Part shown: one piece after another, positions 1-64,000 of the stretch | Layout of the letters: every line of letters begins with the position of its first letter | Position numbering within the stretch: position 1 is the stretch's first letter | Source: Pseudomonadota bacterium | Lineage (GTDB): Bacteria; SAR324; NAC60-12 | Direction of reading: 5' to 3' | Assembly: GCA_004213175.1 (NCBI GenBank) | Contig: SHAT01000001.1 | Location: 1,720 to 65,719, forward strand | DNA length: 64,000 bases | Translations under genes and position numbers: made by a program | The notes under the pieces: generated by a model | Told to the model about the DNA's origin: nothing | Seen by the model: the letters and a program-made list of their open reading frames with translations, nothing else | Database searches by the model: none

Positions 1-571
1 GGGTATATTCAATTTCATAAAGTAAAGAAAAAACTCCGAGTCTCCTTGAGACGCATTCTGGATCAAAAACAAAATATACTGAACTGACCAATTCTGCTAA
101 ACGGTCTATCCAACCCACCCCGATGAGTTTACCCGCTGAATAATAGCGAAGGATTTCTGTAGTAACAGGAGATTCAATTAAAAATTCATAATACTCTATT
201 TCACTAATGGGGGACTCAACATTATGCCAATCTTTTTGATATCGCTGATAAAGCTCAAAATCCTGCAGGTTGAATTCTGACGGATGATGCTCGACCCTCA
301 CATCCTCGTTTTTACGCCATGTACGGCGCTGACTTTTTTTTTGTGAAAAATTTTGTACATCAACACGAATCGGAATACACGATTTACAGCCTACACAAAC
401 TGGATGATAAATGGACAGGCCGCTGCGGCGAAAACCCTGATTAAGTAAAGATGTGTAACCATCCGGAGGAAGTTCACTTGTCTGGAAAGAAAGATTGTGC
501 CATGTCTTGTCATTCAGATATGGGCAAGCCCCATTATCTGTCTGATAAAGCTTTACCTGGATTCTACTCAT
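1..571 (-). CDS. bpt: Arginyl/leucyl-tRNA--protein transferase (ATE/Bpt family), N-terminal part; the gene runs off the 5' window edge
   Basis: Reverse-strand translation from the ATG at 569-571 gives MSRIQVKLYQTDNGACPYLNDKTW...GFRRSGLSIYHPVCVGCKSCIPIRVDV. These are the conserved Bpt/ATE N-terminal motifs (CPYL, GFRRSG, C..C.SC.PIR). The frame stays open to position 1. It is absent from the ORF table because the window truncates it. Confidence 0.7.
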   Translation of the reverse strand, partial: MSRIQVKLYQTDNGACPYLNDKTWHNLSFQTSELPPDGYTSLLNQGFRRSGLSIYHPVCVGCKSCIPIRVDVQNFSQKKSQRRTWRKNEDVRVEHHPSEFNLQDFELYQRYQKDWHNVESPISEIEYYEFLIESPVTTEILRYYSAGKLIGVGWIDRLAELVSSVYFVFDPECVSRRLGVFSLLYEIEYT

Positions 572-621
572 TTTCAATGATCTGGGAAGGGGATGAAATG
601 AAAAGACTTAAAGATATCAAA

Positions 622-1602
622 TTAGGACAAACCGGTTGCAATAACAGTCATTGTAACTTCATCACTCGCAGAGTCGGAAAAGGTTGCCCCCCAAATTAAT
701 TCAACGTCTTCGTCAGCCATATCTTCTATGAGTGACATAGCTTCCTGAATTTCAAAAGCACTTGTGTCTTTTGGTCCACTCACATGTACTAAAATTCCCT
801 TTGCACCACGTATGTCTGTATCCTCCATAAGAGAACCATGTAAAGCGTCTTCCACAGCATTAATTGCCCTGTCCTTACCTTTTGCCAGACCACGCCCTAT
901 GACAGCTTTACCCATACCCTTCATGATGGTCTGTACATCTGCAAAATCGACATTGATGTCACCGACTCCGCTAAGGAGCATTGTAATTCCCCTAATGGCA
1001 TTGATCAGCACCATATCAACCATATGAAAAGCCTCAAGGAAACTCGTGTTCTGCGTGCTGGCATCAAGCAGTTTGTCGTTTGGAATTACGAGCAATGTAT
1101 CAGTAAATTCACGTAAACGCTCTACACCAGCTAGTCCTGAGTCCCTTCGTTTAGTTCCTTCAAATGAAAAAGGAATCGTGACTATCCCAACTGTAAGAAT
1201 TTGCTTTTCCATTGCCATTCGTGCAATAGTCGGAGCAGCACCTGTTCCGGTACCTCCGCCCATTCCGGCAGCAATGAAAACCATATTCGAACCTTCAATT
1301 GCTTCATTAATTTCTGCAAGACTTTCTTCTGCTGCACCTTCACCGACTTCTGGACGTGCTCCCGCTCCCATACCGCGTGTCAATTTTTTTCCTAGTTCAA
1401 TCTTTTTATGTGATTTGTTACGCTTTAACGCTTTAAGATCGGTGTTACAGATTATAGTCTCAACCTGGTCAAAATTTTCTTCCGCCATTTGTGTAACCAC
1501 ATTGCCTCCGGCCCCACCTACACCGATAATTTTTATATTTGGAATAAATCCATCCTGGATAGGATGAAATTGTGCGGTTTGTTTTTCTGCCATGTATTTC
1601 AA
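622..1602 (-). CDS. ftsZ: FtsZ-family tubulin-like GTPase, 326 aa, core only: no C-terminal linker or conserved tail peptide
   Basis: Tubulin signature AAGMGGGTGTGAAP. Also LTVGIVTIPFSFEG, IPNDKLL, NVDFADV and TVIATG. The protein is colinear with the E. coli FtsZ core. The N-terminal glycine loop reads GVGGAGGNVV rather than the usual GVGGGGxNA. The ORF stops right after ...VIATGLS. Confidence 0.8.
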   Translation of the reverse strand: MKYMAEKQTAQFHPIQDGFIPNIKIIGVGGAGGNVVTQMAEENFDQVETIICNTDLKALKRNKSHKKIELGKKLTRGMGAGARPEVGEGAAEESLAEINEAIEGSNMVFIAAGMGGGTGTGAAPTIARMAMEKQILTVGIVTIPFSFEGTKRRDSGLAGVERLREFTDTLLVIPNDKLLDASTQNTSFLEAFHMVDMVLINAIRGITMLLSGVGDINVDFADVQTIMKGMGKAVIGRGLAKGKDRAINAVEDALHGSLMEDTDIRGAKGILVHVSGPKDTSAFEIQEAMSLIEDMADEDVELIWGATFSDSASDEVTMTVIATGLS

Positions 1603-2247
1603 CTCAAAAGAAATTAGGGAACATATTTGTTTCGAAAATAAATACTAAAGTATATATTTTCCCACAGTTTGTTACTGATCAATGTAGTGATTCCTGTCGA
1701 CCTGATGTTTTTAGTATTTTTTTTAAAATGAAGAAACATAAAATATGCAAAAAACTTAAATAATATGCTTTGCACTAGGTGAATCCACAATCTTTTGAAT
1801 ACCTAGCCTCAGTTTAATTGACGTCACATCGTAAAGCAAAGAAGATCCTCATTTTCAAAAAACTAAATTTTTCTGCCCCAGAAGTTTTTTTAAAACAAAT
1901 TGTCTTAATTAGATTGACTAATCCTTGTGCTACTTTGTAAATTATGATAAAGATGTATTATTGAATTTGCAAACCAAAGAATTTTTGAAGGCTAAAAACC
2001 GAATACAATCACATTAACCAAGGTCCTATTATGATTTCTGAGCAGATTTTTTATCTCTTCCTATTTCCCTGGATCATTTTCATTGCTACTATACCAGGCT
2101 CTGTTATAACTTATCTTTTCGCCGGTCTTGGAGCACAAATTTGTAATTATATCCCAGAGAAAACCGAAACTGATAAACAAAATTGAATCTCCAGCAATCA
2201 GTTTGTCCTGCATATATTTCATCTTTTTACGTTAAGACAGAGGAAAA

Positions 2248-2643
2248 TTGAACCCGTACAGTGCAATGATTACCGATTTCCTCCATAAATTTGGAGATGC
2301 GGGGAAAAAGTTCGTCAGTGAAAAAGAATGGTGGATTGTGAGCGGCTCTGTTAAGGTTCAGATCTTCCTTACAAACCTAGAAGACAATGCCGAATTGGTC
2401 GTTGCGGCAAATCTATTTCAGTATCCTAAGCATAATGCTGAAGTTAACACCTATGTACTTAAACTTAACGGAACTTTAAAGTTAAAAGGAGTGAGCTTTG
2501 GCATACGAAACAATAACCTGATCTTAAGTTATATCCGCCCGGTAAAAGGACTCGATCCTGAGGAATTGGAATGGATAATTGCAAGTATCGCTGTAATTGC
2601 AGACGAATATGATGATTTCCTTATAGAAAAATTTGATCTTTAA
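2248..2643 (+). CDS. Small cytoplasmic protein, possibly YbjN-like (type III secretion chaperone-like fold)
   Basis: 131-aa ORF with alternating hydrophobic pattern and an acidic C-terminus (EYDDFLIEKFDL) resembling YbjN-family proteins. Weak assignment from pattern only. Confidence 0.3.
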   Translation: MNPYSAMITDFLHKFGDAGKKFVSEKEWWIVSGSVKVQIFLTNLEDNAELVVAANLFQYPKHNAEVNTYVLKLNGTLKLKGVSFGIRNNNLILSYIRPVKGLDPEELEWIIASIAVIADEYDDFLIEKFDL

Positions 2644-2731
2644 AAAACAATATGTTGTTTTTTGATGGAGGGGTAGAAACTTCCAAATCCTGAATGGTTT
2701 TTAAAACCTTTGAATTAGATAAGATAGTTCT

Positions 2732-3376
2732 TTAAGCTCTTACAAAAGAATTTCTTCTCATCTCCCTCCCAATGCTGGTCGAGTCTCCATGTCCAGTGAT
2801 CACAGCAATGTCTTCATCGAGAGTGTAAAGTTTTTCCTGAATGGATTTCTCTATTTCCTGAAAATCACCTCCCCATAAATCAGTTCGGCCGATTGACCCC
2901 TTGAATAGGGTGTCCCCGGCAATCAGCAACTTTTGTTTTTCAAATAAAAAACACATCGATCCTGGCGTGTGCCCGGGCGTATGAAGGGCCTTACCCTGTA
3001 TCCCCATCAACTCAATTTCTTCTTCATGTTCAAGCCAGTGATCTGGTGGAGGTGTTTTTTCAAAAGGAATATCGAACATACGGCATTGATCTTCGAGCAT
3101 GTTCCAGAGAAAATAGTCATCACGGTGCAGAGCTAGTTTTGCTCCAGTTGTCTCTTTCATTTTTCCGGAAGCAAGAAAATGATCCAGATGTGCATGTGTG
3201 TGAATAATACTTACAACCTGAAGATTTAATTCAAGTAAACGTTCACTTAACATTTCAGCTTCACCTCCTGGATCTACCACGATAGCTTCACCGCTTAATG
3301 GGTCACCCAAAATAGTACAATTACACTGAAGGTGGCCGACAGGCAAAGTTTCTACGATCAACTCGGGTACATTCAT
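2732..3376 (-). CDS. MBL-fold metallo-hydrolase (glyoxalase II / GloB-like)
   Basis: H-x-H-x-DH zinc motif (IHTHAHLDH), a downstream His and GDTLF, 214 aa. Its start overlaps the topA stop. Confidence 0.75.
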   Translation of the reverse strand: MNVPELIVETLPVGHLQCNCTILGDPLSGEAIVVDPGGEAEMLSERLLELNLQVVSIIHTHAHLDHFLASGKMKETTGAKLALHRDDYFLWNMLEDQCRMFDIPFEKTPPPDHWLEHEEEIELMGIQGKALHTPGHTPGSMCFLFEKQKLLIAGDTLFKGSIGRTDLWGGDFQEIEKSIQEKLYTLDEDIAVITGHGDSTSIGREMRRNSFVRA

Positions 3377-5676
3377 TAAGCTGTCTTCTTTTTGGCGGAT
3401 TTGTTTTTCCCACCTCTATTTGACCTAGATGGAGGTGCTTCCGCAATTATTTTTTGACATGCGACTTCATCTAAACTTTCCGGTTCAATACCTTTTGGTA
3501 TTTTGTAATTTTTCTTTCCAAACTTTATATACGGTCCGTAACGGCCTTCCAGCACAAGAATATCACCAAAATCATGAATTGTACTTCTAGCTTTTTTCTC
3601 CAGACCTTCACGTACAATCTCAATAGCCTGATCCAACTCTATTTTGAGCGGATCTTCACCTTTCGGCAGCGAGAAAAAAAATTTTCCAAGTTTTACATAA
3701 GGCCCGAAACGCCCGTTATTTACTATTATTTCCTCACCGTTTTCGTATTTTCCAAGCATGCGCGGCAAGGCGAAACATTCCATGGCTTCCTCAAAGCTTA
3801 CTTCATTGAGATTGAGATTATCCGGTAGAGAGGCAAAGCGTGGCTTTTCCTCATCTTCACGTGTGCCTATCTGTACCATTGGTCCATATCTGCCAATACT
3901 CACACTAACAGGTTTACCACTTTCAGGATCAGTTCCCAATTCTCTGCGTTTGAGGACTTCTGATCGTGAAACCGATCCGTCTTTTTCTATAACTCTTTCA
4001 TGAAACGGCTGGTAAAAAACACTCATCATCTCAACCCATTCTTCTTCACCGTTTGCAATACGGTCAAAGTTACGTTCTAATTTAGCAGTAAAGCCAAGAT
4101 TTACTATTTCCGAAAAATGATTGGTTAGGAAATCCGTCACAACTTCACCAATGCTAGTCGGTTTGAGCTGCTTTTCACGAGTAACTTCCACATAACCCCG
4201 ATCCTGGATTGTAGAAATAGTTGGTGCATAAGTCGATGGACGTCCAATACCTTCCGACTCCATTTTTTTAACCAAAGATGCTTCTGTATAACGTGGTGGA
4301 GGTTTAGTAAACAATTGCTCAAGATTTAATTTTTTCAACGATAGAAGTTGATCTTTTTCTACTTTAGGTAGGATCACATCTTTTTCAACTGATGTAGTAT
4401 TTGGGTCCTCAACACCTTCCATATAGGCATTCAGAAAACCAGGAAAAACTACTCGCTGCCCTTTTGCTACAAAAAGACACTCTTTTTTTTCTCCAGCAGT
4501 TATTTTGAGGGTGGTACGCGAAATTTCAGCAACAGCCATTTGTGATGCTAACGTCCGTTTCCAAACCAGACTGTAGAGACGGTATTGATCAGAACTCAAA
4601 TACGCCTTAACGGTACTCGGTTTGAAGGAAAGATTCACCGGACGAATTGCTTCGTGAGCTTCCTGTGCGTTTGCTGTACGGTTCTTGAATAATCTCGGCT
4701 CCTTCAATCCAAACTTTTCCCCATATTCTAGTCTGATAACATCTTGTGCCTGAATTAGAGCCTGTTCTGCAAGAACTACTGAGTCGGTACGCATATAGGT
4801 TATAAGTCCACCACCGTAATTAGGAATTTCAAAATTACCTTCGTAAAGCTGTTGAGCTACTACCATTGTTCGTTTGACAGAAAATCCAAGTTTTAAAGAA
4901 GCTTCCTGTTGGATGGTTGAGGTTGTAAACGGCGGGCCTGGTTTGCGACTTGTCATTCGTTCTTCAATTTCACTCACCACGAAATCTCCATGCTTTACAC
5001 TGGATTCAATCTCAATAGCCGCTGTTTCATTAACTACTTTCGCAGGTTTCCCATCGAGCTTTTTTAATTCTGCAGTAAAATGACTAAATTCAGCACGAAT
5101 TTTCCAATATTCTTCTGGGATAAATTTTCTAATTTCTCTTTCACGCTCAACTAAAATATATACCGACACACTCTGCACTCTACCTGCAGATAGTCCAGGC
5201 TTAATTTTTTTCCAGAGCAATGGGGACAGTTCATACCCTACTGCACGGTCAAGAATTCGACGTGCCTGTTGTGCATCAACTAATTGTTGATTTAATTCAC
5301 GAGGGTTTTTCAACGCATTGAGAATCGCAGGCTTTGTAATTTCGTGAAAAACAATCCTTTTCACGGGTCGTTTTTTTAAACCTAATGCTGCTAGGAGATG
5401 CCATGAAATCGCCTCACCCTCACGATCCTCATCAGTTGCAAGGTAAACGATTGTCTCCTTAGAGATCAGTTTCTTAAGTTCACCTACTGTTTTTTTCTTG
5501 TTCTTTGAAATCTCATAATCAGGAGCAAACCTATTTTCCGGATCAAAACCTAGTTTACTTGAAGGCAAATCCCTTACATGCCCCATTGAAGCAGTAACAG
5601 TGTAGTCTTTGCCAAGGAATTTACTGATAGTTCTAGCTTTAGCTGGTGATTCTACAATAATTAAATTTTTCGCCAT
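3376..5676 (-). CDS. topA: DNA topoisomerase I
   Basis: 766 aa. Toprim N-terminus (LIIVESPAKARTISKFLG, ATDEDREGEAI) and the active-site region (YMRTDS). Three C-terminal GRFGPYVK / GRYGPYIK repeats are present without zinc-finger cysteines. Confidence 0.9.
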   Translation of the reverse strand: MAKNLIIVESPAKARTISKFLGKDYTVTASMGHVRDLPSSKLGFDPENRFAPDYEISKNKKKTVGELKKLISKETIVYLATDEDREGEAISWHLLAALGLKKRPVKRIVFHEITKPAILNALKNPRELNQQLVDAQQARRILDRAVGYELSPLLWKKIKPGLSAGRVQSVSVYILVEREREIRKFIPEEYWKIRAEFSHFTAELKKLDGKPAKVVNETAAIEIESSVKHGDFVVSEIEERMTSRKPGPPFTTSTIQQEASLKLGFSVKRTMVVAQQLYEGNFEIPNYGGGLITYMRTDSVVLAEQALIQAQDVIRLEYGEKFGLKEPRLFKNRTANAQEAHEAIRPVNLSFKPSTVKAYLSSDQYRLYSLVWKRTLASQMAVAEISRTTLKITAGEKKECLFVAKGQRVVFPGFLNAYMEGVEDPNTTSVEKDVILPKVEKDQLLSLKKLNLEQLFTKPPPRYTEASLVKKMESEGIGRPSTYAPTISTIQDRGYVEVTREKQLKPTSIGEVVTDFLTNHFSEIVNLGFTAKLERNFDRIANGEEEWVEMMSVFYQPFHERVIEKDGSVSRSEVLKRRELGTDPESGKPVSVSIGRYGPMVQIGTREDEEKPRFASLPDNLNLNEVSFEEAMECFALPRMLGKYENGEEIIVNNGRFGPYVKLGKFFFSLPKGEDPLKIELDQAIEIVREGLEKKARSTIHDFGDILVLEGRYGPYIKFGKKNYKIPKGIEPESLDEVACQKIIAEAPPSRSNRGGKNKSAKKKTA

Positions 5677-5845
5677 ACTTTTCTTTGATGTCCACTAAGA
5701 ATAAATGCCAACCTACTATATTGATTTTTAATTGTTAATTCAATAATTAACCTGCGTACAAACTGATTGAAATATTTTAATTGTGATTTAACAAATCCTC
5801 TTAATCAGAGTTCCCTGAAATACTTAATTAAATGAATGTAAATTA

Positions 5846-6424
5846 TTATAATTCTGAACGCGAATGCACCACTTTATCCAGTAATCCGTAATCAAGAGCT
5901 TCTTTCGCAGTAAACCAATTGTCACGATCAAGTGCTTTTTTTATATCATCATGACTTTTCCCTGTTTGATCTGAATATAAACTAACCAAATGGTCACGAG
6001 TTTTTAAAATTTCACGTGCCTGAATTTCACACTCAGAAGCCCGTCCCTGATATCCCATTAATAATGGTTGGTGAATCATTATTTTTGATTGCGGCATGGC
6101 AAATCTTCGTCCTTTGTCTGCCGCCAGACTCAATACTGACCCCATACTCGCAGCAAACCCTGTCACAATTGTAGTCACAGGACAAGAGACAAATTTAAGC
6201 ATATCAAATATAGCAAAGCCAGAAAAAATTTCACCTCCCGGTGAGTTGATAAAAACCGTGATCGGCAATTCCCCTCCCTCCTGTTCCAACAGAACAATTT
6301 GATTCAGTATTTTTTCTGATAATTTTGAATCGACCTGTTGGGAAATAACTACTGAACGTGACTTCAGAAGCTTGCTTGTAATAAAATCTGATCCCGTCTC
6401 TTCGTTGTTTTTTTCTCCACTCAT
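5846..6424 (-). CDS. clpP: ATP-dependent Clp protease proteolytic subunit
   Basis: 192 aa. Catalytic triad context GFAASMGS (Ser), MIHQP (His), LDRD (Asp). Typical ClpP length. Confidence 0.9.
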   Translation of the reverse strand: MSGEKNNEETGSDFITSKLLKSRSVVISQQVDSKLSEKILNQIVLLEQEGGELPITVFINSPGGEIFSGFAIFDMLKFVSCPVTTIVTGFAASMGSVLSLAADKGRRFAMPQSKIMIHQPLLMGYQGRASECEIQAREILKTRDHLVSLYSDQTGKSHDDIKKALDRDNWFTAKEALDYGLLDKVVHSRSEL

Positions 6425-6712
6425 TTATTATTCCTGTGTAATTTTTTTATAATTTTATATAACTATTTTTCCTTCATCCAAATTAGGTTATGGGATAAAC
6501 GTGTGCAAGTTTTTTGTTAGCTAAACTTCAAGGAAGATGGGACTAAGAATTAAGTAGTTACAAATAGCAAAACAAACTGACTTAGTATGAGATGAAATTA
6601 TTAAAAAGACCTCATTATTCTTCTTCTATGAAATTTTTTAAAATTTTTCTGTAGAACCTCTGATTTGCCATTTAGCCCTTTAAATTTTTTTCAAAAAATA
6701 ACAAAAAGCAAA

Positions 6713-8416
6713 TTACTTCTGAAATTTGTTTAACATTTCATTTGCCAGTTCAGTGGTGTGCTCACTAATCTCTTGTCCGCCGATTAAATCAGCAAGAGCA
6801 CAAACCCTATCGCCTTTTGACAAAAGAGGGCTTATTTTTGTGTAAGTTTCATTTTCTTCTAATGTCTTACTGACTAAATAATGATGTTCTGCGAAAGCTA
6901 CTATTTGGGGTAAATGAGTTACGCACAAAGTCTGGTGACGTGAACCAAGTGAGCGTAATTTTTGTCCAACTATTTCTGCAATAGCTCCGCTGATCCCAGT
7001 ATCAATTTCATCAAAAATTAAAATTTCGACTGTGTCAAGAGATGTCAATACTGTCTTAAGTGCCAGCATAATGCGTGAAAGTTCTCCTCCGGATGCAACT
7101 TTAACGAGACTCCTCATTTCCTGACCGGGATTGACAGACAGAAAAAATTCAACCTGATCAATCCCAGAGGAAGAACATGGATCTTCTTCCGAAAAAGATG
7201 CAGACAATATTTGAGTTTTAAATTGAGCCTTTTCCATTCCCAGTTGATGCAATTCATATAATATAGCCTGATCCATTTTAATAGCAGTTTGTTGTCGCTG
7301 TTGAGAAAGATATTCAGCATCTTTTTTAAGCTTTTTTCCCAAACTTTGAATCCTCTCGCAAATCTCATGTTCATTTTCAATATGGATCTGCAAAGAATCT
7401 AACTCTAGCTGCTTTTTTTCTAAAAGAGACCCCAGTTCATCCGCATTTGCTAGACGATATTTTCGCTCGAAATGCTGAATTCGACTGAGTCTTTCATTGA
7501 TCCAGATTAAACGTTTCGGGTCGTCTTCAATTTTAGTGGAATATTGGACCAATTCACGATGACTGTCTTCGAGCTGGAAAAGTGCTGATTCAATTCCAGC
7601 ACGAATAATTCTACATTCTGGATCTATATGTTCGGCCTCACCTATAATTTTTCTCAAAAATTCAAGTTTTTCTAGAACAGCTCCGTCCATCTCCTGAAGA
7701 TAATGCTGTACCTGCCCCAAATTTGCTCTAAGCTTTTCTATATGAGTCAGTCGTTTTCCTTCCAGACTGAGTTCCCTTTCTTCATCTAACTGATAATTCA
7801 GTTCTGTCAAATCCTCAATAACTTCCTGTAGTTCTTTTACAAGTATGTCCCGCTCACAGATTTTTTTCTGCCTAACCTTCTGTTCTTTTTTTGCGTCTTG
7901 CAAAGCCTGATAAGAAACAGACACCTCTTGACGTAAAGGTTGTAAACGACCGTATCCATCAAGAAATTCTAAGTGTGAGGAAACTCGTAACAGTGACTGA
8001 TTGTCGTGCTGACCATGAATATTTATTAATTGGCGACCAATTTTTTGCAATAATTCGGCTGTTACTGAAACTCCGTTGATATGCCTTTTTTGTCGGCCTT
8101 TTCGTGAAACCTGACAACGTATAATTATTTCCTCATTAAGACCTATTCCGGATTCTTCTAGTAACCTGTGGAAATCAAATTGCCCATCATTAGCAGTTTT
8201 TTCAGGAAGTGAAAATATTGCTTCTACTACCGCCTGTGATTCACCTGTTCTGATCATATTCGAATCAACACGATGCCCTAAAACAAGCAATATGGCATCG
8301 ATCATAATTGACTTGCCTGCTCCAGTCTCGCCAGTGAGAATAGAAAAACCTTCTGTGAATTCTACTTCAATTTCACGGATTGTGGCTAAATTCTCTATCC
8401 TTAATTGTAATAACAT
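6713..8416 (-). CDS. recN: DNA repair protein RecN
   Basis: 567 aa. N-terminal Walker A (GETGAGKS), long central coiled coil, C-terminal signature/Walker B (SGGELSRIMLAL...ILIFDEIDTGISG). Confidence 0.85.
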   Translation of the reverse strand: MLLQLRIENLATIREIEVEFTEGFSILTGETGAGKSIMIDAILLVLGHRVDSNMIRTGESQAVVEAIFSLPEKTANDGQFDFHRLLEESGIGLNEEIIIRCQVSRKGRQKRHINGVSVTAELLQKIGRQLINIHGQHDNQSLLRVSSHLEFLDGYGRLQPLRQEVSVSYQALQDAKKEQKVRQKKICERDILVKELQEVIEDLTELNYQLDEERELSLEGKRLTHIEKLRANLGQVQHYLQEMDGAVLEKLEFLRKIIGEAEHIDPECRIIRAGIESALFQLEDSHRELVQYSTKIEDDPKRLIWINERLSRIQHFERKYRLANADELGSLLEKKQLELDSLQIHIENEHEICERIQSLGKKLKKDAEYLSQQRQQTAIKMDQAILYELHQLGMEKAQFKTQILSASFSEEDPCSSSGIDQVEFFLSVNPGQEMRSLVKVASGGELSRIMLALKTVLTSLDTVEILIFDEIDTGISGAIAEIVGQKLRSLGSRHQTLCVTHLPQIVAFAEHHYLVSKTLEENETYTKISPLLSKGDRVCALADLIGGQEISEHTTELANEMLNKFQK

Positions 8417-8788
8417 TTCATTTAATTTTTATAATTTTTTAGCTATATATTTTCGAACAAATCAAAAATTATTCTATATGTTTATATTTATATAAATTTA
8501 TATCTCTCTTAATTTAAAAAACTTAAATATTTTAAATGAAACTATTAATCATAATTTTATTTAACAGATTTAAAAAAACTCGCGGTTTAAAGATAATATA
8601 TTGTAATTTTTGTTATTTAAAAAATGATATCCATTGGAAAATTATAAAATCAAGGCCAAATCAAAAATAACCATTAAGTAAGGAAAAATAGAATTTAATT
8701 AAATATTTGGTGCTCGATCTTGTGATTCTCACATTTGTCAAATTATACCAATTTGAAAAAATTAAAAAAACTTTAACCTCAAAATAGT

Positions 8789-11700
8789 TCAAAAATTCTG
8801 GAGATATATTTCTCTGATATTTTTAGTAACTTTTTCCAAAGTTTCCTTTAAATCATATACTTCGTAACCATGATGCTTTAAAAGTTTAAGAATCGTTTCA
8901 GTTTTGACCTTTTTAAAATCCAATAAATCTGTTGAATCATCATAGATCAGTCGTAGTGCATTTTCAATCAATCTCAACAGTTTGTAGTTGTATCGTAAAG
9001 TCTGGGCATCTTCTTTGTTAAGTAAATTCAATTCACCAAGTTCCTGCAGTGCATCCAGAGTTTTTGGACGACGTAATTGAGGATAATTACGTCCATACTT
9101 AAGCTGTAATGCCTGTGTAAGATATTCAATATCCAACAAGCCACCCCTGCCTTCTTTGATGTTTTTTCGATTTTCATTTTCGCCTGAGAGTTCCTGTTCT
9201 TTACGTAACCTGAAATAATTAATTTGCGCGTTCATATCTTTCGGCGGAATCCATTCATAAACCGCACTACGTATTCCTTCCTCTACTTCTTTAAACCATT
9301 TTGCCTCACCTCGACCACCAATGACCCTACCCTTGATCAAGGCTTGATGTTCCCATGGTTTTGAGTTCCCGTGATATTTTAAATATACGTCTAAAGGTGT
9401 CACCAACACACCAGCATTTCCAGAAGGACGCAAACGAGCATCAAGTTTATATGCATATCCTGTACGTGTCATTGTAGATAGACATGATATGAGGCGCTGG
9501 ATCAGCTTGATCCAGTATTCCTGAGCTCCGAGAACATCTTCTCCGTCTGTGGATCCATCACCGGAATGTATGAAAATTAAATCCAAGTCCGAAAAATAGG
9601 TCAACTCACTCCCACCCAGTTTCCCCAAACCAATGATCGCAAACTGCCCTAATTCTCCATGTTTATTTTTAACATCCCCGTAACGTTGGTTTAACCATTT
9701 CTCCGATAATTTAAATGCGGCCTGCACAATAACTTCCGCGAGTACAGTAAGTCCATATCTTGTCTTTTCGTAAGAGATGACACCTTCCATTTCAGCACTA
9801 CCCAGCAGAAATGTAATTGTATGTTTGAACTGTCTAAGCTGATCTATTTCATCTTCTTCGTTATTGGCACAGCAAAGCAGTTTTTCTTCTAGTTGTGCAG
9901 ACCAACTTTCCGCTGAAATTTCCAGTGCTGAATTGTCCAGTTGATCCAATAAATCCAAATGATTGAGCAGATAATTCCACAACATTTCGCTAGTCTCAGC
10001 AATACGCATCAAGCGTGATATTGAAGAAGGATGTTTGGACAATATTCGATAATAACCAACTTTATTGTTCACGGATTCAAACAGCAGCTGAAATTTATTT
10101 TTTGTACTCTCAGTCATCAGGGGGGAAAGATATTGCGAGAACATTTCTATAAACTGCTTTTCCTCTAAGGTGAGATTTTTTATCCTTGCGCAGTTAAGGA
10201 TTGCCGCTTCAATTTCCAAGTGTTTACGACTAAACAATCCACTAAATACTGCACGCACACTCCCCATCACATCTTTCAAATCACTCAAAAAATGCTGACG
10301 TGCTTTTTCTACATCAAACTCAAGATAAGCTAAATTTCTTGCAATCTGCTGTTGCTGTTCAATATCTGAAGGTAGTGTGTGTGTTTGTTGTTCCTCACGT
10401 AACTGAAGATGATGTTCTACTCTTCTTAAAAATAAATATGCATCTGACAAAGTATCTGCATCTCTCTTCGGGATCAATTCTACTTTCTGTAATTTTTCCA
10501 AAATATCCAAGGTCCCAGGACATCGCAGCTCAGGGTTTACACCGCCGTATAAAAGTTGAAATGTTTGCACAAAAAACTCAATCTCACGAATCCCTCCAAC
10601 ACCTAATTTTACATTTAAAAAGCTTTCCCTTAAATGTTCCTGTTCAATACGCTTTTTTACTTTTTGCACGTCATGTAGCACTGCTTCATCCAACAAACTT
10701 CGGAAAACAAAAGGTGTTATCATGCTCATAAAATCTATTCCTGACTGAAATGTCCCTGCAACCGGGACTGCTTTTATTAGGGCTTGACGTTCCCATACCT
10801 CACCACTTGCTGAATAATATAATTCCATTTCATCCAATGACTGAACAAGTGGTGCTCGATCTCCTCCAGGTCGCAAACGCATGTCCATACGTGCCAGAAA
10901 TCCATCTTCTGTAACATCAGCCATTACATCAATCAATATTTTTGCGGATTTTATCCTGAGTTTAGAATCTTGCTTTGGATCTCCAGTAAGGGCTTCGTTA
11001 TCATGAATGAAAATTAAATCCACATCAGATGAATAATTTAATTCATTACCACCTAATTTTCCCATTCCTAATATCATAAAAGGAAAAACTTCTAAAGACT
11101 CTGAATCTTGAATTTGTTTTGAATCAACAACAAAAGATCCATTTTCATCAGGATTAATATGGTTTGGTAAAATATTATTTATGCCAAGTTCGTATTTAGT
11201 TATTCTCGAAAGAGCTGCACGTAAAGTGCAAATTGCTATCGAGGAAAGTTCTTCGAGTGTCTCCTTGAAAGTGCAAAGTTCAGCAAGGTCACGCACAGTT
11301 ATGCGCAGATATTCTTGATATTTGTATCGCCGTAAAATATTCTTAAATTCCATCAGGGATAACCCAGGTTTAGCCTCTATCCTTTTCAGGATTTCAGATT
11401 CCATCACTTCCAAACTTTTTTTCTGTAAAAGGAAAGGAGAGTTCAGTAATTTATCTGCAAGGTCCGGATTCCTTTTTAACCGAATTGCCAGAAAATTACT
11501 GCGTCCGAAAATATACAAGAATGCAGTAGTGTTAGGACGGTCCCAACTAAAATAGCTCCCTGAAGCTTTCTGGAATGCTTCCGTAAAATCAAGCAACTGT
11601 TTCAGAGCTGTTTCTGGAGCTCCGCAAGACAGCAGTACAGGTAAAAACTTTGCCAAATGTTCTGGAATACCTTTAACAGCAACTAACTGATCCAGTAAAT

Positions 11701-11818
11701 TTGCCAGACGTTCCTTAGATGCATGGGGGAAAGGAAAAGCAGTGTCACGTAATATTTCCTCCCAGCCTATATTTTTAGGCAAAGGAAATATCTTATTTAT
11801 CCAATCGTTGAGTATCAC
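8789..11818 (-). CDS. glnE: Bifunctional glutamine synthetase adenylyltransferase / adenylyl-removing enzyme
   Basis: 1009 aa with two nucleotidyltransferase motifs: GKLGGNELNYSSDVDLIFI (N-terminal half) and GKLGGSELTYFSDLDLIFI (C-terminal half). Confidence 0.85.
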   Translation of the reverse strand: MILNDWINKIFPLPKNIGWEEILRDTAFPFPHASKERLANLLDQLVAVKGIPEHLAKFLPVLLSCGAPETALKQLLDFTEAFQKASGSYFSWDRPNTTAFLYIFGRSNFLAIRLKRNPDLADKLLNSPFLLQKKSLEVMESEILKRIEAKPGLSLMEFKNILRRYKYQEYLRITVRDLAELCTFKETLEELSSIAICTLRAALSRITKYELGINNILPNHINPDENGSFVVDSKQIQDSESLEVFPFMILGMGKLGGNELNYSSDVDLIFIHDNEALTGDPKQDSKLRIKSAKILIDVMADVTEDGFLARMDMRLRPGGDRAPLVQSLDEMELYYSASGEVWERQALIKAVPVAGTFQSGIDFMSMITPFVFRSLLDEAVLHDVQKVKKRIEQEHLRESFLNVKLGVGGIREIEFFVQTFQLLYGGVNPELRCPGTLDILEKLQKVELIPKRDADTLSDAYLFLRRVEHHLQLREEQQTHTLPSDIEQQQQIARNLAYLEFDVEKARQHFLSDLKDVMGSVRAVFSGLFSRKHLEIEAAILNCARIKNLTLEEKQFIEMFSQYLSPLMTESTKNKFQLLFESVNNKVGYYRILSKHPSSISRLMRIAETSEMLWNYLLNHLDLLDQLDNSALEISAESWSAQLEEKLLCCANNEEDEIDQLRQFKHTITFLLGSAEMEGVISYEKTRYGLTVLAEVIVQAAFKLSEKWLNQRYGDVKNKHGELGQFAIIGLGKLGGSELTYFSDLDLIFIHSGDGSTDGEDVLGAQEYWIKLIQRLISCLSTMTRTGYAYKLDARLRPSGNAGVLVTPLDVYLKYHGNSKPWEHQALIKGRVIGGRGEAKWFKEVEEGIRSAVYEWIPPKDMNAQINYFRLRKEQELSGENENRKNIKEGRGGLLDIEYLTQALQLKYGRNYPQLRRPKTLDALQELGELNLLNKEDAQTLRYNYKLLRLIENALRLIYDDSTDLLDFKKVKTETILKLLKHHGYEVYDLKETLEKVTKNIREIYLQNF

Positions 11819-12086
11819 GTTTAACTCAGTAATGGTTTTGGGTGCGTCGACAGTTTAACATAATACGGCAATTGACAGAAATAAAATCTCTGATGTATTT
11901 GCAAATTTTGTCTCTGAAAAAATCAGTGAGTGATTTGTTCCTTTTCAAATCTATATTCCTGCTGTTATCCTAAACCTCTTATTATAAAAATTTAAAATAA
12001 GAAGTGTTTAACAAAGAAAATGGAAAAGATTTAAAAATAGAATCGTTTAAGAGAAAAACTTGACAGGGAAAAATAATAAAATAATT

Positions 12087-12115
12087 TCGTGGGAGCAAAG
12101 AAATAACTCCCACGA
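12087..12115 (-). terminator. Rho-independent terminator downstream of glnA
   Basis: Perfect 9-bp stem (tcgtgggag / ctcccacga) with an 11-nt loop, immediately 3' of the glnA stop at 12125-12127. On the minus strand it is followed by aaTTaTTTTaTTaTTTTT. Confidence 0.45.
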
Positions 12116-12124
12116 TATAGTTTT

Positions 12125-13537
12125 TTAGCAGTGAAAATACAACTGGAACTCATGAGGATGGGGACGGGAATCGATGGCTTTGACTTCTTCTTCCATCTTC
12201 CAGTTCAACCAGTAATCAATCACATCTTTGGTGAAAACATCGCCTTTGAGTAGAAATTCGTGGTCGTTTTTCAAAGCTTCCAAAGATTCGTGAAGTGAAC
12301 TAGGCATCTTACCAATTTTGTTTAGTTTTTCAGGAGGTAGATCATAAATGTTTACATCCATAGGATCACCTGGATTAATCTTGTTTTGAATTCCATCCAA
12401 TCCTGCCATCATCATTGCCGGGAAAGCCAAATAGACATTTGCACCCGAGTCAGGACAACGGTACTCAATGCGACGGCCTTTTGGTGAATCAACAACAGGA
12501 ATCCGAACAGTAGCAGATCTATTGCGATTGGAATAAGCTAGGTTGATTGGTGCTTCATATCCGGGAACAAGACGCTTATAGGAATTGGTCAATGGATTTG
12601 TAAATGCAGCCAACGCCGGCGCATGCTTCAGGATACCTCCGATGTAGTAAAGTGCCATTTCACTCAACCCCCCGTATTGATCACCGGCAAACAAAGGTTC
12701 TCCACCTTTCCATATTGACTGATGGGTGTGCATTCCACTACCGTTATCAGAAAACATCGGCTTAGGCATAAAAGTAGCTGTCTTTCCATTATCAATAGCT
12801 ACATTCCGAACTATGTATTTATACCATTGCATCATGTCAGCAGTTCTCAACATTGTATCAAATTGGAAGTCAATTTCATGCTGTGCTGGTGCGACTTCAT
12901 GATGCTGCGCTTCAATGGTCAATCCTAAGTCCTGCATAGATAAAACCATTTCTGCTCTAATATCTCGATCTTGATCAAATGGAGCCGTCGGGAAATAACC
13001 AAACTTGTGGCCAATTTTGTATGCCTTATTCCCACCAATTTCTTCTGCACCTGAATTCCACGGACATTCCGTAGAATCAATAGAATAAAAACCACCTTCA
13101 GGGCCTTGTGCAAAACGGACATCATCAAACATAAAAAATTCTGCTTCAGGCCCCACATAAATAGTGTCCCCAATTCCTGTAGATAACAGATATTTTTCCG
13201 CTTTCCTAGTCACATTGCGAGGATCACGCGAATAATTCTCTCCTGTTACAGGATCTTGAATGTCACAAATCACCGAAAGTGTCGGATGTTCAAAAAAAGG
13301 ATCCATTTTGAAAGTCGATAAATCTGGTACGACTTTCATGTCACTGTTATCAATGGTCTGCCAACAGCGGATACTGGAACCGTCAAACATTCGGCCTTCT
13401 TCCATCATTTCTTCGTTCATCTCGGAAACAGGGATAGTAAAATGTTGCCATGTCCCAATAAAATCGATGAATTTCAAGTCCACCATAACAGCATCATTTT
13501 GTTTTGCAAATTCAATTACCTCTTTTGACGTAGTCAT
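12125..13537 (-). CDS. glnA: Glutamine synthetase type I
   Basis: 470 aa with GS-I motifs. The adenylylation-site tyrosine context is conserved (NIYDLPPE, compare E. coli NLYDLPPEE), consistent with the adjacent glnE. Confidence 0.9.
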
Positions 13538-13950
13538 AATTTATTCCTTTTTAACTATTTTTTATTATTAATTAACCACAAAATGTGTCACAAAATATTT
13601 AACCACAAAACTAAACGCAAGTAATGAGCCAAAATTATAATACTGATTTTATAGGTTATTTATAAAGACTACAAAGATACATGCACATTTGTTAAGCACC
13701 TGCATAATTTTTGCGCATAATGTTTTAGCTCTCACAAATTAAAAACTCTCACTTAGCACAGTGAAAACGTTGGAAATTATTTTTTACCTCACAGAAAAAA
13801 TAAAATGCCGGACTGGATCATAAAATCATCCCATCAACGCAAACATCATCCCCATTGCTCTCAAAGAAAAAATCATATCTTTATAAGAATCTGTGAAAAA
13901 CAAATGATCTCCCAGCAACTTGCAAATTCCACTCTTCACTTGAATCGATC

Positions 13951-13966
13951 TGGTATGTTGCTTGCT
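13951..13966 (+). promoter_or_regulatory. Candidate sigma-54 (-24/-12) promoter upstream of flgF
   Basis: TGGTATG-N4-TTGCT matches TGGCACG-N4-TTGCW at the GG and GC dinucleotides with correct spacing. It lies about 60 bp upstream of the flgF start codon. Confidence 0.35.
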
Positions 13967-14024
13967 TTTACCAAAACAATTAAAAAATCAAATAATCTGA
14001 CTCACATTTTTACAGAGAATCCGT

Positions 14025-14795
14025 ATGAGCGGCATGACCAGTCTGGTTCAAGCAGCAGGAGTAATTGAACGTAAAATGGAGACTGTTTCAAATAATTTGG
14101 CCAACGTCAACACAGTTGGTTTCAAAGAGGATCAGCCTTCTTTCAGGGAAGTTCTTTCCAATGCGCAACGTGTAGCGCCAGAGTCATTTGAGGAACGTTT
14201 TTTATCACATGAATATCTTGACGACTATGTTGGGATGGACAAATCTGCAGTGGTGGTAGATGAAGTTGGTAAAAATTTTGAACCAGGAAGAATTCGTACT
14301 ACAGGGAACGATCTAGATTTTGCACTGGCTAATGAAGGTTTTTTCACCATTGAAACACCTCAAGGAGAACGATATACTCGCGCTGGCAATTTTCAACTTG
14401 ATGCGTCAGGGCGCATTGTAACGAATGACGGATATCCAGTTCTTGGTACGAACGGTGTTATTACAATCAAAGAAGGTAAAATTCAGGTTAACGAAAGTGG
14501 ACAACTCAGTTTAGACGGAGTTATCGCAGACAACTTCCGCTTGGTACGTTTCCAAAAACAAGACAAATTGCAAAAGCTAGGACAGGGGTTTTTTGCACCA
14601 GTAAACAGCAATGATCTGCCAATTGAATCCGAGGAGATCAGGCTCAAACAGGGCATGCTGGAAGATTCTAATGTAAACAGTATGCTCGAAATGACTCGTA
14701 TGATCACCGCGACACGTGCTTATGAAACAGTTCATAGGGCTCTTACAAGGCTAGATAAATTAGATGAAAAAGCAATTAGTATAGTTCAGACTTAA
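14025..14795 (+). CDS. flgF: Flagellar basal-body rod protein FlgF
   Basis: 256 aa. N-terminal rod motif (LANVNTVGFK) and conserved C-terminal helix. Immediately precedes flgG. Confidence 0.75.
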   Translation: MSGMTSLVQAAGVIERKMETVSNNLANVNTVGFKEDQPSFREVLSNAQRVAPESFEERFLSHEYLDDYVGMDKSAVVVDEVGKNFEPGRIRTTGNDLDFALANEGFFTIETPQGERYTRAGNFQLDASGRIVTNDGYPVLGTNGVITIKEGKIQVNESGQLSLDGVIADNFRLVRFQKQDKLQKLGQGFFAPVNSNDLPIESEEIRLKQGMLEDSNVNSMLEMTRMITATRAYETVHRALTRLDKLDEKAISIVQT

Positions 14796-14848
14796 TTATC
14801 TACAAAATTTTTCGCCAAATAACAATCTGACAAAGGAGTTTACCGCTT

Positions 14849-15637
14849 ATGATGCGTGCACTTTATACAGCTGCTACTGGAATGCAGGCCCAGCAAAGAA
14901 ATATTGATACAACTGCTAACAATTTGGCTAACGTCAATACAACAGGCTTTAAAAAAAGCAAAGTCCAGTTTCAAGATTTACTATATTACAATGAACGCAG
15001 TGCAGGTGTTCCTTCTTCAGTATCCACACAGGTTCCAGTTGGTATTCACGTAGGTCATGGTGTTAAATATGTGAGTATTGATAAGGTACATACTCAAGGT
15101 AACATGGAGAACACCGGAAATGATTTAGATATGAGCATTGATGGAATGGGATTTTTTCAGATACTACAGCCTAATGGAATAATTGCATATTCGAGGGACG
15201 GTCATTTCAACGTTGATGGTATGGGACGACTAGTAACAAATGACGGAATGCTTATGGACCCTGAAATTAACATTCCGGCTGATACCAGAAAAGTACAAAT
15301 TGGTATCGATGGTACAGTTTCCGTTTTTCTAAGAGATGACAACATGCCTGAGGCTTTAGGCAGTATTCAGTTGGCTCGTTTTCAAAATCCTGCGGGACTA
15401 ACACCAATTGGTAAGAACCTTTACCTTTCAACTCCTGCTTCTGGGAACGCTATTGTTGACGCACCGGGTTCAAGTAATATGGGATCTCTCACACAGGGAT
15501 TTTTAGAACGTTCAAATGTTTCTCTGGTGGAAGAAATGGTAAATATGATTACAGCACAGCGTGCATATGAGGTAAATTCAAAAGCTATTCAGTCTTCAGA
15601 TGAAATGCTTCAAAACACCAACAATCTTGTACGTTAA
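14849..15637 (+). CDS. flgG: Flagellar distal rod protein FlgG
   Basis: 262 aa. MMRALYTAATGMQAQQ, NLANVNTTGFK, and C-terminal MITAQRAYE..NSKAIQSSDEML typical of FlgG. Confidence 0.85.
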   Translation: MMRALYTAATGMQAQQRNIDTTANNLANVNTTGFKKSKVQFQDLLYYNERSAGVPSSVSTQVPVGIHVGHGVKYVSIDKVHTQGNMENTGNDLDMSIDGMGFFQILQPNGIIAYSRDGHFNVDGMGRLVTNDGMLMDPEINIPADTRKVQIGIDGTVSVFLRDDNMPEALGSIQLARFQNPAGLTPIGKNLYLSTPASGNAIVDAPGSSNMGSLTQGFLERSNVSLVEEMVNMITAQRAYEVNSKAIQSSDEMLQNTNNLVR

Positions 15638-15744
15638 TTAATTTCGACTTAAATCCATTAGTAGTAATTTTATTTTTATTAAAAAGAAAAAACGGATTCT
15701 AGGGAAACAGTTTAAAAAAACACTACGTATTAAAAATAGAATCA

Positions 15745-16758
15745 GTGGTTAATAAAAAAGATAGAAAGATGAGATATCTCAAGCACAGTTGCAGATTGTT
15801 TGTGCTGTTAATTTTGCTTAGTTCTGGGATAGCTTTTTCTAAAGGAAGCTCTCTTCCTGAGGAAGAACAGATCAAAATTATCCTCCCTCAGTCTTCAGTT
15901 ATTAATAACGATCAATACCTACTGGGAGAAATTTCACAAATTGAAGGGGGAGATGTTGTGCTCCTGGAAAAAGTCAGCCAAATCGTCATTGGTCAATCAC
16001 CTTTACCCGGCCGCAAATTAACTGTTACAAGATCATTAATTCTCTCCCGTTTACGTTCCCAGAAGATTAATACAAAACGCTTTTTATTTCCAGGATCAGA
16101 ATCAAGCAGTATTACTCGTGCAGCACTCAAAATCAAAGGTAAAGATATAGAACAGGTAGTCCTAAAGCACATCAGGGATACTAATAATAACGAGGACTTA
16201 AAACCTCGGATACTTGCTAAAACAAGAGATATTTTCCTTCCCAGAGGGCAGGTAAGTTACGTTATCAATTCTAAAGGCAAATATAAAAAAGAAGGCGGTT
16301 ACCGAAATTATGATGTTGAGTTCAGTATAGATGGTAAAGCAGTCAGGATTGTTACTGTGCGAACATATCTAAAATTGTACAAAGAAGTTTTTGTTGCACG
16401 TGATACTATTAAACGTAATAAAATTATTGAAGAATCGGATTTAATGAAAGTCCGTAAAAATGTAGACCGAATGCCACGAGAATATATAACAGAAAAAGAT
16501 CAACTGGTAGGCAAAATATCTAACCGAACAATAAATCCGAGTGAAACAATCCGCGGTAATACAGTTTCAATTCCACCATTGGTAAAATCCGGTGATCGTT
16601 TGCAGATTGTTTTTGAAACTCCTTTTTTACGTCTTTCAGCTCCAGGAATTTCTATGGCAAAGGGTAGAAAGGGAGAAAGAATCCCCGTGAAAAACATGGA
16701 CAGTAAAATCGTGGTTTTTGCCACTGTAAAAACCAGAAATATTGTTCTGGTAAATTAA
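15745..16758 (+). CDS. flgA: Flagellar basal-body P-ring formation chaperone FlgA
   Basis: 337 aa with signal peptide. C-terminal SAF/FlgA-like region (PLVKSGDRLQIVFE...GERIPVKNMDSKIVV). Position between flgG and flgH. Confidence 0.6.
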   Translation: MVNKKDRKMRYLKHSCRLFVLLILLSSGIAFSKGSSLPEEEQIKIILPQSSVINNDQYLLGEISQIEGGDVVLLEKVSQIVIGQSPLPGRKLTVTRSLILSRLRSQKINTKRFLFPGSESSSITRAALKIKGKDIEQVVLKHIRDTNNNEDLKPRILAKTRDIFLPRGQVSYVINSKGKYKKEGGYRNYDVEFSIDGKAVRIVTVRTYLKLYKEVFVARDTIKRNKIIEESDLMKVRKNVDRMPREYITEKDQLVGKISNRTINPSETIRGNTVSIPPLVKSGDRLQIVFETPFLRLSAPGISMAKGRKGERIPVKNMDSKIVVFATVKTRNIVLVN

Positions 16759-16946
16759 TCATAGAGACTTGCTTTGCTGGAGCATCAGCAAATTATAGAA
16801 AGTGATGATTTTCAGATTAGACTTCTAAAATTAGAAACAAATCTAATTTTAGAATATACTTAATTAAAAGGTTTTTCTTTTATGCTTTTCGAAAATGAGA
16901 AACTTTCTTAATTTCTTAATTATTAATTTTTAAAATTGTTTTAAAA

Positions 16947-17717
16947 GTGTCAGATTTATTCCACTTACATACGCCTCCCTTCAAGTACTTTTTGACTACA
17001 CTATTGTTATTTAGTCTTTCCGGTTGTCTTCCTTCGAGACCTGAACCGCAACCTCCGAATGAACTTGTTGAGGAGAATGCAGTAAAAAAACAAAATGACA
17101 AATTACGACTAACATCAAAAAAAGTCCGCCGCAAAAGAATTTCTTCAAGCAGAAACCTTTATGAGGGCTCACTCTGGCGTTACGAATCGTCTTTTGGGAA
17201 TCTACTCCGTGATCACCGCGCCCGTTTCCGTGGTGACCTGTTGAATATTAACGAAGTAAGTTTGATCGTAAACGCTCCTCCCCCAAAATTACCAACTGAA
17301 GGCCAACCAGCAGGAGGAGCAGCAACAGCAAATGTTGCACTGGAAGCTTTGACCTTAAGAGATGCGATTGAAGAAGAACAAAACGATATTTTACGGAATT
17401 TAGACGGAATTTCTGCTCGCGTAATCCGAGTACTTCCTGATGGAAACATGCTCATCAAAGGACAAAAGATTGACTATAGACAACGTAATCAAGTGAGATA
17501 CATAACCACTGTAACAGGCATTTTACGTCCAGCAGACATAAATGATTCAAACATTGTTTCTGCCAGTAAACTTGCAAATCCTAACGTAAAAATCAAGCGA
17601 CAGCAAAGTGGCAGCCTAGTTCGTGAACGTCTCAAAAAACTAGCCCCACTCCTCGGCAAAGAAAAATCGGGATTGTTAGGTCGTCTTAGTGATTTATCCA
17701 AGGGTGCATCTGAATAA
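16947..17717 (+). CDS. flgH: Flagellar L-ring lipoprotein FlgH
   Basis: 256 aa. Lipobox LFSLSGC and FlgH-like core. GTG start codon. Confidence 0.8.
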   Translation: MSDLFHLHTPPFKYFLTTLLLFSLSGCLPSRPEPQPPNELVEENAVKKQNDKLRLTSKKVRRKRISSSRNLYEGSLWRYESSFGNLLRDHRARFRGDLLNINEVSLIVNAPPPKLPTEGQPAGGAATANVALEALTLRDAIEEEQNDILRNLDGISARVIRVLPDGNMLIKGQKIDYRQRNQVRYITTVTGILRPADINDSNIVSASKLANPNVKIKRQQSGSLVRERLKKLAPLLGKEKSGLLGRLSDLSKGASE

Positions 17718-18060
17718 ACTGCAAATTTTTTTCAGGAATTATGTTTCCATGGGGTGTTTCGTGTGTTTTCAGATAAGAATCATTGGAAGTTCTAACAACC
17801 AATTTGAACAATGTTAGACTCGCCATACCAAAATCCCATTTCAAAATATTGTTTAGAATAGCTCAGCTTTCTTCTGCATTAGATAAAAGAAATCCTTCTA
17901 AGATCTATAGAAAGAGAACTCTTAGCATGTCTGTTTTGTTCATATAAAATATCCTCCTGAAGTAGACCCTTTCAATTAATAATGTATGCCGTTTTACAAG
18001 CAATTTTGTTATACATTGATAATAAAATCTAAATTTTAAAATAGTTATTAAAGCTTCTTC

Positions 18061-21000
18061 ATGACCATAAGTTCCAGCAGATCCGGCCTTTCCCAACTTG
18101 AGAAACAACTGGAGTTACTGACTGCATTTAATCTACAGGTACCTTGTAACCCTCAAGGAGATTTTGCAAAAGCCGGATTTAAAAAATTACTGCAATCCCT
18201 CAAAACAACCAAAATCAGCGATTCCATTCGTGCTTCCTACAACGCAGAACATCTTAAAAAATGGAAAGAGTATGCTCAAAGTGAATTTAATGAAATGGGA
18301 CGAATAAACCGCTTAAGACTAGAAAGTTTGATGCTACTTTCAGATGAAGAAATGATTAAAACCATGTTTGAAGGTCTGCTCATTTTTGATATCAATCCTG
18401 AAGATTCACGGCAGTTGGAAGTACATGAAAAGACAGGTAAGTATAATGATGATGGAAAACCCGTAACACGCAATATCGCATTTGACGTTTTTAAAAAAGA
18501 TGCAATTCACGGAATAGAAGGAATCGAGAGATTCTTACCATCACCTGCAATCAAGGGTGAGGCAGGTATGGATGCTCATCTGGAGCATGAATTTTCTGGC
18601 ACAGACCTCGTCAGTCATTTTAAAAAAGATTCCGCAAAGATGATTAAAGCCCTCACAACCATTGGAAGTCTTGGCGGAATAGGACACAAGCCCGATTCAG
18701 ACATGGATGCGCAGGTAATTATAAATACAAACCCGGAATTTCAATTTAGCTGGAATGATGCGGATTTTCTGGTGGCATTGATTGCAAATGTTTTAGAGTC
18801 TTTTTATGATCAGTACTTTCGCTATTCTCTGACTGCAAAAGAACGTATCGAAATAAATAAAACTGCGATAGCTACTTTAAAAGAAAAATGCAGTGAAGGA
18901 ATCAGCGAAGAAGAATTGCGTGTGATTGACTCTATCTTTGCAAGCAGTTACCGCAGAGAATTGAGAAAATTAATTCAAGCACATGTGCAAAAGCGTCCTG
19001 CAGAAGAGCAAAGAAGATTTTTCCTAAAGGCAGTCATCACGACTTTAAACTCTTTTCCAGATTGTGAGGATTTGCTATCACCGCTTAATAATTTTTTCCC
19101 ATTCATAAAAAACACTGGTGGGGACCTTGAACGAAAAGGTTTCCCCTTTTCGTTCAAGCAATTTAAAAAAGAAAAAGTTCTAAAGTGGTTAATTCAGTAT
19201 TATCGTCATACTTTTCTCGATGATGCAGGTGCCCGTCAAGTTTTATGGCGCTATGCAGTCAGCAACAACATGACACCGGATTCCGTCCCTGAGGAAAAAC
19301 AAAACGCTTGTTTTTTGAACAGTTTGACTAATAACTCTCAGTTATCATTACTGCTGAAGGAGTTTTTTGAGTTCCTATCCAGCAAGGTGGCTTTTTCAAC
19401 ACGTAAAAATGTGGCAGAAGCAATAAAATCATTAAAAGAGCACTTCAGAGCAAACAATTTAGAACTTGATGGAAATCTGGAAGAACATATTTCCTCCATG
19501 TTTGAAATCAATTACAGTTCCAGAATCGTTGAGTTGATTGAAGTTTTTTCTGATGGACAAGCCAAAGACGTTGAAGCTCAAATTGAATATCCTTTACATC
19601 TCAAAATTCAGCAAGCAGAAGCTTATCTTACGAAAAAATATCCATCAACAGAAATACATTTTTTCACCAATATTCTACGAAAACAGCGCAACGGACAGCA
19701 TACCCCATTTTTAGTTTCTCCGGAAGGCAGTATGGCTTATGCACTGATGCTTAACGATTTCCTGCTAAATCCTGCTGCCATGATCTGCGGTATAACACCC
19801 ATGCCTTTTGACCTACCTAAGAATTTTAAGGTTCTTTCTTCAATTGGAGTTTTTCCGGATGAGGAGTGGACACTCAAGCAAAATCTTGATGCAGAATATA
19901 AAGTACCATCAAAAACTGCTAAACCGGAAAACGAAGAAGGACAGACAAAAAAGACGTCAGGAGAAAAGATACCTATTCTTGAAGAAGAAACAGAGTCATT
20001 TGTGCTTGGGAAATTACCGAACTGGGGTGAAATTATTATCCCGCGTGAAATGTTTCTGGGGCATGCACTGCCTATTTTTTTACGTGAAAGTGAGAAAATT
20101 AGTCACCGTAATCTTCCCAAAGCATTATTAAACTGCTGGTGGCTGGAAATGATTGTCTGCATTGACAAGGATGATGATCTACCTACAAGTCTGACACGAC
20201 TCTTATGGAATCCGGAAGGCAGAAAATTTATCAGCGAACAACATAAAGGTTCGTTGATTGACGCAATCATTAAAATGGAGGACGATTATCCTCCACTACC
20301 ACTTGATCCGTGGTGGTTGAAATTTACAGAGATGCTGGTACGTTTCGAAAGCTACGAACAGGATGAAGAGGAAGAACCGGATTATGAACTTACTACTCTT
20401 TCTGAAACTCAAAAGAATATTGTTTTTTGCTTTTCTCAGCACATGCGCATTACTGATATTATTAATTTCGGAGATGAAGGAAAAGCATTCTGGCAGGGTG
20501 AAGATGCAAACTGGCGCAGCAGAGCCTTAGTTGATTTTTACAATATTTTCTTTTCTGTTCCTGAGGACCGTCGTGAACTGATTCGCTTTGCTGAGGGACG
20601 TGACGATGCAGGAAACAAAGTGGAAAAAATGCTCAAGAAACTTTTTCTTGAATCGATGACACGAGTAGAGAAGAAACTCTGCAAAATAGGACACACACGT
20701 GCACTGCAACAAATAAGCAACCAACTGGCACGATTGTGCGAGAAAGGTTTTGAAAAAGAAAAAACAGCAAAATTCCTCAGCCCTTTGCTAGACCTTGTTA
20801 ATCAACGTGTTTCCATAGAAGACAGAAAAGTACTGATAAAACTTAAAAAGAAAATCCCGCTCAACAAAATTGAACAAATGCAGGCTAAGATTGTTTATGA
20901 AGAATTACAAAAACTAAAAAGCGTGCAGGGCAACATTGTTGATTATTTTGCTCAGTTTAGGTTAAAAATGGAAGAAAGTTGGGTCCGTAAAACAATCACA

Positions 21001-21924
21001 AACGCCAAAGTGAAAATAGCCGGAAATTCATTGGAAAATGTTATTTTTAAATTTCATTTTGAGCGTAATTTTGAAAGAAAACCTTTTCAGGTTCCTTTGC
21101 CGATTTCAAAGAGTCTGAGTATCCCTCGTTCCAAAATAAAAGTAGAATTTATCCGTAAAACAGCAAAATGGAAATTCAGTTCTGTTCTCAGCCACAGAGA
21201 AGCCGGAAGAGAAAAGAATGCAGAAAATGTGATGCCGATGTTTGAGTCAAATCTGGTAGAAGGTGTTGCGCGCTGCACTTTTAGCGGATATGTAGGTTTT
21301 GGTGGAAAGCATCTTTCAACCTTTGAAAAACCTGCATCACAAGTTCATAGTGACATTGCAATGAACGCCGTTTCAGGTGGTGCACTAGTTATAATAGCAA
21401 AAGAAATAATAAAATTTTTCAAGCCGTTCACAGTTTCATCTCGAGAGTTAATGTCAGACATACATTACGTACGTGACATTCTAATGATCTGTAATGTCAA
21501 TAAGAATGATACTCTTTCGCTAATTGTGCGAGATAATCTGGGTGAGCAATTTGTGATCAACTTTGATATTCAAAAAATTGACGTAAAGAAAGTTCCTCCA
21601 AAATTAAGAATAGGCGGCGACTCTGTCGTTGCAGAATTCTTTATGAGACTCAACAGCCAGCAGTGCCGACTTTTATTCATGAAAAATTTGTCAGCCTTAA
21701 AAATTCCTCTACGTACTTCATTTCAACCTCGTCTGCATATTTGGGTCAATGGAGCAAATTACAACCTACCAGTAACACCAAAATTTCAGCAGAATTACCT
21801 TAACGGAATTGCAAATACTCTCTGGCCTCATAACTCGATTGGAACACGTGAGCATTTAAAACCTGTTAATTTAAGCAGGACATTTGATGAAATTGGCAAA
21901 GAATCTATGCACGGGACTGAATAA
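18061..21924 (+). CDS. Class I (CyaA-type) adenylate cyclase homologue with large N- and C-terminal extensions
   Basis: 1287 aa. Around residue 205 there is a Pol-beta-type NTase motif, TTIGSLGGIGHKPDSDMDAQVII (E. coli CyaA has GSTSSVGQSCSSDLDIWV). Also VLESFYDQYFRYSLTAK (E. coli LLDEFYRTAVRLAGK), FFLKAVITTLNSFP, and VFCFSQHMR (E. coli VFCYSQHLR). The E. coli strings are recalled from memory, not retrieved. Confidence 0.6.
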   Translation: MTISSSRSGLSQLEKQLELLTAFNLQVPCNPQGDFAKAGFKKLLQSLKTTKISDSIRASYNAEHLKKWKEYAQSEFNEMGRINRLRLESLMLLSDEEMIKTMFEGLLIFDINPEDSRQLEVHEKTGKYNDDGKPVTRNIAFDVFKKDAIHGIEGIERFLPSPAIKGEAGMDAHLEHEFSGTDLVSHFKKDSAKMIKALTTIGSLGGIGHKPDSDMDAQVIINTNPEFQFSWNDADFLVALIANVLESFYDQYFRYSLTAKERIEINKTAIATLKEKCSEGISEEELRVIDSIFASSYRRELRKLIQAHVQKRPAEEQRRFFLKAVITTLNSFPDCEDLLSPLNNFFPFIKNTGGDLERKGFPFSFKQFKKEKVLKWLIQYYRHTFLDDAGARQVLWRYAVSNNMTPDSVPEEKQNACFLNSLTNNSQLSLLLKEFFEFLSSKVAFSTRKNVAEAIKSLKEHFRANNLELDGNLEEHISSMFEINYSSRIVELIEVFSDGQAKDVEAQIEYPLHLKIQQAEAYLTKKYPSTEIHFFTNILRKQRNGQHTPFLVSPEGSMAYALMLNDFLLNPAAMICGITPMPFDLPKNFKVLSSIGVFPDEEWTLKQNLDAEYKVPSKTAKPENEEGQTKKTSGEKIPILEEETESFVLGKLPNWGEIIIPREMFLGHALPIFLRESEKISHRNLPKALLNCWWLEMIVCIDKDDDLPTSLTRLLWNPEGRKFISEQHKGSLIDAIIKMEDDYPPLPLDPWWLKFTEMLVRFESYEQDEEEEPDYELTTLSETQKNIVFCFSQHMRITDIINFGDEGKAFWQGEDANWRSRALVDFYNIFFSVPEDRRELIRFAEGRDDAGNKVEKMLKKLFLESMTRVEKKLCKIGHTRALQQISNQLARLCEKGFEKEKTAKFLSPLLDLVNQRVSIEDRKVLIKLKKKIPLNKIEQMQAKIVYEELQKLKSVQGNIVDYFAQFRLKMEESWVRKTITNAKVKIAGNSLENVIFKFHFERNFERKPFQVPLPISKSLSIPRSKIKVEFIRKTAKWKFSSVLSHREAGREKNAENVMPMFESNLVEGVARCTFSGYVGFGGKHLSTFEKPASQVHSDIAMNAVSGGALVIIAKEIIKFFKPFTVSSRELMSDIHYVRDILMICNVNKNDTLSLIVRDNLGEQFVINFDIQKIDVKKVPPKLRIGGDSVVAEFFMRLNSQQCRLLFMKNLSALKIPLRTSFQPRLHIWVNGANYNLPVTPKFQQNYLNGIANTLWPHNSIGTREHLKPVNLSRTFDEIGKESMHGTE

Positions 21925-22052
21925 CAGATTTAAAATAGGAAATTTTATATGTTTATAAAAAACATTTCCTATTTATCTACCTTGTCCGTATAATAAATCT
22001 GACAGCAGCACTGGTCAGCACTTTATTTATGAACAAGCTACTGAGCTAGAAA

Positions 22053-23303
22053 ATGGCAGACAAAGAACCAAAAGAAAATCAAAAAACTCCGAATGTTAAT
22101 TTCATCAGTTTTCAAAAGCAGCTGCGTGGAATAGTTAAAGACGTTAAAGAGCATAATAAAAAAACAGGGCTAAAAAAAATTTTTGGTAGCAAAACTGAAA
22201 ATTTGCATGTCAACGGAAGTATTTTGCAAAAAGATATTCCAGACAATAAAGAAATTTCAAAGTATGTTAAACAGTTAGATAAAGAACCAAACAATGTCGA
22301 ATCACGTTTAATGTTGGTAAATACCGTATTGAATGCCAGAAAAGATCATTCATTGAGTACCCATCTGAACTTGATGCTGCAAGCTGCATTACCAGTTTAT
22401 CTAGGTGACATCACCCCAACAATTATACAGATTGTTGTGCATACCTACCGTTCTTATTTAGAATGCCTCGGCAATATTCACAAACAAAACATGATGGCCA
22501 TTAAATCAACTGCTCTGAAAAATGTGAATATGAAGGGGATTGATGTCAATGATGAAAAGACTGAAGATACCCATGTGAAAGACTCAGAGTCGATAAAAAC
22601 TGAAATTAAAATTGCAGAATCACTGATTGAAAATTGTGATTCTGTGATTCAAAGTGTAAAAACAAAAATGACTGCCACCCTTTCACATGAAGAAATTGAA
22701 GAGCTTACCGCTGAAGGTAAAGCATCCAGTTCTATGTTTGGCGGCAGCGAAGAAAAAGTGAATCCGAACAAACAAAATCTGATTATTGGTAAAGCCGTAC
22801 AGGCAATTGAAATATTGAAACAAATCCCATTGCTACAGGGTGCAGGGCTAGATCTGGCAAAACAACTAGGTCGCATTGACTCAAAGCTAACTTATCCACT
22901 AGTGATGGAGGGGCGTATTCAAATGCAGGCATTAAAATATCAATTGCTGAGGATAGAAAGTGGTGATCGTATTGCACGGGATAACATGGCTCCTGTATAC
23001 AATCTTGCATTAGTGGCTTACCGAAAAGCTTTGAAACTTACTTCAAAATCTACTCCTAAAAAAGCAGACCTACCAGTATTGACAGAGTTCGGAAATATGA
23101 CTCATTATGGTTATATACACCGTGATCTAATGCGCTTTACCGAAGAAGGTGTAAAAACTTTGGTCAAGCTAGGGAAAGATTCTGTTGATGCAGCAGTAAC
23201 CGTAGATGAAAGTTTTGTCCCACTACAAAAACGTCTAGAGAGTTCAATGACTCAGCTCTTCCAAAATGAGACACAAGCAAATAGTAAAGTCAGATTCAAC
23301 TGA
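22053..23303 (+). CDS. Hypothetical protein, 416 aa, predicted mostly helical, no recognisable motif
   Basis: Long ORF in clean coding context 128 bp downstream of the cyclase-like gene, same strand. Lys/Glu-rich. Confidence 0.5.
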   Translation: MADKEPKENQKTPNVNFISFQKQLRGIVKDVKEHNKKTGLKKIFGSKTENLHVNGSILQKDIPDNKEISKYVKQLDKEPNNVESRLMLVNTVLNARKDHSLSTHLNLMLQAALPVYLGDITPTIIQIVVHTYRSYLECLGNIHKQNMMAIKSTALKNVNMKGIDVNDEKTEDTHVKDSESIKTEIKIAESLIENCDSVIQSVKTKMTATLSHEEIEELTAEGKASSSMFGGSEEKVNPNKQNLIIGKAVQAIEILKQIPLLQGAGLDLAKQLGRIDSKLTYPLVMEGRIQMQALKYQLLRIESGDRIARDNMAPVYNLALVAYRKALKLTSKSTPKKADLPVLTEFGNMTHYGYIHRDLMRFTEEGVKTLVKLGKDSVDAAVTVDESFVPLQKRLESSMTQLFQNETQANSKVRFN

Positions 23304-23321
23304 TTCAGAATAGTAGTTCCT

Positions 23322-24338
23322 GTGGAAAATCTTCTGCAAAAACTCCATAAAAATTGGGAACATATTCAACTGGCTGCCGCAATAGAAAAGAAAAATAACA
23401 TAAAAAAACAAAAAAAACCTCTTACCGTATTGGTCAGCGTAAGTGGTGGCTGTGACTCGGTTGCTCTCCTCCATTTGCTCCAGCGTCAAAGAAATCTTTT
23501 TGATCTGGAACCGCATATTTTACATTTCAATCATCAATTGCGACCAGAATCAGCCCAAGAGCAAGATTTTGTAAAATCAATTGCCGAACATTATGAAATC
23601 CCTTTTCATCATAAAACAGCAAAACACCTTAAATCAGGACAATCCGCCCTACAGGAATCAGCCCGTGAATGGCGGATTGAAGAGTCCCGTAATCTACTAA
23701 ATTTTCTCGGAGGTGGGTTTATTGCTACAGGACATCAGGCTGATGACCAGATAGAAACCTTATTACTTAAATGGCTACGTGGAACGCATATTTCAAATAT
23801 GCAGGGCATGCAATGGACAAACGAAGATTTCATCCGTCCTCTGCTCAACTTTAAGAAGAGCGAGTTGAAAGAATATTTAAAAACTAATAAGTTGACATGG
23901 ATGGAAGATACTTCAAACCAAAGCTCAGCATACTTACGTAATCGTGTACGCATTGAACTGATACCACTTTTGGAAGAATTAACCCGACATGGTCTGCATT
24001 CACGGATTAATGATTTAAGTGAACAAAGCAAAATTCTACGCAAATTTTTGGACTCAAATTATGATACTTGGGAAAAAAGCCATAAAAAGCAAGCTAGTAA
24101 CACTCAGGATGTTCTCCACATAAAAGTGTTAGAGCAGGCTGACGATTTGATTGTACATGAAATTTTACATAATTTCATTACAGCACATACTGGGCTAGTA
24201 TTGAGTTTTCGAAAACTCCAAAACATTTTTGACCAATTAAGGAAAGACAGCAATCTATGGGAAATGAATCTTTCTCAGGAATGGATAATCAAGAAGTCCG
24301 GGAAAAAACTTTGCTTGCAACAAAATAAAGAAAAGTAA
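23322..24338 (+). CDS. tilS: tRNA(Ile)-lysidine synthetase
   Basis: 338 aa with PP-loop (VLVSVSGGCDSVALL), N-type ATP pyrophosphatase family. Confidence 0.8.
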   Translation: MENLLQKLHKNWEHIQLAAAIEKKNNIKKQKKPLTVLVSVSGGCDSVALLHLLQRQRNLFDLEPHILHFNHQLRPESAQEQDFVKSIAEHYEIPFHHKTAKHLKSGQSALQESAREWRIEESRNLLNFLGGGFIATGHQADDQIETLLLKWLRGTHISNMQGMQWTNEDFIRPLLNFKKSELKEYLKTNKLTWMEDTSNQSSAYLRNRVRIELIPLLEELTRHGLHSRINDLSEQSKILRKFLDSNYDTWEKSHKKQASNTQDVLHIKVLEQADDLIVHEILHNFITAHTGLVLSFRKLQNIFDQLRKDSNLWEMNLSQEWIIKKSGKKLCLQQNKEK

Positions 24339-24411
24339 TTTTTTTTCTATTGAAATAATTTAAGACAACAATGTTTTTGATAAATTTTTAACGTTAAACT
24401 AGGGACCTATA

Positions 24412-25302
24412 ATGAGAATTGGCATCGATATGGGTGGAACAAAAATTGAGGGAATCGCACTTGCTGATTCAGGAGAAGAATTGCTTCGCATACGGGTTAA
24501 GACTCCACGGCATGACTACGAAGCAACTATTGAGGCAATTGCGGGAATTGTCCGCAGTATTGAAACAGAAACAAAACAAAAAGCTACAGTAGGTGTTGGT
24601 ATCCCCGGTACAATCTCACCTCAGACAGGACTTGTAAAAAATGCGAATTCTACCTGGATTATAGGGAGGCAGTTCGACGTTGATTTAAGCAACGCAATGC
24701 AGCGGGAAATTCGGATCGCAAATGACGCAAACTGCCTTGCCGTTTCCGAAGCAGTAGATGGTGCGGGAGCGGGCTCCAAAGTGGTATTTGCCATCATTAT
24801 CGGAACAGGGTGCGGAGGTGGCGTAGCCATCGATCAGAAAGTACATGTAGGGCTCCATTCAATTGCAGGTGAATGGGGGCATATTTCTTTGGGATGGATG
24901 AGTCAGGAAGAATTTCCTGGTGTAGATTGTTATTGCGGGCAAAGAGGCTGTCTTGAAACATTTATTTCAGGGACAGGTTTTGAAAATGAATATGAGAAAC
25001 AAACGGGGGTTCAAAAAAGTGGCCGAGAAATCGCAGAGCTACTGGAGCAGGATGATGCGGACGCAGAAAAAGTCATGCAAATTTATGAAAACCGACTCGC
25101 TCGGGCCATTGCTACTGCGGTAAACATCATCGATCCGGATGTCCTGGTTCTTGGTGGAGGTATGTCAAATCTTTCACGGATTTACAAAAACGTTCCGGAA
25201 TTAGTTCAAAAATGGATTTTTGGAGGGGAATTCACAACTCCTATTAGACCGGCAAAACACGGAGATTCCAGCGGTGTACGCGGCGCAGCCTGGCTTTGGT
25301 GA
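24412..25302 (+). CDS. ROK-family sugar kinase (fructokinase / N-acetylglucosamine kinase-like)
   Basis: 296 aa. [15 protein letters not shown]-terminus. ROK zinc motif ([15 protein letters not shown]). Confidence 0.75.
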
Positions 25303-26076
25303 TTATATTGCGCGGGATTTTTCAACTAAATACGTAAAACCGACTACTTCATAAGTCAGAGCTAACGGCAGAAATACCCAGCCTACAAAAGGTAAAAAGG
25401 TCAGAATTGCAGGCAACCAGCCAATACGAATCGGCACCAAGCGCCAGCTCTTCTTGAGCTCAACAGCTTCTTCCGGATTTGTCAAAATATCCAGATAAAT
25501 AACAACGCTCTGCCGTCCTAGCAGGTGAGCTTCCATTAGAAAGACTAGGGGCAGCCCAACAATCGGGATCAAGCCGAAAAAGAGCAGCAACAAAGGAAAA
25601 AAGCAGGCTTTCAGGGCTTCTTTCAAAATATATTTCAATTCTGCAAACCAAGCTTTCAGACTAAACGCAGTTTCTTCAATTTGCCTAAAATCTTTAATAA
25701 CCATACTTACAATGCTTTGATGCCAAAAACTCATTAGTTCTACTGAAAAACGAAGTGCTGCCAGAGAAATCACAGCCGCAACTGTAAGTTGAATACTCCA
25801 CAAAATAACTGTCCCAGTTGAAGCCCAAAAGCCATCACCTTCACCAAATATCAAGTTGATAAATGGATATAGTAGCTGATAATAAAACAGACCATTCAGG
25901 ATTAGTGTGGCTGCAAAAAAAATAAGATAGTTTAAAAACAAACCTCTTAAAACTAATCCACGCAGGCCTTCAATCCTAGCAAAAGCCTGATACCCTGCAC
26001 GAAATACTGCCAGCGCATCGGTTTTCTGAAGTTTTACTTTAGTTTGTGTTTCAGTGTCTTTCACAAATTGTCTCAT
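25303..26076 (-). CDS. Polytopic membrane protein, EI24/CysZ-like (DUF540-like)
   Basis: 257 aa with several hydrophobic helices and a pattern resembling the CysZ/EI24 family. Weak. Confidence 0.4.
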   Translation of the reverse strand: MRQFVKDTETQTKVKLQKTDALAVFRAGYQAFARIEGLRGLVLRGLFLNYLIFFAATLILNGLFYYQLLYPFINLIFGEGDGFWASTGTVILWSIQLTVAAVISLAALRFSVELMSFWHQSIVSMVIKDFRQIEETAFSLKAWFAELKYILKEALKACFFPLLLLFFGLIPIVGLPLVFLMEAHLLGRQSVVIYLDILTNPEEAVELKKSWRLVPIRIGWLPAILTFLPFVGWVFLPLALTYEVVGFTYLVEKSRAI

Positions 26077-26480
26077 TTAGCAACAGTATATTTAAATTTA
26101 ACCTGGTTAAATAAACCCTGAAAGATTTTGAAATAGTTTGATAGTACTTAAAAGTCTTTAACTGCTCAACTTAAAATTCACTCCTTAAGATGATTGTGCA
26201 AATATAAGCATTTAATTTTTTCATTAATCGTTTATCTATAATACTCCATGGAAATCAAATTTTTCTGTTTCAATTTTTTATGTAACTATTATCTTTAAGT
26301 TTTTTAAAATGTAATTGCTGCAAAAAAAAGCACTTTAATTGCATAATTCAGTTAAAGATGACTCTGAAAACCGCACCATGAGATGAGACGAATGAGATTC
26401 GAAAGGATTTTCAGAATTTATTCTGGTTTTGACTATGCTCAACCTACGGATTCCGAAAGATTTAGTTACTTCATTATTAC

Positions 26481-27125
26481 TTGAAAATTAATTTTTTAGA
26501 TGTTCTCTTAAATGAATATAATGAGAATATTATCCCATTACACAAAGTGCCGGCTTTACATAAAATAACAGTTCTTATAGCATTTTTCATGATTAGCGCA
26601 TTTCACGCGGACGCAGAAGAATTTTGGCGTATCCGCTATTCAGTTCCTACTTCAGGTGAAAGTGAAATCAAACGTGGTTCAAGCATAGCCTCTGAAAAAC
26701 TTAATACTTCGGGACACAGTGGAAATATGGTTTTTCCCAATGGAATCGGCTTCGGTTACAGTACAGTGCACACAGACGGAAGTCTGAGTGAAATTGAGTA
26801 TAAATTTAAGAATCACAGCCTTGATCTGACTTATACAATTGGAAATGAACTAAGCTTAACTCTGGGTGCAGGTCGGTTGGTATATGGTCGGGGGGAACAG
26901 AGCATTAGCGGAACCAGCTATGTAACAGAAAGTAGCAGCGGTGAGGCCTTGTTTATGAACTTTGGCATACCTTTTTTTGGAGGAGAGTTATTTTTGGGGT
27001 ACCGCCAAAATAATATCGAATATAAAAATTTCCAAAGCAGGATTTCAGGACAGCCAGTAATACTTGAGGATTCAATAAAATTACTCTCAAGTCAGGTCAA
27101 TACAGGTTTTGGATTCCTATTTTGA
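26481..27125 (+). CDS. Putative outer-membrane beta-barrel protein
   Basis: Signal peptide ...ITVLIAFFMISAFHA then alternating beta-strand pattern. C-terminal GFGFLF with terminal Phe. The table ORF starts at a TTG; the GTG at 26547 is a more plausible start. Confidence 0.4.
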   Translation: MKINFLDVLLNEYNENIIPLHKVPALHKITVLIAFFMISAFHADAEEFWRIRYSVPTSGESEIKRGSSIASEKLNTSGHSGNMVFPNGIGFGYSTVHTDGSLSEIEYKFKNHSLDLTYTIGNELSLTLGAGRLVYGRGEQSISGTSYVTESSSGEALFMNFGIPFFGGELFLGYRQNNIEYKNFQSRISGQPVILEDSIKLLSSQVNTGFGFLF

Positions 27126-27298
27126 AAATTCTTTCTTCTGTAAAGCAAGCACTTTTCAGCAAAGAGTTCCGTAAAATGAATATAACGTACAACTTTCAGA
27201 TTAGATTATAAAGGGTTGTTAGTATTCGATGCAGAAAGAAAAAAGCCTGAAAAGATCTCACATCACTCATTTGCGGAACAATTTTTTTTAAAACACAT

Positions 27299-27745
27299 AT
27301 GACTGATGTTAATAAGCAACTCATGCTGATGGCCATGCAGCTTGGAGAAAAGGCACGACATAAAACCGGAGACAATCCCTGGGTCGGTTGTGTAATTGTT
27401 AATGACGGGCAGGTACTTGGTGAAGGTTGTACAAATGCTGTTGGAGGGCCACACGCTGAAGTGGAAGCGATTCAACATGCGGAAGCTCAAGGGCATTCTC
27501 TGGCCGGTTCAACACTTTACTGTACGGTAGAACCATGTTCTTTCCAAGGTAGAACACCTTCGTGTGCCAAAACTATCGTAGAAAAAAATATTTCACATGT
27601 CGTAATTGCAATTAGAGATCCGCATCCTAAAGTGAATGGTGAAGGAATACGGATTCTCAAAGCAGGAGGAATCAGTGTAACAGAAGGAATCGAAGAGGTA
27701 GCAGTCCGCCGCTCGCTCGAAACCTGGTTGAAAGTATACGAATGA
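27299..27745 (+). CDS. ribD: RibD-type pyrimidine deaminase (CMP/dCMP deaminase fold), deaminase domain only
   Basis: 148 aa. Zinc-binding HAEVEAI and TLYCTVEPCSFQGRTPSC. No reductase domain is fused. Confidence 0.65.
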   Translation: MTDVNKQLMLMAMQLGEKARHKTGDNPWVGCVIVNDGQVLGEGCTNAVGGPHAEVEAIQHAEAQGHSLAGSTLYCTVEPCSFQGRTPSCAKTIVEKNISHVVIAIRDPHPKVNGEGIRILKAGGISVTEGIEEVAVRRSLETWLKVYE

Positions 27746-28182
27746 GCATAATCCGAGAATATCCTGAACGGCCTTTTGTTGGAGTAGGTGTAGTAGTTTT
27801 ACGCGGAGATGAGGTGTTGCTCGTTCAGCGAGTTAAAGCTCCTTATAAAGGTCAATGGAGCATCCCCGGAGGGAAACAGCGACTTGGCGAAACAGTTATG
27901 CAGGCTGTTCACAGGGAATTGCTGGAAGAGACCGGTGTCAAAATTGAACAACCTACTTTACTTGATGTAGTGGATGTTATTGTACCGGATGATAATGGAA
28001 ATATACAGTACCACTACACACTGGTAGATTATAAGGCAGAATGGCTTTCAGGGGAGTGCTGTTCCGGAGATGACGCGGATGATATAAAATGGGTCACCTT
28101 TGATGAACTAAGCTCACTTAAATTGCTTGAAATAACTAAAGAAATTATCTCCAAAGCATTCAGCAACTCTACAATGAAATAA
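27742..28182 (+). CDS. NUDIX hydrolase
   Basis: Nudix box GGKQRLGETVMQAVHRELLEETGV. 146 aa. 4-bp overlap with the preceding gene. Confidence 0.8.
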   Translation: MSIIREYPERPFVGVGVVVLRGDEVLLVQRVKAPYKGQWSIPGGKQRLGETVMQAVHRELLEETGVKIEQPTLLDVVDVIVPDDNGNIQYHYTLVDYKAEWLSGECCSGDDADDIKWVTFDELSSLKLLEITKEIISKAFSNSTMK

Positions 28183-28256
28183 GTTTTCAGTAAAAACAAA
28201 ATTCACTAGTTTGGGAATTTCAGTTTAGAAATTCGTTCAATTGTCCAGCCGTATTA

Positions 28257-29168
28257 TTAGTTCCGTTTCCGAAATCCTTCTTCTTCCCAGGTTAGGAAAC
28301 GTTTTCCTATTACATCACCAGTATCTTGAACAGAGATGAACGCGTCGGGATCCGTATTAAATAAATATTCTTTTAGACGTCCCAGTTCCAACAGGTTGAT
28401 TACTGTATAAATTACCCGTTTTTCTTCTTTAGCATAACCTCCGGAGGCGTGAAAATAAGTAAAACCACGGTCGAGTTTTTTTAACACGTTTTCCGCAACT
28501 TCTTCAGACCTGCCTGAAATGATGAAAACGGATTTTCGCTGAGAAAATCCTATCTGCCCTTTTTGCATACTCCAACTGAAAACATACATAAATACACCGG
28601 TATAGAGTGCTGTTTCAAGATCATAAAGAAAGGCATTGCTGGAAATAACCACGAAATTAACAATATTAAAAACTGTACCAATCGGAATAGCCAGACGTTT
28701 TTTAATCACAGTTCCGATAATATCAAGTCCTCCTACCGAACCCCCAAGACTCAGATAAATACCTGTACTAAAACCTGCAAGAGCTCCTCCAAATATTGCT
28801 GCTAACATAGGATCATTAATCGAGATCCGTATTCCATCTGTCATTTCCAGACTTATTGCATAAAACGCCATTCCTATTAGAGAAGTTAAAATGAATTTCA
28901 AAGAAAATTCCCGGAAACCAATAATAAATATAGGAATATTGAGCAGAACATACAATAAACTGAATGGGATAAATTCTTTGATGTATTCATAAAACAACAA
29001 ACCTAAACCGGTCAATCCTCCTGCATAAAAATTGTGAGGGAGCAGAATCCCATTAACAACGCCACTGAAAGTGAAAACACCTAATGCGAGTGCTGTCAGC
29101 ATCCACCAATACTTCCAGGTAAATAATGCCTGTACAAATTCCTTAAAATCTAACTTAAACTGATTCAT
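28257..29168 (-). CDS. YitT-family membrane protein (DUF161 + DUF2179-like)
   Basis: Polytopic membrane N-terminal part and soluble C-terminal domain typical of YitT. Start placed at MNQFKLD (29166-29168) rather than the table ORF start, because the extended ORF runs into an intrinsic terminator. Confidence 0.5.
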   Translation of the reverse strand: MNQFKLDFKEFVQALFTWKYWWMLTALALGVFTFSGVVNGILLPHNFYAGGLTGLGLLFYEYIKEFIPFSLLYVLLNIPIFIIGFREFSLKFILTSLIGMAFYAISLEMTDGIRISINDPMLAAIFGGALAGFSTGIYLSLGGSVGGLDIIGTVIKKRLAIPIGTVFNIVNFVVISSNAFLYDLETALYTGVFMYVFSWSMQKGQIGFSQRKSVFIISGRSEEVAENVLKKLDRGFTYFHASGGYAKEEKRVIYTVINLLELGRLKEYLFNTDPDAFISVQDTGDVIGKRFLTWEEEGFRKRN

Positions 29169-29201
29169 AAATTTTCTGACTGATTTAGTTGATAAAAAAG
29201 C

Positions 29202-29238
29202 AAAAAAAAACGGGATGGCCGCTTGTGCAGGCATCCCG
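29202..29238 (-). terminator. Rho-independent terminator downstream of cspA
   Basis: Minus strand: CGGGATG..14 nt..CATCCCG hairpin followed by nine T (plus-strand A-run 29202-29210). It sits between the cspA stop (29266) and the yitT-like start. Confidence 0.65.
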
Positions 29239-29265
29239 TCAGGTTAATGTTTATTCTAAAATGAA

Positions 29266-29460
29266 TTATGAGGCAGTTTGCACACTTACCGCACAAGGAC
29301 CTTTTTGTCCTTCTCCAATCTCGAATTCTACGTTTTCTCCTTCTCTGAGATATCCCCCTCGGACCTCAGAATGATGAACGAACAAGTCTTTTCCGGACTC
29401 TTGCTCAATGAATCCATAACCTTTACGCTCGTTAAACCACTTTACTTTGCCTGTTGCCAT
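29266..29460 (-). CDS. cspA: Cold-shock protein
   Basis: 64 aa. KGTVKWFN-type start ([15 protein letters not shown]), RNP motifs. Confidence 0.9.
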
Positions 29461-29587
29461 TGTGACCTTATATTTTAATTAACAAATCTCTTCTACATGA
29501 AGAGGTAATTCATAGATTTTGACAGGAAATAGAATAAAAGCAAGAAAAAAATATAACTTTTTTCCTCAGAATTTTTTCATACCGTCA

Positions 29588-31384
29588 TTAAGCAAGAATA
29601 TTTTCTGACACAGTATCATCTTCCAGATTTTCAAAAAGACCAGCATAAACCCCATTTTGTCCTACCAAATCAACGTGTGACCCACGTTCCACAATTTTAC
29701 CTGTATCCATCACCAGTATCATATCTGAATTACGGATAGTGCTCAATCTATGTGCGATAGCAATTACAGTTTTATAATGAAAAATACGTTCAATTGCTTT
29801 CTGTATCAGATTTTCGGTCACAGAATCAACTGAGCTGGTGGCTTCATCTAATACAATTAAATCACTTTCTATCGCCAGAGCTCTTGCAAAAATGATTAAA
29901 CGACCCTGACCTTCAGAAAGATTTTTTCCACCTTCAAGCAATATTGTTTCATATTGCTCCGGTAATTCTTCTATAAATTCTTTTGCATAGACATATTCCG
30001 CGACTTTTTTAATTATCTCAGGGGAAATTCCATCTCGGTTCAACGCAATATTAAAAGCGATGCTTTCCTCAAACAAGTATGATTCCTGTTGCATCAAAGA
30101 AATCAACCTCAATAAAAAATCCCTTGAAATTGAACTCAGTTCCACTCCGTTAATTTTTATTGATCCTTGATAACGTGTATAGGTTCTTGTCAGAATGCGG
30201 ACTATAGTTGATTTACCTGAACCTGTCGCACCGACGATTGCAACTCTGTCGCCTTTGCGAACAGTAAATGAAATGCCACGTAAAACCCAGGGACCATCTT
30301 CTGTGTAACGGAAATGGACATTTTCAAAAATCAATTCTTCAAAATCCTGGAAACGTTTCTCCATTTGTTCCGTTGTGTATTTTGCTGTGTTCTGTTCTGC
30401 ATCTTGATCTTCCGAAATTTCGCGAAACATTTTATCCACATTTTCCAATGATGAAAGTGAACGCTGGAAAACTGAAATTTGTTGAGTAAATTCCCTAATC
30501 GGAACAAAAATACGATTCAATGTATTGATGAAACCAACTAGGACTCCAATTGAAACTATTCCTGCTATAATCTGCTGTGAACCGTACCAAATCATTAAAC
30601 CGAGTGCAATTGAAGTTATTCCTTCAATTACTGAATATAAAGCTGCGTCATAAAAATTAGAATGTGTTTGAGCTTTAAAAAAATCTTTTGTTTTCACTTC
30701 AAAATTCTTTTGTACTTTTGCCTCAGACGCATACAACTGAATTGTTTTCACTCCATTCAGGCATTCCTGCAAAAAGCCAGTCGCTTCTGCAAGTGCCTCT
30801 CGGGTAAGGTTGTAATAATGCCTTAATCGTGTCCTCAAAAAATTACTGACAATATATATCGGCGGTAGGATCAGCAGCACAACAAGAGTGAGTTTCCAAC
30901 TCAGTATTATAAGTAAAACAAGTAAGGAAATTGTTTTCAGAAAGTCTGTAAAAATGGAAAGTACACCTATGGCTAGCGAATCATTGAGCGCTTCCATGTC
31001 TGAAGTGAGGCGCGTCAAAATTACTCCGATCGGCCGCTGATCAAAGAATGAACGAGGCATCGAGAGAATATGCGCATAGAGATCACTGCGCATTGCGCTA
31101 ATGGCTAATTGTCCAGTTTTTTGGAGGGTAAAAGTATAAATCGAATCAGCAAAATAACCCACAGCAACTGTTAACGCCATGAAAGTCACCATCTGAATCA
31201 TTCCTTCCAGATCTCCAGGAATAACATAATCATCAATAATGCTGATGATCAACCAAGGTAGCATTAAGGTTGCCCCAACTGAAAAAGGAACCGTGCATAT
31301 TCCAATGGCCAGACTTTTCCAGTACGGACGAACGTAAACGAGAAAGCGTTGAATTAATTCCCAGTCTTTGATTTCTTTGTTCAA
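29588..31384 (-). CDS. ABC exporter, fused permease + ATPase (MsbA/lipid-exporter-like)
   Basis: 598 aa. Six-TM N-terminal domain, Walker A GATGSGKST, Walker B LIVLDEATSSVD, H-loop AHRLSTI. Signature motif reads LSEGQGRL instead of LSGGQ. Confidence 0.8.
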   Translation of the reverse strand: MNKEIKDWELIQRFLVYVRPYWKSLAIGICTVPFSVGATLMLPWLIISIIDDYVIPGDLEGMIQMVTFMALTVAVGYFADSIYTFTLQKTGQLAISAMRSDLYAHILSMPRSFFDQRPIGVILTRLTSDMEALNDSLAIGVLSIFTDFLKTISLLVLLIILSWKLTLVVLLILPPIYIVSNFLRTRLRHYYNLTREALAEATGFLQECLNGVKTIQLYASEAKVQKNFEVKTKDFFKAQTHSNFYDAALYSVIEGITSIALGLMIWYGSQQIIAGIVSIGVLVGFINTLNRIFVPIREFTQQISVFQRSLSSLENVDKMFREISEDQDAEQNTAKYTTEQMEKRFQDFEELIFENVHFRYTEDGPWVLRGISFTVRKGDRVAIVGATGSGKSTIVRILTRTYTRYQGSIKINGVELSSISRDFLLRLISLMQQESYLFEESIAFNIALNRDGISPEIIKKVAEYVYAKEFIEELPEQYETILLEGGKNLSEGQGRLIIFARALAIESDLIVLDEATSSVDSVTENLIQKAIERIFHYKTVIAIAHRLSTIRNSDMILVMDTGKIVERGSHVDLVGQNGVYAGLFENLEDDTVSENILA

Positions 31385-31453
31385 GGTTAAAACAGATTCA
31401 GAGTTTGAATTTAGTCAGTTTCAAGGTTTTAGCAATGAGGATATCACTCCATG

Positions 31454-32725
31454 TTACATCCGTTGTCTGACAGAAGCTAACTGGACACATGTTACAAAGA
31501 CCTGCATTGCCTGATCTAAATCTTCAACACTGGGAAAAGTTGGAGCCAGTCTGATGTTCTCGTCTTCAGGATCCAGACTGTAAGGGAATGTAGCACCTGC
31601 AGGAGTGAGCTTCACACCGGCATCTCCCGAGAGACGGATTATTTCTTTTGCCAGTCCGGGATTAGAGTTAAATGAAACAAAATATCCACCTTCTGGGTTA
31701 CACCAGTTTCCCATAGCTTTGCCGGCAAGTCCGATTTCAAGATGCTTTTGTACCATATTAAACTTAGGTCTTAATAATTCTGCGTGTTTTTGCATGTGTG
31801 AACGGACACCTTCAATATTTTTGAGAAAAATGAGATGCCGCTGCTGATTAAGTTTATTTGGACCAATACTCATCACTGCAAGACGTTTACGGAAATGCTC
31901 TAAATTTTCCACAGACGCTCCTAAAAATGAAATTCCTCCACCTGCAACTGTTATCTTTGAAGTTGATGCAGTTAAGATTAAATTATCCTCGGTTTCATAT
32001 TTCCGGCAGTAATCCATCACATTTGCCAATTGTTGAGGATTTTCCCGCAGGTCATGTACACCGTATGCATTGTCCCACATCACCCGAAAATTTGAACCTG
32101 CGATTTTTCCAAGTTCAGCAATCCTTTTTACTACTTTGTCCGAATATACACAGCCGGTAGGATTTGAATATTTGGGTACACACCACATACCTTTTATTTG
32201 AGGATCTTTGCTGACCAGTTCCTCAACTCTGTCCATATCCGGCCCATCATCCTTAATGTCCACATTTATCAATTTGATACCGAACTCCTCACAGATGGTA
32301 AAATGGCGATCGTAGCCTGGAACTATTGCCAGAAATTTTACATCACTTTCTTTTGCCCATGCAGTATCTGCTCCCTGCGAACCATGATAATATGCGTGCA
32401 GCATGTATAGATACATCAGTGACAAGCTGCTGTGATCGCCACAAATCACCTCTGCTTCCGGAAGTCCAAGCATTTCACCGCCAAGTTTTCGTGCAGCCGG
32501 AATTCCATCAAGTCCTCCGTAATTTCTTAGGTCTGTACCATCCTCCAAAATCATTTTATTTATAGGCAGATCCTCCATTGCGTCAGCCAAATCGAGCTGA
32601 GCATTTCCGGGTTTACCCCTCGTAAGATCCAGTTTTAAATCCGCATCCTTAAATTGTTGATATTTTACTACAAGTTTTTTTTCCCAGGACTGCAGTTCCT
32701 GCTGGCTAGCATTGTCAAGATTCAT
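31454..32725 (-). CDS. PLP-dependent aminotransferase (class I/II fold)
   Basis: 423 aa. TRGKPGNAQLDL N-terminal region. Putative PLP-lysine context TASTSKITVAGGGIS. Confidence 0.55.
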   Translation of the reverse strand: MNLDNASQQELQSWEKKLVVKYQQFKDADLKLDLTRGKPGNAQLDLADAMEDLPINKMILEDGTDLRNYGGLDGIPAARKLGGEMLGLPEAEVICGDHSSLSLMYLYMLHAYYHGSQGADTAWAKESDVKFLAIVPGYDRHFTICEEFGIKLINVDIKDDGPDMDRVEELVSKDPQIKGMWCVPKYSNPTGCVYSDKVVKRIAELGKIAGSNFRVMWDNAYGVHDLRENPQQLANVMDYCRKYETEDNLILTASTSKITVAGGGISFLGASVENLEHFRKRLAVMSIGPNKLNQQRHLIFLKNIEGVRSHMQKHAELLRPKFNMVQKHLEIGLAGKAMGNWCNPEGGYFVSFNSNPGLAKEIIRLSGDAGVKLTPAGATFPYSLDPEDENIRLAPTFPSVEDLDQAMQVFVTCVQLASVRQRM

Positions 32726-32839
32726 AAAGTTTTTTTCAGGTTAAAATTCACCCTTCCATTATCTGATTCAGTTCTCCAAGTGTCAAACCTGAATCTACGT
32801 AGTTTCAAGTCCTTTGCTTTTTCTGAAAATTTACTCAGA

Positions 32840-33739
32840 TTAGCAGGACCATTCGCTGATTTGTCTGCAAAAGAGCCCGCCATCACCAAGAAAATCATGA
32901 ATAATATTGAAATGATTTTTTCGTTGAACAGAAATATATTTCGCGGGAACTCCTTGTTTTTCCAGGAAGGTGCAATATTCTTGCGATTGCCGATGAAATT
33001 CGAGTGATTCATCAGCTCCTACCGCAAGTAAAACAGGTGTTTTTGAAGTAGGTTTTAGCAGGAGAGGACTATTAGCTGAAACAAGCTCCGGGCTGAGCTG
33101 CAGTTTTGGCTGAAGCCAAGAAAACTGGAACGCTCCCAAGTCAAACAGCCCGCTGATGGGCAACATACCTTTAATAATATCTGAAGCCAGTCCGTATTCT
33201 TTTTCCCATTTTGTGCTAAGTAACATCCCCGTCAAATGTCCTCCAGCAGAATGTCCGGAAACCGTGATCTGCTCAGGATTTCCTCCAAATGTCATTGCAT
33301 TTCGGTAAGTCCATGCTACTGCGGCACGTGCCTGCCTGACAATTTCAGAAATAGTAACTTTAGGGCAAAGTGCGTAGTTGATGAGCACGGCTGTAATCCC
33401 GTTTCGCAATAGTCCTTCGGCAACAAAAGCAAAATCTCGACTGGACATAGAATGCCAGTAACCTCCGTGAAAAAAAATGTGTATGGGACTGGCTGGAATT
33501 TCTGATGAAAAAATATCCAGAGTTTCCTCTGCAGAAGAACCATATGAAATTCTGGGAATATTGGGATATTCTCCAGATACCCTTTCACTTTCAGTTAAAT
33601 AACTTTGAATCAGTTCATCTGAATTCTCTACAATGAAGCGAGGATTATATTCCTGATCGATTTCCTCCTGAGTGAAAAAACTATGGTAAAGCATTTTAGA
33701 AGTTCTCTGTAGATTTCTCGGCCTGTCAAATTTTTTCAT
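32840..33739 (-). CDS. Alpha/beta-hydrolase (esterase/lipase family)
   Basis: 299 aa. Oxyanion-hole HGGYW and nucleophile elbow GHSAGG. Confidence 0.7.
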   Translation of the reverse strand: MKKFDRPRNLQRTSKMLYHSFFTQEEIDQEYNPRFIVENSDELIQSYLTESERVSGEYPNIPRISYGSSAEETLDIFSSEIPASPIHIFFHGGYWHSMSSRDFAFVAEGLLRNGITAVLINYALCPKVTISEIVRQARAAVAWTYRNAMTFGGNPEQITVSGHSAGGHLTGMLLSTKWEKEYGLASDIIKGMLPISGLFDLGAFQFSWLQPKLQLSPELVSANSPLLLKPTSKTPVLLAVGADESLEFHRQSQEYCTFLEKQGVPAKYISVQRKNHFNIIHDFLGDGGLFCRQISEWSC

Positions 33740-33789
33740 TAAAATCTAAGTCTTACGTCATTTTAATTTAAAGTATAAAAACTTATACA

Positions 33790-34470
33790 TTACGAATACG
33801 GAACTTTCAGTTTTTCCACCTCACGTTTTAGATATAAAGGATTCACCGGCGCATCCGGATCAAAGGCAGAAGAGAGCATCTTTTTTGCTCCAAGACGATC
33901 TAAAAGCAGGGCATCAGCAACAGGATAATCTAATGGCAGATGCACTAGTTTTTCAAAGAGCGGTTCCGGTTTTCTTCTTTCCGGACTTACACGATAAAGG
34001 ACAACCGGAACATTTTCATTACTATCAATGTATTTTTCAAGAGTAGTCAGTTGAATTGGCGTCTTTGCAACAGGTTGACCCTCAACAATGCGGAATGTGC
34101 CGTGAAAAATCTCTCTTCTGGTGCAGTTCAATAGAACATGAAAATCATTCTGTAACACTGAGATTTGTCCAGCGAGCAATTCAAGTGAAGTAACAGGAAC
34201 AATAGGTTTGTTGTTAACCTGGGCGAAAGTTTTAACTACTGCCATACCGATCCTGACCCCTGTATAAGAACCGGGACCGCAGTTGATGACATAAGCATCA
34301 ACTTCTGCTAATTTTAGATCCGCGTTTTTCAGCAGATCATCAATAACTTCAAAAATAATCTTTGAATTCCTCCGCTTGCACAATGAATAATAATTTGCCA
34401 GAGGATCCCCGTTACGTGTAAGACACAGCCCCAAATGCTCGAAAGAAGTATCCACAGAAAGTCGGATCAT
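33790..34470 (-). CDS. tsaB: tRNA t6A37 biosynthesis protein TsaB (YeaZ)
   Basis: 226 aa. MIRLSVDTS...GPGSYTGVRIGMAVVKTFA N-terminal Kae1/YeaZ fold. Overlaps tsaE by 4 bp. Confidence 0.8.
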   Translation of the reverse strand: MIRLSVDTSFEHLGLCLTRNGDPLANYYSLCKRRNSKIIFEVIDDLLKNADLKLAEVDAYVINCGPGSYTGVRIGMAVVKTFAQVNNKPIVPVTSLELLAGQISVLQNDFHVLLNCTRREIFHGTFRIVEGQPVAKTPIQLTTLEKYIDSNENVPVVLYRVSPERRKPEPLFEKLVHLPLDYPVADALLLDRLGAKKMLSSAFDPDAPVNPLYLKREVEKLKVPYS

Positions 34471-34988
34471 TTTCCAACCCTGCTCAAAGGGTTTGCAGTT
34501 TTTTGTAGAGATAAATTCTCTTGTTCCAATGTTTTAAAAAGTATGTCAAAATTACTTGATTCACTTTCCAGAATGAGCCGCCTTTGATTTTCAGAAATGG
34601 TTTCGAATTCAAGGTTGAGCACAGGTTCATCACTCAAATAATTTAAAAGATATTGCGGCCACTCCACCAGAGTGACTCCTTCATCGGTTATCAGATCTTC
34701 ACGATCAAAATCATCGAGTTCTTCCGGATCATTCAGGCGGTAGAGGTCAACATGAAAAACAGTCCTATCTCCTGGATAAATGTTGACCAAAGTATAAGTT
34801 GGAGAGCCAACTATTTCAGGGAGCACACCTAGACCAGCACAAATACTTTTTGCAAAAGTGGTTTTTCCAGTACCCATACTGCCCCAAAATAAAAGTATTG
34901 CTCCAGGAAACAAATGTGCGGATATTTTTCGGGCGAATGAATCGGTCTTTTCCAAAGAACATAAGTCAAGTATTATTTTACGCATCAA
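34467..34988 (-). CDS. tsaE: tRNA t6A37 biosynthesis ATPase TsaE (YjeE)
   Basis: 173 aa. P-loop GSMGTGKTTFAK and SPTYTLVNIY. Confidence 0.8.
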   Translation of the reverse strand: MMRKIILDLCSLEKTDSFARKISAHLFPGAILLFWGSMGTGKTTFAKSICAGLGVLPEIVGSPTYTLVNIYPGDRTVFHVDLYRLNDPEELDDFDREDLITDEGVTLVEWPQYLLNYLSDEPVLNLEFETISENQRRLILESESSNFDILFKTLEQENLSLQKTANPLSRVGK

Positions 34989-34994
34989 ACTGTC

Positions 34995-35699
34995 ATGAAA
35001 CCGAGGGTGCTTTTAAAATGTGATAATGTCGGCTACTCCACAAGTTCAGCTTCTGGAAATTCTGTTGAAGAAAAATGGGATATCCTGAAACTAAGTTTGG
35101 AATTACATGCTGGAGAAAGAGCATCTTTCCGTTTTCAAAATGAGGAGCAGAAACAAGTATTGTGGCGCTTGTTTCTCCAAAAGCTCAAGCCCAAAACTGG
35201 ATCTTTCATCATCTCAGCAAAGACACATATTCATTCAGATGACAATTTATGGACAGGTACAGACAAAAAAGCGACAATGCTGGAAAATATGACCTCCAAA
35301 CTTTTTACAAAACGACCCTGGTTCGGCGGGCAACGCAAGAATCTTGAAACCCTGATAGACCGTTTAGATTTGAACGGTAGAATTCTACACGTCCCTGTTG
35401 AAGAACTTTCAGAGGAGCAAGCCGCAAGATTCTGGGCTTTGATGCTGGTTTCTGCAAATACACAAGTAGTTTTAATTGACCGCCTCTTTTCAAAACTGGA
35501 CGAAGTCACTTTGGTTTTTGTGCAGGAATGGTTGGAAAGTTATGCGGGAATTATAATTCTGTTTGGAGAACATACAGAATATTTCAATGCAGTTAAAACT
35601 CTTTCAAAGGATCAGCAATTAAAAAGTAAAACTGAGTTCAATACCATATTCAATTTTTCTGAAGATGGTCAGGCACAAAATTTAGAGCAGAAAGTTTAA
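34995..35699 (+). CDS. Hypothetical protein with degenerate ABC-ATPase-like fold
   Basis: 234 aa. Signature-like LSEEQAARFWAL and Walker-B-like VVLIDRLFSKLD are present. There is no intact Walker A (no GxxGxGKS/T). Start is 6 bp from the divergent tsaE start. Confidence 0.4.
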   Translation: MKPRVLLKCDNVGYSTSSASGNSVEEKWDILKLSLELHAGERASFRFQNEEQKQVLWRLFLQKLKPKTGSFIISAKTHIHSDDNLWTGTDKKATMLENMTSKLFTKRPWFGGQRKNLETLIDRLDLNGRILHVPVEELSEEQAARFWALMLVSANTQVVLIDRLFSKLDEVTLVFVQEWLESYAGIIILFGEHTEYFNAVKTLSKDQQLKSKTEFNTIFNFSEDGQAQNLEQKV

Positions 35700-35779
35700 A
35701 GACTTAATGCAGGAAGAACATACCTAATTTTCGAGGTTTATTTAACATTAATTTTCAACTCACTCCAAAATCTTAAGAA

Positions 35780-37549
35780 ATGCCGTTCAGTAAAGGTTTT
35801 ATCCGTCAGGTAGTGGAAAGCACAAATCTAGTAGACCTGATTTCTGAGCATGGAATCACGCTCAAACGTGCAGGAACAAACTACAAAGGACTTTGCCCTT
35901 TTCATGCAGAAAAAACACCCTCATTCAATGTTAATCCTTTACGTGGTTTTTTTCATTGTTTTGGCTGCAGCACCAGCGGTGATGCGATAAAATTTCTTAC
36001 ACAATACGACCGTCTTTCTTTCAGCGAGGCAGTTGAAGAACTCGCGAAACGTGCCAGTATCCCTCTTGAAATAGAATCTGGAAATTCCAGGCTTAATAAT
36101 CTTGATGAAGACAGGGGACTGCGCTGTCTGAGAGAGGCGGCTTCTTATTACAGGAATAATCTGGTTTCTCCGGAAGGAGCTACGGCAATGGAATATCTGA
36201 GACAGCGTACGGTTCCTGAAAATATGCAGGATCATTTTCAACTCGGTGTATCACCTGACAAGTGGCAGGGTACGCTTAACAGATTGCAGCGAAATAAAAT
36301 AGGAGTTCCAGATCTTTTAAGTGCCGGATTAATCAAAGTCAGTGAAAAATCCGGAAAGTATTATGATACCTTCCGGGGACGTTTGATGTTCCCTATCAGA
36401 GACTACCGCGGACGTTGCATAGGATTTGGCGCACGTTCAATGAAGTCTGAAGATAAACCCAAGTACCTCAACAGTCCGGAAACGTCTTATTACCAAAAAA
36501 GCCAGGTGCTCTACGGACTTTACGAAGGTCTCAGCTCGATCCGAAAACTCCGCCGCTTAATTTTTGTTGAGGGATATCTGGATGTGATCCGTTTACACGA
36601 AAACGGTTTTGAAGATGCAGTTGCTCCATGCGGAACCGCGTTAACTCCGGGCCACTTAAAAATAGTCCAGCGTTACGCGGATACGGTGATTTTACTTTTT
36701 GACGGTGACACTGCCGGAAAAAATGCAGCTTTAAGGCATGCATCTCTCCTACTACCGTATGCTTTGGAGTCCTTTATTGTTACTCTTCCGGAAGGGGATG
36801 ATCCTGATACTTATCTGTTGAAACATGGTAAAGAAGGTTTTGAAGAATTGCTGGGACAAAAAGTCCCAGCGCTGGATTATCTGGTACAGCAGACAATCAA
36901 TAAATATCAAGACAGTATTCAGGGTAGAGTCCAGGGACTTGAAGAACTCCTGCCTGCTATAAATGATATAAATGACCCAAAACGCCAGCAACTAACTTTG
37001 ATGGCAATTGGTGAAAGAATGAAAATTCCTGCTGAAATACTTGCAAAGGAATTAAAAAAGGAAACAAACAAAAACTTGTTTAATAAAGATAATAATGCTA
37101 GCTTTAAATGTTTACCAATATATGAAAATGTTTCTCAGGATGAAAAATGGCTCTTACAGTCATTGTTGCGTAAAGGAGAATTGTGGCCTCTTGTTAGGGA
37201 ACATCTCCATCCACAGGACTTCCAGACTCCACATTTTAAGCAACTTTATGAAAGACTATTGCAGTTACCTGATACAGAGTTTCAAGATTTCGATCCTCTT
37301 AAACTAAAACACACTGACCCTGAATTATTTCAGTCTGTAATAATACTTCTTACAGAAGAAATTCCGAGTCATGACTTTGGTTTGTCGCTAAGGCGTATAA
37401 AAGAACGTAACCTAGAAAACAACTTTCAGCAATGGCTGCTGGAAAGTACTAGCAACGAGGAGCGAGCATATGCTGGTTTGAAAAGAAGAAAAGAAGAAGA
37501 TAACTTAAAGGAAATAAAACAAATTTTTGACAACATTTTTACTCTTTAA
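35780..37549 (+). CDS. dnaG: DNA primase
   Basis: 589 aa. Zinc-binding CPFHAEKTPSFNVN...FHCFGCSTSGDAIKF. Toprim (LFDGDTAGKNAA). Confidence 0.9.
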   Translation: MPFSKGFIRQVVESTNLVDLISEHGITLKRAGTNYKGLCPFHAEKTPSFNVNPLRGFFHCFGCSTSGDAIKFLTQYDRLSFSEAVEELAKRASIPLEIESGNSRLNNLDEDRGLRCLREAASYYRNNLVSPEGATAMEYLRQRTVPENMQDHFQLGVSPDKWQGTLNRLQRNKIGVPDLLSAGLIKVSEKSGKYYDTFRGRLMFPIRDYRGRCIGFGARSMKSEDKPKYLNSPETSYYQKSQVLYGLYEGLSSIRKLRRLIFVEGYLDVIRLHENGFEDAVAPCGTALTPGHLKIVQRYADTVILLFDGDTAGKNAALRHASLLLPYALESFIVTLPEGDDPDTYLLKHGKEGFEELLGQKVPALDYLVQQTINKYQDSIQGRVQGLEELLPAINDINDPKRQQLTLMAIGERMKIPAEILAKELKKETNKNLFNKDNNASFKCLPIYENVSQDEKWLLQSLLRKGELWPLVREHLHPQDFQTPHFKQLYERLLQLPDTEFQDFDPLKLKHTDPELFQSVIILLTEEIPSHDFGLSLRRIKERNLENNFQQWLLESTSNEERAYAGLKRRKEEDNLKEIKQIFDNIFTL

Positions 37550-37564
37550 TTTCAGCAAAACTAT

Positions 37565-39355
37565 ATGAGTACAGAAAATAAAAGTGAAACGGTCCTTTCT
37601 CCATTAGAGGAAAAACTAGTCAAAGAGTTGGTCTCAGAAGGGAGAGAAAAAGGTTTTATCACTATAGACGAAATCAATGAAAATCTTGGTGATGAATCAC
37701 CTTCACCAGAACAACTGGAAAGAATCTTTGATATTTTTTCAGAAATGGATATTGAAATTATCGATTCTGATAAAAAAATTGACACCGTTCAGGATAATAT
37801 TGATCCCAGCCCAGAAATTGATTTTGTTAATAACGATCTAGATCTTGACCCTGGAGTTGACAATTCCACAGATGACCCTGTAAGAATGTACCTACGCGAG
37901 ATGGGCAGTATCCAATTGCTGACTCGCGACGGCGAAGTAGAAGTTGCTAAAAAAATTGAAAGTGGCAACCTTGAGTTAATTGAAATCTTTTCTGATTCAA
38001 ATCTAATATTGCTTTATCTGCAAAATCTTTCGAGAAACCTCAAAATACAAAAAATCAAAGCACGACATGTTGTTTCTGGATTAGATGAAGATGACAATGT
38101 TATTGAAGACGAAGACAAAGCAACTGATCAGATAATTACTCAACTTGATGAAGTTTGGAAACACTACACAACAGTGAGGAAAATACGATATCTTGAGAAA
38201 GATCGAAAATTAAAACCAGCTGAATTAAAACGCTTAGAAAAAAATGAAAATATCTATAAAGATACTATCCGCAACATTAATTTTAACTCTCGCCAAATTG
38301 AATTGATGTGTGATCAGTTGTTCAATCACAAAGGGAAAATTGATATGGCTTTCCGTAAGATGGATTCCAACACAAAAAAATTGAACATATCCGTCGAAGA
38401 AATGGATAATATTTTTAAAAAACTACGGGGCACATCGAAGAAAAAAGAAAATGAAAAAATCAGTAAAGAAATTGCGGATAAAACCGGTCTCCGCATGAGC
38501 ATTGCGAACCGTTATTACGAAAAGATAGAACTGAACAGAAAAAGTATCAAGACAATGATCGAATGGACTAACCTTTCACTAGAGGAATTCGAAGCAGAAG
38601 TTAAAAATCTTAAACAGGTTGAACGGAGAGTAAAGCATGCAAAGAGTCAACTTGTAGAAGCTAATTTACGTTTGGTGATCAGTATTGCAAAAAAATATAC
38701 AAACCGCGGATTACAATTCCTGGATCTTATTCAGGAAGGCAATATTGGGTTAATGAAAGCAGTAGACAAGTTTGAATATCGCAGAGGCTATAAATTTTCC
38801 ACTTATGCAACATGGTGGATTCGCCAGTCAATTACACGAGCAATTGCTGATCAGGCGCGAACTATAAGAATACCTGTGCACATGATTGAAACAATCAATA
38901 AGCTTTCAAGAATTTCCCGAGCAAAGGTTCAGGAACTGGGGCGAGAACCAACAGCGGATGAGTTGTCAGAAGATCTTGGGATGCCACTTTACAAAGTCCG
39001 TAAAGTATTGAAAATAGCGAAAGAACCAATCTCTCTTGACACTCCAATTGGTGACGATGAAGATTCTCAGCTAAAGGATTTTATTGCAGACGAGCATGCA
39101 ACGGATCCTGGGGAAGCTACTGTTTCTTCTAATATGGGTGAAAAAACAAGAGACGCTTTGAAAACTCTCACAAAACGTGAAGAAAATGTGTTACGCCTAA
39201 GATTTGGTATTGACTCTGCAAAGGACCATACTTTGGAGGAAGTTGGCCAGGATTTTGAAGTAACACGGGAGCGTATTCGTCAGATTGAAGCAAAAGCACT
39301 CAGAAAATTAAGACATCCTACTCGTTCAAAATTACTGAAATCATTCTACGAATAA
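37565..39355 (+). CDS. rpoD: RNA polymerase sigma-70 factor
   Basis: 596 aa. Region 1.2 ([11 protein letters not shown]), region 2 ([39 protein letters not shown]...YATWWIRQ), region 4 ([15 protein letters not shown]...TLEEVG). Start overlaps the dnaG stop region. Confidence 0.9.
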
Positions 39356-39417
39356 AGTATAAATCCTGGTTATGTTTATGAATTTATAGATAATATACTA
39401 AACTTGTTGTTCTGACC

Positions 39418-42402
39418 TTGAACCATGAAACTGGTCTTGTCTATATGAGGTTACTATGGAATTTCTTTGTTCTGTTAACCTTCAGCATCTTGACTGCTGT
39501 CAGCGCACTCGCGCAAAAGACAGATGCCTACAATAATCCTATCTTAATTAATAATATCGAGTTGCTGCGCCGTGGCAAGCAAATCAGTGTACGTCTTCTC
39601 ACAAACAAAGCCCCAGATTACGAAATAACTGAAAATCTTGCAGCCCGAACGTTGGTGTTAAAGATCAAAAACGCAAGTGCTGTTTTTAAAGACGGACGTC
39701 TTGAACGTCTATTTAATGATTCTCAATTGGCAGGAATCCGTTTTTTAGCAATTGACGGTGACAGTTGGGCACAATTTAAATTGTTGCAAAAAGATTTAAG
39801 TTATTCCGTCAGTTCTCTCGAAAAGAACAATGGAGTTCAAATTGATTTCCGCCCCACATTCCAAGTTCAACCCTTGCCCGATCCCCTCGAAGACTCTGTG
39901 TATGAGCTTTCTGATATTGATTTTGACACCAGCAAAGGAAATTTTACACGTATAACTTTCAGTTTTAACAAACTGTCAAAGATCTCAGCAGATGGTTCTG
40001 TTCCCGAAGACAAGCATCCACCACGAATTTTTTTACTGGAAGACAGCCAACAAACTTTGCTGACAATCCGAATGCCCAATACTTTAGCTAAAAAAAATCT
40101 GGGTGGAAAAAAATATAAAGGATCACGTTTAGAACTGGCATCACTCAAATCAAATGTAAACCAAACCTTTGTTGAATTAAAACTCAAAGCAAGAGCGGTT
40201 AGTGTGGAACGACATTTTGTGTCTAGTCCGCTTAAATGGATGCTCGACATTCATGGGACACCATACAAGAAAAAAACTACCACTTTAGCAATGGAAGGGA
40301 AAAAACTGAGTCAGAAAGAATTGGCTCTGCTTGAATCTAAGGAAAACGCACGCCGTATTAGAAATTCTAAAATCAATCCCATAATTCAACTTGGTGAAAC
40401 CGCTTTTCGTACGAGAATGTATGATGAAGCTGTAAAACATTTCAGGGAAGCTTATGCTCTCGGAAAATCTCACACTCAAGAAGAGTTTGGTGATCCTCTC
40501 CATCCATTAGCAGCAAGAGCACTTTTCCGGATCGGAGACACGATATACACGATGCTTGAGCGTCGCATAGGCAATAACTATCACCAAGCAATTGAAGCAT
40601 ACAAAACAGCAATCCGTATCACACAGGATGCAGAAAAATTTGCTCAGGAAAATGGTGAAACGTTTGTCACGACGTCTCTTTTACCTCACGCAATTTTGCG
40701 GATCGGTCGTGCGTATCAAAAAATGAATTTCCAACATGAGGCTGATGTTTACTTTAAAATATTGCGGGATCGTTTCTCAAATTCAATTCAAGCCAATGAG
40801 GCAAATTTTTGGCAGGGTATGAGTGGTATAGAGCAAAGACAATGGGAAAACAGTATCACAAATTTTAAAGAATATTTGCGTTCTACCCCACAACCAAAAT
40901 ATTTTGCTGTTACACATTACAAAATGGCACAGGCTTATTATCAACTTGAACGATACATCACCGCACGCGAATTTTTTGACATAGCGCGTAATGTTGACAA
41001 GGAATACGTCAAAGATGACCCAACATTATTATTCCACATGGGGGAGACTTATTATGAAAATGCAGATTATGTAACGGCACGTGAAATTTTCCGGCTCCTC
41101 CTGCAAAAATATCCAAAAGCTGATTTTTCAAAATTAGTCGCACTTCGTCTAGGTGATTTTCTGCGAGACGAAGGTAAAGAAGACGAAGCTATTCAAGCCT
41201 ACAAAAAAGCAATCAGCAGTTACAAAAGAGAAATTGCTCTACTTGGAAAATTGCGAATTGCGAACATTCAGGCAAAACGCCCATATACAGAGGAACACCT
41301 TGAGGCAATCAAGGTATATGATGAAATAGCCAGACTATATCCAGAAACTCCTCAGGCAGAAGAAGCAATGCTCCGAAAAGGATTGACGCTTACACTTTAT
41401 GGTTCTTATGAAGATGCTATAAAATCTCTGGAACTTTTCATGGAGAAATATCCTCAAAATGTATACGTGCTAAAAAATGTAATTCAGGAGAACATTGATG
41501 AAAATCTGAAAGGGCTTATAGATAGTTATTTTCGCCAGAACGACACGCTTGCCCTGGTAAGTGCATATAGTGATTATAAAGCAAAATATCTTTTCGATTT
41601 CCGTTTTAATACTACTCTTTTTCAAACTGCGGTAGCTCACCGCAAACTACAATTTTTTGATGAAGCACTAGATATTTTACGCTTTCTCGAAACACGTTCC
41701 GGAGGAACAATCAGCGAATTGGTTCAGCTTGAAAAAGCTCGCACGCAGTTAGAAAAAGAAGATCTGACAGAAGCCCGAAATACTATTGCTAGATTTCTAA
41801 AACATTCCCCTGAAAGTCCTTACGACTCTGAAACTAGGCAACTGTTGGCACGTATTTACAGAAAACAGAAATCATACCCCAAAGCATTACTTGTTTACAA
41901 ACAAACTATTCAAAAATACAATCAAAACAAGAAACCGTTGTTAGCCGAAATAGTTCCCGAGCTCTATTATGATTTAGGCGAATTACATGAGGAAACAGGG
42001 AATTTTGTAGAAGCAGGGAAAGCTTTTCAGGGAGCGATTTCAAGCTATAAACACCCGCTTGATCATAAGGACACTCCAGAGTATATTATCAAAAGCCATT
42101 TCCTGTCAGCAGATATGCACAAGAAAGCACATAATTATGAGACTGCGCTGAAGACCTATCAGAATGCAATTTCTCTTTATGGAGACAAGAAGAGCAAGGA
42201 AATAATTGAACTTGTTTTTTGGGCAACCTATCATATAGGAACTATTTATTCACGACAAGATAAAGATCAGAAGGCATTAACAATATTCAAAAAACTGATG
42301 ATTGAAAAAACAGGTGAAGGTCACCTTTGGAAAAAACTTGCGAAAGAAAATCACCATAGGATTTCTAGAAAATTAGCGTATGATAATTATCTTAAAGAGT
42401 GA
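39418..42402 (+). CDS. Large secreted TPR-repeat protein
   Basis: 994 aa. Probable signal peptide from the internal Met (MRLLWNFFVLLTFSILTAVSALA). Numerous TPR-like A/Y/F-spaced helices in the C-terminal two thirds. Confidence 0.7.
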   Translation: MNHETGLVYMRLLWNFFVLLTFSILTAVSALAQKTDAYNNPILINNIELLRRGKQISVRLLTNKAPDYEITENLAARTLVLKIKNASAVFKDGRLERLFNDSQLAGIRFLAIDGDSWAQFKLLQKDLSYSVSSLEKNNGVQIDFRPTFQVQPLPDPLEDSVYELSDIDFDTSKGNFTRITFSFNKLSKISADGSVPEDKHPPRIFLLEDSQQTLLTIRMPNTLAKKNLGGKKYKGSRLELASLKSNVNQTFVELKLKARAVSVERHFVSSPLKWMLDIHGTPYKKKTTTLAMEGKKLSQKELALLESKENARRIRNSKINPIIQLGETAFRTRMYDEAVKHFREAYALGKSHTQEEFGDPLHPLAARALFRIGDTIYTMLERRIGNNYHQAIEAYKTAIRITQDAEKFAQENGETFVTTSLLPHAILRIGRAYQKMNFQHEADVYFKILRDRFSNSIQANEANFWQGMSGIEQRQWENSITNFKEYLRSTPQPKYFAVTHYKMAQAYYQLERYITAREFFDIARNVDKEYVKDDPTLLFHMGETYYENADYVTAREIFRLLLQKYPKADFSKLVALRLGDFLRDEGKEDEAIQAYKKAISSYKREIALLGKLRIANIQAKRPYTEEHLEAIKVYDEIARLYPETPQAEEAMLRKGLTLTLYGSYEDAIKSLELFMEKYPQNVYVLKNVIQENIDENLKGLIDSYFRQNDTLALVSAYSDYKAKYLFDFRFNTTLFQTAVAHRKLQFFDEALDILRFLETRSGGTISELVQLEKARTQLEKEDLTEARNTIARFLKHSPESPYDSETRQLLARIYRKQKSYPKALLVYKQTIQKYNQNKKPLLAEIVPELYYDLGELHEETGNFVEAGKAFQGAISSYKHPLDHKDTPEYIIKSHFLSADMHKKAHNYETALKTYQNAISLYGDKKSKEIIELVFWATYHIGTIYSRQDKDQKALTIFKKLMIEKTGEGHLWKKLAKENHHRISRKLAYDNYLKE

Positions 42403-42944
42403 ACGTTTCTTGATTAGTAATAAGATATTGTATCAGCGTGCCTTTTGACATTATAAAGTTAATTTTTTAAACTTTAGTCAGTTTTAAATCTGATTGACTT
42501 TTGTTGTGTAAACATGTAAGAAAGTTTATTTAATGATTAACATTTTAAAGTGTCAAAGTTTTGCTGAGAGTTGCCACACTTTTTATTAACATTGATTTAA
42601 GATCTTTTTTTTGATTTCTGAGAACTCCAACAAAAGTTTTTGTACATCTCCTGACTAACCTTTAAATGCATGTATATGAATTTCATGAAATAATTCATGC
42701 TCACTCAAGTAAAGTGCCTCTAGAGTAAGGTCACTTTTCGGAATTAAGGTGTAACAGACAATATTGTTTCTTTTGCTCGCTATTTCATAGCGAAATTTAT
42801 ATTTCCGCAATTTTTTTATTCAACTTACAAGATTTCCTAATTATTTTCTGTTTTTTCCCAAAGCCTAAGCTGAAAAATTAATTCTGAATTTTTTAAAAGG
42901 TTTAAAGATGCCCACATTTAAATCTACTTTTAGCAAAATATTTC

Positions 42945-44021
42945 TCAACCATAATCGTCCCAAATAGAGTTGAATGGAAGCGGAGTCTCCTCATACACTC
43001 TCACTTTTTCTTTTTCAAGCAGGCGTTCCTTCGTTACCAATTCGCCCAGATAATGCAATAACTCTGGGATCCCAACTTTACTTAAAGAAGAAACACGAAA
43101 AACAGTTTCTCCTAACGCTTCAAGAAATTTTTCTAATTCATCCAATCCATTATCTTCTACAACACTATCCATTTTTGTTAGCGCAATTGCTCTCGATTTT
43201 TCCAACAGTTTTGGTGAAAAGAGCTCAAGTTCTTCAATCAAAATTGTGTATTCTTCCTGAGGTGATTTTTCAGAAAATCCTGAAACATCGAGCAACAATA
43301 GTAAACTTGCCGTTCTCTCTATGTGACGTAAAAAACGATCCCCCAGTCCTCTACCTTCATGTGCTCCCGCGACAATGCCTGGAATATCAGCAATCATAAA
43401 GGGATCAAGATTCGCTATTTTAACAACACCAAGTTGTGGTACAAGTGTAGTAAAAGGATAATCCGCAATTTTTGGACGTGCCTGCGAAACATTACTGATC
43501 AGTGTAGATTTCCCTGCATTTGGAAAACCGACTAAGCCAACATCTGCCATCAATTTAAGCTCCAGCCGAACCCAGCAGTCATACCCTAGTTCGCCTGTCT
43601 GATAATATTCAGGAGCGCGATTCGTCGATGTTTTGAAACGAGCGTTCCCACGTCCTCCGCGTCCACCCGAAAAAAGCAAGTAATCTTTTGTTTCAACTAC
43701 CTCCAGGAAAATTTCACCTGTTTCAATATCTTTGACTACTGTTCCCAAAGGTACGTGTATGAGAAGATCTTTACCGTTTCGTCCGTGTTTATCACTGCCG
43801 CTACCGTTCGCTCCATTTTCAGCATGCTGATGCTGTTGAAATGAAAGATCCAGCAGGGTGTTTTTCCTAAGGTCACCCACTAGAAAAACGTCGCCACCTT
43901 TTCCACCGTCACCCCCATCAGGCCCCCCATGCGAAATATATTTTTCCCTACGGAATGCAGAGCACCCATCACCACCTTTTCCGGAACGCACATGAATTTT
44001 TACTGAATCAACAAACTTCAT
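42945..44021 (-). CDS. obg: GTPase Obg/CgtA
   Basis: 358 aa. Gly-rich Obg fold (MKFVDSVKIHVRSGKGGDG...GGPDGGDGGKGG). G-domain motifs GFPNAGKST and DIPG. Confidence 0.9.
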   Translation of the reverse strand: MKFVDSVKIHVRSGKGGDGCSAFRREKYISHGGPDGGDGGKGGDVFLVGDLRKNTLLDLSFQQHQHAENGANGSGSDKHGRNGKDLLIHVPLGTVVKDIETGEIFLEVVETKDYLLFSGGRGGRGNARFKTSTNRAPEYYQTGELGYDCWVRLELKLMADVGLVGFPNAGKSTLISNVSQARPKIADYPFTTLVPQLGVVKIANLDPFMIADIPGIVAGAHEGRGLGDRFLRHIERTASLLLLLDVSGFSEKSPQEEYTILIEELELFSPKLLEKSRAIALTKMDSVVEDNGLDELEKFLEALGETVFRVSSLSKVGIPELLHYLGELVTKERLLEKEKVRVYEETPLPFNSIWDDYG

Positions 44022-44224
44022 AAATTATGTAATGACAAACGGGCGCATTATAAATTTAATAGGTAAACAGGTTGGAAAAGATATTTTACTAGATGTTTGT
44101 TTGAAGGGCAAGCTGTGCAGATATTCCTAAATTATTTCACTTTTTCTTTACCATTTTTAGGAATTACAGTATAAATCATACACAAATTTGAAAAGAATTT
44201 TATGATTAAATTTTAAAGGGATGC

Positions 44225-44608
44225 ATGGAAGAATCAATCACGGAAGGTGTTCGGGTAAATGTTGAAGCAATTTACATGGAAACTCATTCCTACCCTGAAA
44301 AAAATCGGTATGTATTTGCTTATCGAATACGATTAAAAAACTTCAGCCAGCGAACTGTACAACTTTTAAGACGGCACTGGATTATCACTGACAGCAACGG
44401 TGAGACAAACGAGGTCCACGGTGAAGGTGTGGTAGGAGAGCAACCAGTTTTGGAACCGGATCAGGAATATGAATACACTAGCGGTTCTCACTTAAAATCA
44501 CCTGTGGGAACGATGCAGGGATCTTATCAAATGAAAACCACAGACGGTGAAGAATTTGAGGTAACTATTCCCTGTTTCACTCTTGCAGTACCAGGATCTA
44601 TAAATTAA
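44225..44608 (+). CDS. apaG: ApaG-domain protein
   Basis: 127 aa. ...YRIRLKN.S..TVQLLRRHWIITDSNGE..EV.GEGVVGEQP.L.P...YEY.SG matches the ApaG fold. Confidence 0.75.
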   Translation: MEESITEGVRVNVEAIYMETHSYPEKNRYVFAYRIRLKNFSQRTVQLLRRHWIITDSNGETNEVHGEGVVGEQPVLEPDQEYEYTSGSHLKSPVGTMQGSYQMKTTDGEEFEVTIPCFTLAVPGSIN

Positions 44609-44615
44609 TTTCGGA

Positions 44616-45068
44616 TCATTTAAAATTCAGCCAGATTGCCCCTGAACCTCCAAAACGAGGGGGGGCCTCATGAAAATTCCGTAGATAAAAGTTTCCATTT
44701 CGCTTAAGCCAATGCTCAACTCCTTTTTTTAGCACAGGTCCCTGATTACCGGAATTGAGACCTTTTCCTGTGATAATTAAGCCAGTCTGGAGTTGTTGTG
44801 AATGACATGTAATTAAAAAATTTTGCACTATCATGATTGCTTCTTCAAGAGTTTTACCGTGTAAGTCCAACTCTTGGTCAGGTATAAGCAATGTGTTATT
44901 TGTAGAGGCTTGTTTTTTCTTCTGATAAGATTTGTCAACTGGAATTTCCAAGACAGGTTCTTTGTCAGGAACATCACTGATTTCGTCGAAAATCTGTTCC
45001 ATTAATGAATCATCCTGTTCGGATTCTTCAAAAGCAACAATGGGATATTTTGAGCTTTTACTGCTCAT
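44616..45068 (-). CDS. Smr-domain protein
   Basis: 150 aa. LDLHGKTLEEA...GLIITGKG..S....PVLK..V..WL Smr consensus. Confidence 0.7.
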   Translation of the reverse strand: MSSKSSKYPIVAFEESEQDDSLMEQIFDEISDVPDKEPVLEIPVDKSYQKKKQASTNNTLLIPDQELDLHGKTLEEAIMIVQNFLITCHSQQLQTGLIITGKGLNSGNQGPVLKKGVEHWLKRNGNFYLRNFHEAPPRFGGSGAIWLNFK

Positions 45069-45080
45069 ATTTTCCCGTAA

Positions 45081-45689
45081 TTAAAAATAGTAGCGTGCTG
45101 ATATTGCGTTGTAGAAAGTTTGGCTATCATCACCTAACCCTTGTTTACTCAGTACACCTAATTCAAGTGAAACTGCAAAATTTGGACTACTCTTCGGGAA
45201 AATTTCACTTCCGGAAAAAAATCTAAATGCGGTCCCTCGCTTGCTGTCTTTAGAGATTAGTCCAGTCCCTGCACCATAAAATAGATCACTTGTACCTTCA
45301 ACCTTAAAAACTCTCGCATAACGTAATTCGAATGCGAAAGTATCCTCTGAACCAGAGCTATAACCAACCATCAACTCCGCAGAATCAATTTCGCTGAGCC
45401 AGTTTTTTATAGAAAGATTTTCCTCATTACCATTTGGCCGATAATGAAAACCTATTCCAATTCTACGTGCCAGACTACGTCCGGTAGAATCAAATTCTAT
45501 CAGACTCAAATCAGCCCTGTCAATTTTTAGTTCCTGTGCAGTCAAGTTTGATTCAAGAAATAAAGTTTTTTCATTCATGATACGAATTTTACCTTCCAGC
45601 GATTCTCCGCTGTTAAGACGTAAAGTTTCTGCGCTTACAGGAATTGTAAAAATTAGCAGGGTAAAAAGTGAAAGTGTTTTTTTAAGCAT
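45081..45689 (-). CDS. Putative outer-membrane beta-barrel protein
   Basis: Start placed at the internal Met (MLKKTLSLFTLLIFTIPVSAE, 45687-45689), which gives a signal peptide. Alternating pattern and C-terminal ...ISARYYF. Confidence 0.45.
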   Translation of the reverse strand: MLKKTLSLFTLLIFTIPVSAETLRLNSGESLEGKIRIMNEKTLFLESNLTAQELKIDRADLSLIEFDSTGRSLARRIGIGFHYRPNGNEENLSIKNWLSEIDSAELMVGYSSGSEDTFAFELRYARVFKVEGTSDLFYGAGTGLISKDSKRGTAFRFFSGSEIFPKSSPNFAVSLELGVLSKQGLGDDSQTFYNAISARYYF

Positions 45690-45915
45690 AGCTCTGTGTT
45701 CTTTATTGTTTTTCAAAAATTTCACTATGTCGCAAAGCATGCAATTCGTGCACCTTGGCTTCATGTTTAACACAGCAAGATAATTCAGAACTAGCAGAAA
45801 AACTGTTCAAATAGTGTTTTCTTGACTTTCGGGTTACATTTAGCCCACAATGAATCTATAGAATTTTTTATTTACGCTGCACCGAAATACTAACCGCACA
45901 CGTTTTTAACTATTT

Positions 45916-46692
45916 ATGAAAAAAATCCATCCGACTGCTATCATAGAAGACGGTGCGCAAATTGGTTTAGATGTTGAAATCGGGCCATTTTGCGTGATTG
46001 GTCCAGATGTTACAATTGGTGACGGATGTCAATTGAAATCTCACGTTATCCTTGAAGGGCAAACTAAAATCGGTGACGAAAATATTTTTCACCCTGCAGC
46101 TTACATAGGTGGAGAACCACAGGATTTAAAATATAATCTAGAAAAAACGCTTGTCACAATTGGCAGCAAAAACACCTTTCGTGAAGGCGTATCTGTTCAT
46201 CGTGGAACAGTTGGCGGTGGTGGGAAAACGGTAATAGGTGATGCGAACTTACTTATGGGTTATGTTCACGTTGCTCATGACTGTCGCATAGGCAATCATA
46301 ATATTCTTGCAAATTACACCGGTCTGAGTGGGCATGTTACATTGGAAAACTACGTAACTCTAGGTGGACAAAACGGGGTTGCTCAATTTTTGTGCGTTGG
46401 ATCTTATGTTTACACAGGTGCGGCTTCCCTTATTGACCGCAATATTCCACCATATGCCACCGGATACGGGAACCGTTTTGAGGTAAAAGGTGTCAATATT
46501 GTCGGCTTGAAACGCAGGAATTTCAGTCGTGAATCAATAGGCGAAATACTGGAAGCGCACAGAATTTTTTATCGTTCTGAACTGAAAAATGACGAAGCAC
46601 TTCGAATCATTGAGGAAACGTTTGGAGAAAGTACAGCAATTCGGGCTTTTCTGGATTTTATTTACTCTGTAGAAGGAAGCGGTAAACACTGA
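45916..46692 (+). CDS. lpxA: UDP-N-acetylglucosamine O-acyltransferase
   Basis: 258 aa. Left-handed beta-helix hexapeptide repeats. MKKIHPTAIIEDGAQIG...HVAHDCRIGN and LpxA C-terminal helical domain. Confidence 0.85.
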   Translation: MKKIHPTAIIEDGAQIGLDVEIGPFCVIGPDVTIGDGCQLKSHVILEGQTKIGDENIFHPAAYIGGEPQDLKYNLEKTLVTIGSKNTFREGVSVHRGTVGGGGKTVIGDANLLMGYVHVAHDCRIGNHNILANYTGLSGHVTLENYVTLGGQNGVAQFLCVGSYVYTGAASLIDRNIPPYATGYGNRFEVKGVNIVGLKRRNFSRESIGEILEAHRIFYRSELKNDEALRIIEETFGESTAIRAFLDFIYSVEGSGKH

Positions 46693-46717
46693 GTTCGTTA
46701 TCAAGAGAGGTTGTGGT

Positions 46718-47626
46718 ATGGCAAGCATTATCGATGCACTTGAAGAGCGGCTTCTGCAATACCTGCTGGAACAGGAAACAAAAAAAACTTGGGAAGAATG
46801 GCTGCAGTGGCTGGCTGACTTGGATTGTCCACTCACCTTCGAAAAACCTCCCCATGTACCAAATCGGCCTTTCAGTTTTCAAACCTGGCTAGCTGCTTGT
46901 GAGCAACAGCTTATTTCAAATCAGGAATGGCAGGCACGTCTGAGTACACCTGCCTGGCTCAAAAGACAGCAAATAACTGTCATGCCGATTATCCTCAAAA
47001 GGGGAGATAGCCAGATTCCGGGTATTGCAGAGATTGGCGGACTCAATTCGGAGATGGCTCGTTTAATTGATCAGATTCATACAGTTCAACAGCGTTTAAT
47101 TCACTTAGAAAAAGGATCTTCACAGAGTTCGAAAAAAACGGTAGGACAATCTGCCTCACAGCAAATACCTGCGGTTCCTGTTGCAAATGTGACTTTCCCG
47201 GGAAGCGGCTTATCGGATCCCCTCGGCCGTCCAGATCTTGCCAGAACACTTGAGAGGGAACAACAGATGCTAAATAAAACCGGAGAAACAAAGAATGGTC
47301 CAAATTCGAAAGCAGATAAGGATTCTACTGAACCGCAAATTGTCTCTCTCAAAGAGGCATATTTAAGTTATAATCGGTGGTGTGACCAGTTCGAGGAGGT
47401 GCATCTTAATTTGGAGGAATTTGTAAATGGAGAGCTCAGAGTTTTGAGTAGTCATCAAATTTCCTTTCAACAATTCAGCCACCGTATACTTAAAAAAGCA
47501 AAAGAAGTAAAAGAATTAGAGCATATCCTGGAATCTTTTACCAGACTCCGCGCCGGTGGAGTTGATATAAATATGGAAGAATCGCCTGGAACTGTCGAAG
47601 TTACAAATTCCGTAACTGATGAATAA
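46718..47626 (+). CDS. Hypothetical protein (Trp/Gln-rich N-terminal part, Ser/Gln-rich linker)
   Basis: 302-aa ORF wedged between lpxA (26-bp gap) and pheS (21-bp gap). No recognisable motif. Looks GC-richer than flanks by eye. Confidence 0.5.
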   Translation: MASIIDALEERLLQYLLEQETKKTWEEWLQWLADLDCPLTFEKPPHVPNRPFSFQTWLAACEQQLISNQEWQARLSTPAWLKRQQITVMPIILKRGDSQIPGIAEIGGLNSEMARLIDQIHTVQQRLIHLEKGSSQSSKKTVGQSASQQIPAVPVANVTFPGSGLSDPLGRPDLARTLEREQQMLNKTGETKNGPNSKADKDSTEPQIVSLKEAYLSYNRWCDQFEEVHLNLEEFVNGELRVLSSHQISFQQFSHRILKKAKEVKELEHILESFTRLRAGGVDINMEESPGTVEVTNSVTDE

Positions 47627-47647
47627 TCAATTTACTATTCTCAAAAA

Positions 47648-48685
47648 ATGCTTAAACAAATAAACCTTCTCCGAGAAAAGGGACACTGTGAACTTAAGGC
47701 TATAACCAGTACAGATCAACTTCCTGATTGGTATCATCAATATCTTGGACGCAAAGGTGAACTCACTTCTTTTCTTAAACAACTTGGAACAATTACATCT
47801 GAAGATCGCCCTGCGGTGGGAAAAATTATAAACGATGTTAAACAAGAATTTCAGCAGTCTTTTGATTTACGTCAAGAAAGCTTGCGAGAAAGCAAGCTTC
47901 ATCAAGAACTTAAAAGTGACGATTTGGATGTAACTCTTCCGGGTCGTCCCTGCACTAATGGACATCTGCACCTTACAACTCAGACATTGCGCCGTATTTA
48001 TCAAATTTTTCAGGCAATGGGTTTTCAGATTTATGAATCACCTGAAGTGGAGAGTGACGAGTTTAATTTTCAACTTCTGAACATTCCAGAATATCACCCT
48101 GCACGAGATATGTGGGACACCTTCTGGGTAGACTCCGAGGTGGTATTACGTACACACACTTCACCCGGACAAATTAGGGCCATGCGTGAATATTTTCCAG
48201 AGCCAATTAGGGTTATTCTTCCTGGCAAATGTTACCGCTACGAGCAAATCACCCCACGCTCTGAGCATCAATTTTATCAGGTTGAAGGTTTGGCAATTGG
48301 CAAAAATATCAAACTGACAGATCTAATTGGGGTTATGAGTGAATTCGCGCATAAAATGTATGGAGCAGACAGAAAGGTGAGAATACGCGGAAGTTACTTC
48401 CCTTTCACTGAACCAAGTATTGAAATAGATATGAGCTGCAGCTGTATAGACAAAGCGGACAACGTTAGTAACGGCTGTCGTCTCTGCAAATATACAGGAT
48501 GGCTGGAAGTCGCTGGAGCAGGGATGGTACATCCGACCGTCCTACTTAACGGTGGATATGATCCAGAAGAATGGAGCGGTTTTGCCTTCGGGATGGGAGT
48601 TGAAAGGCCAGCACTACTAAAACACAACATAAACGATATCCGCTACTTTTATGGCAATGACCTGAGATTTCTACAGCAATTCTGA
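47648..48685 (+). CDS. pheS: Phenylalanine--tRNA ligase alpha subunit
   Basis: 345 aa. Class II aaRS motifs (FPFTEPS, GWLEVAGAGMVHP, FAFGMGVERPA). Confidence 0.9.
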   Translation: MLKQINLLREKGHCELKAITSTDQLPDWYHQYLGRKGELTSFLKQLGTITSEDRPAVGKIINDVKQEFQQSFDLRQESLRESKLHQELKSDDLDVTLPGRPCTNGHLHLTTQTLRRIYQIFQAMGFQIYESPEVESDEFNFQLLNIPEYHPARDMWDTFWVDSEVVLRTHTSPGQIRAMREYFPEPIRVILPGKCYRYEQITPRSEHQFYQVEGLAIGKNIKLTDLIGVMSEFAHKMYGADRKVRIRGSYFPFTEPSIEIDMSCSCIDKADNVSNGCRLCKYTGWLEVAGAGMVHPTVLLNGGYDPEEWSGFAFGMGVERPALLKHNINDIRYFYGNDLRFLQQF

Positions 48686-48912
48686 TTATGCTTGATAACT
48701 TTGATCCACAGGAAAAGAAGGTCATTCTGATCTTTATCGCTTTGCTTCTGTTGGGATTGGTATACGTGGGAACACATAATCTGCAGTTAGGTCAACCTGA
48801 ACAGCATTACAGCACTCCTATTCAAGAGGAGGAGGCCTCTAATTCGGGGAAATATCTTTGAACTTGTTCTTAGAAAAATGCTAAAAAATCATTCTGAACT
48901 GCAAAAACTTCC

Positions 48913-49701
48913 TTATCCTCCTAAAAATAAACGTCCTACATCAGGATTTTCAAGCAACTCATCTCCTGAGCCTGCGATAGCAGTCTGACCTGAAACCAGC
49001 ACATAGCCTATATCAGCAAACTCCAAACCTTTTTTTGCGTTTTGCTCTACAATGATTATTGTTTTTTTTTCACTTTTTTGTAGGTCATTCAGAATCTCAA
49101 AGACCATCTCTATATATCTGGGTTCCAAACCAATTGATGGTTCGTCAACTAATAGAACGCTTGGTTTCATAACAAGTGCCCTTGAAATTTCAAGCAGTCT
49201 TCTTTCGCCACCAGACAAAACCTTTGCAGCTTGATTCCTTCTGTTTCTCAATCGATCATATTTTTCAAATATTTTCTCTGCCTCCTCATAAGACTCTTCG
49301 GTTTTGTCCTTAATATAACCTCCCATCAGCAAATTCTCTTCTACGGTCATATCAGGGAACACAGAATTGTCCTGTAGGATGTAAGCTATTCCAACTGACT
49401 TAAGCTTTTCTGCAGGAGTCATGCTAGTAATTTCTTTGCCTTCAATTTCAATCTGTCCTGAAAAAATATTTGTAAATCCGTAGATTGAGTGTAGTATCGT
49501 TGACTTGCCTGCACCGTTTGGTCCTACTAAACACAAAGACTGAGCTTTACTTACAAACAAATCAAAATCATGTAATATTGCCATTTTCCCATAACCCGCA
49601 TTAAGTTTTTTAATTCTTAAATGGAGATCATTGGGAGATAGATTTTCCAGCTCCTCCGGACCAGGTGAATCACCTAATACTTCATATTGATCAGTAGCCA
49701 T
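48913..49701 (-). CDS. livF: Branched-chain amino-acid ABC transporter ATPase (LivF-like)
   Basis: 262 aa. GPNGAGKST, LSGGERRLLEISRAL, LLVDEPSIGL. Confidence 0.8.
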   Translation of the reverse strand: MATDQYEVLGDSPGPEELENLSPNDLHLRIKKLNAGYGKMAILHDFDLFVSKAQSLCLVGPNGAGKSTILHSIYGFTNIFSGQIEIEGKEITSMTPAEKLKSVGIAYILQDNSVFPDMTVEENLLMGGYIKDKTEESYEEAEKIFEKYDRLRNRRNQAAKVLSGGERRLLEISRALVMKPSVLLVDEPSIGLEPRYIEMVFEILNDLQKSEKKTIIIVEQNAKKGLEFADIGYVLVSGQTAIAGSGDELLENPDVGRLFLGG

Positions 49702-50445
49702 TTACTGCACTCCTAAATACGCATCAATAACTCGATGATCGTTTTTAATCTGTTCAGGTGAACCCTCCGCAAGGAGTTGCCCATGTGCCAAACAAAAAAT
49801 TTTTTGAGCTAAACTCATTATTACTCTCATATTATGTTCAATGACTAACAACGTAATACCGAATTCTTTGTTCACTTTTATCAATCGATCTATAATTCCA
49901 TTAATCAAGGTTGGGTTAATTCCTGCGGTTGGTTCGTCAAGCAACAACATCTTTGGTTCATTTATCAATGCCATTGCCAATTCTAATAGTTTTTGTTGAC
50001 CGAATGACAAATCACCTGCTCTTAGATTTCTCTTTTGATATAGACCTACAAATTTTAATAAATTTTCTGATTTTTCTGTTAAATTGTGAGGAACTTTTGC
50101 AAAAATATTAAATACTGTATCATTTTCAGGTTTTGAACTGACCAGCATATTTTGGATACAGTTCAGCTTTTCATAAATTCTAGTTTGCTGAAAAGTTCTC
50201 AACAAACCTAATTTTGCAACAGCAGGTATTGGAAGTGAGGAAATTTCTTTACCTTCAAAATATATTGATCCTTGATCAATTGGGTGGGTTCCAACTATTG
50301 AATTAAATAATGTTGTCTTGCCCGAACCATTAGGCCCAATTAATCCAACTATGCTACCTTCCTCAACATTTAATGAAACATTTTCATTGGCCTTCACCCC
50401 TCCAAAATGTTTATAAACCTGGTCTACTTCTAAAATGATGCCCAT
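49702..50445 (-). CDS. livG: Branched-chain amino-acid ABC transporter ATPase (LivG-like)
   Basis: 247 aa. GPNGSGKTT, LSFGQQKLLELAMAL, LLLDEPTAGI. Confidence 0.8.
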   Translation of the reverse strand: MGIILEVDQVYKHFGGVKANENVSLNVEEGSIVGLIGPNGSGKTTLFNSIVGTHPIDQGSIYFEGKEISSLPIPAVAKLGLLRTFQQTRIYEKLNCIQNMLVSSKPENDTVFNIFAKVPHNLTEKSENLLKFVGLYQKRNLRAGDLSFGQQKLLELAMALINEPKMLLLDEPTAGINPTLINGIIDRLIKVNKEFGITLLVIEHNMRVIMSLAQKIFCLAHGQLLAEGSPEQIKNDHRVIDAYLGVQ

Positions 50446-51500
50446 TATGTCAACTCCACTTGTGCCGTTCGGTCAACTTCATCAACAACTTCTCCAAAAT
50501 TTTCGGGATATTTTTCCCTGAACCAGCCCAAAATTCCTTCCGGGAAGAAAATAACAATCACTATTATTAAAGCTCCCAGGGCGACGTATTGCCAACCTAA
50601 AAAGAATGTCCAAAAACCTTCTTTAAATACATGAAAAACAGCAGCACCAATTACAGGACCCCAGAGAGTTCCTTTTCCTCCTAAAATTGCCATTAAAACC
50701 ATAAACACTCCATAAGTGGAACCAGCAAATGCAATTTCTGTAGGTTCAATATATCCTATCATATTGCCCATTAAACCACCTGCAATGCCCAGAAAAAATG
50801 CAGACACCACCCAACCGATGATTTTATAACGCATGGTATGAATGCCCATTGCCTCAGCTTTATCTTCATTATCTCTGATTGCGTTAATAACCAATCCAAA
50901 CCTTGTTTGATATATCAATCTTATAACAAAAAATGTAACACACACGGTTAAGAAACAAAGGTAGTAAAAAAATTGCGATCTCAACTCTGTTCCACCTATA
51001 CCTTTTGGCCAGGGTGGCACTGTCATTCCCTGCCCTGCACCTATTAACTCTATTCCGCCTGCGATTTCACCCGCGGCAATACCAATCCCCAAGGTGCAAA
51101 TCGCAAAATAATGGCCTCTTAACCCTAGAATACCATACCCGATCAGCGCGGCTACTATTGCGGGAACAATGCCTGCGAAAATCAGCCCGTAAGTGAATCC
51201 TTGAAAATATTGTGAAGTTGTATGTAAAAATGTTTTTTCACCTCCGCTGGCAGTCCATTCTGAAAGTGGAAAAAACATCCCTATTTGAACGCTGGAGCAT
51301 ACATACATTCCTACTCCAAAAAAAAGAATGTTTCCAAAGCTGTTGTAGCCCATTTGTCCACCCTGAATATCCCAGGTCAGAGCTAAAATAGTCAATACCC
51401 ATAATATAGATATTTGAAGTTTATATGCAGGGAACAAAAATGGTGCACTTAGACCAAAAACTAAAATTAAGCTATAAATAATTATATTTTTTTTGCTCAT
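50445..51500 (-). CDS. livM: Branched-chain amino-acid ABC transporter permease (LivM-like)
   Basis: 351 aa polytopic. BPD_transp_2-type pattern. In-operon overlaps with livG and livH. Confidence 0.75.
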   Translation of the reverse strand: MSKKNIIIYSLILVFGLSAPFLFPAYKLQISILWVLTILALTWDIQGGQMGYNSFGNILFFGVGMYVCSSVQIGMFFPLSEWTASGGEKTFLHTTSQYFQGFTYGLIFAGIVPAIVAALIGYGILGLRGHYFAICTLGIGIAAGEIAGGIELIGAGQGMTVPPWPKGIGGTELRSQFFYYLCFLTVCVTFFVIRLIYQTRFGLVINAIRDNEDKAEAMGIHTMRYKIIGWVVSAFFLGIAGGLMGNMIGYIEPTEIAFAGSTYGVFMVLMAILGGKGTLWGPVIGAAVFHVFKEGFWTFFLGWQYVALGALIIVIVIFFPEGILGWFREKYPENFGEVVDEVDRTAQVELT

Positions 51501-52390
51501 TTTAAGTATTCTCTTTTTCTCGATAATTTAAATCTTCGATAAACAAGAATTACAACCAACAGTAAAAACACAGCCGCTATTCGAAATTCTGTGCCAAGAA
51601 TATAATCTGCAAATTCCTCAAAGACTCCTAATCCGATTCCGGACAAAGCAACAGCAGGCAGATTCCCCAGACCTGCTATGATAACGATCATGAAAGATCT
51701 GACGGTGTAAGGTAGTCCAATGTAAGGATGCAGAGTAAAAGTAATCGCAATCAAGGATCCAGCTACACCGCACAAGGCAGCATTAATTCCAAAAGTTGCT
51801 GCGTAGACTTTTTCAGTATCTACACCTAGAATTTTTGCTGCTCTTTGATTTTGCGATGTGGCCCTTATTGCACGTCCTAGTTTTGATTTTTTCATGTACA
51901 AGACTAATGCGACAGCAAAGACTATACTTACCAATGCAGAAAATATTTTTGCATTTGGCAAAGTGACCGAGTAATCAAAAAGCATTGTTGTTCCAAAATT
52001 TGACTGAGCAACAACAACGTCTGCACCAAAAACAAAATTCATCAACTGTTGAGTTAATATGCTAATCCCAAAAGTTGCTAATATTGAGATAAACATATCT
52101 CTTTCAACGACTCGATTAATGATGGTTTTATATAATGACCATCCGATAAAATACATGATAATTGGCGATACGATGACTCCAAACGCAGGAGGAATGCCCG
52201 CAGTATACATAAAATAGGCAATATAACCACCCATAATCACCAACTCCCCCTGGGCAATATTTATGATATTCATCACACCCCACTGTAATGCCATACCATA
52301 GGCAACCAGTGCAAACAAAACCCCCAACAAGATACCATCCATAGATGCCTGAACCATCAGGATAGGTGCTTTGAAAATTAGAAAATCCAT
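51497..52390 (-). CDS. livH: Branched-chain amino-acid ABC transporter permease (LivH-like)
   Basis: 297 aa polytopic permease. 4-bp overlap with livM. Confidence 0.75.
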   Translation of the reverse strand: MDFLIFKAPILMVQASMDGILLGVLFALVAYGMALQWGVMNIINIAQGELVIMGGYIAYFMYTAGIPPAFGVIVSPIIMYFIGWSLYKTIINRVVERDMFISILATFGISILTQQLMNFVFGADVVVAQSNFGTTMLFDYSVTLPNAKIFSALVSIVFAVALVLYMKKSKLGRAIRATSQNQRAAKILGVDTEKVYAATFGINAALCGVAGSLIAITFTLHPYIGLPYTVRSFMIVIIAGLGNLPAVALSGIGLGVFEEFADYILGTEFRIAAVFLLLVVILVYRRFKLSRKREYLK

Positions 52391-52463
52391 AAAAAATTAG
52401 CAAAAAAAAATGCCCCCTAAATTCCTCTAGAGGGCAAAGTCTGTTTATTATAAAAGTTGGAAA

Positions 52464-53741
52464 TTATCTATTTGACCAGGTAGGTACTGGATGAACTAAT
52501 TTGGCAGATGCCCATTTAGTAGGTGCAACCACTTTATTGGCACATTTACCACCATCACATCTAACCTGAAACAACACCATAGGTTTTGCAATGTTTTGTC
52601 CTGTATTACTGAACTTTATGTTTCCATAAAAAGTTTGCATATCAGTCTTTGCCAAAGCATCCCGGACTTTCTCTGTATCGAAAGAATTTGCTCTTTCAAA
52701 AGCAGCTTTCCATACTAACAGAGCTGCTGAAGATTCGGCAGATTGATATGGAGGTGCAGAACCATACTCTGCAGTATAATCCCGGTCATAATCCATCCCA
52801 TTTCCAAAATAATTATCTTCGTATGTCAATGACTTATGCCATTGAGCTGCACACAAAGCGTACTCTGCTTTTTCGCCGTGTTGTTTTGACAATTTCCCAG
52901 CATCGCAGTGAGTCATTGCTAACATAGGGACATTTACTCTCATCTCAGATAGTTGTCTGATTGCAGTAAGTGCTCCCTTTGTGTGACCTGAAACTACGAG
53001 TACATCAGGTTTCAAAGCCTTTACTTTAGAGAGCGTTGCTGCCATATCATTCAGTTCTTTTGGCAAATTATCATCTATGACGATTTCAGAACCGGTTCTC
53101 TGGGCTGCTTCAACAACACCAATTTTCACATCTTGAGAAAATGCATCCTGTTCAAATGCCATTGCGATTCTCACTCCTTTTCCTCCGTTTTTCTCAACAG
53201 CAAGATCGATTGCCACTTCAAGATATTGGTTTGCAGCAGATAATACCGCGAACAGATATTTATATCCTTTTGTAAACAATGATCTGGATGCACCGTTCGC
53301 CTCAACCATAGGGATTTTATTTTCCTCAGTTACTGGTGCAATTGCTTTGGTCATCCCTGAACTGTATGGACCAAGCATATATTTAATCCCATCTTGTTTA
53401 ATAAGTCTTTCTGCAAGCTGAGCTGCACGACCTCCATTTGATTCATCATCGTAATATATAATTTTAAATTTGTAGGACTTTCCGCCCACTATAACACCAC
53501 CCAATTTGTTTATTCTATTGATAGCCATGTCGTAGCCATTTTTAGTATTTTTACCATTAGTCGAATACTTTCCTGTAAGTGACACAGCAGCACCTAAAGT
53601 AATAGTATCTCCCTTTACTTTTGCAAATGCAATTGAACTGAAAGCCAGAAGGAATCCTGACAATAGTACTATGCTAAGTTTTAAATTTCTCATTTTCTCT
53701 CCAAATATATTTTTTAAAGCACTCCCTGAATGGAAGCGCAA
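52464..53741 (-). CDS. livK: Periplasmic substrate-binding protein, Leu/Ile/Val-binding family (LivK/LivJ-like)
   Basis: 425 aa. Signal peptide from the internal Met (MRNLKLSIVLLSGFLLAFSSIAFA). Peripla_BP_6-like pattern. Heads the liv operon. Confidence 0.75.
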   Translation of the reverse strand: MRFHSGSALKNIFGEKMRNLKLSIVLLSGFLLAFSSIAFAKVKGDTITLGAAVSLTGKYSTNGKNTKNGYDMAINRINKLGGVIVGGKSYKFKIIYYDDESNGGRAAQLAERLIKQDGIKYMLGPYSSGMTKAIAPVTEENKIPMVEANGASRSLFTKGYKYLFAVLSAANQYLEVAIDLAVEKNGGKGVRIAMAFEQDAFSQDVKIGVVEAAQRTGSEIVIDDNLPKELNDMAATLSKVKALKPDVLVVSGHTKGALTAIRQLSEMRVNVPMLAMTHCDAGKLSKQHGEKAEYALCAAQWHKSLTYEDNYFGNGMDYDRDYTAEYGSAPPYQSAESSAALLVWKAAFERANSFDTEKVRDALAKTDMQTFYGNIKFSNTGQNIAKPMVLFQVRCDGGKCANKVVAPTKWASAKLVHPVPTWSNR

Positions 53742-54268
53742 ACACCAACTTTTCTCCTCATCAAGCTATGACATTTCAAGCAAACGTAAACAAAATTCTG
53801 TATTTGAAAACATTTTTCTGAATGCAGCCTTCAATCACAGGGAAACTCCCTATATAATGGGAATACCTTATCTAATACCACCTGTTCAGCAATACTAAAA
53901 CAATTCTAGCAAAAAAAAAGTAATCCTCAAGCAAAAATATCCTCGGCTCGGTGATAAGCCACTTATGAATCTAAAGAAATTTTTCTCCGCATTTTACAAA
54001 TAGGATCCTATTTTTTTGAAAATAGTTAGCTGTATGATTAAGCTTTTTTGTCTGCAGGAATAGAAATCCTTTTTTCATCTGCAAATTTAATATTTTTTCT
54101 TGCCTAAATTAAGTTCCAGAAGAAAATAATTGCTAGAGAAGTTTGCAAAGGAGAGCCAATTGAGAAGTTTCCGAAAAATTTACTATTTTGGTAAAAATAC
54201 TTAAATATTGAGCAAAAATAATTTACCGACCACTTTGTCATTTGGTAAACACTAAACTGAGCTTAAAA

Positions 54269-56950
54269 TCAAGATAAAGCCGGTGGGTTAGAGCCAATAT
54301 CACCGTTACGGAAACGCAACAATTGTTTACGCAAATAGGGATGTCTTTTAGAAGGATAATCTACGTCACGTGCTGCCTTGATAATAATTTCAACCGCTTT
54401 CTTTGTATCACCTGATTGAAAATAAGCTTCGGCCAAAGTATCTAAATTATCTATAGTAGGAAGCACATTGACTGATTTCAGGGCTAACTCCATTGCTCTT
54501 TCAAGATTGCGCAACTGTCTGTCCTGAGCAGTTAGATAAAGCCATGCAAGGTTGTTCAGCACCAAATCGTCTTCTGGGCGTATAGCAATTATTTTTTCAT
54601 ACATTTCGATTGTTGCCGCTTCGTTGCCTAACAATGTTTCAACGTTTGCCAGCCTGAATCTGACATCAAACGCCTGCTGATGTTTCTGCAAAAATTTACT
54701 GTAGTGTTTTCTGCTTTGTTCCAATTTTTCCAGTCTCTCATAGACCCAACCCAAGCGTGCATGAATCCAGGTATTTTCCGGTAGTATTTTTGAAACTACT
54801 TCAAAATGCTTCGCTGCCATTTCCTTATTCCCTCTCATTTCATGAAAAAAGCCCCAATGCTCGTGCATCCATGGCGGCAATTTTTTTGATGTCATATCCT
54901 TCGGTTCTATTATAATCTCGCTCGGCGCACCCTCTAGCAGAAAATGAATATTTTTCAACACCTGCCGAGTAAAAGGATCGGTCCGAACCGAAGTAATTTT
55001 CTCCCAGGCTTTTTTAGGTGTTTGACTCACAAGTGCTTTTAAAACAGGAAGAAGAATTTCATATCTCTCCCCAAACCATCGGCTCAGTTGCTCTTCCGGT
55101 AGTAGAAGCAAATGAAGATTCCACGCCCAGAGGCTCCCAGGATTTTCATAAAGCGCCTGTGTTATGTTTTGACGTGCCATCGTTATTTTATTACGTTTCC
55201 ATTGTATAAAGCCCAAATGTGTAAGCAGCAATGAATTATGTGGACGTAATTTCAACAGTTTCTGATAAACTATTTCCGCTTCATCCCATCTGTACTGAAT
55301 TTTGTACAAACGACCCAGATTTTGAAGTAAACCTAGAGAATCTTTGTACTTTAGTAGACCTTTGTTGAGTAAAGATTCAGCTTCTCCAAATTGCGCCTTA
55401 TTCAATTTTAACTGCGATAACTCTATCAGCGCCCATTCAGAATCAGGATTTTGCTTGAGTAAATTCTTAAGCTCTATTTCTGCATATTTTGAATTCTCTG
55501 TTTTTAACAATAAGCCAATTTTTTGAATAAGTGCCCATTCAAAATCACTAGAAACCGTGAGCGCTTTATTAAAAAAAGCTATAGCCTTTACTGGACGATT
55601 TAATTTTTTTTCATAAAATCCTATTTTGGCCAGTGCAGCAGAATTGTTAGGTTCCAACTGTAAAAAAGATGATAATATTTTTGCTGCTTTTTCAAAAAGA
55701 CCGTGTGATTCATAATAATTAACAAGTTTTTCAATCAGCCCTGTTGCAGTAGGAAATTTCTCTAGCCCCCTTAAAAGTGTGTTTTCACCTTTTTCAAATA
55801 AGAACTCATTCCAATAGAGACGGTTAAGGTGATTTATGACCAACAGGTTTGCAGGAGAATTTTTCATCAGCCATTCATAGCGTTCAATTGCTTGCTCATT
55901 TTTTCCTAACATTTCCAAAGCATGGGCCACTTGCTGAATCGCCCATTCGTTTTCAGCATCATTTTTTAAACCCTCTTCAAAAGAGAGCAACGCCGATTCC
56001 CATTTTTTTTGTGAAAGATAAACAACACCCAAACGAAAGCTGGCCCATGGATAGTTCGATTTTAAAATCAAAGCACGGCGCAAATGTTTTTCAGCGGTCG
56101 CATATTTTTCTTGGCTCCAAGCCCAATTACCAAAATGTGCCTCTGCCCAACTGCTATCAGGAAACAATTTTAGCATGTGCAAAAGAGTTTGCCGCAGATC
56201 TTCTTGAATTTTTAAAGTTTTTCCGTGAATTGCCTGACCAAGCTCTTTTTCCTGCAAAAAGACAAGTTGTCTCAGATACAGCTTTGATTCCGGAGAAAGT
56301 TCAACTGCTCGCAGCATGGCCAATTTTGCTTTGGCTGTATTGTTCCGCCTCTCCCATAGAGCAGAAATCCGGAACCATAGGTCAGGATTCTGGTCATTTA
56401 TTTCACTGGCTCTAATAAACGAATCCAGTGCCTTTTCAGACTGATCCAAAACATTAGGGCCTGTTTCCATAGAATAAATCAAACCAATTAGAAAATGTGC
56501 TTCAAACAAATCCGGCTGCAAAGTTATTACTTTTAGGGCATCTGCAAGTGCAAGCTGCTTTTTTTTCATGCGCCAGGATAACTTTGCACGATCTAAATAA
56601 AGCAGTGCTTCTTTGGAATGTCTAGTGATTTGTTCTGAATAAAATTTGTAAGCATCATTATAAAGACCCAAACGCTGGAAGAGAGCCCCCTCTAAACGGA
56701 CAAGCGCAATTGCTTCAGTAATACGCTGCTGCCCAACACGGAGAACTGAGAAGGTTTCGTTGTAGCGTCCTTGAATTTCAAGATATTGAGCCAGACGGAC
56801 ATAAGCCAATTCATGCACAGGATGAATCCGGACAGCATTGCGTAATCTATTTTCTTCTATATTCTGAACTGGACTTTTATATACCTGACAGGCTGAAGAA
56901 AAGCATTTTACTACAAGAATAAATATGATAAATAAATAACGTTTTTTCAT
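54269..56950 (-). CDS. Large TPR-repeat lipoprotein
   Basis: 893 aa. Signal peptide/lipobox-like MKKRYLFIIFILVVKCFSSAC. TPR helices throughout. 11 bp downstream of the exbD-like gene. Confidence 0.7.
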   Translation of the reverse strand: MKKRYLFIIFILVVKCFSSACQVYKSPVQNIEENRLRNAVRIHPVHELAYVRLAQYLEIQGRYNETFSVLRVGQQRITEAIALVRLEGALFQRLGLYNDAYKFYSEQITRHSKEALLYLDRAKLSWRMKKKQLALADALKVITLQPDLFEAHFLIGLIYSMETGPNVLDQSEKALDSFIRASEINDQNPDLWFRISALWERRNNTAKAKLAMLRAVELSPESKLYLRQLVFLQEKELGQAIHGKTLKIQEDLRQTLLHMLKLFPDSSWAEAHFGNWAWSQEKYATAEKHLRRALILKSNYPWASFRLGVVYLSQKKWESALLSFEEGLKNDAENEWAIQQVAHALEMLGKNEQAIERYEWLMKNSPANLLVINHLNRLYWNEFLFEKGENTLLRGLEKFPTATGLIEKLVNYYESHGLFEKAAKILSSFLQLEPNNSAALAKIGFYEKKLNRPVKAIAFFNKALTVSSDFEWALIQKIGLLLKTENSKYAEIELKNLLKQNPDSEWALIELSQLKLNKAQFGEAESLLNKGLLKYKDSLGLLQNLGRLYKIQYRWDEAEIVYQKLLKLRPHNSLLLTHLGFIQWKRNKITMARQNITQALYENPGSLWAWNLHLLLLPEEQLSRWFGERYEILLPVLKALVSQTPKKAWEKITSVRTDPFTRQVLKNIHFLLEGAPSEIIIEPKDMTSKKLPPWMHEHWGFFHEMRGNKEMAAKHFEVVSKILPENTWIHARLGWVYERLEKLEQSRKHYSKFLQKHQQAFDVRFRLANVETLLGNEAATIEMYEKIIAIRPEDDLVLNNLAWLYLTAQDRQLRNLERAMELALKSVNVLPTIDNLDTLAEAYFQSGDTKKAVEIIIKAARDVDYPSKRHPYLRKQLLRFRNGDIGSNPPALS

Positions 56951-56961
56951 AACATCTTTTC

Positions 56962-57486
56962 TTATTCTTCAGAATTCAGACTCTGGTATGGGACTTTCCA
57001 ATTTGGCAACATAGGCTCGAGTCCAAAATTTAAGTTACCTATTTTTTCAATAACAACCATCAATAATTCTGAAGTCAACACGCCATCAGGATAAACTAAT
57101 AACAGTGGATAGTATTCATTTTTTCCAAACTGTTTTTTTATATTGGTATTCAGTTGAAAGAGTTGAATCAGGTATGACAACAATTCTAGATTTTCTCCCT
57201 GTACTTGATTCAGCAAATTCTCCAATGTAAGAGTGTAATCCTGATTCTCAAACAAATTGTAATATACAACCCGGTCCGAGTAACAGCGAATAAATATTGG
57301 TTTGACATATTCGGGCGCACCAAACCATTCAAACTTGATACTCTTGGACGTTGATGTCGAATCAGCGTCCTTCGGAAATACAAGTAAGAAACTGATAGAA
57401 AGGAAAGCCAAAACACCCATAGTGCTGAGCAGTACACTCAGGAATGGAAACAAAGTAACACGAGGAGAATGAGCGGGATACCTCAT
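56962..57486 (-). CDS. ExbD/TolR-family protein
   Basis: 174 aa. Single N-terminal TM (FPFLSVLLSTMGVLAFLSISFLLVF) plus a periplasmic domain with an ExbD-like pattern (LLLVYPDGVLTSELLMVVIEKIGNLNFG). ATGA start/stop overlap with the upstream gene. Confidence 0.55.
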   Translation of the reverse strand: MRYPAHSPRVTLFPFLSVLLSTMGVLAFLSISFLLVFPKDADSTSTSKSIKFEWFGAPEYVKPIFIRCYSDRVVYYNLFENQDYTLTLENLLNQVQGENLELLSYLIQLFQLNTNIKKQFGKNEYYPLLLVYPDGVLTSELLMVVIEKIGNLNFGLEPMLPNWKVPYQSLNSEE

Positions 57487-58709
57487 CGATTTGACTCTTT
57501 ACTATTGTTCATGAGCCCTTCTTCCTGCAAGTCTTCTGTTTTCGGACTTGCGGACTTTTCATTATTTTTTTCAACTTTCTTAATCTCACCCATTTCATCT
57601 TTTGCTTCAAACAAAGATTCACTGAATTTTTGAATCAAAGGTTGCAATCCTCGAACTTGCGCAGCAAGACCTTTTGAATATTGCTCTACTGATTTAAGCA
57701 CTGGAGAAACCTGTTTACGCCAGTCCTCGGCAAAATCAGCCATTTGCTCCAATTGTCCAGTTACAGCATCATCCAGTAGTTCATCGCCAGGACGTAAATG
57801 TAAATTAGGCAGCAGATCTTCCAGACAGTACTCTTCGACACTGAGCAGCAAATCTTCTTCACGTTTGCGCAAAGAAGAGGCGAGCATCATGATAGGGACG
57901 ACTCCAACAAGAGCTATGAATGTTGTACTGAAGGCGATAGACAGACCGCTTGTAACCCCACCGAGGGCTGAACGTATTTGCGTGTTCATGTCTGTGCTGT
58001 TAGTACTGCGTATAAAATCTGAAAATTCTCCGATTGACTGTCCAATACCAAAAACAGTGCCGATAAATCCAAGAATTGGGATTGCCCAGATAAACACATT
58101 TAGTAAAGCATAACTGCTTTGCATTCGGTTGTGGTCTATTTCTGCCTGATAATTCAGAATCGAGGTTATTTCTTCCTTTTTCGGAATGGCTTTTAAGTGT
58201 CTTAAGGTACGGCGTACCCTCCTAAAAATGATACTATCCTGAAATTTTTTAACTTTTTGCTCCTGTAAAAATTGACTGATTTCCAGGATACGTTCGTCCA
58301 CATCCTTCACATAGATACCATTTGAAAACGAGTCATGCAGTAACTGATTCCGGAATGCCGCATAGGTCTGATGCTGCTGACGAAACTGAATCCACTTGAA
58401 ATAAATCAAAAATATTGACCAGAGCACGAGGGCAAAAATAGTTTCTGAAATACGTCCGGAAAACAATTGCTGCCAGTACTCACTCCTGATTAAAGGCATC
58501 GGAAATACAAGATAGAAGATCCCTGTAAAAAACACTCCTAATATTAGTGATTTGAATGAATTAAGCGCTTCGATTCCTGGTGATTCTGCCAAATACGAAT
58601 GGCAGTTTTGACAATAAGCAGCTGTATCGGAATTTGACCATCCGCATTTAAGGCATTTCATTTGTTGACCAATTTGTGTAATGATTTTTTTAACCTGGAT
58701 TCCGCTCAT
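57483..58709 (-). CDS. MotA/TolQ/ExbB-family proton-channel protein with N-terminal zinc ribbon and extended C-terminal tail
   Basis: 408 aa. N-terminal CLKCG...CQNCH zinc ribbon. Canonical channel motif IPILGFIGTVFGIGQSIGEF...ALGGVTSGLSIAFSTTFIALVGVVPIMM. About 130-aa acidic/coiled-coil C-terminal tail. Confidence 0.75.
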   Translation of the reverse strand: MSGIQVKKIITQIGQQMKCLKCGWSNSDTAAYCQNCHSYLAESPGIEALNSFKSLILGVFFTGIFYLVFPMPLIRSEYWQQLFSGRISETIFALVLWSIFLIYFKWIQFRQQHQTYAAFRNQLLHDSFSNGIYVKDVDERILEISQFLQEQKVKKFQDSIIFRRVRRTLRHLKAIPKKEEITSILNYQAEIDHNRMQSSYALLNVFIWAIPILGFIGTVFGIGQSIGEFSDFIRSTNSTDMNTQIRSALGGVTSGLSIAFSTTFIALVGVVPIMMLASSLRKREEDLLLSVEEYCLEDLLPNLHLRPGDELLDDAVTGQLEQMADFAEDWRKQVSPVLKSVEQYSKGLAAQVRGLQPLIQKFSESLFEAKDEMGEIKKVEKNNEKSASPKTEDLQEEGLMNNSKESNR

Positions 58710-58784
58710 GCTTGACCAGACACATGTATTTAAATATTATGAAGAATAACATAATCAAAAAAATAGTTAAATTTAGAATTTTAA

Positions 58785-59888
58785 ATGACCAAATTGTACA
58801 ATATAAAAAATTTGACACGCCATAATCTGCGTGAGTGGATGAATAAAAAAGCAAAGACAAAAACACAAGTGCAAGCTTTTCGTGCAGACCAAATTTTTTA
58901 TTGGCTCTATCAGCAAAGGGTCGGAAGTTTTGCAGAAATGCATAATTTAGGCAAGGGAATGCGGAAACTTCTTGAAGAGAATTTTTGGATCAGTTCCCTC
59001 AAAAAATCAGAGAAACTTCATTCGCGGGACGGCTCTATCAAGTACCGTTTGTTGCTGGAAGACGGAAAAAATATAGAATCTGTTTTCATGCCGCACACCA
59101 GTCATAATACGGTCTGTATCTCATCTCAGGTAGGATGCGGAATGGGATGTGATTTCTGCATGACCGGCACGATGGGACTAGTGCGCAATTTAAAAACTTC
59201 TGAGATTATTGATCAGGTTTTAGCAGTTTCAGAAGATCTTCCGGCAGGGAAAAAATTGAGGAATATAGTTTTTATGGGAATGGGGGAACCATTTCATAAT
59301 TACCAAAATCTGATGCAGGCACTTGAAATACTGACAGACGAACATGGATTTAACTTTTCACAAAGGCGCATTACTGTTTCTACTTCTGGACTTTTACCGA
59401 AAATTCGTCGTTTCGGTAAAGAAAATATTAAACCAAATCTAGCAATTTCCTTAAATGGTGTAACAGACGAAATTCGCTCGAGGTTGATGCCTGTCAACAA
59501 TGCGTACAATCTGGAACAATTAATGAAAGTTTGCCGAGAATTCCCACTGGAATCACGCAGACGTATCACATTTGAATATATCCTGATTCGTGATCTAACC
59601 GATTCAATCGAAGATGCAAAGGGATTGATACGCTTGCTGCACGGTCTTAAATTCAAAATAAACCTAATCCCCTACAATTCTGATCCTCGAAACAAATATC
59701 AGGCACCTTCACAAAAACAGGCAAGGAAATTTCAAAAGTATCTGCTTGATCATGATGTAGTGGCACCTCTGCGCATATCCAAAGGACAGGATATCCATGG
59801 CGCTTGCGGACAGCTTGTAGTGACAGAAAAACAACGATCGCAAGTAGGTGAAAAAAATAAAACTATAGCAAATGTGATGGAATGCTGA
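58785..59888 (+). CDS. rlmN: Radical-SAM 23S rRNA / tRNA adenine-C2 methyltransferase
   Basis: 367 aa. CxxxCxxC cluster (GCGMGCDFCMTG), RlmN/Cfr family layout. Confidence 0.85.
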   Translation: MTKLYNIKNLTRHNLREWMNKKAKTKTQVQAFRADQIFYWLYQQRVGSFAEMHNLGKGMRKLLEENFWISSLKKSEKLHSRDGSIKYRLLLEDGKNIESVFMPHTSHNTVCISSQVGCGMGCDFCMTGTMGLVRNLKTSEIIDQVLAVSEDLPAGKKLRNIVFMGMGEPFHNYQNLMQALEILTDEHGFNFSQRRITVSTSGLLPKIRRFGKENIKPNLAISLNGVTDEIRSRLMPVNNAYNLEQLMKVCREFPLESRRRITFEYILIRDLTDSIEDAKGLIRLLHGLKFKINLIPYNSDPRNKYQAPSQKQARKFQKYLLDHDVVAPLRISKGQDIHGACGQLVVTEKQRSQVGEKNKTIANVMEC

Positions 59889-60282
59889 TGATCGACTCGA
59901 ACTTAAGTGCTGTCTCGAAAAGTCTACCTGAAGAAATATCATAGATGGTTGAGGAACATTGTGATTACCCATTAATTAATCATTTTCCGAAGATTACAAA
60001 TGAAAAAATACACGTTATATCCTGATTTTTTCCAATTAGCTTTTAGGCATGGCACTCCAAAAAGAGCCTTGATGACTGTAATGGTAGTTGGGACAATCCT
60101 GACCCTAATTAATAACGGGGATGTCATTTTAGAAGGTGGTTCTTTAAATTATATTAAGGTTTCACTTTCTTTTTGTATTCCTTTCTGTGTCTCTACTTGG
60201 GGGTGCTTTACACGGTAAAAGTGTTAAATTATCCGAAGAGTTTCAATCAAATTGAAATTCGACCGTTTCCCAAATCCCTGAA

Positions 60283-61023
60283 TTGAACGAACCGCAAGCC
60301 TTCAAATTTATGACAAGAAAGAAAAAACAAATCAAAGTTATTATTTTGTTAGTAACTTTTTCCATTGTCTTAGCATCGTTCTTCGCTTTCGAATTACGGC
60401 AATACCTCACACTCGAATATCTAAAATACGCAAAATCATTATTCATATCATACCACGAGCAAAACCCTATCTTAGTACTTGGATCTTATTTCCTGAGTTA
60501 TGTAGTCATGACTACGTTTTCACTTCCAGGAGCAATCTGGATGACTTTGGGGGCAGGCGCGATTTTCGGATTAGTGAAAGGGACGATAATGATCTCATTC
60601 GCCGCTACCATTGGGGCGACACTCGCTATGTTAATCTCACGCTATTTATTAAGAAACTTCGTACAAAGTCATTTCCAGAAACAAATGCAAACTATAAATT
60701 CGGGCATACAAAAAGATGGTGGTTTCTATTTATTTACTTTACGTCTTTTACCAGTCATTCCATTTTTTCTGATTAATTTAGCTATAGGATTGACTTGGTT
60801 GCGAACTTCTACCTTTTACTGGGTTAGTCAACTTGGAATGCTTCCAGGAACTTTGATTTATATAAATGCAGGCTCGGAACTAGCGAAACTTGAGACCTTG
60901 AGCGACATACTTTCACCAACCTTAACTGTTTCATTAGTTCTATTGGGAATTTTTCCGTTACTCGTTAGAAAACTTTTATCAATCATTGAAACAAAAAGGG
61001 CTCAGGAAGTGTCTGAAGCCTAG
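60283..61023 (+). CDS. DedA / TVP38-TMEM64 family membrane protein
   Basis: 246 aa. Characteristic LRLLPVIPFFLINLAIG and G-rich re-entrant region. Confidence 0.75.
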   Translation: MNEPQAFKFMTRKKKQIKVIILLVTFSIVLASFFAFELRQYLTLEYLKYAKSLFISYHEQNPILVLGSYFLSYVVMTTFSLPGAIWMTLGAGAIFGLVKGTIMISFAATIGATLAMLISRYLLRNFVQSHFQKQMQTINSGIQKDGGFYLFTLRLLPVIPFFLINLAIGLTWLRTSTFYWVSQLGMLPGTLIYINAGSELAKLETLSDILSPTLTVSLVLLGIFPLLVRKLLSIIETKRAQEVSEA

Positions 61024-61494
61024 ACTGGGAAACAAATAGACTCTTTGCCTTTAAGCGAACATGGTATCAAGATAGCATAAAGAACCAATAAAAAAGCATC
61101 CCTTTACTAACTGAATTTGGAGGAAATTGTTCTAAATAAATGTCATGCTTGGACTTCTTAAAACAATTATTTTGATTTTAATAATCGCTACTGTAATCAT
61201 ATCGCCGGCTTTTATCTGGAGCAGTCTTGACAGAAAATCTTATGAACATTTCTTACTTCACAGTGTTTCTCCCTTATCTCAAAAGAGCCGCAATACACTG
61301 TTGCAATAGTAATTAAAAAAATTAATTATATCTAATTTGTATTTATCTTATAACTGATTTAAAAACTAATCCTGAGACTAAATATGGAACAATCAAAAAA
61401 GCTATAATTATTTTAATTTTGTGAATTATTTTACTACTCAACATATTTCCTGCTTACAATAATTCGTGAGCGGGAATCACACAAAATGCCAAAA

Positions 61495-61725
61495 TACCAA
61501 CAGTCTACTTGAAAGCCCAAGGAACAATTCTCGCTCAACCGGAAAACTTGTTGCTGGATGAACCGTTTTCTAGACTTGATCAGGAATTGCGCGGTAAGTC
61601 CGAGATCTAAGGTTTTGTTCATTAGTAAAAACCAACTCCCCTCCCTTCTTGTCACCCATGACCCTGCTGATGCAAAAAGGGCTGATGAAGATATTCTTGC
61701 TTTTTCATGCCTCAAACTTATATAA
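61495..61725 (+). pseudogene. Decayed fragment of an ABC-transporter ATPase gene (Walker B / D-loop and H-loop regions only)
   Basis: Plus-strand frame gives ...LKAQGTILAQPENLLLDEPFSRLDQELRGKSEI, then a stop. A shifted frame gives ...LLVTHDPADAKRADEDILAF, then a stop. There is no Walker A or signature upstream, and in-frame stops plus a frameshift interrupt it. Confidence 0.4.
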
Positions 61726-61908
61726 CAACAGGAATCTGGCTCGAGATGACTTATCGTAGTTGATAATATCAGTATCTTCCGAGAACCCATGCCTCAAAAT
61801 GTACTTCTTCGCTGGCACTAATTCCGCAATTTCTTGCGTAAAATGTCATACAGTTGTATAACAAAGGGCCGTCGCGTTGATTACTTTTCTTAAAATTATA
61901 GCTTTTCT

Positions 61909-62886
61909 GTGTCCATTTCAAATTCGTCCAATCGTTCTTTTCAGCACTCAATCTTTACTGTACTGATCGGGTTGTTTTTATTTTCACTGACTTCCACGGT
62001 TTGGCCAAAGGAATACAAACCGAGTGCGGTGGTTATGGGATTAAACACAAGTTCCACACCAGAATTTTCGGAACAAATCTTGCTTCACAAATTGAGGAAT
62101 GAATTAGCCGGCAGCTTTGATTTAAGAAAGCAAGGCGCTTTTGAAATAGCCCTAAATAAACTTCAAAGTTCCACAGAGAAAAATTACTGTCTTCAGCTAA
62201 AATGTATACTGGAGGTACTTGAGGCATTTCCACAGACAAGTTTATTCTTACTGAAAAGCCAACCTGAAAATAATAGACTAACTCTGGTACTGATAGGCGA
62301 AAATCAGCGCTGGCGAGTGATAAATGAAGTTTGTGCACTCTGCTCTTTGACTCCGGAAGAGATGTTGAAAAATGTAGTGCTCAGAATGGAGAGTTACGCA
62401 ATGCCTCCAATGGTAGTGGAACGCACAAGGCCTCAGACTCTTTCTTCTTCAACTTCTACGGAAACAGTCAGAGAGAAAACCGATTCTGCAAAAACAAAAA
62501 ATAAAACGGCAAAGTTTTTGTCCGACACTAAATTACGCAAAAGAACGAAAAGGTTTAAACCGAAAACCAGTTCGCCGTTGGACGAACTGCAATTCAAAAT
62601 TGCACAAAGACGTTACAATCAGTTAATTTGGAATAATATCAAAAAAGATTTAATGTTTTTTCGACAAAAAAACCGTAGTCAGACCATTAAAAACTTAAAA
62701 GCACGATTGAGACTTCAGATTGATCAATCCGGTAAGGTGATTGAAAGACGTTTGTTAAAAGCAAGTGGTTCTCAAAAATTCGATAAATCGATTCTTGATT
62801 CAGTTGATTTGCTGAAACTTCCTCCACCGATGGAACTGCTGATTCGACATCCACCTTACGTAGTTACGATACTGATTCAACCTTAA
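61909..62886 (+). CDS. TonB-like energy-transducer protein (TonB C-terminal domain)
   Basis: 325 aa. N-terminal TM (IFTVLIGLFLFSLTSTV). Lys-rich linker. C-terminal TonB_C-like pattern (ARLRLQIDQSGKVIERRLLKASGSQKFDKSILDSVDLLKLPPP). Confidence 0.55.
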   Translation: MSISNSSNRSFQHSIFTVLIGLFLFSLTSTVWPKEYKPSAVVMGLNTSSTPEFSEQILLHKLRNELAGSFDLRKQGAFEIALNKLQSSTEKNYCLQLKCILEVLEAFPQTSLFLLKSQPENNRLTLVLIGENQRWRVINEVCALCSLTPEEMLKNVVLRMESYAMPPMVVERTRPQTLSSSTSTETVREKTDSAKTKNKTAKFLSDTKLRKRTKRFKPKTSSPLDELQFKIAQRRYNQLIWNNIKKDLMFFRQKNRSQTIKNLKARLRLQIDQSGKVIERRLLKASGSQKFDKSILDSVDLLKLPPPMELLIRHPPYVVTILIQP

Positions 62887-62982
62887 AGAATATCGGTAAA
62901 TTCTAAAATAGTAAAAATAACGTTTTTTTTCATTCCAGCTTCACGTGATTGCCAACTTTTAAAAAAGTTTCAAAAGTATTTT

Positions 62983-63972
62983 ATGGACATTATTTCAGCA
63001 GAAGAGCAAAATTCTGAAATGCCAAATCCCGAAGTAGGAGCAGTTGCTGAACAAAAGCCCTCTCTTCCACCGAATGAGGCCTTGAAGCTTGTTTTTGGAG
63101 AATATGCTGCAAATACTCAGCGTGCATACGCGCGCGCTTTCAGGGATTTACAGGAATGGGCAGATATCCGGGAGCTGAGGGAAATGGAGGACTTCGATCC
63201 TCTCTGGATGCTAGAATATAAAAATCAGCTGAAATCCTCAGGCAAAAAAGCTTCGACCATCAACCAAACCATGAGTGCCCTGCGCAAAGTCTGTAAGGTG
63301 CTGACAGAATTTGGCTACCTCAAACAAAATCCTTTCAAAGCTTCTGTCATCCGCGCAGAAAAAATTGACACTGCAACCAGTAAGGGGGCTCTCCAAGTTT
63401 CTCAGCTCAATGCCATGATAGAAGCAAATAAGGTAATGCAATATGATGGACGTATGGCACCCCTGCTCCGGGTTAGGAATGATTTGGTGTTGAAATTTCT
63501 GTATCTCACCGCAGCCCGACGCGGTGAAACCGCTGGTTTATGCTGGAGTGATATTGTACAGGATGGGTCTTTTTATGTAGCAGTACTGAAGCATACGAAA
63601 AGCGGAAAAGAACAGCGGATAAAATTAAGACATGAACTTCATGAAGAACTATCCGAGTGGAACTCATTTCTGCAACAAAATAACATTAATTCCGCGTATG
63701 TTTTTCCATCACTTGGCTTTAGGACTCATGGTCAAAAAATGTCTGGAAAAGGTATTAATGACATTGTTTCCAGACTCGGCAAAGCAATTGGTTTAAATAT
63801 TTCGGCACATTATCTTAGACACACTGCAATCACTCTTTCATTGGAATTGGGCGAACCGTTGCAGAAAGTCCAGTCTTATGCACGACATGCTTCAGCCAAT
63901 ACCACTATCCGTTACTTCCATGACCGACAACTTTTAGAAAAAAACCCTACCGATAGCCTACCCTTGATTTAA
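62983..63972 (+). mobile_element. Tyrosine recombinase / phage-type integrase
   Basis: 329 aa. N-terminal SAM-like core-binding domain. Catalytic C-terminus LRHTAITLSLELG...YARHASANTTIRYFH (R, H-x-x-R, Y). Visibly GC-richer than its surroundings. Confidence 0.8.
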
Positions 63973-64000
63973 AGAATCATATTTAATGAATTAGATGGAA

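Follow-up and report, generated by a model that had tools for sequence, protein, structure and literature searches.

The analysed stretch of DNA, a window of 64 kb, carries close to its left end a gene encoding a tail-less FtsZ paralogue of 323 amino acids, termed ftsZ-S in the following (622..1593, minus strand, stop codon at 622-624). The open reading frame at 622..1602 on the minus strand comprises 326 codons when counted from an in-frame TTG (1594..1602, minus strand), which is the start of the mechanical ORF call (326 aa) and probably not the real one. The ATG at position 1593 (MAEKQ...) is almost certainly the start of ftsZ-S, since it is the one used by gene callers, in the orthologues and in the gene product on record. 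An exact look-up in public assemblies matched the product of 323 amino acids starting at the ATG and returned no match for the 326-aa product starting at the TTG.

Downstream of ftsZ-S and on the same strand lies the 5' part of bpt (1..571, minus strand, first 190 codons), which runs off the window start and is predicted to encode an aminoacyl-tRNA-protein transferase of the ATE family, as indicated by the Pfam domains ATE_N and ATE_C and by the model NF002346 (198.7 bits, above the cut-off of 170). The spacer between the two genes (572..621, minus strand) measures 50 nt and contains no terminator-like site, which is consistent with their co-transcription. On the 5' side of ftsZ-S a divergent intergenic region of 437 bp (1594..2030) presumably holds the promoter. 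A scan for promoters and terminators at the locus detected nothing above chance, promoter-like sites being no commoner than in shuffled sequence, and an Rfam scan of the locus including the divergent region returned no match. Beyond this region the plus strand carries a small hydrophobic ORF of 51 amino acids (2031..2186), divergent from ftsZ-S, and a YbjN/TY-Chap-like gene (2266..2643, 125 aa from its ATG; the ORF list has it start at a TTG at 2248). The initial annotation had named bpt and a YbjN-like gene as the neighbours of ftsZ-S; both are present, bpt downstream in the same orientation and the other gene upstream and divergent, but the YbjN match of the latter is weak (22.7 bits, below the cut-off of 27).

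Elsewhere in the window, two large ORFs without any Pfam match (18061-21924 and 22053-23303, both plus strand, 1287 and 416 aa) come after flgF, flgG, flgA and flgH, at the position expected for the P-ring gene flgI. Near the other end, the protein encoded at 62983-63972 has an exact match in GCA_002704555.1.

In FtsZ-S, the predicted protein, an N-terminal peptide is combined with the GTPase and FtsZ_C domains, and the T7 loop (NVDFADV) is intact. The protein matches the Pfam families Tubulin (PF00091, 1.9e-46, 159 bits) and FtsZ_C (PF12327, 9.3e-25, 87 bits) and scores 354.2 bits with the NCBIfam equivalog model TIGR00065 (ftsZ), the cut-off of which is 295.2. Forty-nine FtsZ sequences of the PDB match FtsZ-S at E <= 1e-20, and the crystallised core of the S. 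aureus FtsZ aligns with residues 17-322 of its 323 residues (E 1.1e-91). The GTP-binding loops, the GGGTGTG signature and the T7 loop are all intact; in an alignment with canonical FtsZs the columns of GMGGGTGTGAAP and INVDFADV are invariant. Since all GTP-binding loops and the catalytic T7 loop are kept, both polymer interfaces of FtsZ-S are intact. The view of the initial annotation that the gene encodes a bona fide FtsZ core was therefore confirmed by the equivalog score, the intact motifs and the PDB core match. Its description as divergent holds to a moderate degree only, the core identity between FtsZ-S and canonical FtsZs amounting to 43-55% as compared to 47-78% among canonical FtsZs themselves. 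The loop GGAGGN, to which attention had been drawn as a deviation from GGGGGN, is present but not diagnostic, because GGAGGN also occurs in fully tailed alphaproteobacterial FtsZs and the loop reads GGGGGN or GGGGCN in further short orthologues from SAR324. FtsZ-S does not belong to the families FtsZl-1 and FtsZl-2, passing the equivalog cut-off and being 43-55% identical to canonical cores; these families comprise highly divergent proteins of the tubulin/FtsZ fold outside bona fide FtsZ (Makarova & Koonin 2010, PMC2875224).

The C-terminus of FtsZ-S (...TVIATGLS) ends one residue past the core, without a linker and without a C-terminal peptide, exactly as had been described initially. Tailed FtsZs aligned with it extend for a further 50-330 residues and finish in a peptide of the DIPAFLRR type. 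Neither FtsZ-S nor any of its approximately 60 orthologues possesses the linker and the peptide (D/E-I/L-P-x-F-L/I-R/K) of a canonical primary FtsZ. We also considered the N-terminal peptide of FtsZ-S as a relocated tether-binding motif and rejected this idea, comparable motifs being found in canonical FtsZs and in the long FtsZ of SAR324 described below.

The short form is no peculiarity of a single assembly. In the public assembly collection, 293 blocks contain the exact product of 323 amino acids, which was observed on 185 contigs, and the approximately 60 orthologues (56-97% identity, 319-338 aa) all end 1-14 residues past the motif ATG(L/I). These homologues, and 16 GTDB species representatives, originate from MAGs and SAGs assigned to the SAR324 cluster, to Candidatus Lambdaproteobacteria or to "Deltaproteobacteria bacterium". 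Compared with the 16 related species, ftsZ-S shows a dN/dS of 0.02-0.05, and topA, clpP and an MBL-fold gene of the same loci have a dN approximately twice as high as that of ftsZ-S. FtsZ-S is thus a strongly conserved tail-less extra FtsZ across the marine SAR324 phylum. A short length resulting from a sequencing or assembly frameshift, or from decay of a normal FtsZ into a pseudogene, has practically no chance of being correct. Metagenome assemblies do yield FtsZ chimeras (P0013, P0061, P0072, P0100) as well as frameshifted copies (L028), but the conservation data, namely the identical product in all those blocks and contigs, the lack of a tail in orthologues down to 56% identity and the low dN/dS, already refute an artefact, and the gap of 50 nt between the stop codon and bpt leaves no space for a lost tail. 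A frameshift as the cause of the truncation, which the initial annotation had named as a possible refutation of its reading, can therefore be dismissed.

Several apparently longer relatives of FtsZ-S had to be discarded. P0013, P0061, P0072 and P0100 were rejected as tailed intermediates since they are assembly chimeras joined at the conserved motifs GGGTGTG or NVDFADV: a short-FtsZ segment of SAR324 is fused to an actinobacterial-like FtsZ in P0013, to SAR11-like FtsZs in P0061 and P0072, and to an unrelated N-terminal segment which is not FtsZ in P0100. Surveys of FtsZ tail length can be misled by such chimeric FtsZ genes in public metagenome assemblies. P0030 and P0059 were likewise rejected as longer orthologues, being N-terminal over-calls. 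On a contig of 606 kb of the MAG FRAM18_bin343 (L028, 9992-10959) ftsZ-S and several of its neighbours are each split into two ORFs, which probably reflects assembly indel errors and not pseudogenes.

The co-oriented pair of ftsZ-S and bpt is nearly universal among the sampled SAR324 lineages. It was found in the window and in L008, L006, L007, L033, L034, L035 and L116, with a spacer that shrinks elsewhere to 8 nt or turns into an overlap of 4 nt (L034), and has been lost only in L001 and L004/L005. In three lineages (L004, L006, L116) clpS is located divergently upstream of ftsZ-S; where bpt and clpS are both present, the tail-less FtsZ is thus flanked by two genes of the N-degron pathway. 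The L006 locus also holds a 439-aa fusion of a response-regulator receiver and LpxC (9-1328, minus strand), which is unusual and was seen here in a SAR324 MAG. The genes upstream of ftsZ-S are not kept in all SAR324 lineages. A hydrophobic ORF of 50-54 amino acids occurs near ftsZ-S in three deep lineages (44-61% identity), a YbjN/TY-Chap-like gene of 125-132 amino acids lies 5' of ftsZ-S also in the L033 lineage (70% identity), and a DEAD-box helicase of the DbpA type is sometimes inserted between these upstream ORFs and ftsZ-S. Outside the window, such upstream ORFs were noted at L033 7442-8032 and L007 7569-7721.

Genes of the dcw cluster were detected neither in the 64-kb window nor within approximately 10 kb past either of its ends, and a search with the E. 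coli FtsA found no match adjacent to the short gene at any of its loci; the same query recovered ftsA upstream of ftsZ in the controls L029 and L030. The statement of the initial annotation that the gene lies outside any division cluster is hence correct for the region covered, but it carries little weight as evidence of an accessory role, because the dcw cluster of SAR324 is itself split, with ftsL-ftsI and ftsA-ftsZ-L as isolated pairs. In lineages resembling that of the window, ftsL-ftsI forms a lone pair between fatty-acid genes and pdxA (L041 9609-11785; L042; L047), and the genes that come after ftsI are pdxA, in opposite orientation, and metabolic genes. The pair of ftsA and the long ftsZ (L117 8625-11818) is preceded by trkA, a MoxR-like gene and purine genes and not by ftsQ or mur genes. 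An attempt to reach ftsA from ftsZ-S by way of ftsL-ftsI failed owing to this fragmentation. In L033 and on a SAR324 contig of 3.47 Mb (L116; ENA ERZ25067581 contig_1), a distance of 1.2-5.3 kb separates ftsZ-S-bpt from a downstream, co-oriented ftsL-ftsI pair, which in L116 occupies 9580-11689.

A second, full-length FtsZ, for which the initial annotation had recommended to search, does exist in SAR324. Among 1.84 billion protein representatives, the tailed proteins that matched FtsZ-S best were retrieved and their names looked up by cluster. They included proteins named as FtsZ of SAR324 (P0123, 605 aa, MBF0351013.1; P0389, 611 aa) and a cluster (P0127, 556-565 aa) named as FtsZ of Deltaproteobacteria or Candidatus Lambdaproteobacteria. 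A homologue search with P0123 led to more than 100 clusters of marine-metagenome proteins of 648-649 amino acids, several of them named SAR324. This long form, termed FtsZ-L, thus comprises 556-649 amino acids and carries the canonical C-terminal peptide (NLDIPAF/YxRK), its C-termini reading NLDIPAYVRK or NLDIPAFIRRR. The preceding linker (P0123, P0454, P0127) is unusually long, with approximately 230-330 amino acids, acidic and highly variable. Close to the C-terminus of P0123 and P0389 there are apparently two motifs resembling such a peptide, RDIPSFVKN and NLDIPAYVRK. With TIGR00065, FtsZ-L reaches 424-436 bits as compared to 354 for FtsZ-S. In the MAG GCA_015232315.1 (L117) ftsZ-L directly follows ftsA, which was identified by the Pfam families FtsA and SHS2_FTSA and by TIGR01174 (458 bits). 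A scan of viral contigs for the long FtsZ found nothing.

The same MAG also encodes a short FtsZ (P0073, MBF0351870.1), 857 protein accessions after the long one (MBF0351013.1). The long gene is located on contig 8 (158 kb) and the short gene on a contig of 95.7 kb, which fits a single assembly with contigs ordered by size. A second plausible pair of long and short FtsZ is formed by MBF0239258.1 and MBF0236131.1. The tetranucleotide composition of the long-gene locus L117 and of the short-gene locus L034, which belong to sister MAGs, correlates with 0.977, as compared to 0.0-0.3 between unrelated loci. Accession order and composition constitute the evidence for a common MAG, and MAG bins can be contaminated. 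Based on these data and on the named homologues, SAR324 genomes hold both FtsZs: GCA_015232315.1 combines a core-only and a full-length FtsZ, and for the window's own species a long copy is expected from the related MAGs and from the marine family of 648-649 amino acids, which is partly named SAR324. The initial interpretation as an accessory paralogue is thereby supported, directly for SAR324 by the tailed FtsZ-L next to ftsA and by extension for the species of the window. We had earlier favoured a different reading, in which FtsZ-S is the sole FtsZ and has lost its tail, because no tailed close relative was found among the best 120 homologues and the gene is under very strong constraint. It was rejected once the cluster names of the best tailed representatives revealed long FtsZs of SAR324. 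A scan of genome contigs with the short protein had yielded close relatives only, with the same gene order around ftsZ-S.

In a neighbour-joining tree of short, long and other-phyla FtsZs (305 core columns, with bootstrap), a phylogeny of the kind suggested by the initial annotation, the short and the long proteins formed separate clades with 100% bootstrap each, and the two clades appeared as sisters at 40%. The mean identity is 51% between the short and the long proteins (47-55% between FtsZ-S and its partner FtsZ-L), 48% between the short proteins and those of other phyla and 54% between the long proteins and those of other phyla; within the clades it amounts to 66% (short) and 74% (long). 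Both share the N-terminal motif (I/P)xQxxx(I/T)PNIK(I/V)IG. These sequence comparisons suggest that the two forms probably derive from an old duplication within SAR324, in its stem lineage. FtsZ-S is more divergent within its clade than FtsZ-L, an asymmetry expected of an accessory copy and of an old duplication in which the long copy keeps the ancestral role. Alternatively, one of the two copies may have been acquired by an ancient transfer, since the sister relationship is supported by only 40% of the neighbour-joining bootstraps.

Combinations of a tail-less and a tailed FtsZ are known from other systems. In plastids the tail-less FtsZ1 co-assembles with FtsZ2 and raises polymer turnover, and the peptide of FtsZ2 binds the membrane tether. 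As in SAR324, this is an ancient pair kept throughout a lineage, in which one member (FtsZ2, FtsZ-L) carries the C-terminal peptide and the other (FtsZ1, FtsZ-S) retains a competent GTPase core without this peptide. However, FtsZ-S ends with the core while FtsZ1 continues into a variable C-terminal extension, and the plastid pair belongs to a eukaryotic organelle, operates with ARC6 and PARC6 instead of FtsA and arose by an independent duplication. Among bacteria, FtsZ2 of S. meliloti and FtsZ1 of A. tumefaciens are likewise core-only proteins of approximately 320-350 amino acids encoded away from ftsA, alongside a canonical FtsZ with a long linker encoded after ftsA. Such short paralogues of the Rhizobiales are recruited by the main FtsZ; they are lineage-restricted and comparatively recent, and at least some of them are dispensable. 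FtsZ-S differs from these alphaproteobacterial proteins in its phylum-wide distribution, its identity of 47-55% to the partner, its pairing with bpt and an evolutionary rate below that of topA and clpP. Two deeply diverged paralogues kept across a large clade, both under constraint, are also represented by FtsZ1 and FtsZ2 of archaea; in contrast to the SAR324 pair, these belong to a different domain of life, go back to a separate duplication and both keep C-terminal tails which engage SepF or other partners.

The initial annotation had compared the protein with FtsZm of Magnetospirillum. The resemblance holds for the architecture, FtsZm being a tail-less protein of approximately 323 amino acids which occurs alongside a full-length FtsZ, but not for the genomic context. 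FtsZm functions in biomineralisation and its gene is part of the mamXY operon in the magnetosome island, whereas FtsZ-S is found in ordinary pelagic SAR324 and the Pfam annotation of the window and of the related loci (±10 kb) revealed no genes of magnetosome type. Some SAR324 are magnetotactic, as described in a paper that does not mention FtsZ (PMC7602337).

Taking all this together, it appears probable that FtsZ-S is a phylum-wide paralogue originating from an old duplication, which is expressed together with bpt and, by analogy with the systems above, would co-assemble with FtsZ-L. To our knowledge the C-terminal peptide is the only known handle for FtsA, ZipA, SepF, MinC and ClpX. Lacking it, FtsZ-S would presumably be unable to tether itself to the membrane and would most likely join FtsZ-L in mixed protofilaments of the Z-ring. 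There its presence may leave each filament with fewer tails and in this way tune tether density, bundling and turnover. The expression of ftsZ-S would presumably be linked to that of bpt.

The main rival to co-assembly is a filament system of its own, in which FtsZ-S would serve a purpose beyond septation or instead of it, for example in cell shape or membrane remodelling. A partner binding either the globular core or the peptide at the N-terminus would hold it in place; putative candidates are encoded upstream, namely the YbjN-like protein and the conserved small membrane ORF. This would agree with a conservation stronger than that of the housekeeping neighbours. An essential independent role would likewise be compatible with an evolutionary rate below that of topA and clpP. 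It would further agree with the conserved neighbourhood (bpt, the hydrophobic ORF, the YbjN-like gene and, in some lineages, clpS), with the position of ftsZ-S, which is never next to ftsA, and with the precedent of FtsZm as a tail-less FtsZ with a role outside division. Nevertheless, we regard such a system as rather unlikely since its partner is only hypothetical and the upstream genes are not kept in all lineages, ftsZ-S is co-oriented with ftsL-ftsI in two deep lineages, and the motifs of the polymer interfaces are all canonical, which favours mixing with FtsZ-L.

The roles of the two proteins might also be reversed, with FtsZ-S as the main FtsZ for division in SAR324 and FtsZ-L as an accessory or anchoring subunit. 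The very strong purifying selection on ftsZ-S, its proximity to ftsL-ftsI in two lineages and the extremely wide distribution of its exact sequence would be compatible with this scenario, which seems decidedly improbable given that FtsZ-L has the canonical architecture and partner (C-terminal peptide, gene after ftsA), scores higher on the equivalog model (424-436 versus 354 bits), is closer to the FtsZs of other phyla and is less divergent within the phylum. Going beyond co-assembly as we propose it, the two FtsZs of SAR324 might be obligate subunits of one system with an evolutionary origin separate from that of the plastid pair. In it, an essential FtsZ-S would form mixed filaments with the FtsA-tethered FtsZ-L, and the N-degron pathway would set the level of FtsZ-S or of a division factor. 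Such N-degron control would explain why ftsZ-S has been kept with bpt, and in some lineages with clpS, since the origin of the phylum; for the present we consider this extension unlikely.

A tail-less FtsZ accompanying a tailed one is a known kind of arrangement, which for the SAR324 phylum has apparently not yet been described; a literature search found no description of FtsZ, FtsA or the dcw cluster in SAR324. The phylum ranks among the most abundant lineages of bacteria in the dark ocean, and we know of no cultured model for it. Since annotation pipelines label both proteins "cell division protein FtsZ", they should be separated in analyses of SAR324 which rely on copy numbers or on FtsZ as a single marker. 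The pairing of ftsZ-S with bpt hints at a possible tie between components of the Z-ring and proteolysis by the N-degron pathway. If the proposed reading is true, a whole phylum has kept two FtsZs since its origin, a canonical one linked to FtsA and a core without any tail that is more strongly constrained than topoisomerase I. SAR324 would then represent a free-living bacterial counterpart of the plastid FtsZ1/FtsZ2 pair and a natural experiment on the purpose of the FtsZ tail in tether density, bundling and turnover.

Follow-up and report, generated by a model that had tools for sequence, protein, structure and literature searches.

A SAR324 family of large nucleotidyltransferases whose catalytic domain appears remotely related to that of class I adenylate cyclases

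The textbook source of cAMP in E. coli is its class I adenylate cyclase, CyaA, whose residues S103, S113, D114, D116 and W118 are reportedly essential. Cyclases of this class are described as narrowly distributed, and gammaproteobacteria typically carry one copy (PMC1183210). The 64,000-nucleotide stretch of SAR324 DNA analysed here (the window) encodes a 1,287-aa protein with a CyaA-like active-site motif, followed by a gene for a 416-aa protein, referred to as its partner (Table 1). A sequence-only reading of the locus described the large gene as a class I-type cyclase homologue inserted after the flagellar genes flgF, flgG, flgA and flgH, and proposed that it forms with its partner a cyclic-nucleotide module possibly coupled to motility. 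Both open reading frames are real, and the four flagellar genes do lie directly upstream on the same strand, but insertion finds no backing: the G+C content of the large gene equals that of the whole window (0.383), and the same order of genes recurs throughout the lineage.

Table 1. Coordinates of the features discussed, as positions in the window.
Feature	Position	Strand	Remarks
flgF, flgG, flgA, flgH (rod proteins, P-ring chaperone, L-ring)	14025..17717	+	Pfam/NCBIfam
Promoter-like block upstream of large gene, …CCGTTTT-N9-TTTTGTTATACA	17986..18015	+	conserved across nine orthologues
Large gene, 1,287-aa cyclase-like nucleotidyltransferase	18061..21924	+	ORF with ATG start
First half of catalytic domain, residues ~70-235	18268..18765	+	homologous to class I cyclase N-terminal domain (Adenyl_cycl_N)
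Nucleotidyltransferase active-site motif, G202-S203-x9-S213-D214-x-D216-x-Q218	18664..18714	+	residue-for-residue alignment with CyaA
All-helical insert splitting catalytic domain, residues ~240-505	18778..19575	+	poorly conserved
Second half of catalytic core, residues ~505-700	19573..20160	+	EAYLTKKYP-STEIHFF…SPEGSMAY…ESEK-SHRNLPKALLNCWWLEM
C-terminal region, residues ~700-1287	20161..21921	+	helical and alpha/beta, family-specific, ~590 residues
AT-rich imperfect palindrome/hairpin after stop codon	21926..21978	+	present in window, not conserved
Promoter-like block upstream of partner, AAAACAgTTCC…-N17-…CGTATAAT	21957..21994	+	conserved in orthologous spacers
416-aa all-helical protein (partner)	22053..23303	+	restricted to marine SAR324 clade
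tilS (tRNA-Ile lysidine synthetase)	23322..24338	+	TIGR02432 E=8.5e-53, PF01171

The 1,287-aa protein represents the window-type, flagellar-linked paralogue in a family restricted to SAR324, and this family, of which literature searches found no description, is previously undescribed within a known enzyme superfamily. All 52 genomic loci found belong to the SAR324 lineage, often with two or three paralogues per genome, in agreement with the earlier view that the host is not a gammaproteobacterium. The 59 full-length homologues are all annotated as hypothetical; no source treats them as a common cyaA locus. The polymerase-beta-like nucleotidyltransferase superfamily is recognised by G-[SG]-x9-13-[DE]-x-[DE] on a strand-helix-strand core, and the large protein carries this motif as G202-S203-x10-D214-x-D216, near-invariant in 65 sequences and assigned by an AF2 model (residues 88-1287, pLDDT 83.8, pTM 0.80) to strands spanning model residues 108-113 and 128-134, together with the nucleotidyltransferase fold and helical companion domain of the superfamily. 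No signal peptide was found, and no transmembrane segment is inferred because the one borderline hydrophobic stretch (residues 1099-1117, KD19 1.65) sits inside a confidently modelled alpha/beta domain; the protein would thus be a cytoplasmic polymerase-beta-type nucleotidyltransferase. PDB sequence searches with the single sequence and with the family profile gave no significant match, and Foldseek against the PDB returned only insignificant helical-repeat matches (E 0.05 or worse). The best structural neighbours are transferases (ANT) and not cyclases, in a database where no class I cyclase structure was found for comparison; the kanamycin nucleotidyltransferase motif matches the active-site motif weakly.

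The relation to class I cyclases is remote and is seen most clearly through intermediates. In Pfam and NCBIfam the sole matches of the large protein are to class I cyclase models, so that the sequence family recognisably closest to its active site is the N-terminal catalytic domain of these cyclases, in line with this part of the sequence-only reading, and GlnE/GlnD, CD-NTase/SMODS and other nucleotidyltransferase profiles gave no match at E up to 0.01, while the GlnE of the window (8789-11818, minus strand) was recovered by its own profile at 9.5e-104. These matches are faint: Adenyl_cycl_N (PF12633) covers residues 179-223 only (E=3.9e-4, 20.9 bits, threshold 27), and the NCBIfam class I cyclase model gives 18.4 bits (0-20 bits for other SAR324 family members) against curated cutoffs of 802 or more. 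PF01295, the class I core of about 600 residues (CyaA 228-825), has no match in the large protein, whereas the E. coli CyaA control scores 858.7 bits. Given the absence of this core and a score of 18 bits against cutoffs of 802 or more, the large protein is not a member of class I. Neither BLASTP nor hhalign aligned E. coli CyaA significantly with the large protein or the family profile, a deep homologue search did not retrieve canonical class I cyclases, and CyaA residues 201-848 scored no better than shuffled sequence against three family profiles. Four short blocks had been singled out as characteristic of CyaA, and of these only the nucleotidyltransferase motif holds up. ESFYDQYF and KAVITTLNSFP fall in poorly conserved columns (mean identity 0.32 and 0.42) and no method aligned them to CyaA; VFCFSQHMR agrees with CyaA VFCYSQHLR at 7/9 positions, yet it lies in the part of CyaA that scores like shuffled sequence. 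After the shuffle control and the conservation profile, the FCFSQH/FCYSQH and KAV… blocks were rejected as a sign of colinearity along the full length.

A bridging family of rare, 860-1,060-aa Adenyl_cycl_N proteins from metagenomes (P0197, P0199, P0201-P0213, P0215, P0218, P0219, P0228, P0237 and P0290) secures, at the level of sequence profiles, the catalytic domain of the large protein as a remote homologue of the class I (CyaA-type) catalytic domain. It aligns with the SAR324 family at E=2.9e-63 over 809 columns (hhalign; residues 70-1197). Its matches to class I cyclase models reach E=3e-15 and span model positions of about 19-296, and it aligns with CyaA residues 11-134 at E=1.6e-5. The bridging proteins P0199, P0197 and P0207 match NF006981 positions 150-296 (E=2.9e-15, 1.3e-9 and 1.9e-9) with the part equivalent to the second catalytic half of the large protein. 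Since the matches to class I models are confined to positions ~19-296, the homology is limited to the catalytic domain; PF01295 was absent from 21/21 bridging proteins, even at E up to 10. Across both families 64 positions are at least 93% identical, all catalytic candidates included. The earlier description as a class I-type cyclase homologue is therefore correct for the catalytic domain, as remote homology, and does not extend to class I membership; the genes of the SAR324 family should not be called cyaA.

The polymerase-beta motif noted earlier, GSLGGIGHKPDSDMDAQ, spans residues 202-218, and no other block of the family is as strongly conserved. Its counterpart in CyaA is G102-S103…S113-D114-L-D116-I-W118, so that the conserved S203, S213, D214 and D216 align exactly with S103, S113, D114 and D116; across the SAR324 and bridging families G202, S203, S213 and D216 never vary, and D214 occurs in 62/65 sequences. 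The position of W118 is taken by Q218 (Q in 42/44 family sequences, Q or E in the bridging family). The second catalytic half, interrupted by a variable acidic linker (residues ~605-645), follows the motif in degree of conservation, with E531, E555, E676, K679, K687 and E696 near-invariant in the 65 sequences; E531, on the strand after the insert (E in 60/65, D in one more), is a candidate third catalytic carboxylate. The insert itself is the least conserved part of the protein, is modelled as helices (model residues 146-439, AF2) and is missing from the bridging family in the hhalign alignment. To judge from this pattern of conservation, the large protein is probably an active nucleotide-using enzyme.

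The best explanation as a whole, to which a probability of roughly 0.45 is assigned, is that these proteins are a SAR324 family of paralogous nucleotidyltransferases with a remote CyaA-type catalytic domain, plausibly cyclising, and separate from a unit formed by the partner and tilS. The homology, the fold class and the strict conservation of the G-S…S-D-x-D motif with further charged residues are established; the identity and architecture of the large protein can be stated with considerable confidence, while cyclase activity is plausible by analogy and the chemistry itself is advanced only tentatively. The catalytic domain would be split into halves (residues ~70-235 and ~505-700) parted by the ~260-aa helical insert and followed by ~590 family-specific residues. 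NTP-Mg2+ would be bound at G202/S203/D214/D216, and the nucleotide would most likely be cyclised, as by the only characterised relative, through attack of the 3'-OH on the alpha-phosphate to give cAMP or another cNMP and pyrophosphate. A regulatory role is proposed for the C-terminal region, and this and the helical insert may be regulatory or sensor modules, comparable with the C-terminal domain of CyaA. A conserved sigma-70-like promoter of its own seems to drive the large gene; the location of this gene after flgFGAH would reflect inherited gene order and not operon membership, with the partner forming a separate unit, with its own promoter, coupled to tilS.

The genomic neighbourhoods allow other readings. 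Genes of the family are repeatedly embedded between efp and epmA; this association is the older one, and that with flagellar genes is a derived one. Conserved neighbours such as efp/epmA and tilS are suggestive of a function connected with translation, which counts against the cyclase reading, as do the undetected PF01295 core, scores far under the curated class I cutoffs, the Q in place of W118 and the ANT enzymes as best structural neighbours; nor was a CRP-type or cNMP-binding gene found within the window. The family might comprise non-cyclising nucleotidyltransferases that load AMP or some other NMP onto an acceptor, either a macromolecule or a small molecule; a link with translation is possible, through EF-P/EpmA in the case of the older paralogues and through tRNA/TilS in that of the window copy. 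This reading seems less likely: the linkage is missing from the bridging family outside SAR324 and from nine family loci, the only sequence relative with a characterised function is a cyclase, and no acceptor-binding domain was recognised. Housekeeping gene order, moreover, is often conserved without a common function. A broader conjecture, and a decidedly speculative one, is that the family is a translation-tied, class-I-cyclase-like nucleotidyltransferase, acting either through a second messenger that reports EF-P or translation status or by nucleotidylating EF-P, EpmA or tRNA-related targets. In marine SAR324 a gene duplication would have been followed by recruitment of one copy to a site next to the tilS unit and the flagellar rod/ring genes.

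It is improbable that the large and 416-aa proteins work together as a signalling module of two genes, based on a cyclic nucleotide and tied to flagellar motility. The order flgFGAH-gene-partner does recur in most window-type loci, with flgFGAH directly upstream in 17/20 informative loci and the partner adjoining downstream in 18/20; the deposited locus tags H8E38_04035 and H8E38_04040 (large gene and partner) are adjacent, and fliG lies near one bridging-family locus. Three window-type loci, however, have no flagellar genes within 7 kb, and the older linkage, as noted, is to efp/epmA. In four 'ancestral-type' loci flgFGAH is upstream with a 571-aa gene in between; a relationship of this gene to the partner was rejected (hhalign probability 0.1%). 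The only block conserved among nine orthologues in the 343-bp spacer between flgH and the large gene has a -10-like TATACA (18010-18015) preceded by TG; it resembles a sigma-70 promoter of the extended -10 type, with no likeness to sigma-28 or sigma-54 promoters, which argues against a specific coupling to motility.

The partner appears to go with tilS and not with the large gene. It has no Pfam or NCBIfam match, in keeping with the earlier remark that it lacks a recognisable domain, and its predicted fold is uninformative. A carboxyltransferase gene takes its place at two orthologous loci (L017 and L020), and it is absent beside all other paralogues of the large gene, while tilS lies closely downstream of it in 17/17 checkable loci, 18 bp away in the window. 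Partner-TilS fusions at L013, L024 and L026 were rejected because a stop codon is present. The spacer between large gene and partner is 128 bp long and contains an AT-rich hairpin, as had been observed, with a predicted MFE of -27.8 kcal/mol (z=-3.9). No intrinsic terminator was called there, and the ten orthologous spacers gave 0 consensus pairs, so a conserved hairpin or attenuator is rejected. What is conserved is a second promoter-like block, with TATAAT at 21989-21994: CGTATAAT is invariant or nearly so in 10/10 orthologous spacers, and conservation also extends to the GTTCC block upstream of it. Both promoter assignments are ones that we infer from conservation; a simple promoter/terminator scan gave counts not above shuffles, and the search of the spacers for known RNA elements returned only a chance-level L20-leader match inside an ORF (E=0.31). 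Separate promoter-like blocks, an unconserved hairpin, exchange or loss of the partner and the constant presence of tilS together speak against the two-gene module that had been proposed.

In many bacteria flgI follows flgH, and FlgI is periplasmic. A scan of the window ORFs of at least 120 aa and of the near neighbours turned up no flgI. The large gene occupies the usual spot of flgI and most of its product is helical, so a protein devoid of catalysis, serving as a scaffold or structural element such as a flagellar part in place of FlgI, might be envisaged; this is very improbable, as the catalytic residues are almost invariant across the family and strictly conserved in every paralogue group, neither a FlgI profile match (Pfam, NCBIfam) nor an export signal was found, and the majority of paralogues lie away from flagellar genes. 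An ordinary, merely elongated class I cyclase (a cyaA orthologue), to which the weak model matches and colinear short matches to CyaA might point, is refuted at the level of sequence membership by the missing PF01295, the subthreshold scores, the shuffle-like CyaA 201-848 and the failure to retrieve canonical class I cyclases, as well as by the two or three paralogues per genome.

SAR324 is a globally abundant, uncultivated lineage of the ocean. The catalytic domain of the class I cyclases has remote, much larger relatives in this group, plus a rare bridging family; a wider superfamily is thereby defined, and the 64 positions common to both families could direct mutational and structural studies of CyaA. 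Production of a cyclic nucleotide by the SAR324 enzymes would give an ecologically important group an additional signalling system; if they have another activity, the repeated embedding between efp and epmA would point to an unknown step connected with EF-P. Were the translation-tied reading true, it would give an Adenyl_cycl_N-type domain its first non-cAMP function, or take class-I-like cyclase systems beyond gammaproteobacteria for the first time, in a host among the most abundant bacterial lineages of the deep ocean.

Among known systems, the large protein has its closest described counterparts in the class I cyclases (E. coli CyaA; PF12633 plus PF01295; PRK09450 models), with which it has in common an N-terminal helical segment, the nucleotidyltransferase motif with identical spacing (G-S-x9-S-D-x-D) and, as seen via the bridging family, ~150 further residues after the motif that match the CyaA catalytic domain. 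The layout is also common to both: each protein is cytoplasmic and has its catalytic part at the N-terminal end, with a long non-catalytic portion behind it. The large protein differs in length (1,287 aa versus 848 aa), in its ~70-aa N-terminal extension and in the helical insert within the catalytic domain, in the replacement of W118 by Q and in the undetectable PF01295 core. Host, copy number and genomic context differ as well: class I cyclases are gammaproteobacterial and typically single, and E. coli cyaA lies between hemC and cyaY. The bridging family matches the SAR324 architecture over a span that begins with the N-terminal domain and ends close to the C-terminus. It lacks the insert and stands nearer to the class I cyclases, with PF12633 scores of up to 51 bits; it is likewise uncharacterised, occurs in rare lineages of 35-62% G+C, and its loci show no efp/epmA or flgFGAH linkage, with a leucine-rich-repeat gene downstream at two of them. 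The ANT(3'')(9)/AAD(9) and ANT(4') enzymes, also of the polymerase-beta nucleotidyltransferase superfamily, are 9-13% identical to the large protein with E-values that are not significant; they are two-domain proteins of ~250 aa that transfer AMP to antibiotics, and leave the other ~1,000 residues of the large protein unmatched.

Compared directly with the class I adenylate cyclases, the 1,287-aa window protein has PF12633 (Adenyl_cycl_N) as its sole Pfam match (E=3.9e-4, residues 179-223), at 20.9 bits where the gathering score is 27; the Pfam search gave no match to the class I core domain PF01295, and the NCBIfam class I model scores 18.4 bits, its cutoff being 802. BLASTP with E. coli CyaA yields short patches only, and the family profile gives no significant hhalign alignment to CyaA. 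The sequence-only reading had recognised four CyaA blocks, two of which (ESFYDQYF and KAVITTLNSFP) sit in the family's least conserved part; a third, FCFSQH/FCYSQH, with seven of nine residues matching, is not claimable as homology because CyaA residues 201-848, run against three profiles with filters off, score no better than shuffled sequence. The gene is unlikely to be a canonical cyaA.

In a deep profile search covering 1.84 billion representative proteins there were just 120 matches, comprising the window family, fragments and a second, bridging family of 860-1,060-aa proteins found at E=1e-54 to 1e-22. The two families align by hhalign over 809 columns and window residues 70-1197 (probability 100%, E=2.9e-63), the bridging family lacking just one ~260-aa helical stretch. 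All 21 bridging members match PF12633 (best 8.7e-14, up to 51 bits) and none of the 21 matches PF01295; their matches to NCBI full-length class I models jointly span model positions ~19-296, with P0199, P0197 and P0207 matching positions 150-296 at E=2.9e-15, 1.3e-9 and 1.9e-9, and the bridging profile aligns with CyaA residues 11-134 (E=1.6e-5). The bridging family connects the window family to the class I cyclases and, because its matches are confined in this way, the homology is real but limited to the catalytic domain. The proposed class I cyclase homologue survives for that domain and falls for class I membership, PF01295 being absent. At two bridging-family loci (L061 and L062) a leucine-rich-repeat protein, 45% identical between them, is encoded directly downstream of the cyclase-like gene and may be a partner of this family.

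The catalytic domain comprises residues ~70-235 and ~505-700 of the window protein, split by a helical insert, and the C-terminal ~590 residues lie beyond it. CyaA S103, S113, D114 and D116 align exactly with window S203, S213, D214 and D216, and Q218 stands at the position of CyaA W118. Across 65 sequences (44 family, 21 bridging), identity is 93% or more at 64 positions, which reach into the C-terminal region: G202, S203, K210, S213, D216 and E696 are invariant (65/65), D214, E676 and K679 deviate in at most three, and H209, E531, E555 and K687 are likewise highly conserved. This has the appearance of an active enzyme, and a dead scaffold is unlikely. No signal peptide and no convincing membrane segment is present in the window protein or its 416-aa partner, and the PDB holds no class I cyclase structure. 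The window protein is a large cytoplasmic multi-domain protein, and its nucleotidyltransferase active site, of class-I-cyclase ancestry, is strictly selected.

Both reading frames had been placed exactly by the sequence-only reading. The large gene is preceded, on the same strand, by flgF, flgG, flgA and flgH (Pfam/NCBIfam); a scan of the window ORFs of 120 aa or more and of the near neighbours found no flgI, and an L-ring protein normally requires a P-ring. Downstream of the partner, tilS starts after 18 bp, and a ROK-family fructokinase gene also lies on that side. The gene had been described as inserted; its G+C equals that of the window (0.383), so there is no sign of recent insertion. A non-gammaproteobacterial source had been correctly deduced, since every homologue comes from the SAR324 lineage, under labels including 'SAR324 cluster bacterium', 'Deltaproteobacteria bacterium' and 'Candidatus Lambdaproteobacteria'. 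The FtsZ homologue ends with its FtsZ_C domain and is indeed tail-less, without C-terminal linker or tail peptide. Of two very large TPR-repeat proteins, the 893-aa one is encoded by a gene that closely follows, in the same orientation, a MotA/ExbB-family gene and a 174-aa ORF with no domain match. An Rfam deltaproteobacterial L20 leader hit inside the large ORF (22.7 bits vs 42.8, E=0.31) is almost certainly chance.

Coordinates of features in the window and at related loci
Feature	Position	Strand	Size
FtsZ homologue	622-1602	-	326 aa
flgF-G-A-H cluster, no flgI after flgH	14025-17717	+	
Promoter-like block, large gene	17986-18015		
Large ORF	18061-21924	+	1,287 aa
L20 leader hit (rejected)	19123-19177	+	
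Promoter-like block, partner	21957-21994		
Partner ORF	22053-23303	+	416 aa
TPR-repeat protein	39418-42402	+	994 aa
TPR-repeat protein	54269-56950	-	893 aa
MotA/ExbB-family gene	57483-58709		
Metallo-beta-lactamase-fold gene	L005:11825-12616	-	
Domain-less protein after flgH	L006:5972-7687; L031, L052, L053		501-571 aa
Group B loci (second paralogue of the large protein)	L007:7414-13006; L032-L036, L038, L041, L043, L046, L050, L051, L057-L060		
Leucine-rich-repeat protein	L061:8737-9714		
Leucine-rich-repeat protein	L062:8733-9683		
fliG	L064:3621-4637	-	

Within the 128-bp gene-partner spacer is an AT-rich hairpin whose folding is better than that of shuffled sequence (z = -3.9), and an alignment of ten orthologous spacers has no conserved structure; in these ten an invariant CGTATAAT box lies ~58 nt upstream of the partner start codon, with a conserved GTTCC block ahead of it. 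The single conserved block of the 343-bp flgH-gene spacer resembles an extended -10 promoter, ~46 nt before the start codon of the large gene. Since each spacer has its own promoter-like block, we infer that the large gene is transcribed on its own and the partner together with tilS, as two separate units. In both blocks a TTCC-containing element precedes a TATA(C/A)(A/T) box by ~17 nt, a layout that may be a lineage-typical SAR324 promoter form.

Scanning one genome per species gave 52 loci, which all belong to the SAR324 lineage and commonly number two or three per genome; together with loci gathered separately they make 54 distinct loci, of four context types. Group A (22 loci, identity to the window protein at least 51%) has the window order flgFGAH, gene, partner, tilS, with flgH directly upstream in 17 and the partner downstream in 18 of 20 informative loci, and tilS after the partner in 17/17; two window-type loci carry a carboxyltransferase gene in the partner's place. 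Group B (17 loci, 35-43%) reads efp, gene, epmA, with spacings down to 27 bp and an overlap of 4 bp (both in L007) and a genuine epmA, whose TIGR00462 score exceeds its cutoff; Group C (6 loci, 40-43%, all from non-marine MAGs) reads gene, efp, epmA; and Group D (9 loci, 34-43%) is unlinked. In four of the six Group C loci flgFGAH and a 571-aa gene come first; that gene was considered as a relative of the partner and is unrelated to it, and in non-marine SAR324 such conserved, domain-less proteins separate flgH from the large gene. A rough neighbour-joining tree that takes the bridging family as its root puts the efp/epmA-linked copies at the base and Group A in a derived monophyletic clade, so the efp/epmA linkage is older and the window arrangement a later state. 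EpmA is the EF-P beta-lysine ligase, and survival of the linkage despite rearrangement suggests a functional tie to EF-P. Bridging-family loci outside SAR324 have neither efp/epmA nor flagellar linkage, the sole flagellar association seen there being a divergent fliG 1.4 kb from P0237 on a 62% G+C contig (L064); at locus L003, ~7 kb downstream, there is a fliG on the opposite strand. That the window protein is a flagellar structural component is unlikely.

At the G-S/D-x-D site NTP-Mg2+ would be bound, and the protein would carry out nucleotidyl transfer. Cyclic-nucleotide synthesis, regulated by the helical insert and C-terminal region, is tentatively favoured (probability roughly 0.35-0.4), because the only characterised relative of the family cyclises ATP and the multiple paralogues fit signalling enzymes, of which they are typical. 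Transfer to another acceptor is the main rival and somewhat less probable; it draws on transferase-like structural neighbours, on glutamine in place of CyaA W118, and on the persistent translation-related neighbours efp/epmA and tilS. Beside an unlinked paralogue, P0026 (L005), a convergent, adjoining metallo-beta-lactamase-fold gene has the Pfam Anti-Pycsar_Apyc1 signature of a cyclic-nucleotide phosphodiesterase family; this bears on the proposed cyclic-nucleotide synthesis, although a single locus may be due to chance.

Class 1 cyclases have a relatively narrow phylogenetic distribution, and gammaproteobacteria typically have a single copy (Galperin 2005 census, PMC1183210). The present proteins are named 'hypothetical' in all sources, and literature searches returned no description of the window family. 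On present evidence it is not a categorically new system; it stands outside class I and forms a new family, of new architecture, within a known superfamily.

What the first reader, a model, noticed from the sequence alone, without database searches (positions are those of the whole stretch)
54269..58709. Three-gene operon: zinc-ribbon-fused MotA/ExbB-like channel, ExbD-like partner and an 893-aa TPR lipoprotein
The 408-aa channel protein has an unmistakable MotA/TolQ/ExbB motif. It also adds a cytoplasmic CxxC-x10-CxxC zinc ribbon at the very N-terminus and a roughly 130-aa acidic coiled-coil tail. It is translationally coupled (ATGA overlap) to a 174-aa ExbD/TolR-like protein. An 11-bp gap separates that from a giant TPR lipoprotein. 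There is no TonB, TolA, MotB-type peptidoglycan-binding domain or flagellar context in the operon. Proton-motive stator units with unusual appendages power diverse machines: Ton, Tol, gliding Agl, and Zorya-type defence. The appendages here suggest an uncharacterised energised envelope machine.
Basis: partly seen in the sequence, partly recalled or inferred. Interest (0 to 1): 0.6.

Follow-up and report, generated by a model that had tools for sequence, protein, structure and literature searches.

The report
Divergent proton motor, partner gene elsewhere
This three-gene operon of a marine SAR324 bacterium encodes an unstudied branch of the proton-driven motors that power flagella, Tol and Ton systems, and its usual proton-carrying partner subunit appears to be encoded elsewhere in the genome, so what the motor drives is still unknown.

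Summary
Three co-oriented minus-strand genes are present: A (408 aa), B (174 aa, ATGA overlap) and a TPR lipoprotein (893 aa, 11-bp gap). A is a real MotA/ExbB/TolQ-family protein by Pfam and by fold. Its CxxC-x10-CxxC zinc ribbon is conserved; the true start is probably M17, which keeps the ribbon.

B matches no Pfam, NCBIfam or PADLOC model. It looks TolR/ExbD-like only in gene position, in its membrane-helix motif and weakly in fold. It has Ser where ExbD, TolR and MotB have the essential Asp.

Relatives in SAR324, Planctomycetota and Verrucomicrobiota usually carry A, B1 (Asp-less) and B2 (a paralogue, always with Asp). The window's lineage lacks B2 beside A. SAR324 contigs carry B2 at a separate locus, coupled to a cytoplasmic TPR protein and next to fliN/fliM.

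Best reading: a new variant of the 5:2 ion-driven motor, probably with a mixed B1/B2 axle, working with TPR scaffolds. Its output is unknown. Gene neighbourhoods point in turn to Tol-like, cell-wall and flagellar functions.

It is neither an ordinary TolQR or ExbBD pair nor Zorya. Family membership is well supported; the axle composition and the function are inferred.

The parts
57483..58709 (-). Gene A: a MotA/ExbB/TolQ-family channel subunit. It is 408 aa as called and probably 392 aa from M17 at coordinate 58661.
   Evidence: Pfam PF01618, 46.8 bits. The AlphaFold model m12d3960c1374 has pLDDT 72. All 50 best Foldseek PDB hits are ExbB, TolQ, MotA, PomA or ZorA chains, most with probability 0.9-1.0 and a best TM-score of 0.60 to ExbB 5sv0. 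Homologue alignment A1.
58602..58655 (-). N-terminal cytoplasmic zinc ribbon, C19-x2-C22-x10-C33-x2-C36
   Evidence: C33 and C36 are invariant and C19 and C22 are at least 90% conserved in alignment A1. Pfam Zn_Ribbon_1 scores 22.5 bits against a cutoff of 25. A different CxxC-x16-CPxC ribbon sits at the same position in most Planctomycetota homologues.
57834..58229 (-). MotA_ExbB core (residues 161-292), holding the last two membrane helices and the conserved Thr218 and Thr263
   Evidence: Pfam envelope. hhalign against E. coli TolQ gives probability 67% and E 5e-5. It aligns GFIGTVFGI with GLFGTVWGI (T218 to TolQ T145) and T263 to TolQ T178. Both Thr are invariant.
57486..57863 (-). Acidic C-terminal cytoplasmic tail (residues 283-408), with a long helix at 309-381 followed by a disordered end
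   Evidence: Charge count, model, conservation to about residue 365. PADLOC ZorA2 gives a weak partial match over residues 191-383, E 6e-6.
56962..57486 (-). Gene B (B1): a single-pass TolR/ExbD-like protein without the canonical Asp. The membrane helix is residues 13-36 (57379-57450) and Ser17 is the codon at 57436-57438.
   Evidence: No Pfam, NCBIfam or PADLOC hit. The model m78c11b327b6c has pLDDT 75. TolR 5by4 is Foldseek rank 34 with E 0.079, probability 0.93 and TM-score 0.58, the highest target-normalised TM-score listed. B1 is a paralogue of the Asp-bearing B2: hhalign probability 93.6%, E 2e-7.
54269..56950 (-). Gene C: an 893-aa periplasmic TPR lipoprotein. The signal peptide has the lipobox FSSAC, with Cys21 at 56888-56890.
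   Evidence: Only TPR families match. The best NCBIfam hit, PrsT, scores 177 against a cutoff of 312, and GltE scores 79 against 225. The lipobox Cys is conserved in most of 17 orthologues. The gene follows B1 in loci L002-L025.
61909..62886 (+). A possible but unproven partner: a TonB_2-domain (TolA/TonB-like) membrane protein, 3.2 kb upstream and divergently oriented
   Evidence: Pfam PF13103, 32.3 bits against a cutoff of 22. Linkage is kept only in the closest relatives, L009 and L012. A homologous 538-aa Pro-rich TonB_2 protein and a PD40 (TolB-like) protein directly precede A-B1 in L023, L026, L027, L028 and L032.

Best explanation
The operon encodes part of a previously uncharacterised branch of the MotA/ExbB/TolQ '5:2' ion-driven motor family.

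Shown:
- A is a four-helix member of that family, and by fold it is closest to ExbB and TolQ. It keeps the two pore-lining threonines.
- A carries a conserved cytoplasmic N-terminal zinc ribbon and an acidic helical C-terminal tail.
- B (B1) is a single-pass protein, translationally coupled to A. Its membrane-helix motif (LFPFLSVLL) matches the TolR/ExbD motif (VPLLDVLL) except that Ser replaces the proton-carrying Asp.
- In SAR324, Planctomycetota and Verrucomicrobiota the usual gene set is A, B1 (Asp-less) and B2 (a paralogue that always has the Asp).
- In marine SAR324, B2 lies at a second locus. There its start overlaps the stop of a 600-aa cytoplasmic TPR protein.

Inferred:
- Five A subunits surround an axle made of one B1 and one B2, so only one of the two axle helices can be protonated.
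- Proton flow turns A around the axle.
- The work is passed to the envelope through the periplasmic domains of B1 and B2 and the TPR lipoprotein. A TolA/TonB-like protein may take part.
- The zinc ribbon, the tail and the cytoplasmic TPR protein dock or regulate the motor from inside the cell.

The process being driven is unknown. The most likely kind is a Tol-like or Agl-Glt-core-like envelope task.
For: Family and fold of A.

Conserved ribbon and conserved Thr.

B1 likeness to TolR.

B1 and B2 are paralogues, with Ser aligned to Asp.

Gene order A-B1-B2 is seen in about 45 of 84 loci, across three phyla.

Census of the Asp position. In the loci, B1 has 70 Ser and 7 Asp, and B2 has Asp in 46 of 46. 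Among 149 representatives of the wider B1 family the pattern count gives about 75 Ala and 38 Ser (a few pattern matches are off-register) against only 3 Asp.

The window holds no B2 and no second A or B.

Unlinked B2: 79 of 80 metagenome loci carry B2 without A or B1, mostly at GC 0.35-0.41, like the window at 0.38.

Exact sequences of five of the eight unlinked B2 proteins queried are named SAR324 cluster bacterium or Deltaproteobacteria bacterium in NCBI.

A TPR599-family gene ends at the B2 start in 75 of 80 loci.

The marine B2 is 47-53% identical to the B2 of L001. That is the same divergence as the window's A and B from their L001 counterparts.

One B1 (MDP7582676.1) and one B2 (MDP7582551.1) have NCBI accessions 125 apart, which suggests a single SAR324 MAG.

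Against: No multimer model or experiment supports the 5:1:1 assembly.

The link from B1 to TolR/ExbD is weak at both sequence and fold level: a PDB profile search found nothing, hhalign against ExbD gave probability 4%, and Foldseek gave E 0.079.

Presence of B2 in the same genome as this window is inferred, not shown.

The TPR lipoprotein is kept only in the window's own SAR324 subclade, and it is not homologous to the TPR proteins linked to B2 elsewhere.

Context clues for function point in three directions (Tol-like, cell wall, flagellum), and none is universal. Planctomycetota loci show no conserved neighbours.
Confidence: 0.55

Rival explanations
1. The system is a flagellum-associated accessory motor or scaffold. 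A-B1-B2 and the TPR proteins would work at the flagellar base, as the large periplasmic TPR proteins PflA/PflB, FlcA and MotX scaffold stators in other bacteria. The cytoplasmic face of A would contact FliN-type switch proteins.
For: In 10 loci of a deep SAR324/Lambdaproteobacteria clade, A starts 170-440 bp after fliP. It lies at the end of motA-motB-motB'-fliL-fliN-fliO-fliP on the same strand.

In L050 a 93-aa FliN-domain gene (PF01052, 69.5 bits) lies directly upstream of A, on the same strand.

In marine SAR324, fliN and fliM are the divergent neighbours of TPR599-B2.

The window itself carries flgF, flgG, flgA and flgH.

The role of TPR proteins as stator scaffolds is my own knowledge.
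Against: No flagellar gene lies within 8 kb in 32 Planctomycetota and Verrucomicrobiota loci, or in most SAR324 loci.

The L050 arrangement is absent from its sister locus L051.

In the window the flagellar genes are 36 kb away.

By fold, A is nearer to ExbB and TolQ (TM-score 0.5-0.6) than to MotA (0.25-0.45).

B has no peptidoglycan-binding domain.

The deep-clade loci already hold a regular motAB.

The loci within each clade are not independent observations.
Confidence: 0.2
2. The system is this lineage's Tol-Pal motor. A-B1(-B2) would replace canonical TolQR and energise the TonB_2/TolA-like protein, which acts on a TolB-like protein. The TPR lipoprotein would play a CpoB-like role in division and outer-membrane upkeep.
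For: In L023, L026, L027, L028 and L032 the genes run PBP1A, a TolA-like TonB_2 protein, a PD40 TolB-like protein, HNH, A, B1 on one strand, with no canonical tolQR upstream.

A TonB_2 gene lies 3.2 kb from A in the window.

In the deep clade, PrsW, a Mur ligase and FtsW follow the module.

MurG lies near the marine B2.

CpoB is a TPR protein and is probably a lipoprotein outside Proteobacteria (PMC12204202).
Against: [quoted passage not shown] The phylum therefore probably keeps a canonical Tol system.

No TolB or Pal homologue was found in the window.

The TonB_2 linkage is lost in most close relatives.

Planctomycetota are said to lack Pal (the same supplement) yet have A-B1-B2.

The TIGR02796 score is 31 against a cutoff of 221.
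Confidence: 0.2
3. A and B1 alone form the complex (A5:B1x2). Having no protonatable Asp, the complex would not be a motor. It would be a static membrane scaffold or a regulator.
For: B1 has no acidic residue in its membrane helix. B2 is absent from the window and from beside A in about 30 SAR324 loci. Most of the wider B1 family has Ala or Ser at that position.
Against: The pore threonines that cradle the Asp in canonical motors are invariant.

An Asp-bearing paralogue is always present, either beside B1 or at a conserved second locus in the same group of organisms.

No compensating change is seen in the A or B1 membrane helices between lineages with linked B2 and lineages with unlinked B2.
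Confidence: 0.1
4. The genes are an ordinary ExbB-ExbD pair for TonB-dependent uptake, or a Zorya-type anti-phage system.
For: Pfam MotA_ExbB match. A TonB_2 gene lies nearby. PADLOC gives a weak ZorA2 hit, and A has a helical tail.
Against: ExbB TIGR02797 scores 12 against a cutoff of 206, and B has no ExbD PF02472 match.

No ZorB, ZorC or ZorD hit was found and B has no peptidoglycan-binding domain.

No TonB-dependent receptor is encoded within the operon.

The locus is a vertically inherited core locus: it is syntenic with rlmN in 18 SAR324 loci. It is not a mobile defence island.
Confidence: 0.05

Closest known systems
TolQ-TolR / ExbB-ExbD (Tol-Pal and Ton motors)
   Same: A has the PF01618 core. 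Its model's best structural matches are ExbB and TolQ chains. The GxxGTVxGI motif and the second pore Thr are conserved. The partner gene is downstream, translationally coupled and single-pass, with a P-[FL]-L-x-V-L-L helix motif. TolA/TonB-like and TolB-like genes are adjacent in one clade.
   Different: A has four membrane helices rather than three, plus an N-terminal cytoplasmic zinc ribbon and a 126-aa acidic tail. The residue equivalent to TolQ E173 / ExbB E176 is Ile. The equivalog models fail by a wide margin. B is not a PF02472 member and has Ser in place of Asp. There are two different B-type proteins instead of a homodimer.
Agl-Glt 'core complex' of Myxococcus and relatives (AglR, AglQ, AglS with GltD/E/C/G)
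   Same: A TolQ-like channel with two different TolR-like proteins, predicted to form a heterodimeric axle (PMC11761067). It is associated with periplasmic TPR lipoproteins, a cytoplasmic TPR protein (GltI), TonB-C-terminal-domain membrane proteins (GltG, GltJ) and a cytoplasmic zinc finger (on GltJ). The function of the core complex outside gliding bacteria is unknown (PMC3169522).
   Different: AglQ and AglS are clear PF02472 members and AglR is an ordinary 245-aa TolQ-like protein (PMC3169522). Here the zinc ribbon is fused to the channel itself and one B paralogue lacks the Asp. The TPR proteins match GltE only at the level of generic repeats (79 bits against a cutoff of 225). No other Glt genes are nearby.
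[quoted passage not shown]
   Same: The same phyla (Planctomycetes, Verrucomicrobia), the same gene kinds, and a function that is likewise unknown.
   Different: That locus is defined by membrane-anchored vWA 'force transducer' genes downstream. None was found after B2 in the eight Planctomycetota and two Verrucomicrobiota-or-other PVC loci tested. I could not check whether the two gene sets are the same family.
ZorA of Zorya anti-phage systems
   Same: A MotA-family channel with a long C-terminal helical tail. PADLOC gives a weak ZorA2 match, E 6e-6. ZorA appears among the fold hits (8vvn).
   Different: The tail has about 70 helical residues, against several hundred in ZorA (my own knowledge). 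There is no ZorB-type peptidoglycan-binding partner and no ZorC or ZorD. The locus is a conserved core locus.

Membership tests
[quoted passage not shown] | Match to the family model above the gathering score | tested here: met
   46.8 bits against a cutoff of 22.9, residues 161-292.
[quoted passage not shown] | Fold of the A subunit of a 5:2 motor | tested here: met
   All 50 best Foldseek PDB hits are ExbB, TolQ, MotA, PomA or ZorA chains, most with probability 0.9-1.0 and TM-scores up to 0.60. E-values are only about 3e-3, and the model has pLDDT 72.
[quoted passage not shown] | Pore-lining Thr on each of the last two membrane helices | tested here: met
   T218 and T263 are invariant. They align with TolQ T145 and T178.
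[quoted passage not shown] | Pentamer around a dimer of partner helices (5:2 stoichiometry) | not testable with these tools
   No multimer prediction was available.
TolQ (NCBIfam TIGR02796 equivalog) | Score above the equivalog cutoff | tested here: not met
   31.2 bits against a cutoff of 221.
ExbB (NCBIfam TIGR02797 equivalog) | Score above the equivalog cutoff | tested here: not met
   11.9 bits against a cutoff of 206.2.
ExbD/TolR (Pfam PF02472) | Match to the family model | tested here: not met
   B has no Pfam hit even at E up to 1. None of 10 distant B-family members has one either. A profile search of the PDB found no ExbD or TolR.
ExbD/TolR (Pfam PF02472) | Conserved Asp in the single membrane helix | tested here: not met
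   The position is Ser17. There is no acidic residue in residues 13-36. The paralogue B2 has the Asp but is not in the window.
ExbD/TolR (Pfam PF02472) | Periplasmic alpha/beta domain of the TolR/ExbD fold | tested here: inconclusive
   The model has strand-strand-strand, two helices, strand, helix, strand. TolR 5by4 has the highest target-normalised TM-score (0.58) and probability 0.93, but E is 0.079 and the rank is 34.
Flagellar stator MotA-MotB | B subunit with a plug and an OmpA-type peptidoglycan-binding domain | tested here: not met
   B has no OmpA or MotB_plug hit. True MotB genes in related loci do have both.
Zorya (ZorABCD) | ZorA with a long tail, ZorB with a peptidoglycan-binding domain, and ZorC/D or ZorE effector genes | tested here: not met
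   Only a weak partial ZorA2 hit (23.6 bits). Nothing was found for B or C. Neighbouring genes are housekeeping genes.
Agl-Glt core complex | AglR with two PF02472 TolR-like proteins, clustered with gltD/E/G/C homologues | tested here: not met
   B1 and B2 are not PF02472 members. GltE scores 79 against a cutoff of 225. The resemblance is in the list of components only.
Bacterial lipoprotein (gene C) | Signal peptide ending in a lipobox with an invariant Cys | tested here: met
   There is a hydrophobic segment at residues 5-25. A [SAT][AG]C motif is conserved in most of 17 orthologues. No dedicated predictor was run.

The most novel reading that the evidence does not exclude
A-B1-B2 is a distinct functional class of 5:2 motor. 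Its axle is an obligate heterodimer with a single protonatable Asp. In the abundant deep-ocean SAR324 group its genes are split over two loci. It is wired through a channel-fused zinc ribbon and a cytoplasmic TPR protein to FliN/FliM-type switch proteins, and through a TPR lipoprotein to the outer envelope. It would therefore do a job that none of the known motors (flagellar, Ton, Tol, gliding, Zorya) does.
Probability: 0.25. Interest if true: 0.8.

Novelty: new variant of a known kind. Interest (0 to 1): 0.6.

Why it matters
Motors built as five channel subunits around a two-helix axle are now known to drive several bacterial processes: flagellar rotation, nutrient uptake, envelope upkeep, gliding and phage defence. 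Each newly found branch has revealed a new machine.

This branch is widespread. The B1 profile finds 722 cluster representatives, and the system is present in SAR324, Planctomycetota and Verrucomicrobiota. Its partner proteins are annotated only as 'hypothetical protein' and have no Pfam family.

The pairing of an Asp-less axle subunit with an Asp-bearing one is a natural experiment on a specific question: does such a motor need two proton-binding sites? It also shows that reading a single operon can miss an essential subunit encoded elsewhere in the genome.

Tried and rejected
Mis-called start creating the ribbon: rejected. Homologues start at M17 and keep the ribbon.

Second A, B or B2 gene in the window: none found.

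Sequence links to solved structures. A alone and the A profile found no ExbB or TolQ in the PDB by HMMER. The B profile found none either. Only Pfam, hhalign and the fold search connect these proteins to known families.

Promoter and terminator scans around the operon gave no more sites than shuffled sequence.

vWA 'force transducer' genes after B2 in PVC loci: not found.

Homology among the three TPR proteins (893-aa lipoprotein, 599-aa cytoplasmic, 410-aa membrane-anchored): none beyond single repeats.

An exact-sequence look-up of the window's TPR protein found no record.

The literature searches found no paper on this family.

One odd hit to the B profile is a 1892-aa eukaryote-like protein (P0304) with 23 repeats resembling B residues 44-75. 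I treated it as a chance repeat match and did not pursue it.

Full report
**What is in the window**

- A, 57483-58709, 408 aa
- B, 56962-57486, 174 aa
- C, 54269-56950, 893 aa

The sequence shows the ATGA stop/start overlap between A and B, and an 11-nt spacer before C. Upstream, rlmN is transcribed divergently. Downstream lies a branched-chain amino-acid ABC transporter operon. Named homologues place the organism in the marine SAR324 cluster (Candidatus Lambdaproteobacteria). The window has 38% GC.

**Gene A**

Pfam places A in MotA_ExbB (PF01618, 46.8 bits against a cutoff of 22.9). The subfamily models for TolQ and ExbB fail by a wide margin: 31 against 221, and 12 against 206.

An AlphaFold model built on 22 homologues (pLDDT 72) has these parts:
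- a small N-terminal ribbon
- four membrane helices
- a helical cytoplasmic domain between helices 2 and 3
- a long C-terminal helix over residues 309-381
- a disordered end

Its 50 best PDB matches are all ExbB, TolQ, MotA, PomA or ZorA chains. TM-scores are 0.5-0.6 for ExbB and TolQ and 0.25-0.45 for MotA.

hhalign against E. coli TolQ aligns GFIGTVFGI with GLFGTVWGI. It places Thr218 and Thr263 on the two pore threonines. The conserved Glu of TolQ and ExbB is Ile here.

The four ribbon cysteines are conserved down to 47% identity. Every homologue below about 98% identity begins at MKCLKC, so the true start is probably M17 and the ribbon is real.

The tail is acidic, with 28 Asp/Glu against 16 Lys/Arg. 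It is conserved to about residue 365.

**Gene B**

B matches nothing in Pfam, NCBIfam or PADLOC. Its 281 close and 1152 profile-level relatives carry no Pfam domain. The listed hits that carry a name are all called hypothetical proteins.

The case that B is TolR/ExbD-like rests on four points:
1. Its position and its coupling to a MotA-family gene.
2. A single N-terminal membrane helix whose motif LFPFLSVLL aligns with TolR VPLLDVLL. ExbD gives only 4%.
3. A modelled alpha/beta periplasmic domain. TolR 5by4 gives it the best target-normalised TM-score (0.58, probability 0.93), but the match is not significant (E 0.079).
4. A clear paralogue that does carry the Asp (see the next section).

The position of the essential Asp is Ser17, and the helix holds no acidic residue.

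**The wider family**

A scan of species-representative genomes with the A alignment gave 80 loci. I called ORFs in them and searched with iterated profiles. The family falls into five groups:
- marine SAR324 with the CxxC-x10-CxxC ribbon
- a further ribbon-bearing SAR324 group (L001, L031, L035-L039)
- a deeper SAR324/Lambdaproteobacteria clade with no ribbon
- Planctomycetota, most with a different CxxC-x16-CPxC ribbon at the same place
- two Verrucomicrobiota loci

In about 45 loci the order is A, B1, B2. B2 is a second single-pass protein with the motif LDSLVDIVSN or LDSLLDTMTN. B1 and B2 are paralogues over their full length (hhalign probability 93.6%, E 2e-7), and the B1 Ser aligns with the B2 Asp.

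Counts at the Asp position:
- B1 in the loci: 70 Ser, 7 Asp
- B2 in the loci: 46 of 46 Asp
- 149 representatives of the wider B1 family: about 75 Ala and 38 Ser by a simple pattern count (a few matches are off-register), against 3 Asp

The B1 profile finds 722 cluster representatives among 1.84 billion. None of the 10 tested has a Pfam domain.

**Where B2 is in this lineage**

The window has no B2 and no second A or B. In the window's own clade, B1 is followed by the TPR lipoprotein or by nothing.

A metagenome scan with a SAR324 B2 alignment returned 80 loci. Of these, 79 carry B2 without A or B1 nearby, mostly at GC 0.35-0.41. Five of the eight unlinked B2 sequences I looked up are named SAR324 cluster bacterium or Deltaproteobacteria bacterium in NCBI.

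These B2 proteins are 47-53% identical to the B2 of locus L001. The window's A and B differ from their L001 counterparts by the same amount.

In 75 of the 80 loci, a gene for a roughly 600-aa TPR protein with no hydrophobic segment ends exactly at the B2 start. It is followed by relA/spoT, a GDPD gene and murG.

One B1 (MDP7582676.1) and one B2 (MDP7582551.1) have accessions 125 apart. NCBI numbers the proteins of one genome consecutively (my own knowledge), so this points to a single MAG.

I infer that this lineage has a split system: A-B1-lipoprotein at one locus and TPR599-B2 at another. This is not proven for the genome from which the window comes.

**The TPR proteins**

Gene C contains only TPR repeats. 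Its signal peptide and lipobox Cys are conserved in most of 17 orthologues.

In the deep clade a different, membrane-anchored 410-aa TPR protein follows B2. The three TPR proteins are not homologous beyond their repeats. What recurs is therefore 'a TPR partner', not one particular protein.

**Clues to function**

The contexts disagree with one another.

*Tol-like.* The window has a TonB_2-domain membrane protein at 61909-62886. In five SAR324 loci, PBP1A, a 538-aa Pro-rich TonB_2 protein, a PD40 (TolB-like) protein and an HNH gene precede A-B1 on the same strand. No canonical tolQR lies upstream.

*Cell wall.* In the deep clade, PrsW, a Mur ligase and FtsW follow the module. murG is near the marine B2.

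*Flagellar.*
- In 10 deep-clade loci A follows motA-motB-motB'-fliL-fliN-fliO-fliP.
- In L050 a 93-aa FliN-domain gene directly precedes A. Its sister locus L051 lacks this gene.
- fliN and fliM are the divergent neighbours of the marine TPR599-B2 pair.
- The window has flgF, flgG, flgA and flgH 36 kb away.

Planctomycetota loci show no conserved neighbours at all.

A related Lambdaproteobacterium is reported to have an ordinary tolQRAB-cpoB locus (supplement of PMC12204202). This argues against a simple replacement of Tol.

**Comparison with known systems**

The nearest families by sequence and fold are TolQ-TolR and ExbB-ExbD. Every specific membership test for those subfamilies fails.

By component list, the nearest analogue is the Agl-Glt core complex. 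It has a TolQ-like channel, two different TolR-like proteins predicted to form a heterodimeric axle, TPR proteins on both sides of the membrane, TonB-like anchors and a cytoplasmic zinc finger (PMC11761067, PMC3169522). Its TolR-like proteins are ordinary PF02472 members, however.

[quoted passage not shown] That may be the same family.

Zorya is excluded. There is no ZorB, ZorC or ZorD, and the locus is syntenic with rlmN in 18 SAR324 loci.

**Verdict**

The interpretation as an uncharacterised energised machine is broadly right, but incomplete in two ways: the operon probably lacks one essential subunit, and Tol-like and flagellar contexts do exist nearby or in relatives.

The finding is a new variant of a known kind of motor. 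Family membership is well supported. The mixed axle and the split system are reasonable inferences. The output of the motor remains open.

Noticed in passing
window 14025-23303 (+): The flagellar genes flgF, flgG, flgA and flgH (14025-17717) are followed by two large ORFs with no Pfam match: 18061-21924 (1287 aa) and 22053-23303 (416 aa). From my own knowledge of the usual gene order, this is where flgI would be expected.
   Followed up: no
window 61909-62886 (+): A TonB_2-domain protein (325 aa) with a His in its N-terminal hydrophobic segment and a Lys-rich rather than Pro-rich linker. Its C-terminus (PPYVVTILIQP) matches that of the TolA-like proteins that sit beside A in other SAR324 loci.
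   Followed up: partly
window 62983-63972 (+): A tyrosine recombinase (Phage_integrase with a SAM-like N-terminal domain) lies next to the TonB_2 gene. The pair is kept in L009. I did not determine whether it is a XerC/D-type enzyme or part of a mobile element.
   Followed up: no
window 39418-42402 (+): A second very large TPR protein (994 aa) with an N-terminal hydrophobic segment. It shows no BLASTP match to gene C or to the other module-linked TPR proteins at E 1e-3.
   Followed up: partly
L045 2130-4385 (also L040-L049, L052): The flagellar stator operon in the deep SAR324 clade encodes one MotA and two different MotB proteins in tandem, each with a plug and an OmpA domain. Two-paralogue axles may therefore be a theme of this lineage.
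   Followed up: no
L098 2259-3746 (-): The marine SAR324 FliN is 495 aa long. About 420 residues of extremely acidic, repetitive sequence precede a normal FliN C-terminal domain, and fliM lies downstream of it.
   Followed up: no
L026 7660-8004 (also L023, L027, L028, L032): A small HNH endonuclease gene sits between the TolB-like gene and A. It is conserved in five loci.
   Followed up: no
L001 1-3808: A type I-C-like CRISPR-Cas gene set (Csd1, Cas7, Cas4, Cas1, Cas2) lies about 6 kb upstream of A in a 3.47-Mb SAR324-related contig. It is probably unrelated to the motor.
   Followed up: no
P0304 (hit): A 1892-aa eukaryote-like protein has 23 tandem repeats (RGQVEVGWVGADNTVRPTS) that match B1 residues 44-75 at E 3e-16. 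I judge this a chance repeat match.
   Followed up: no
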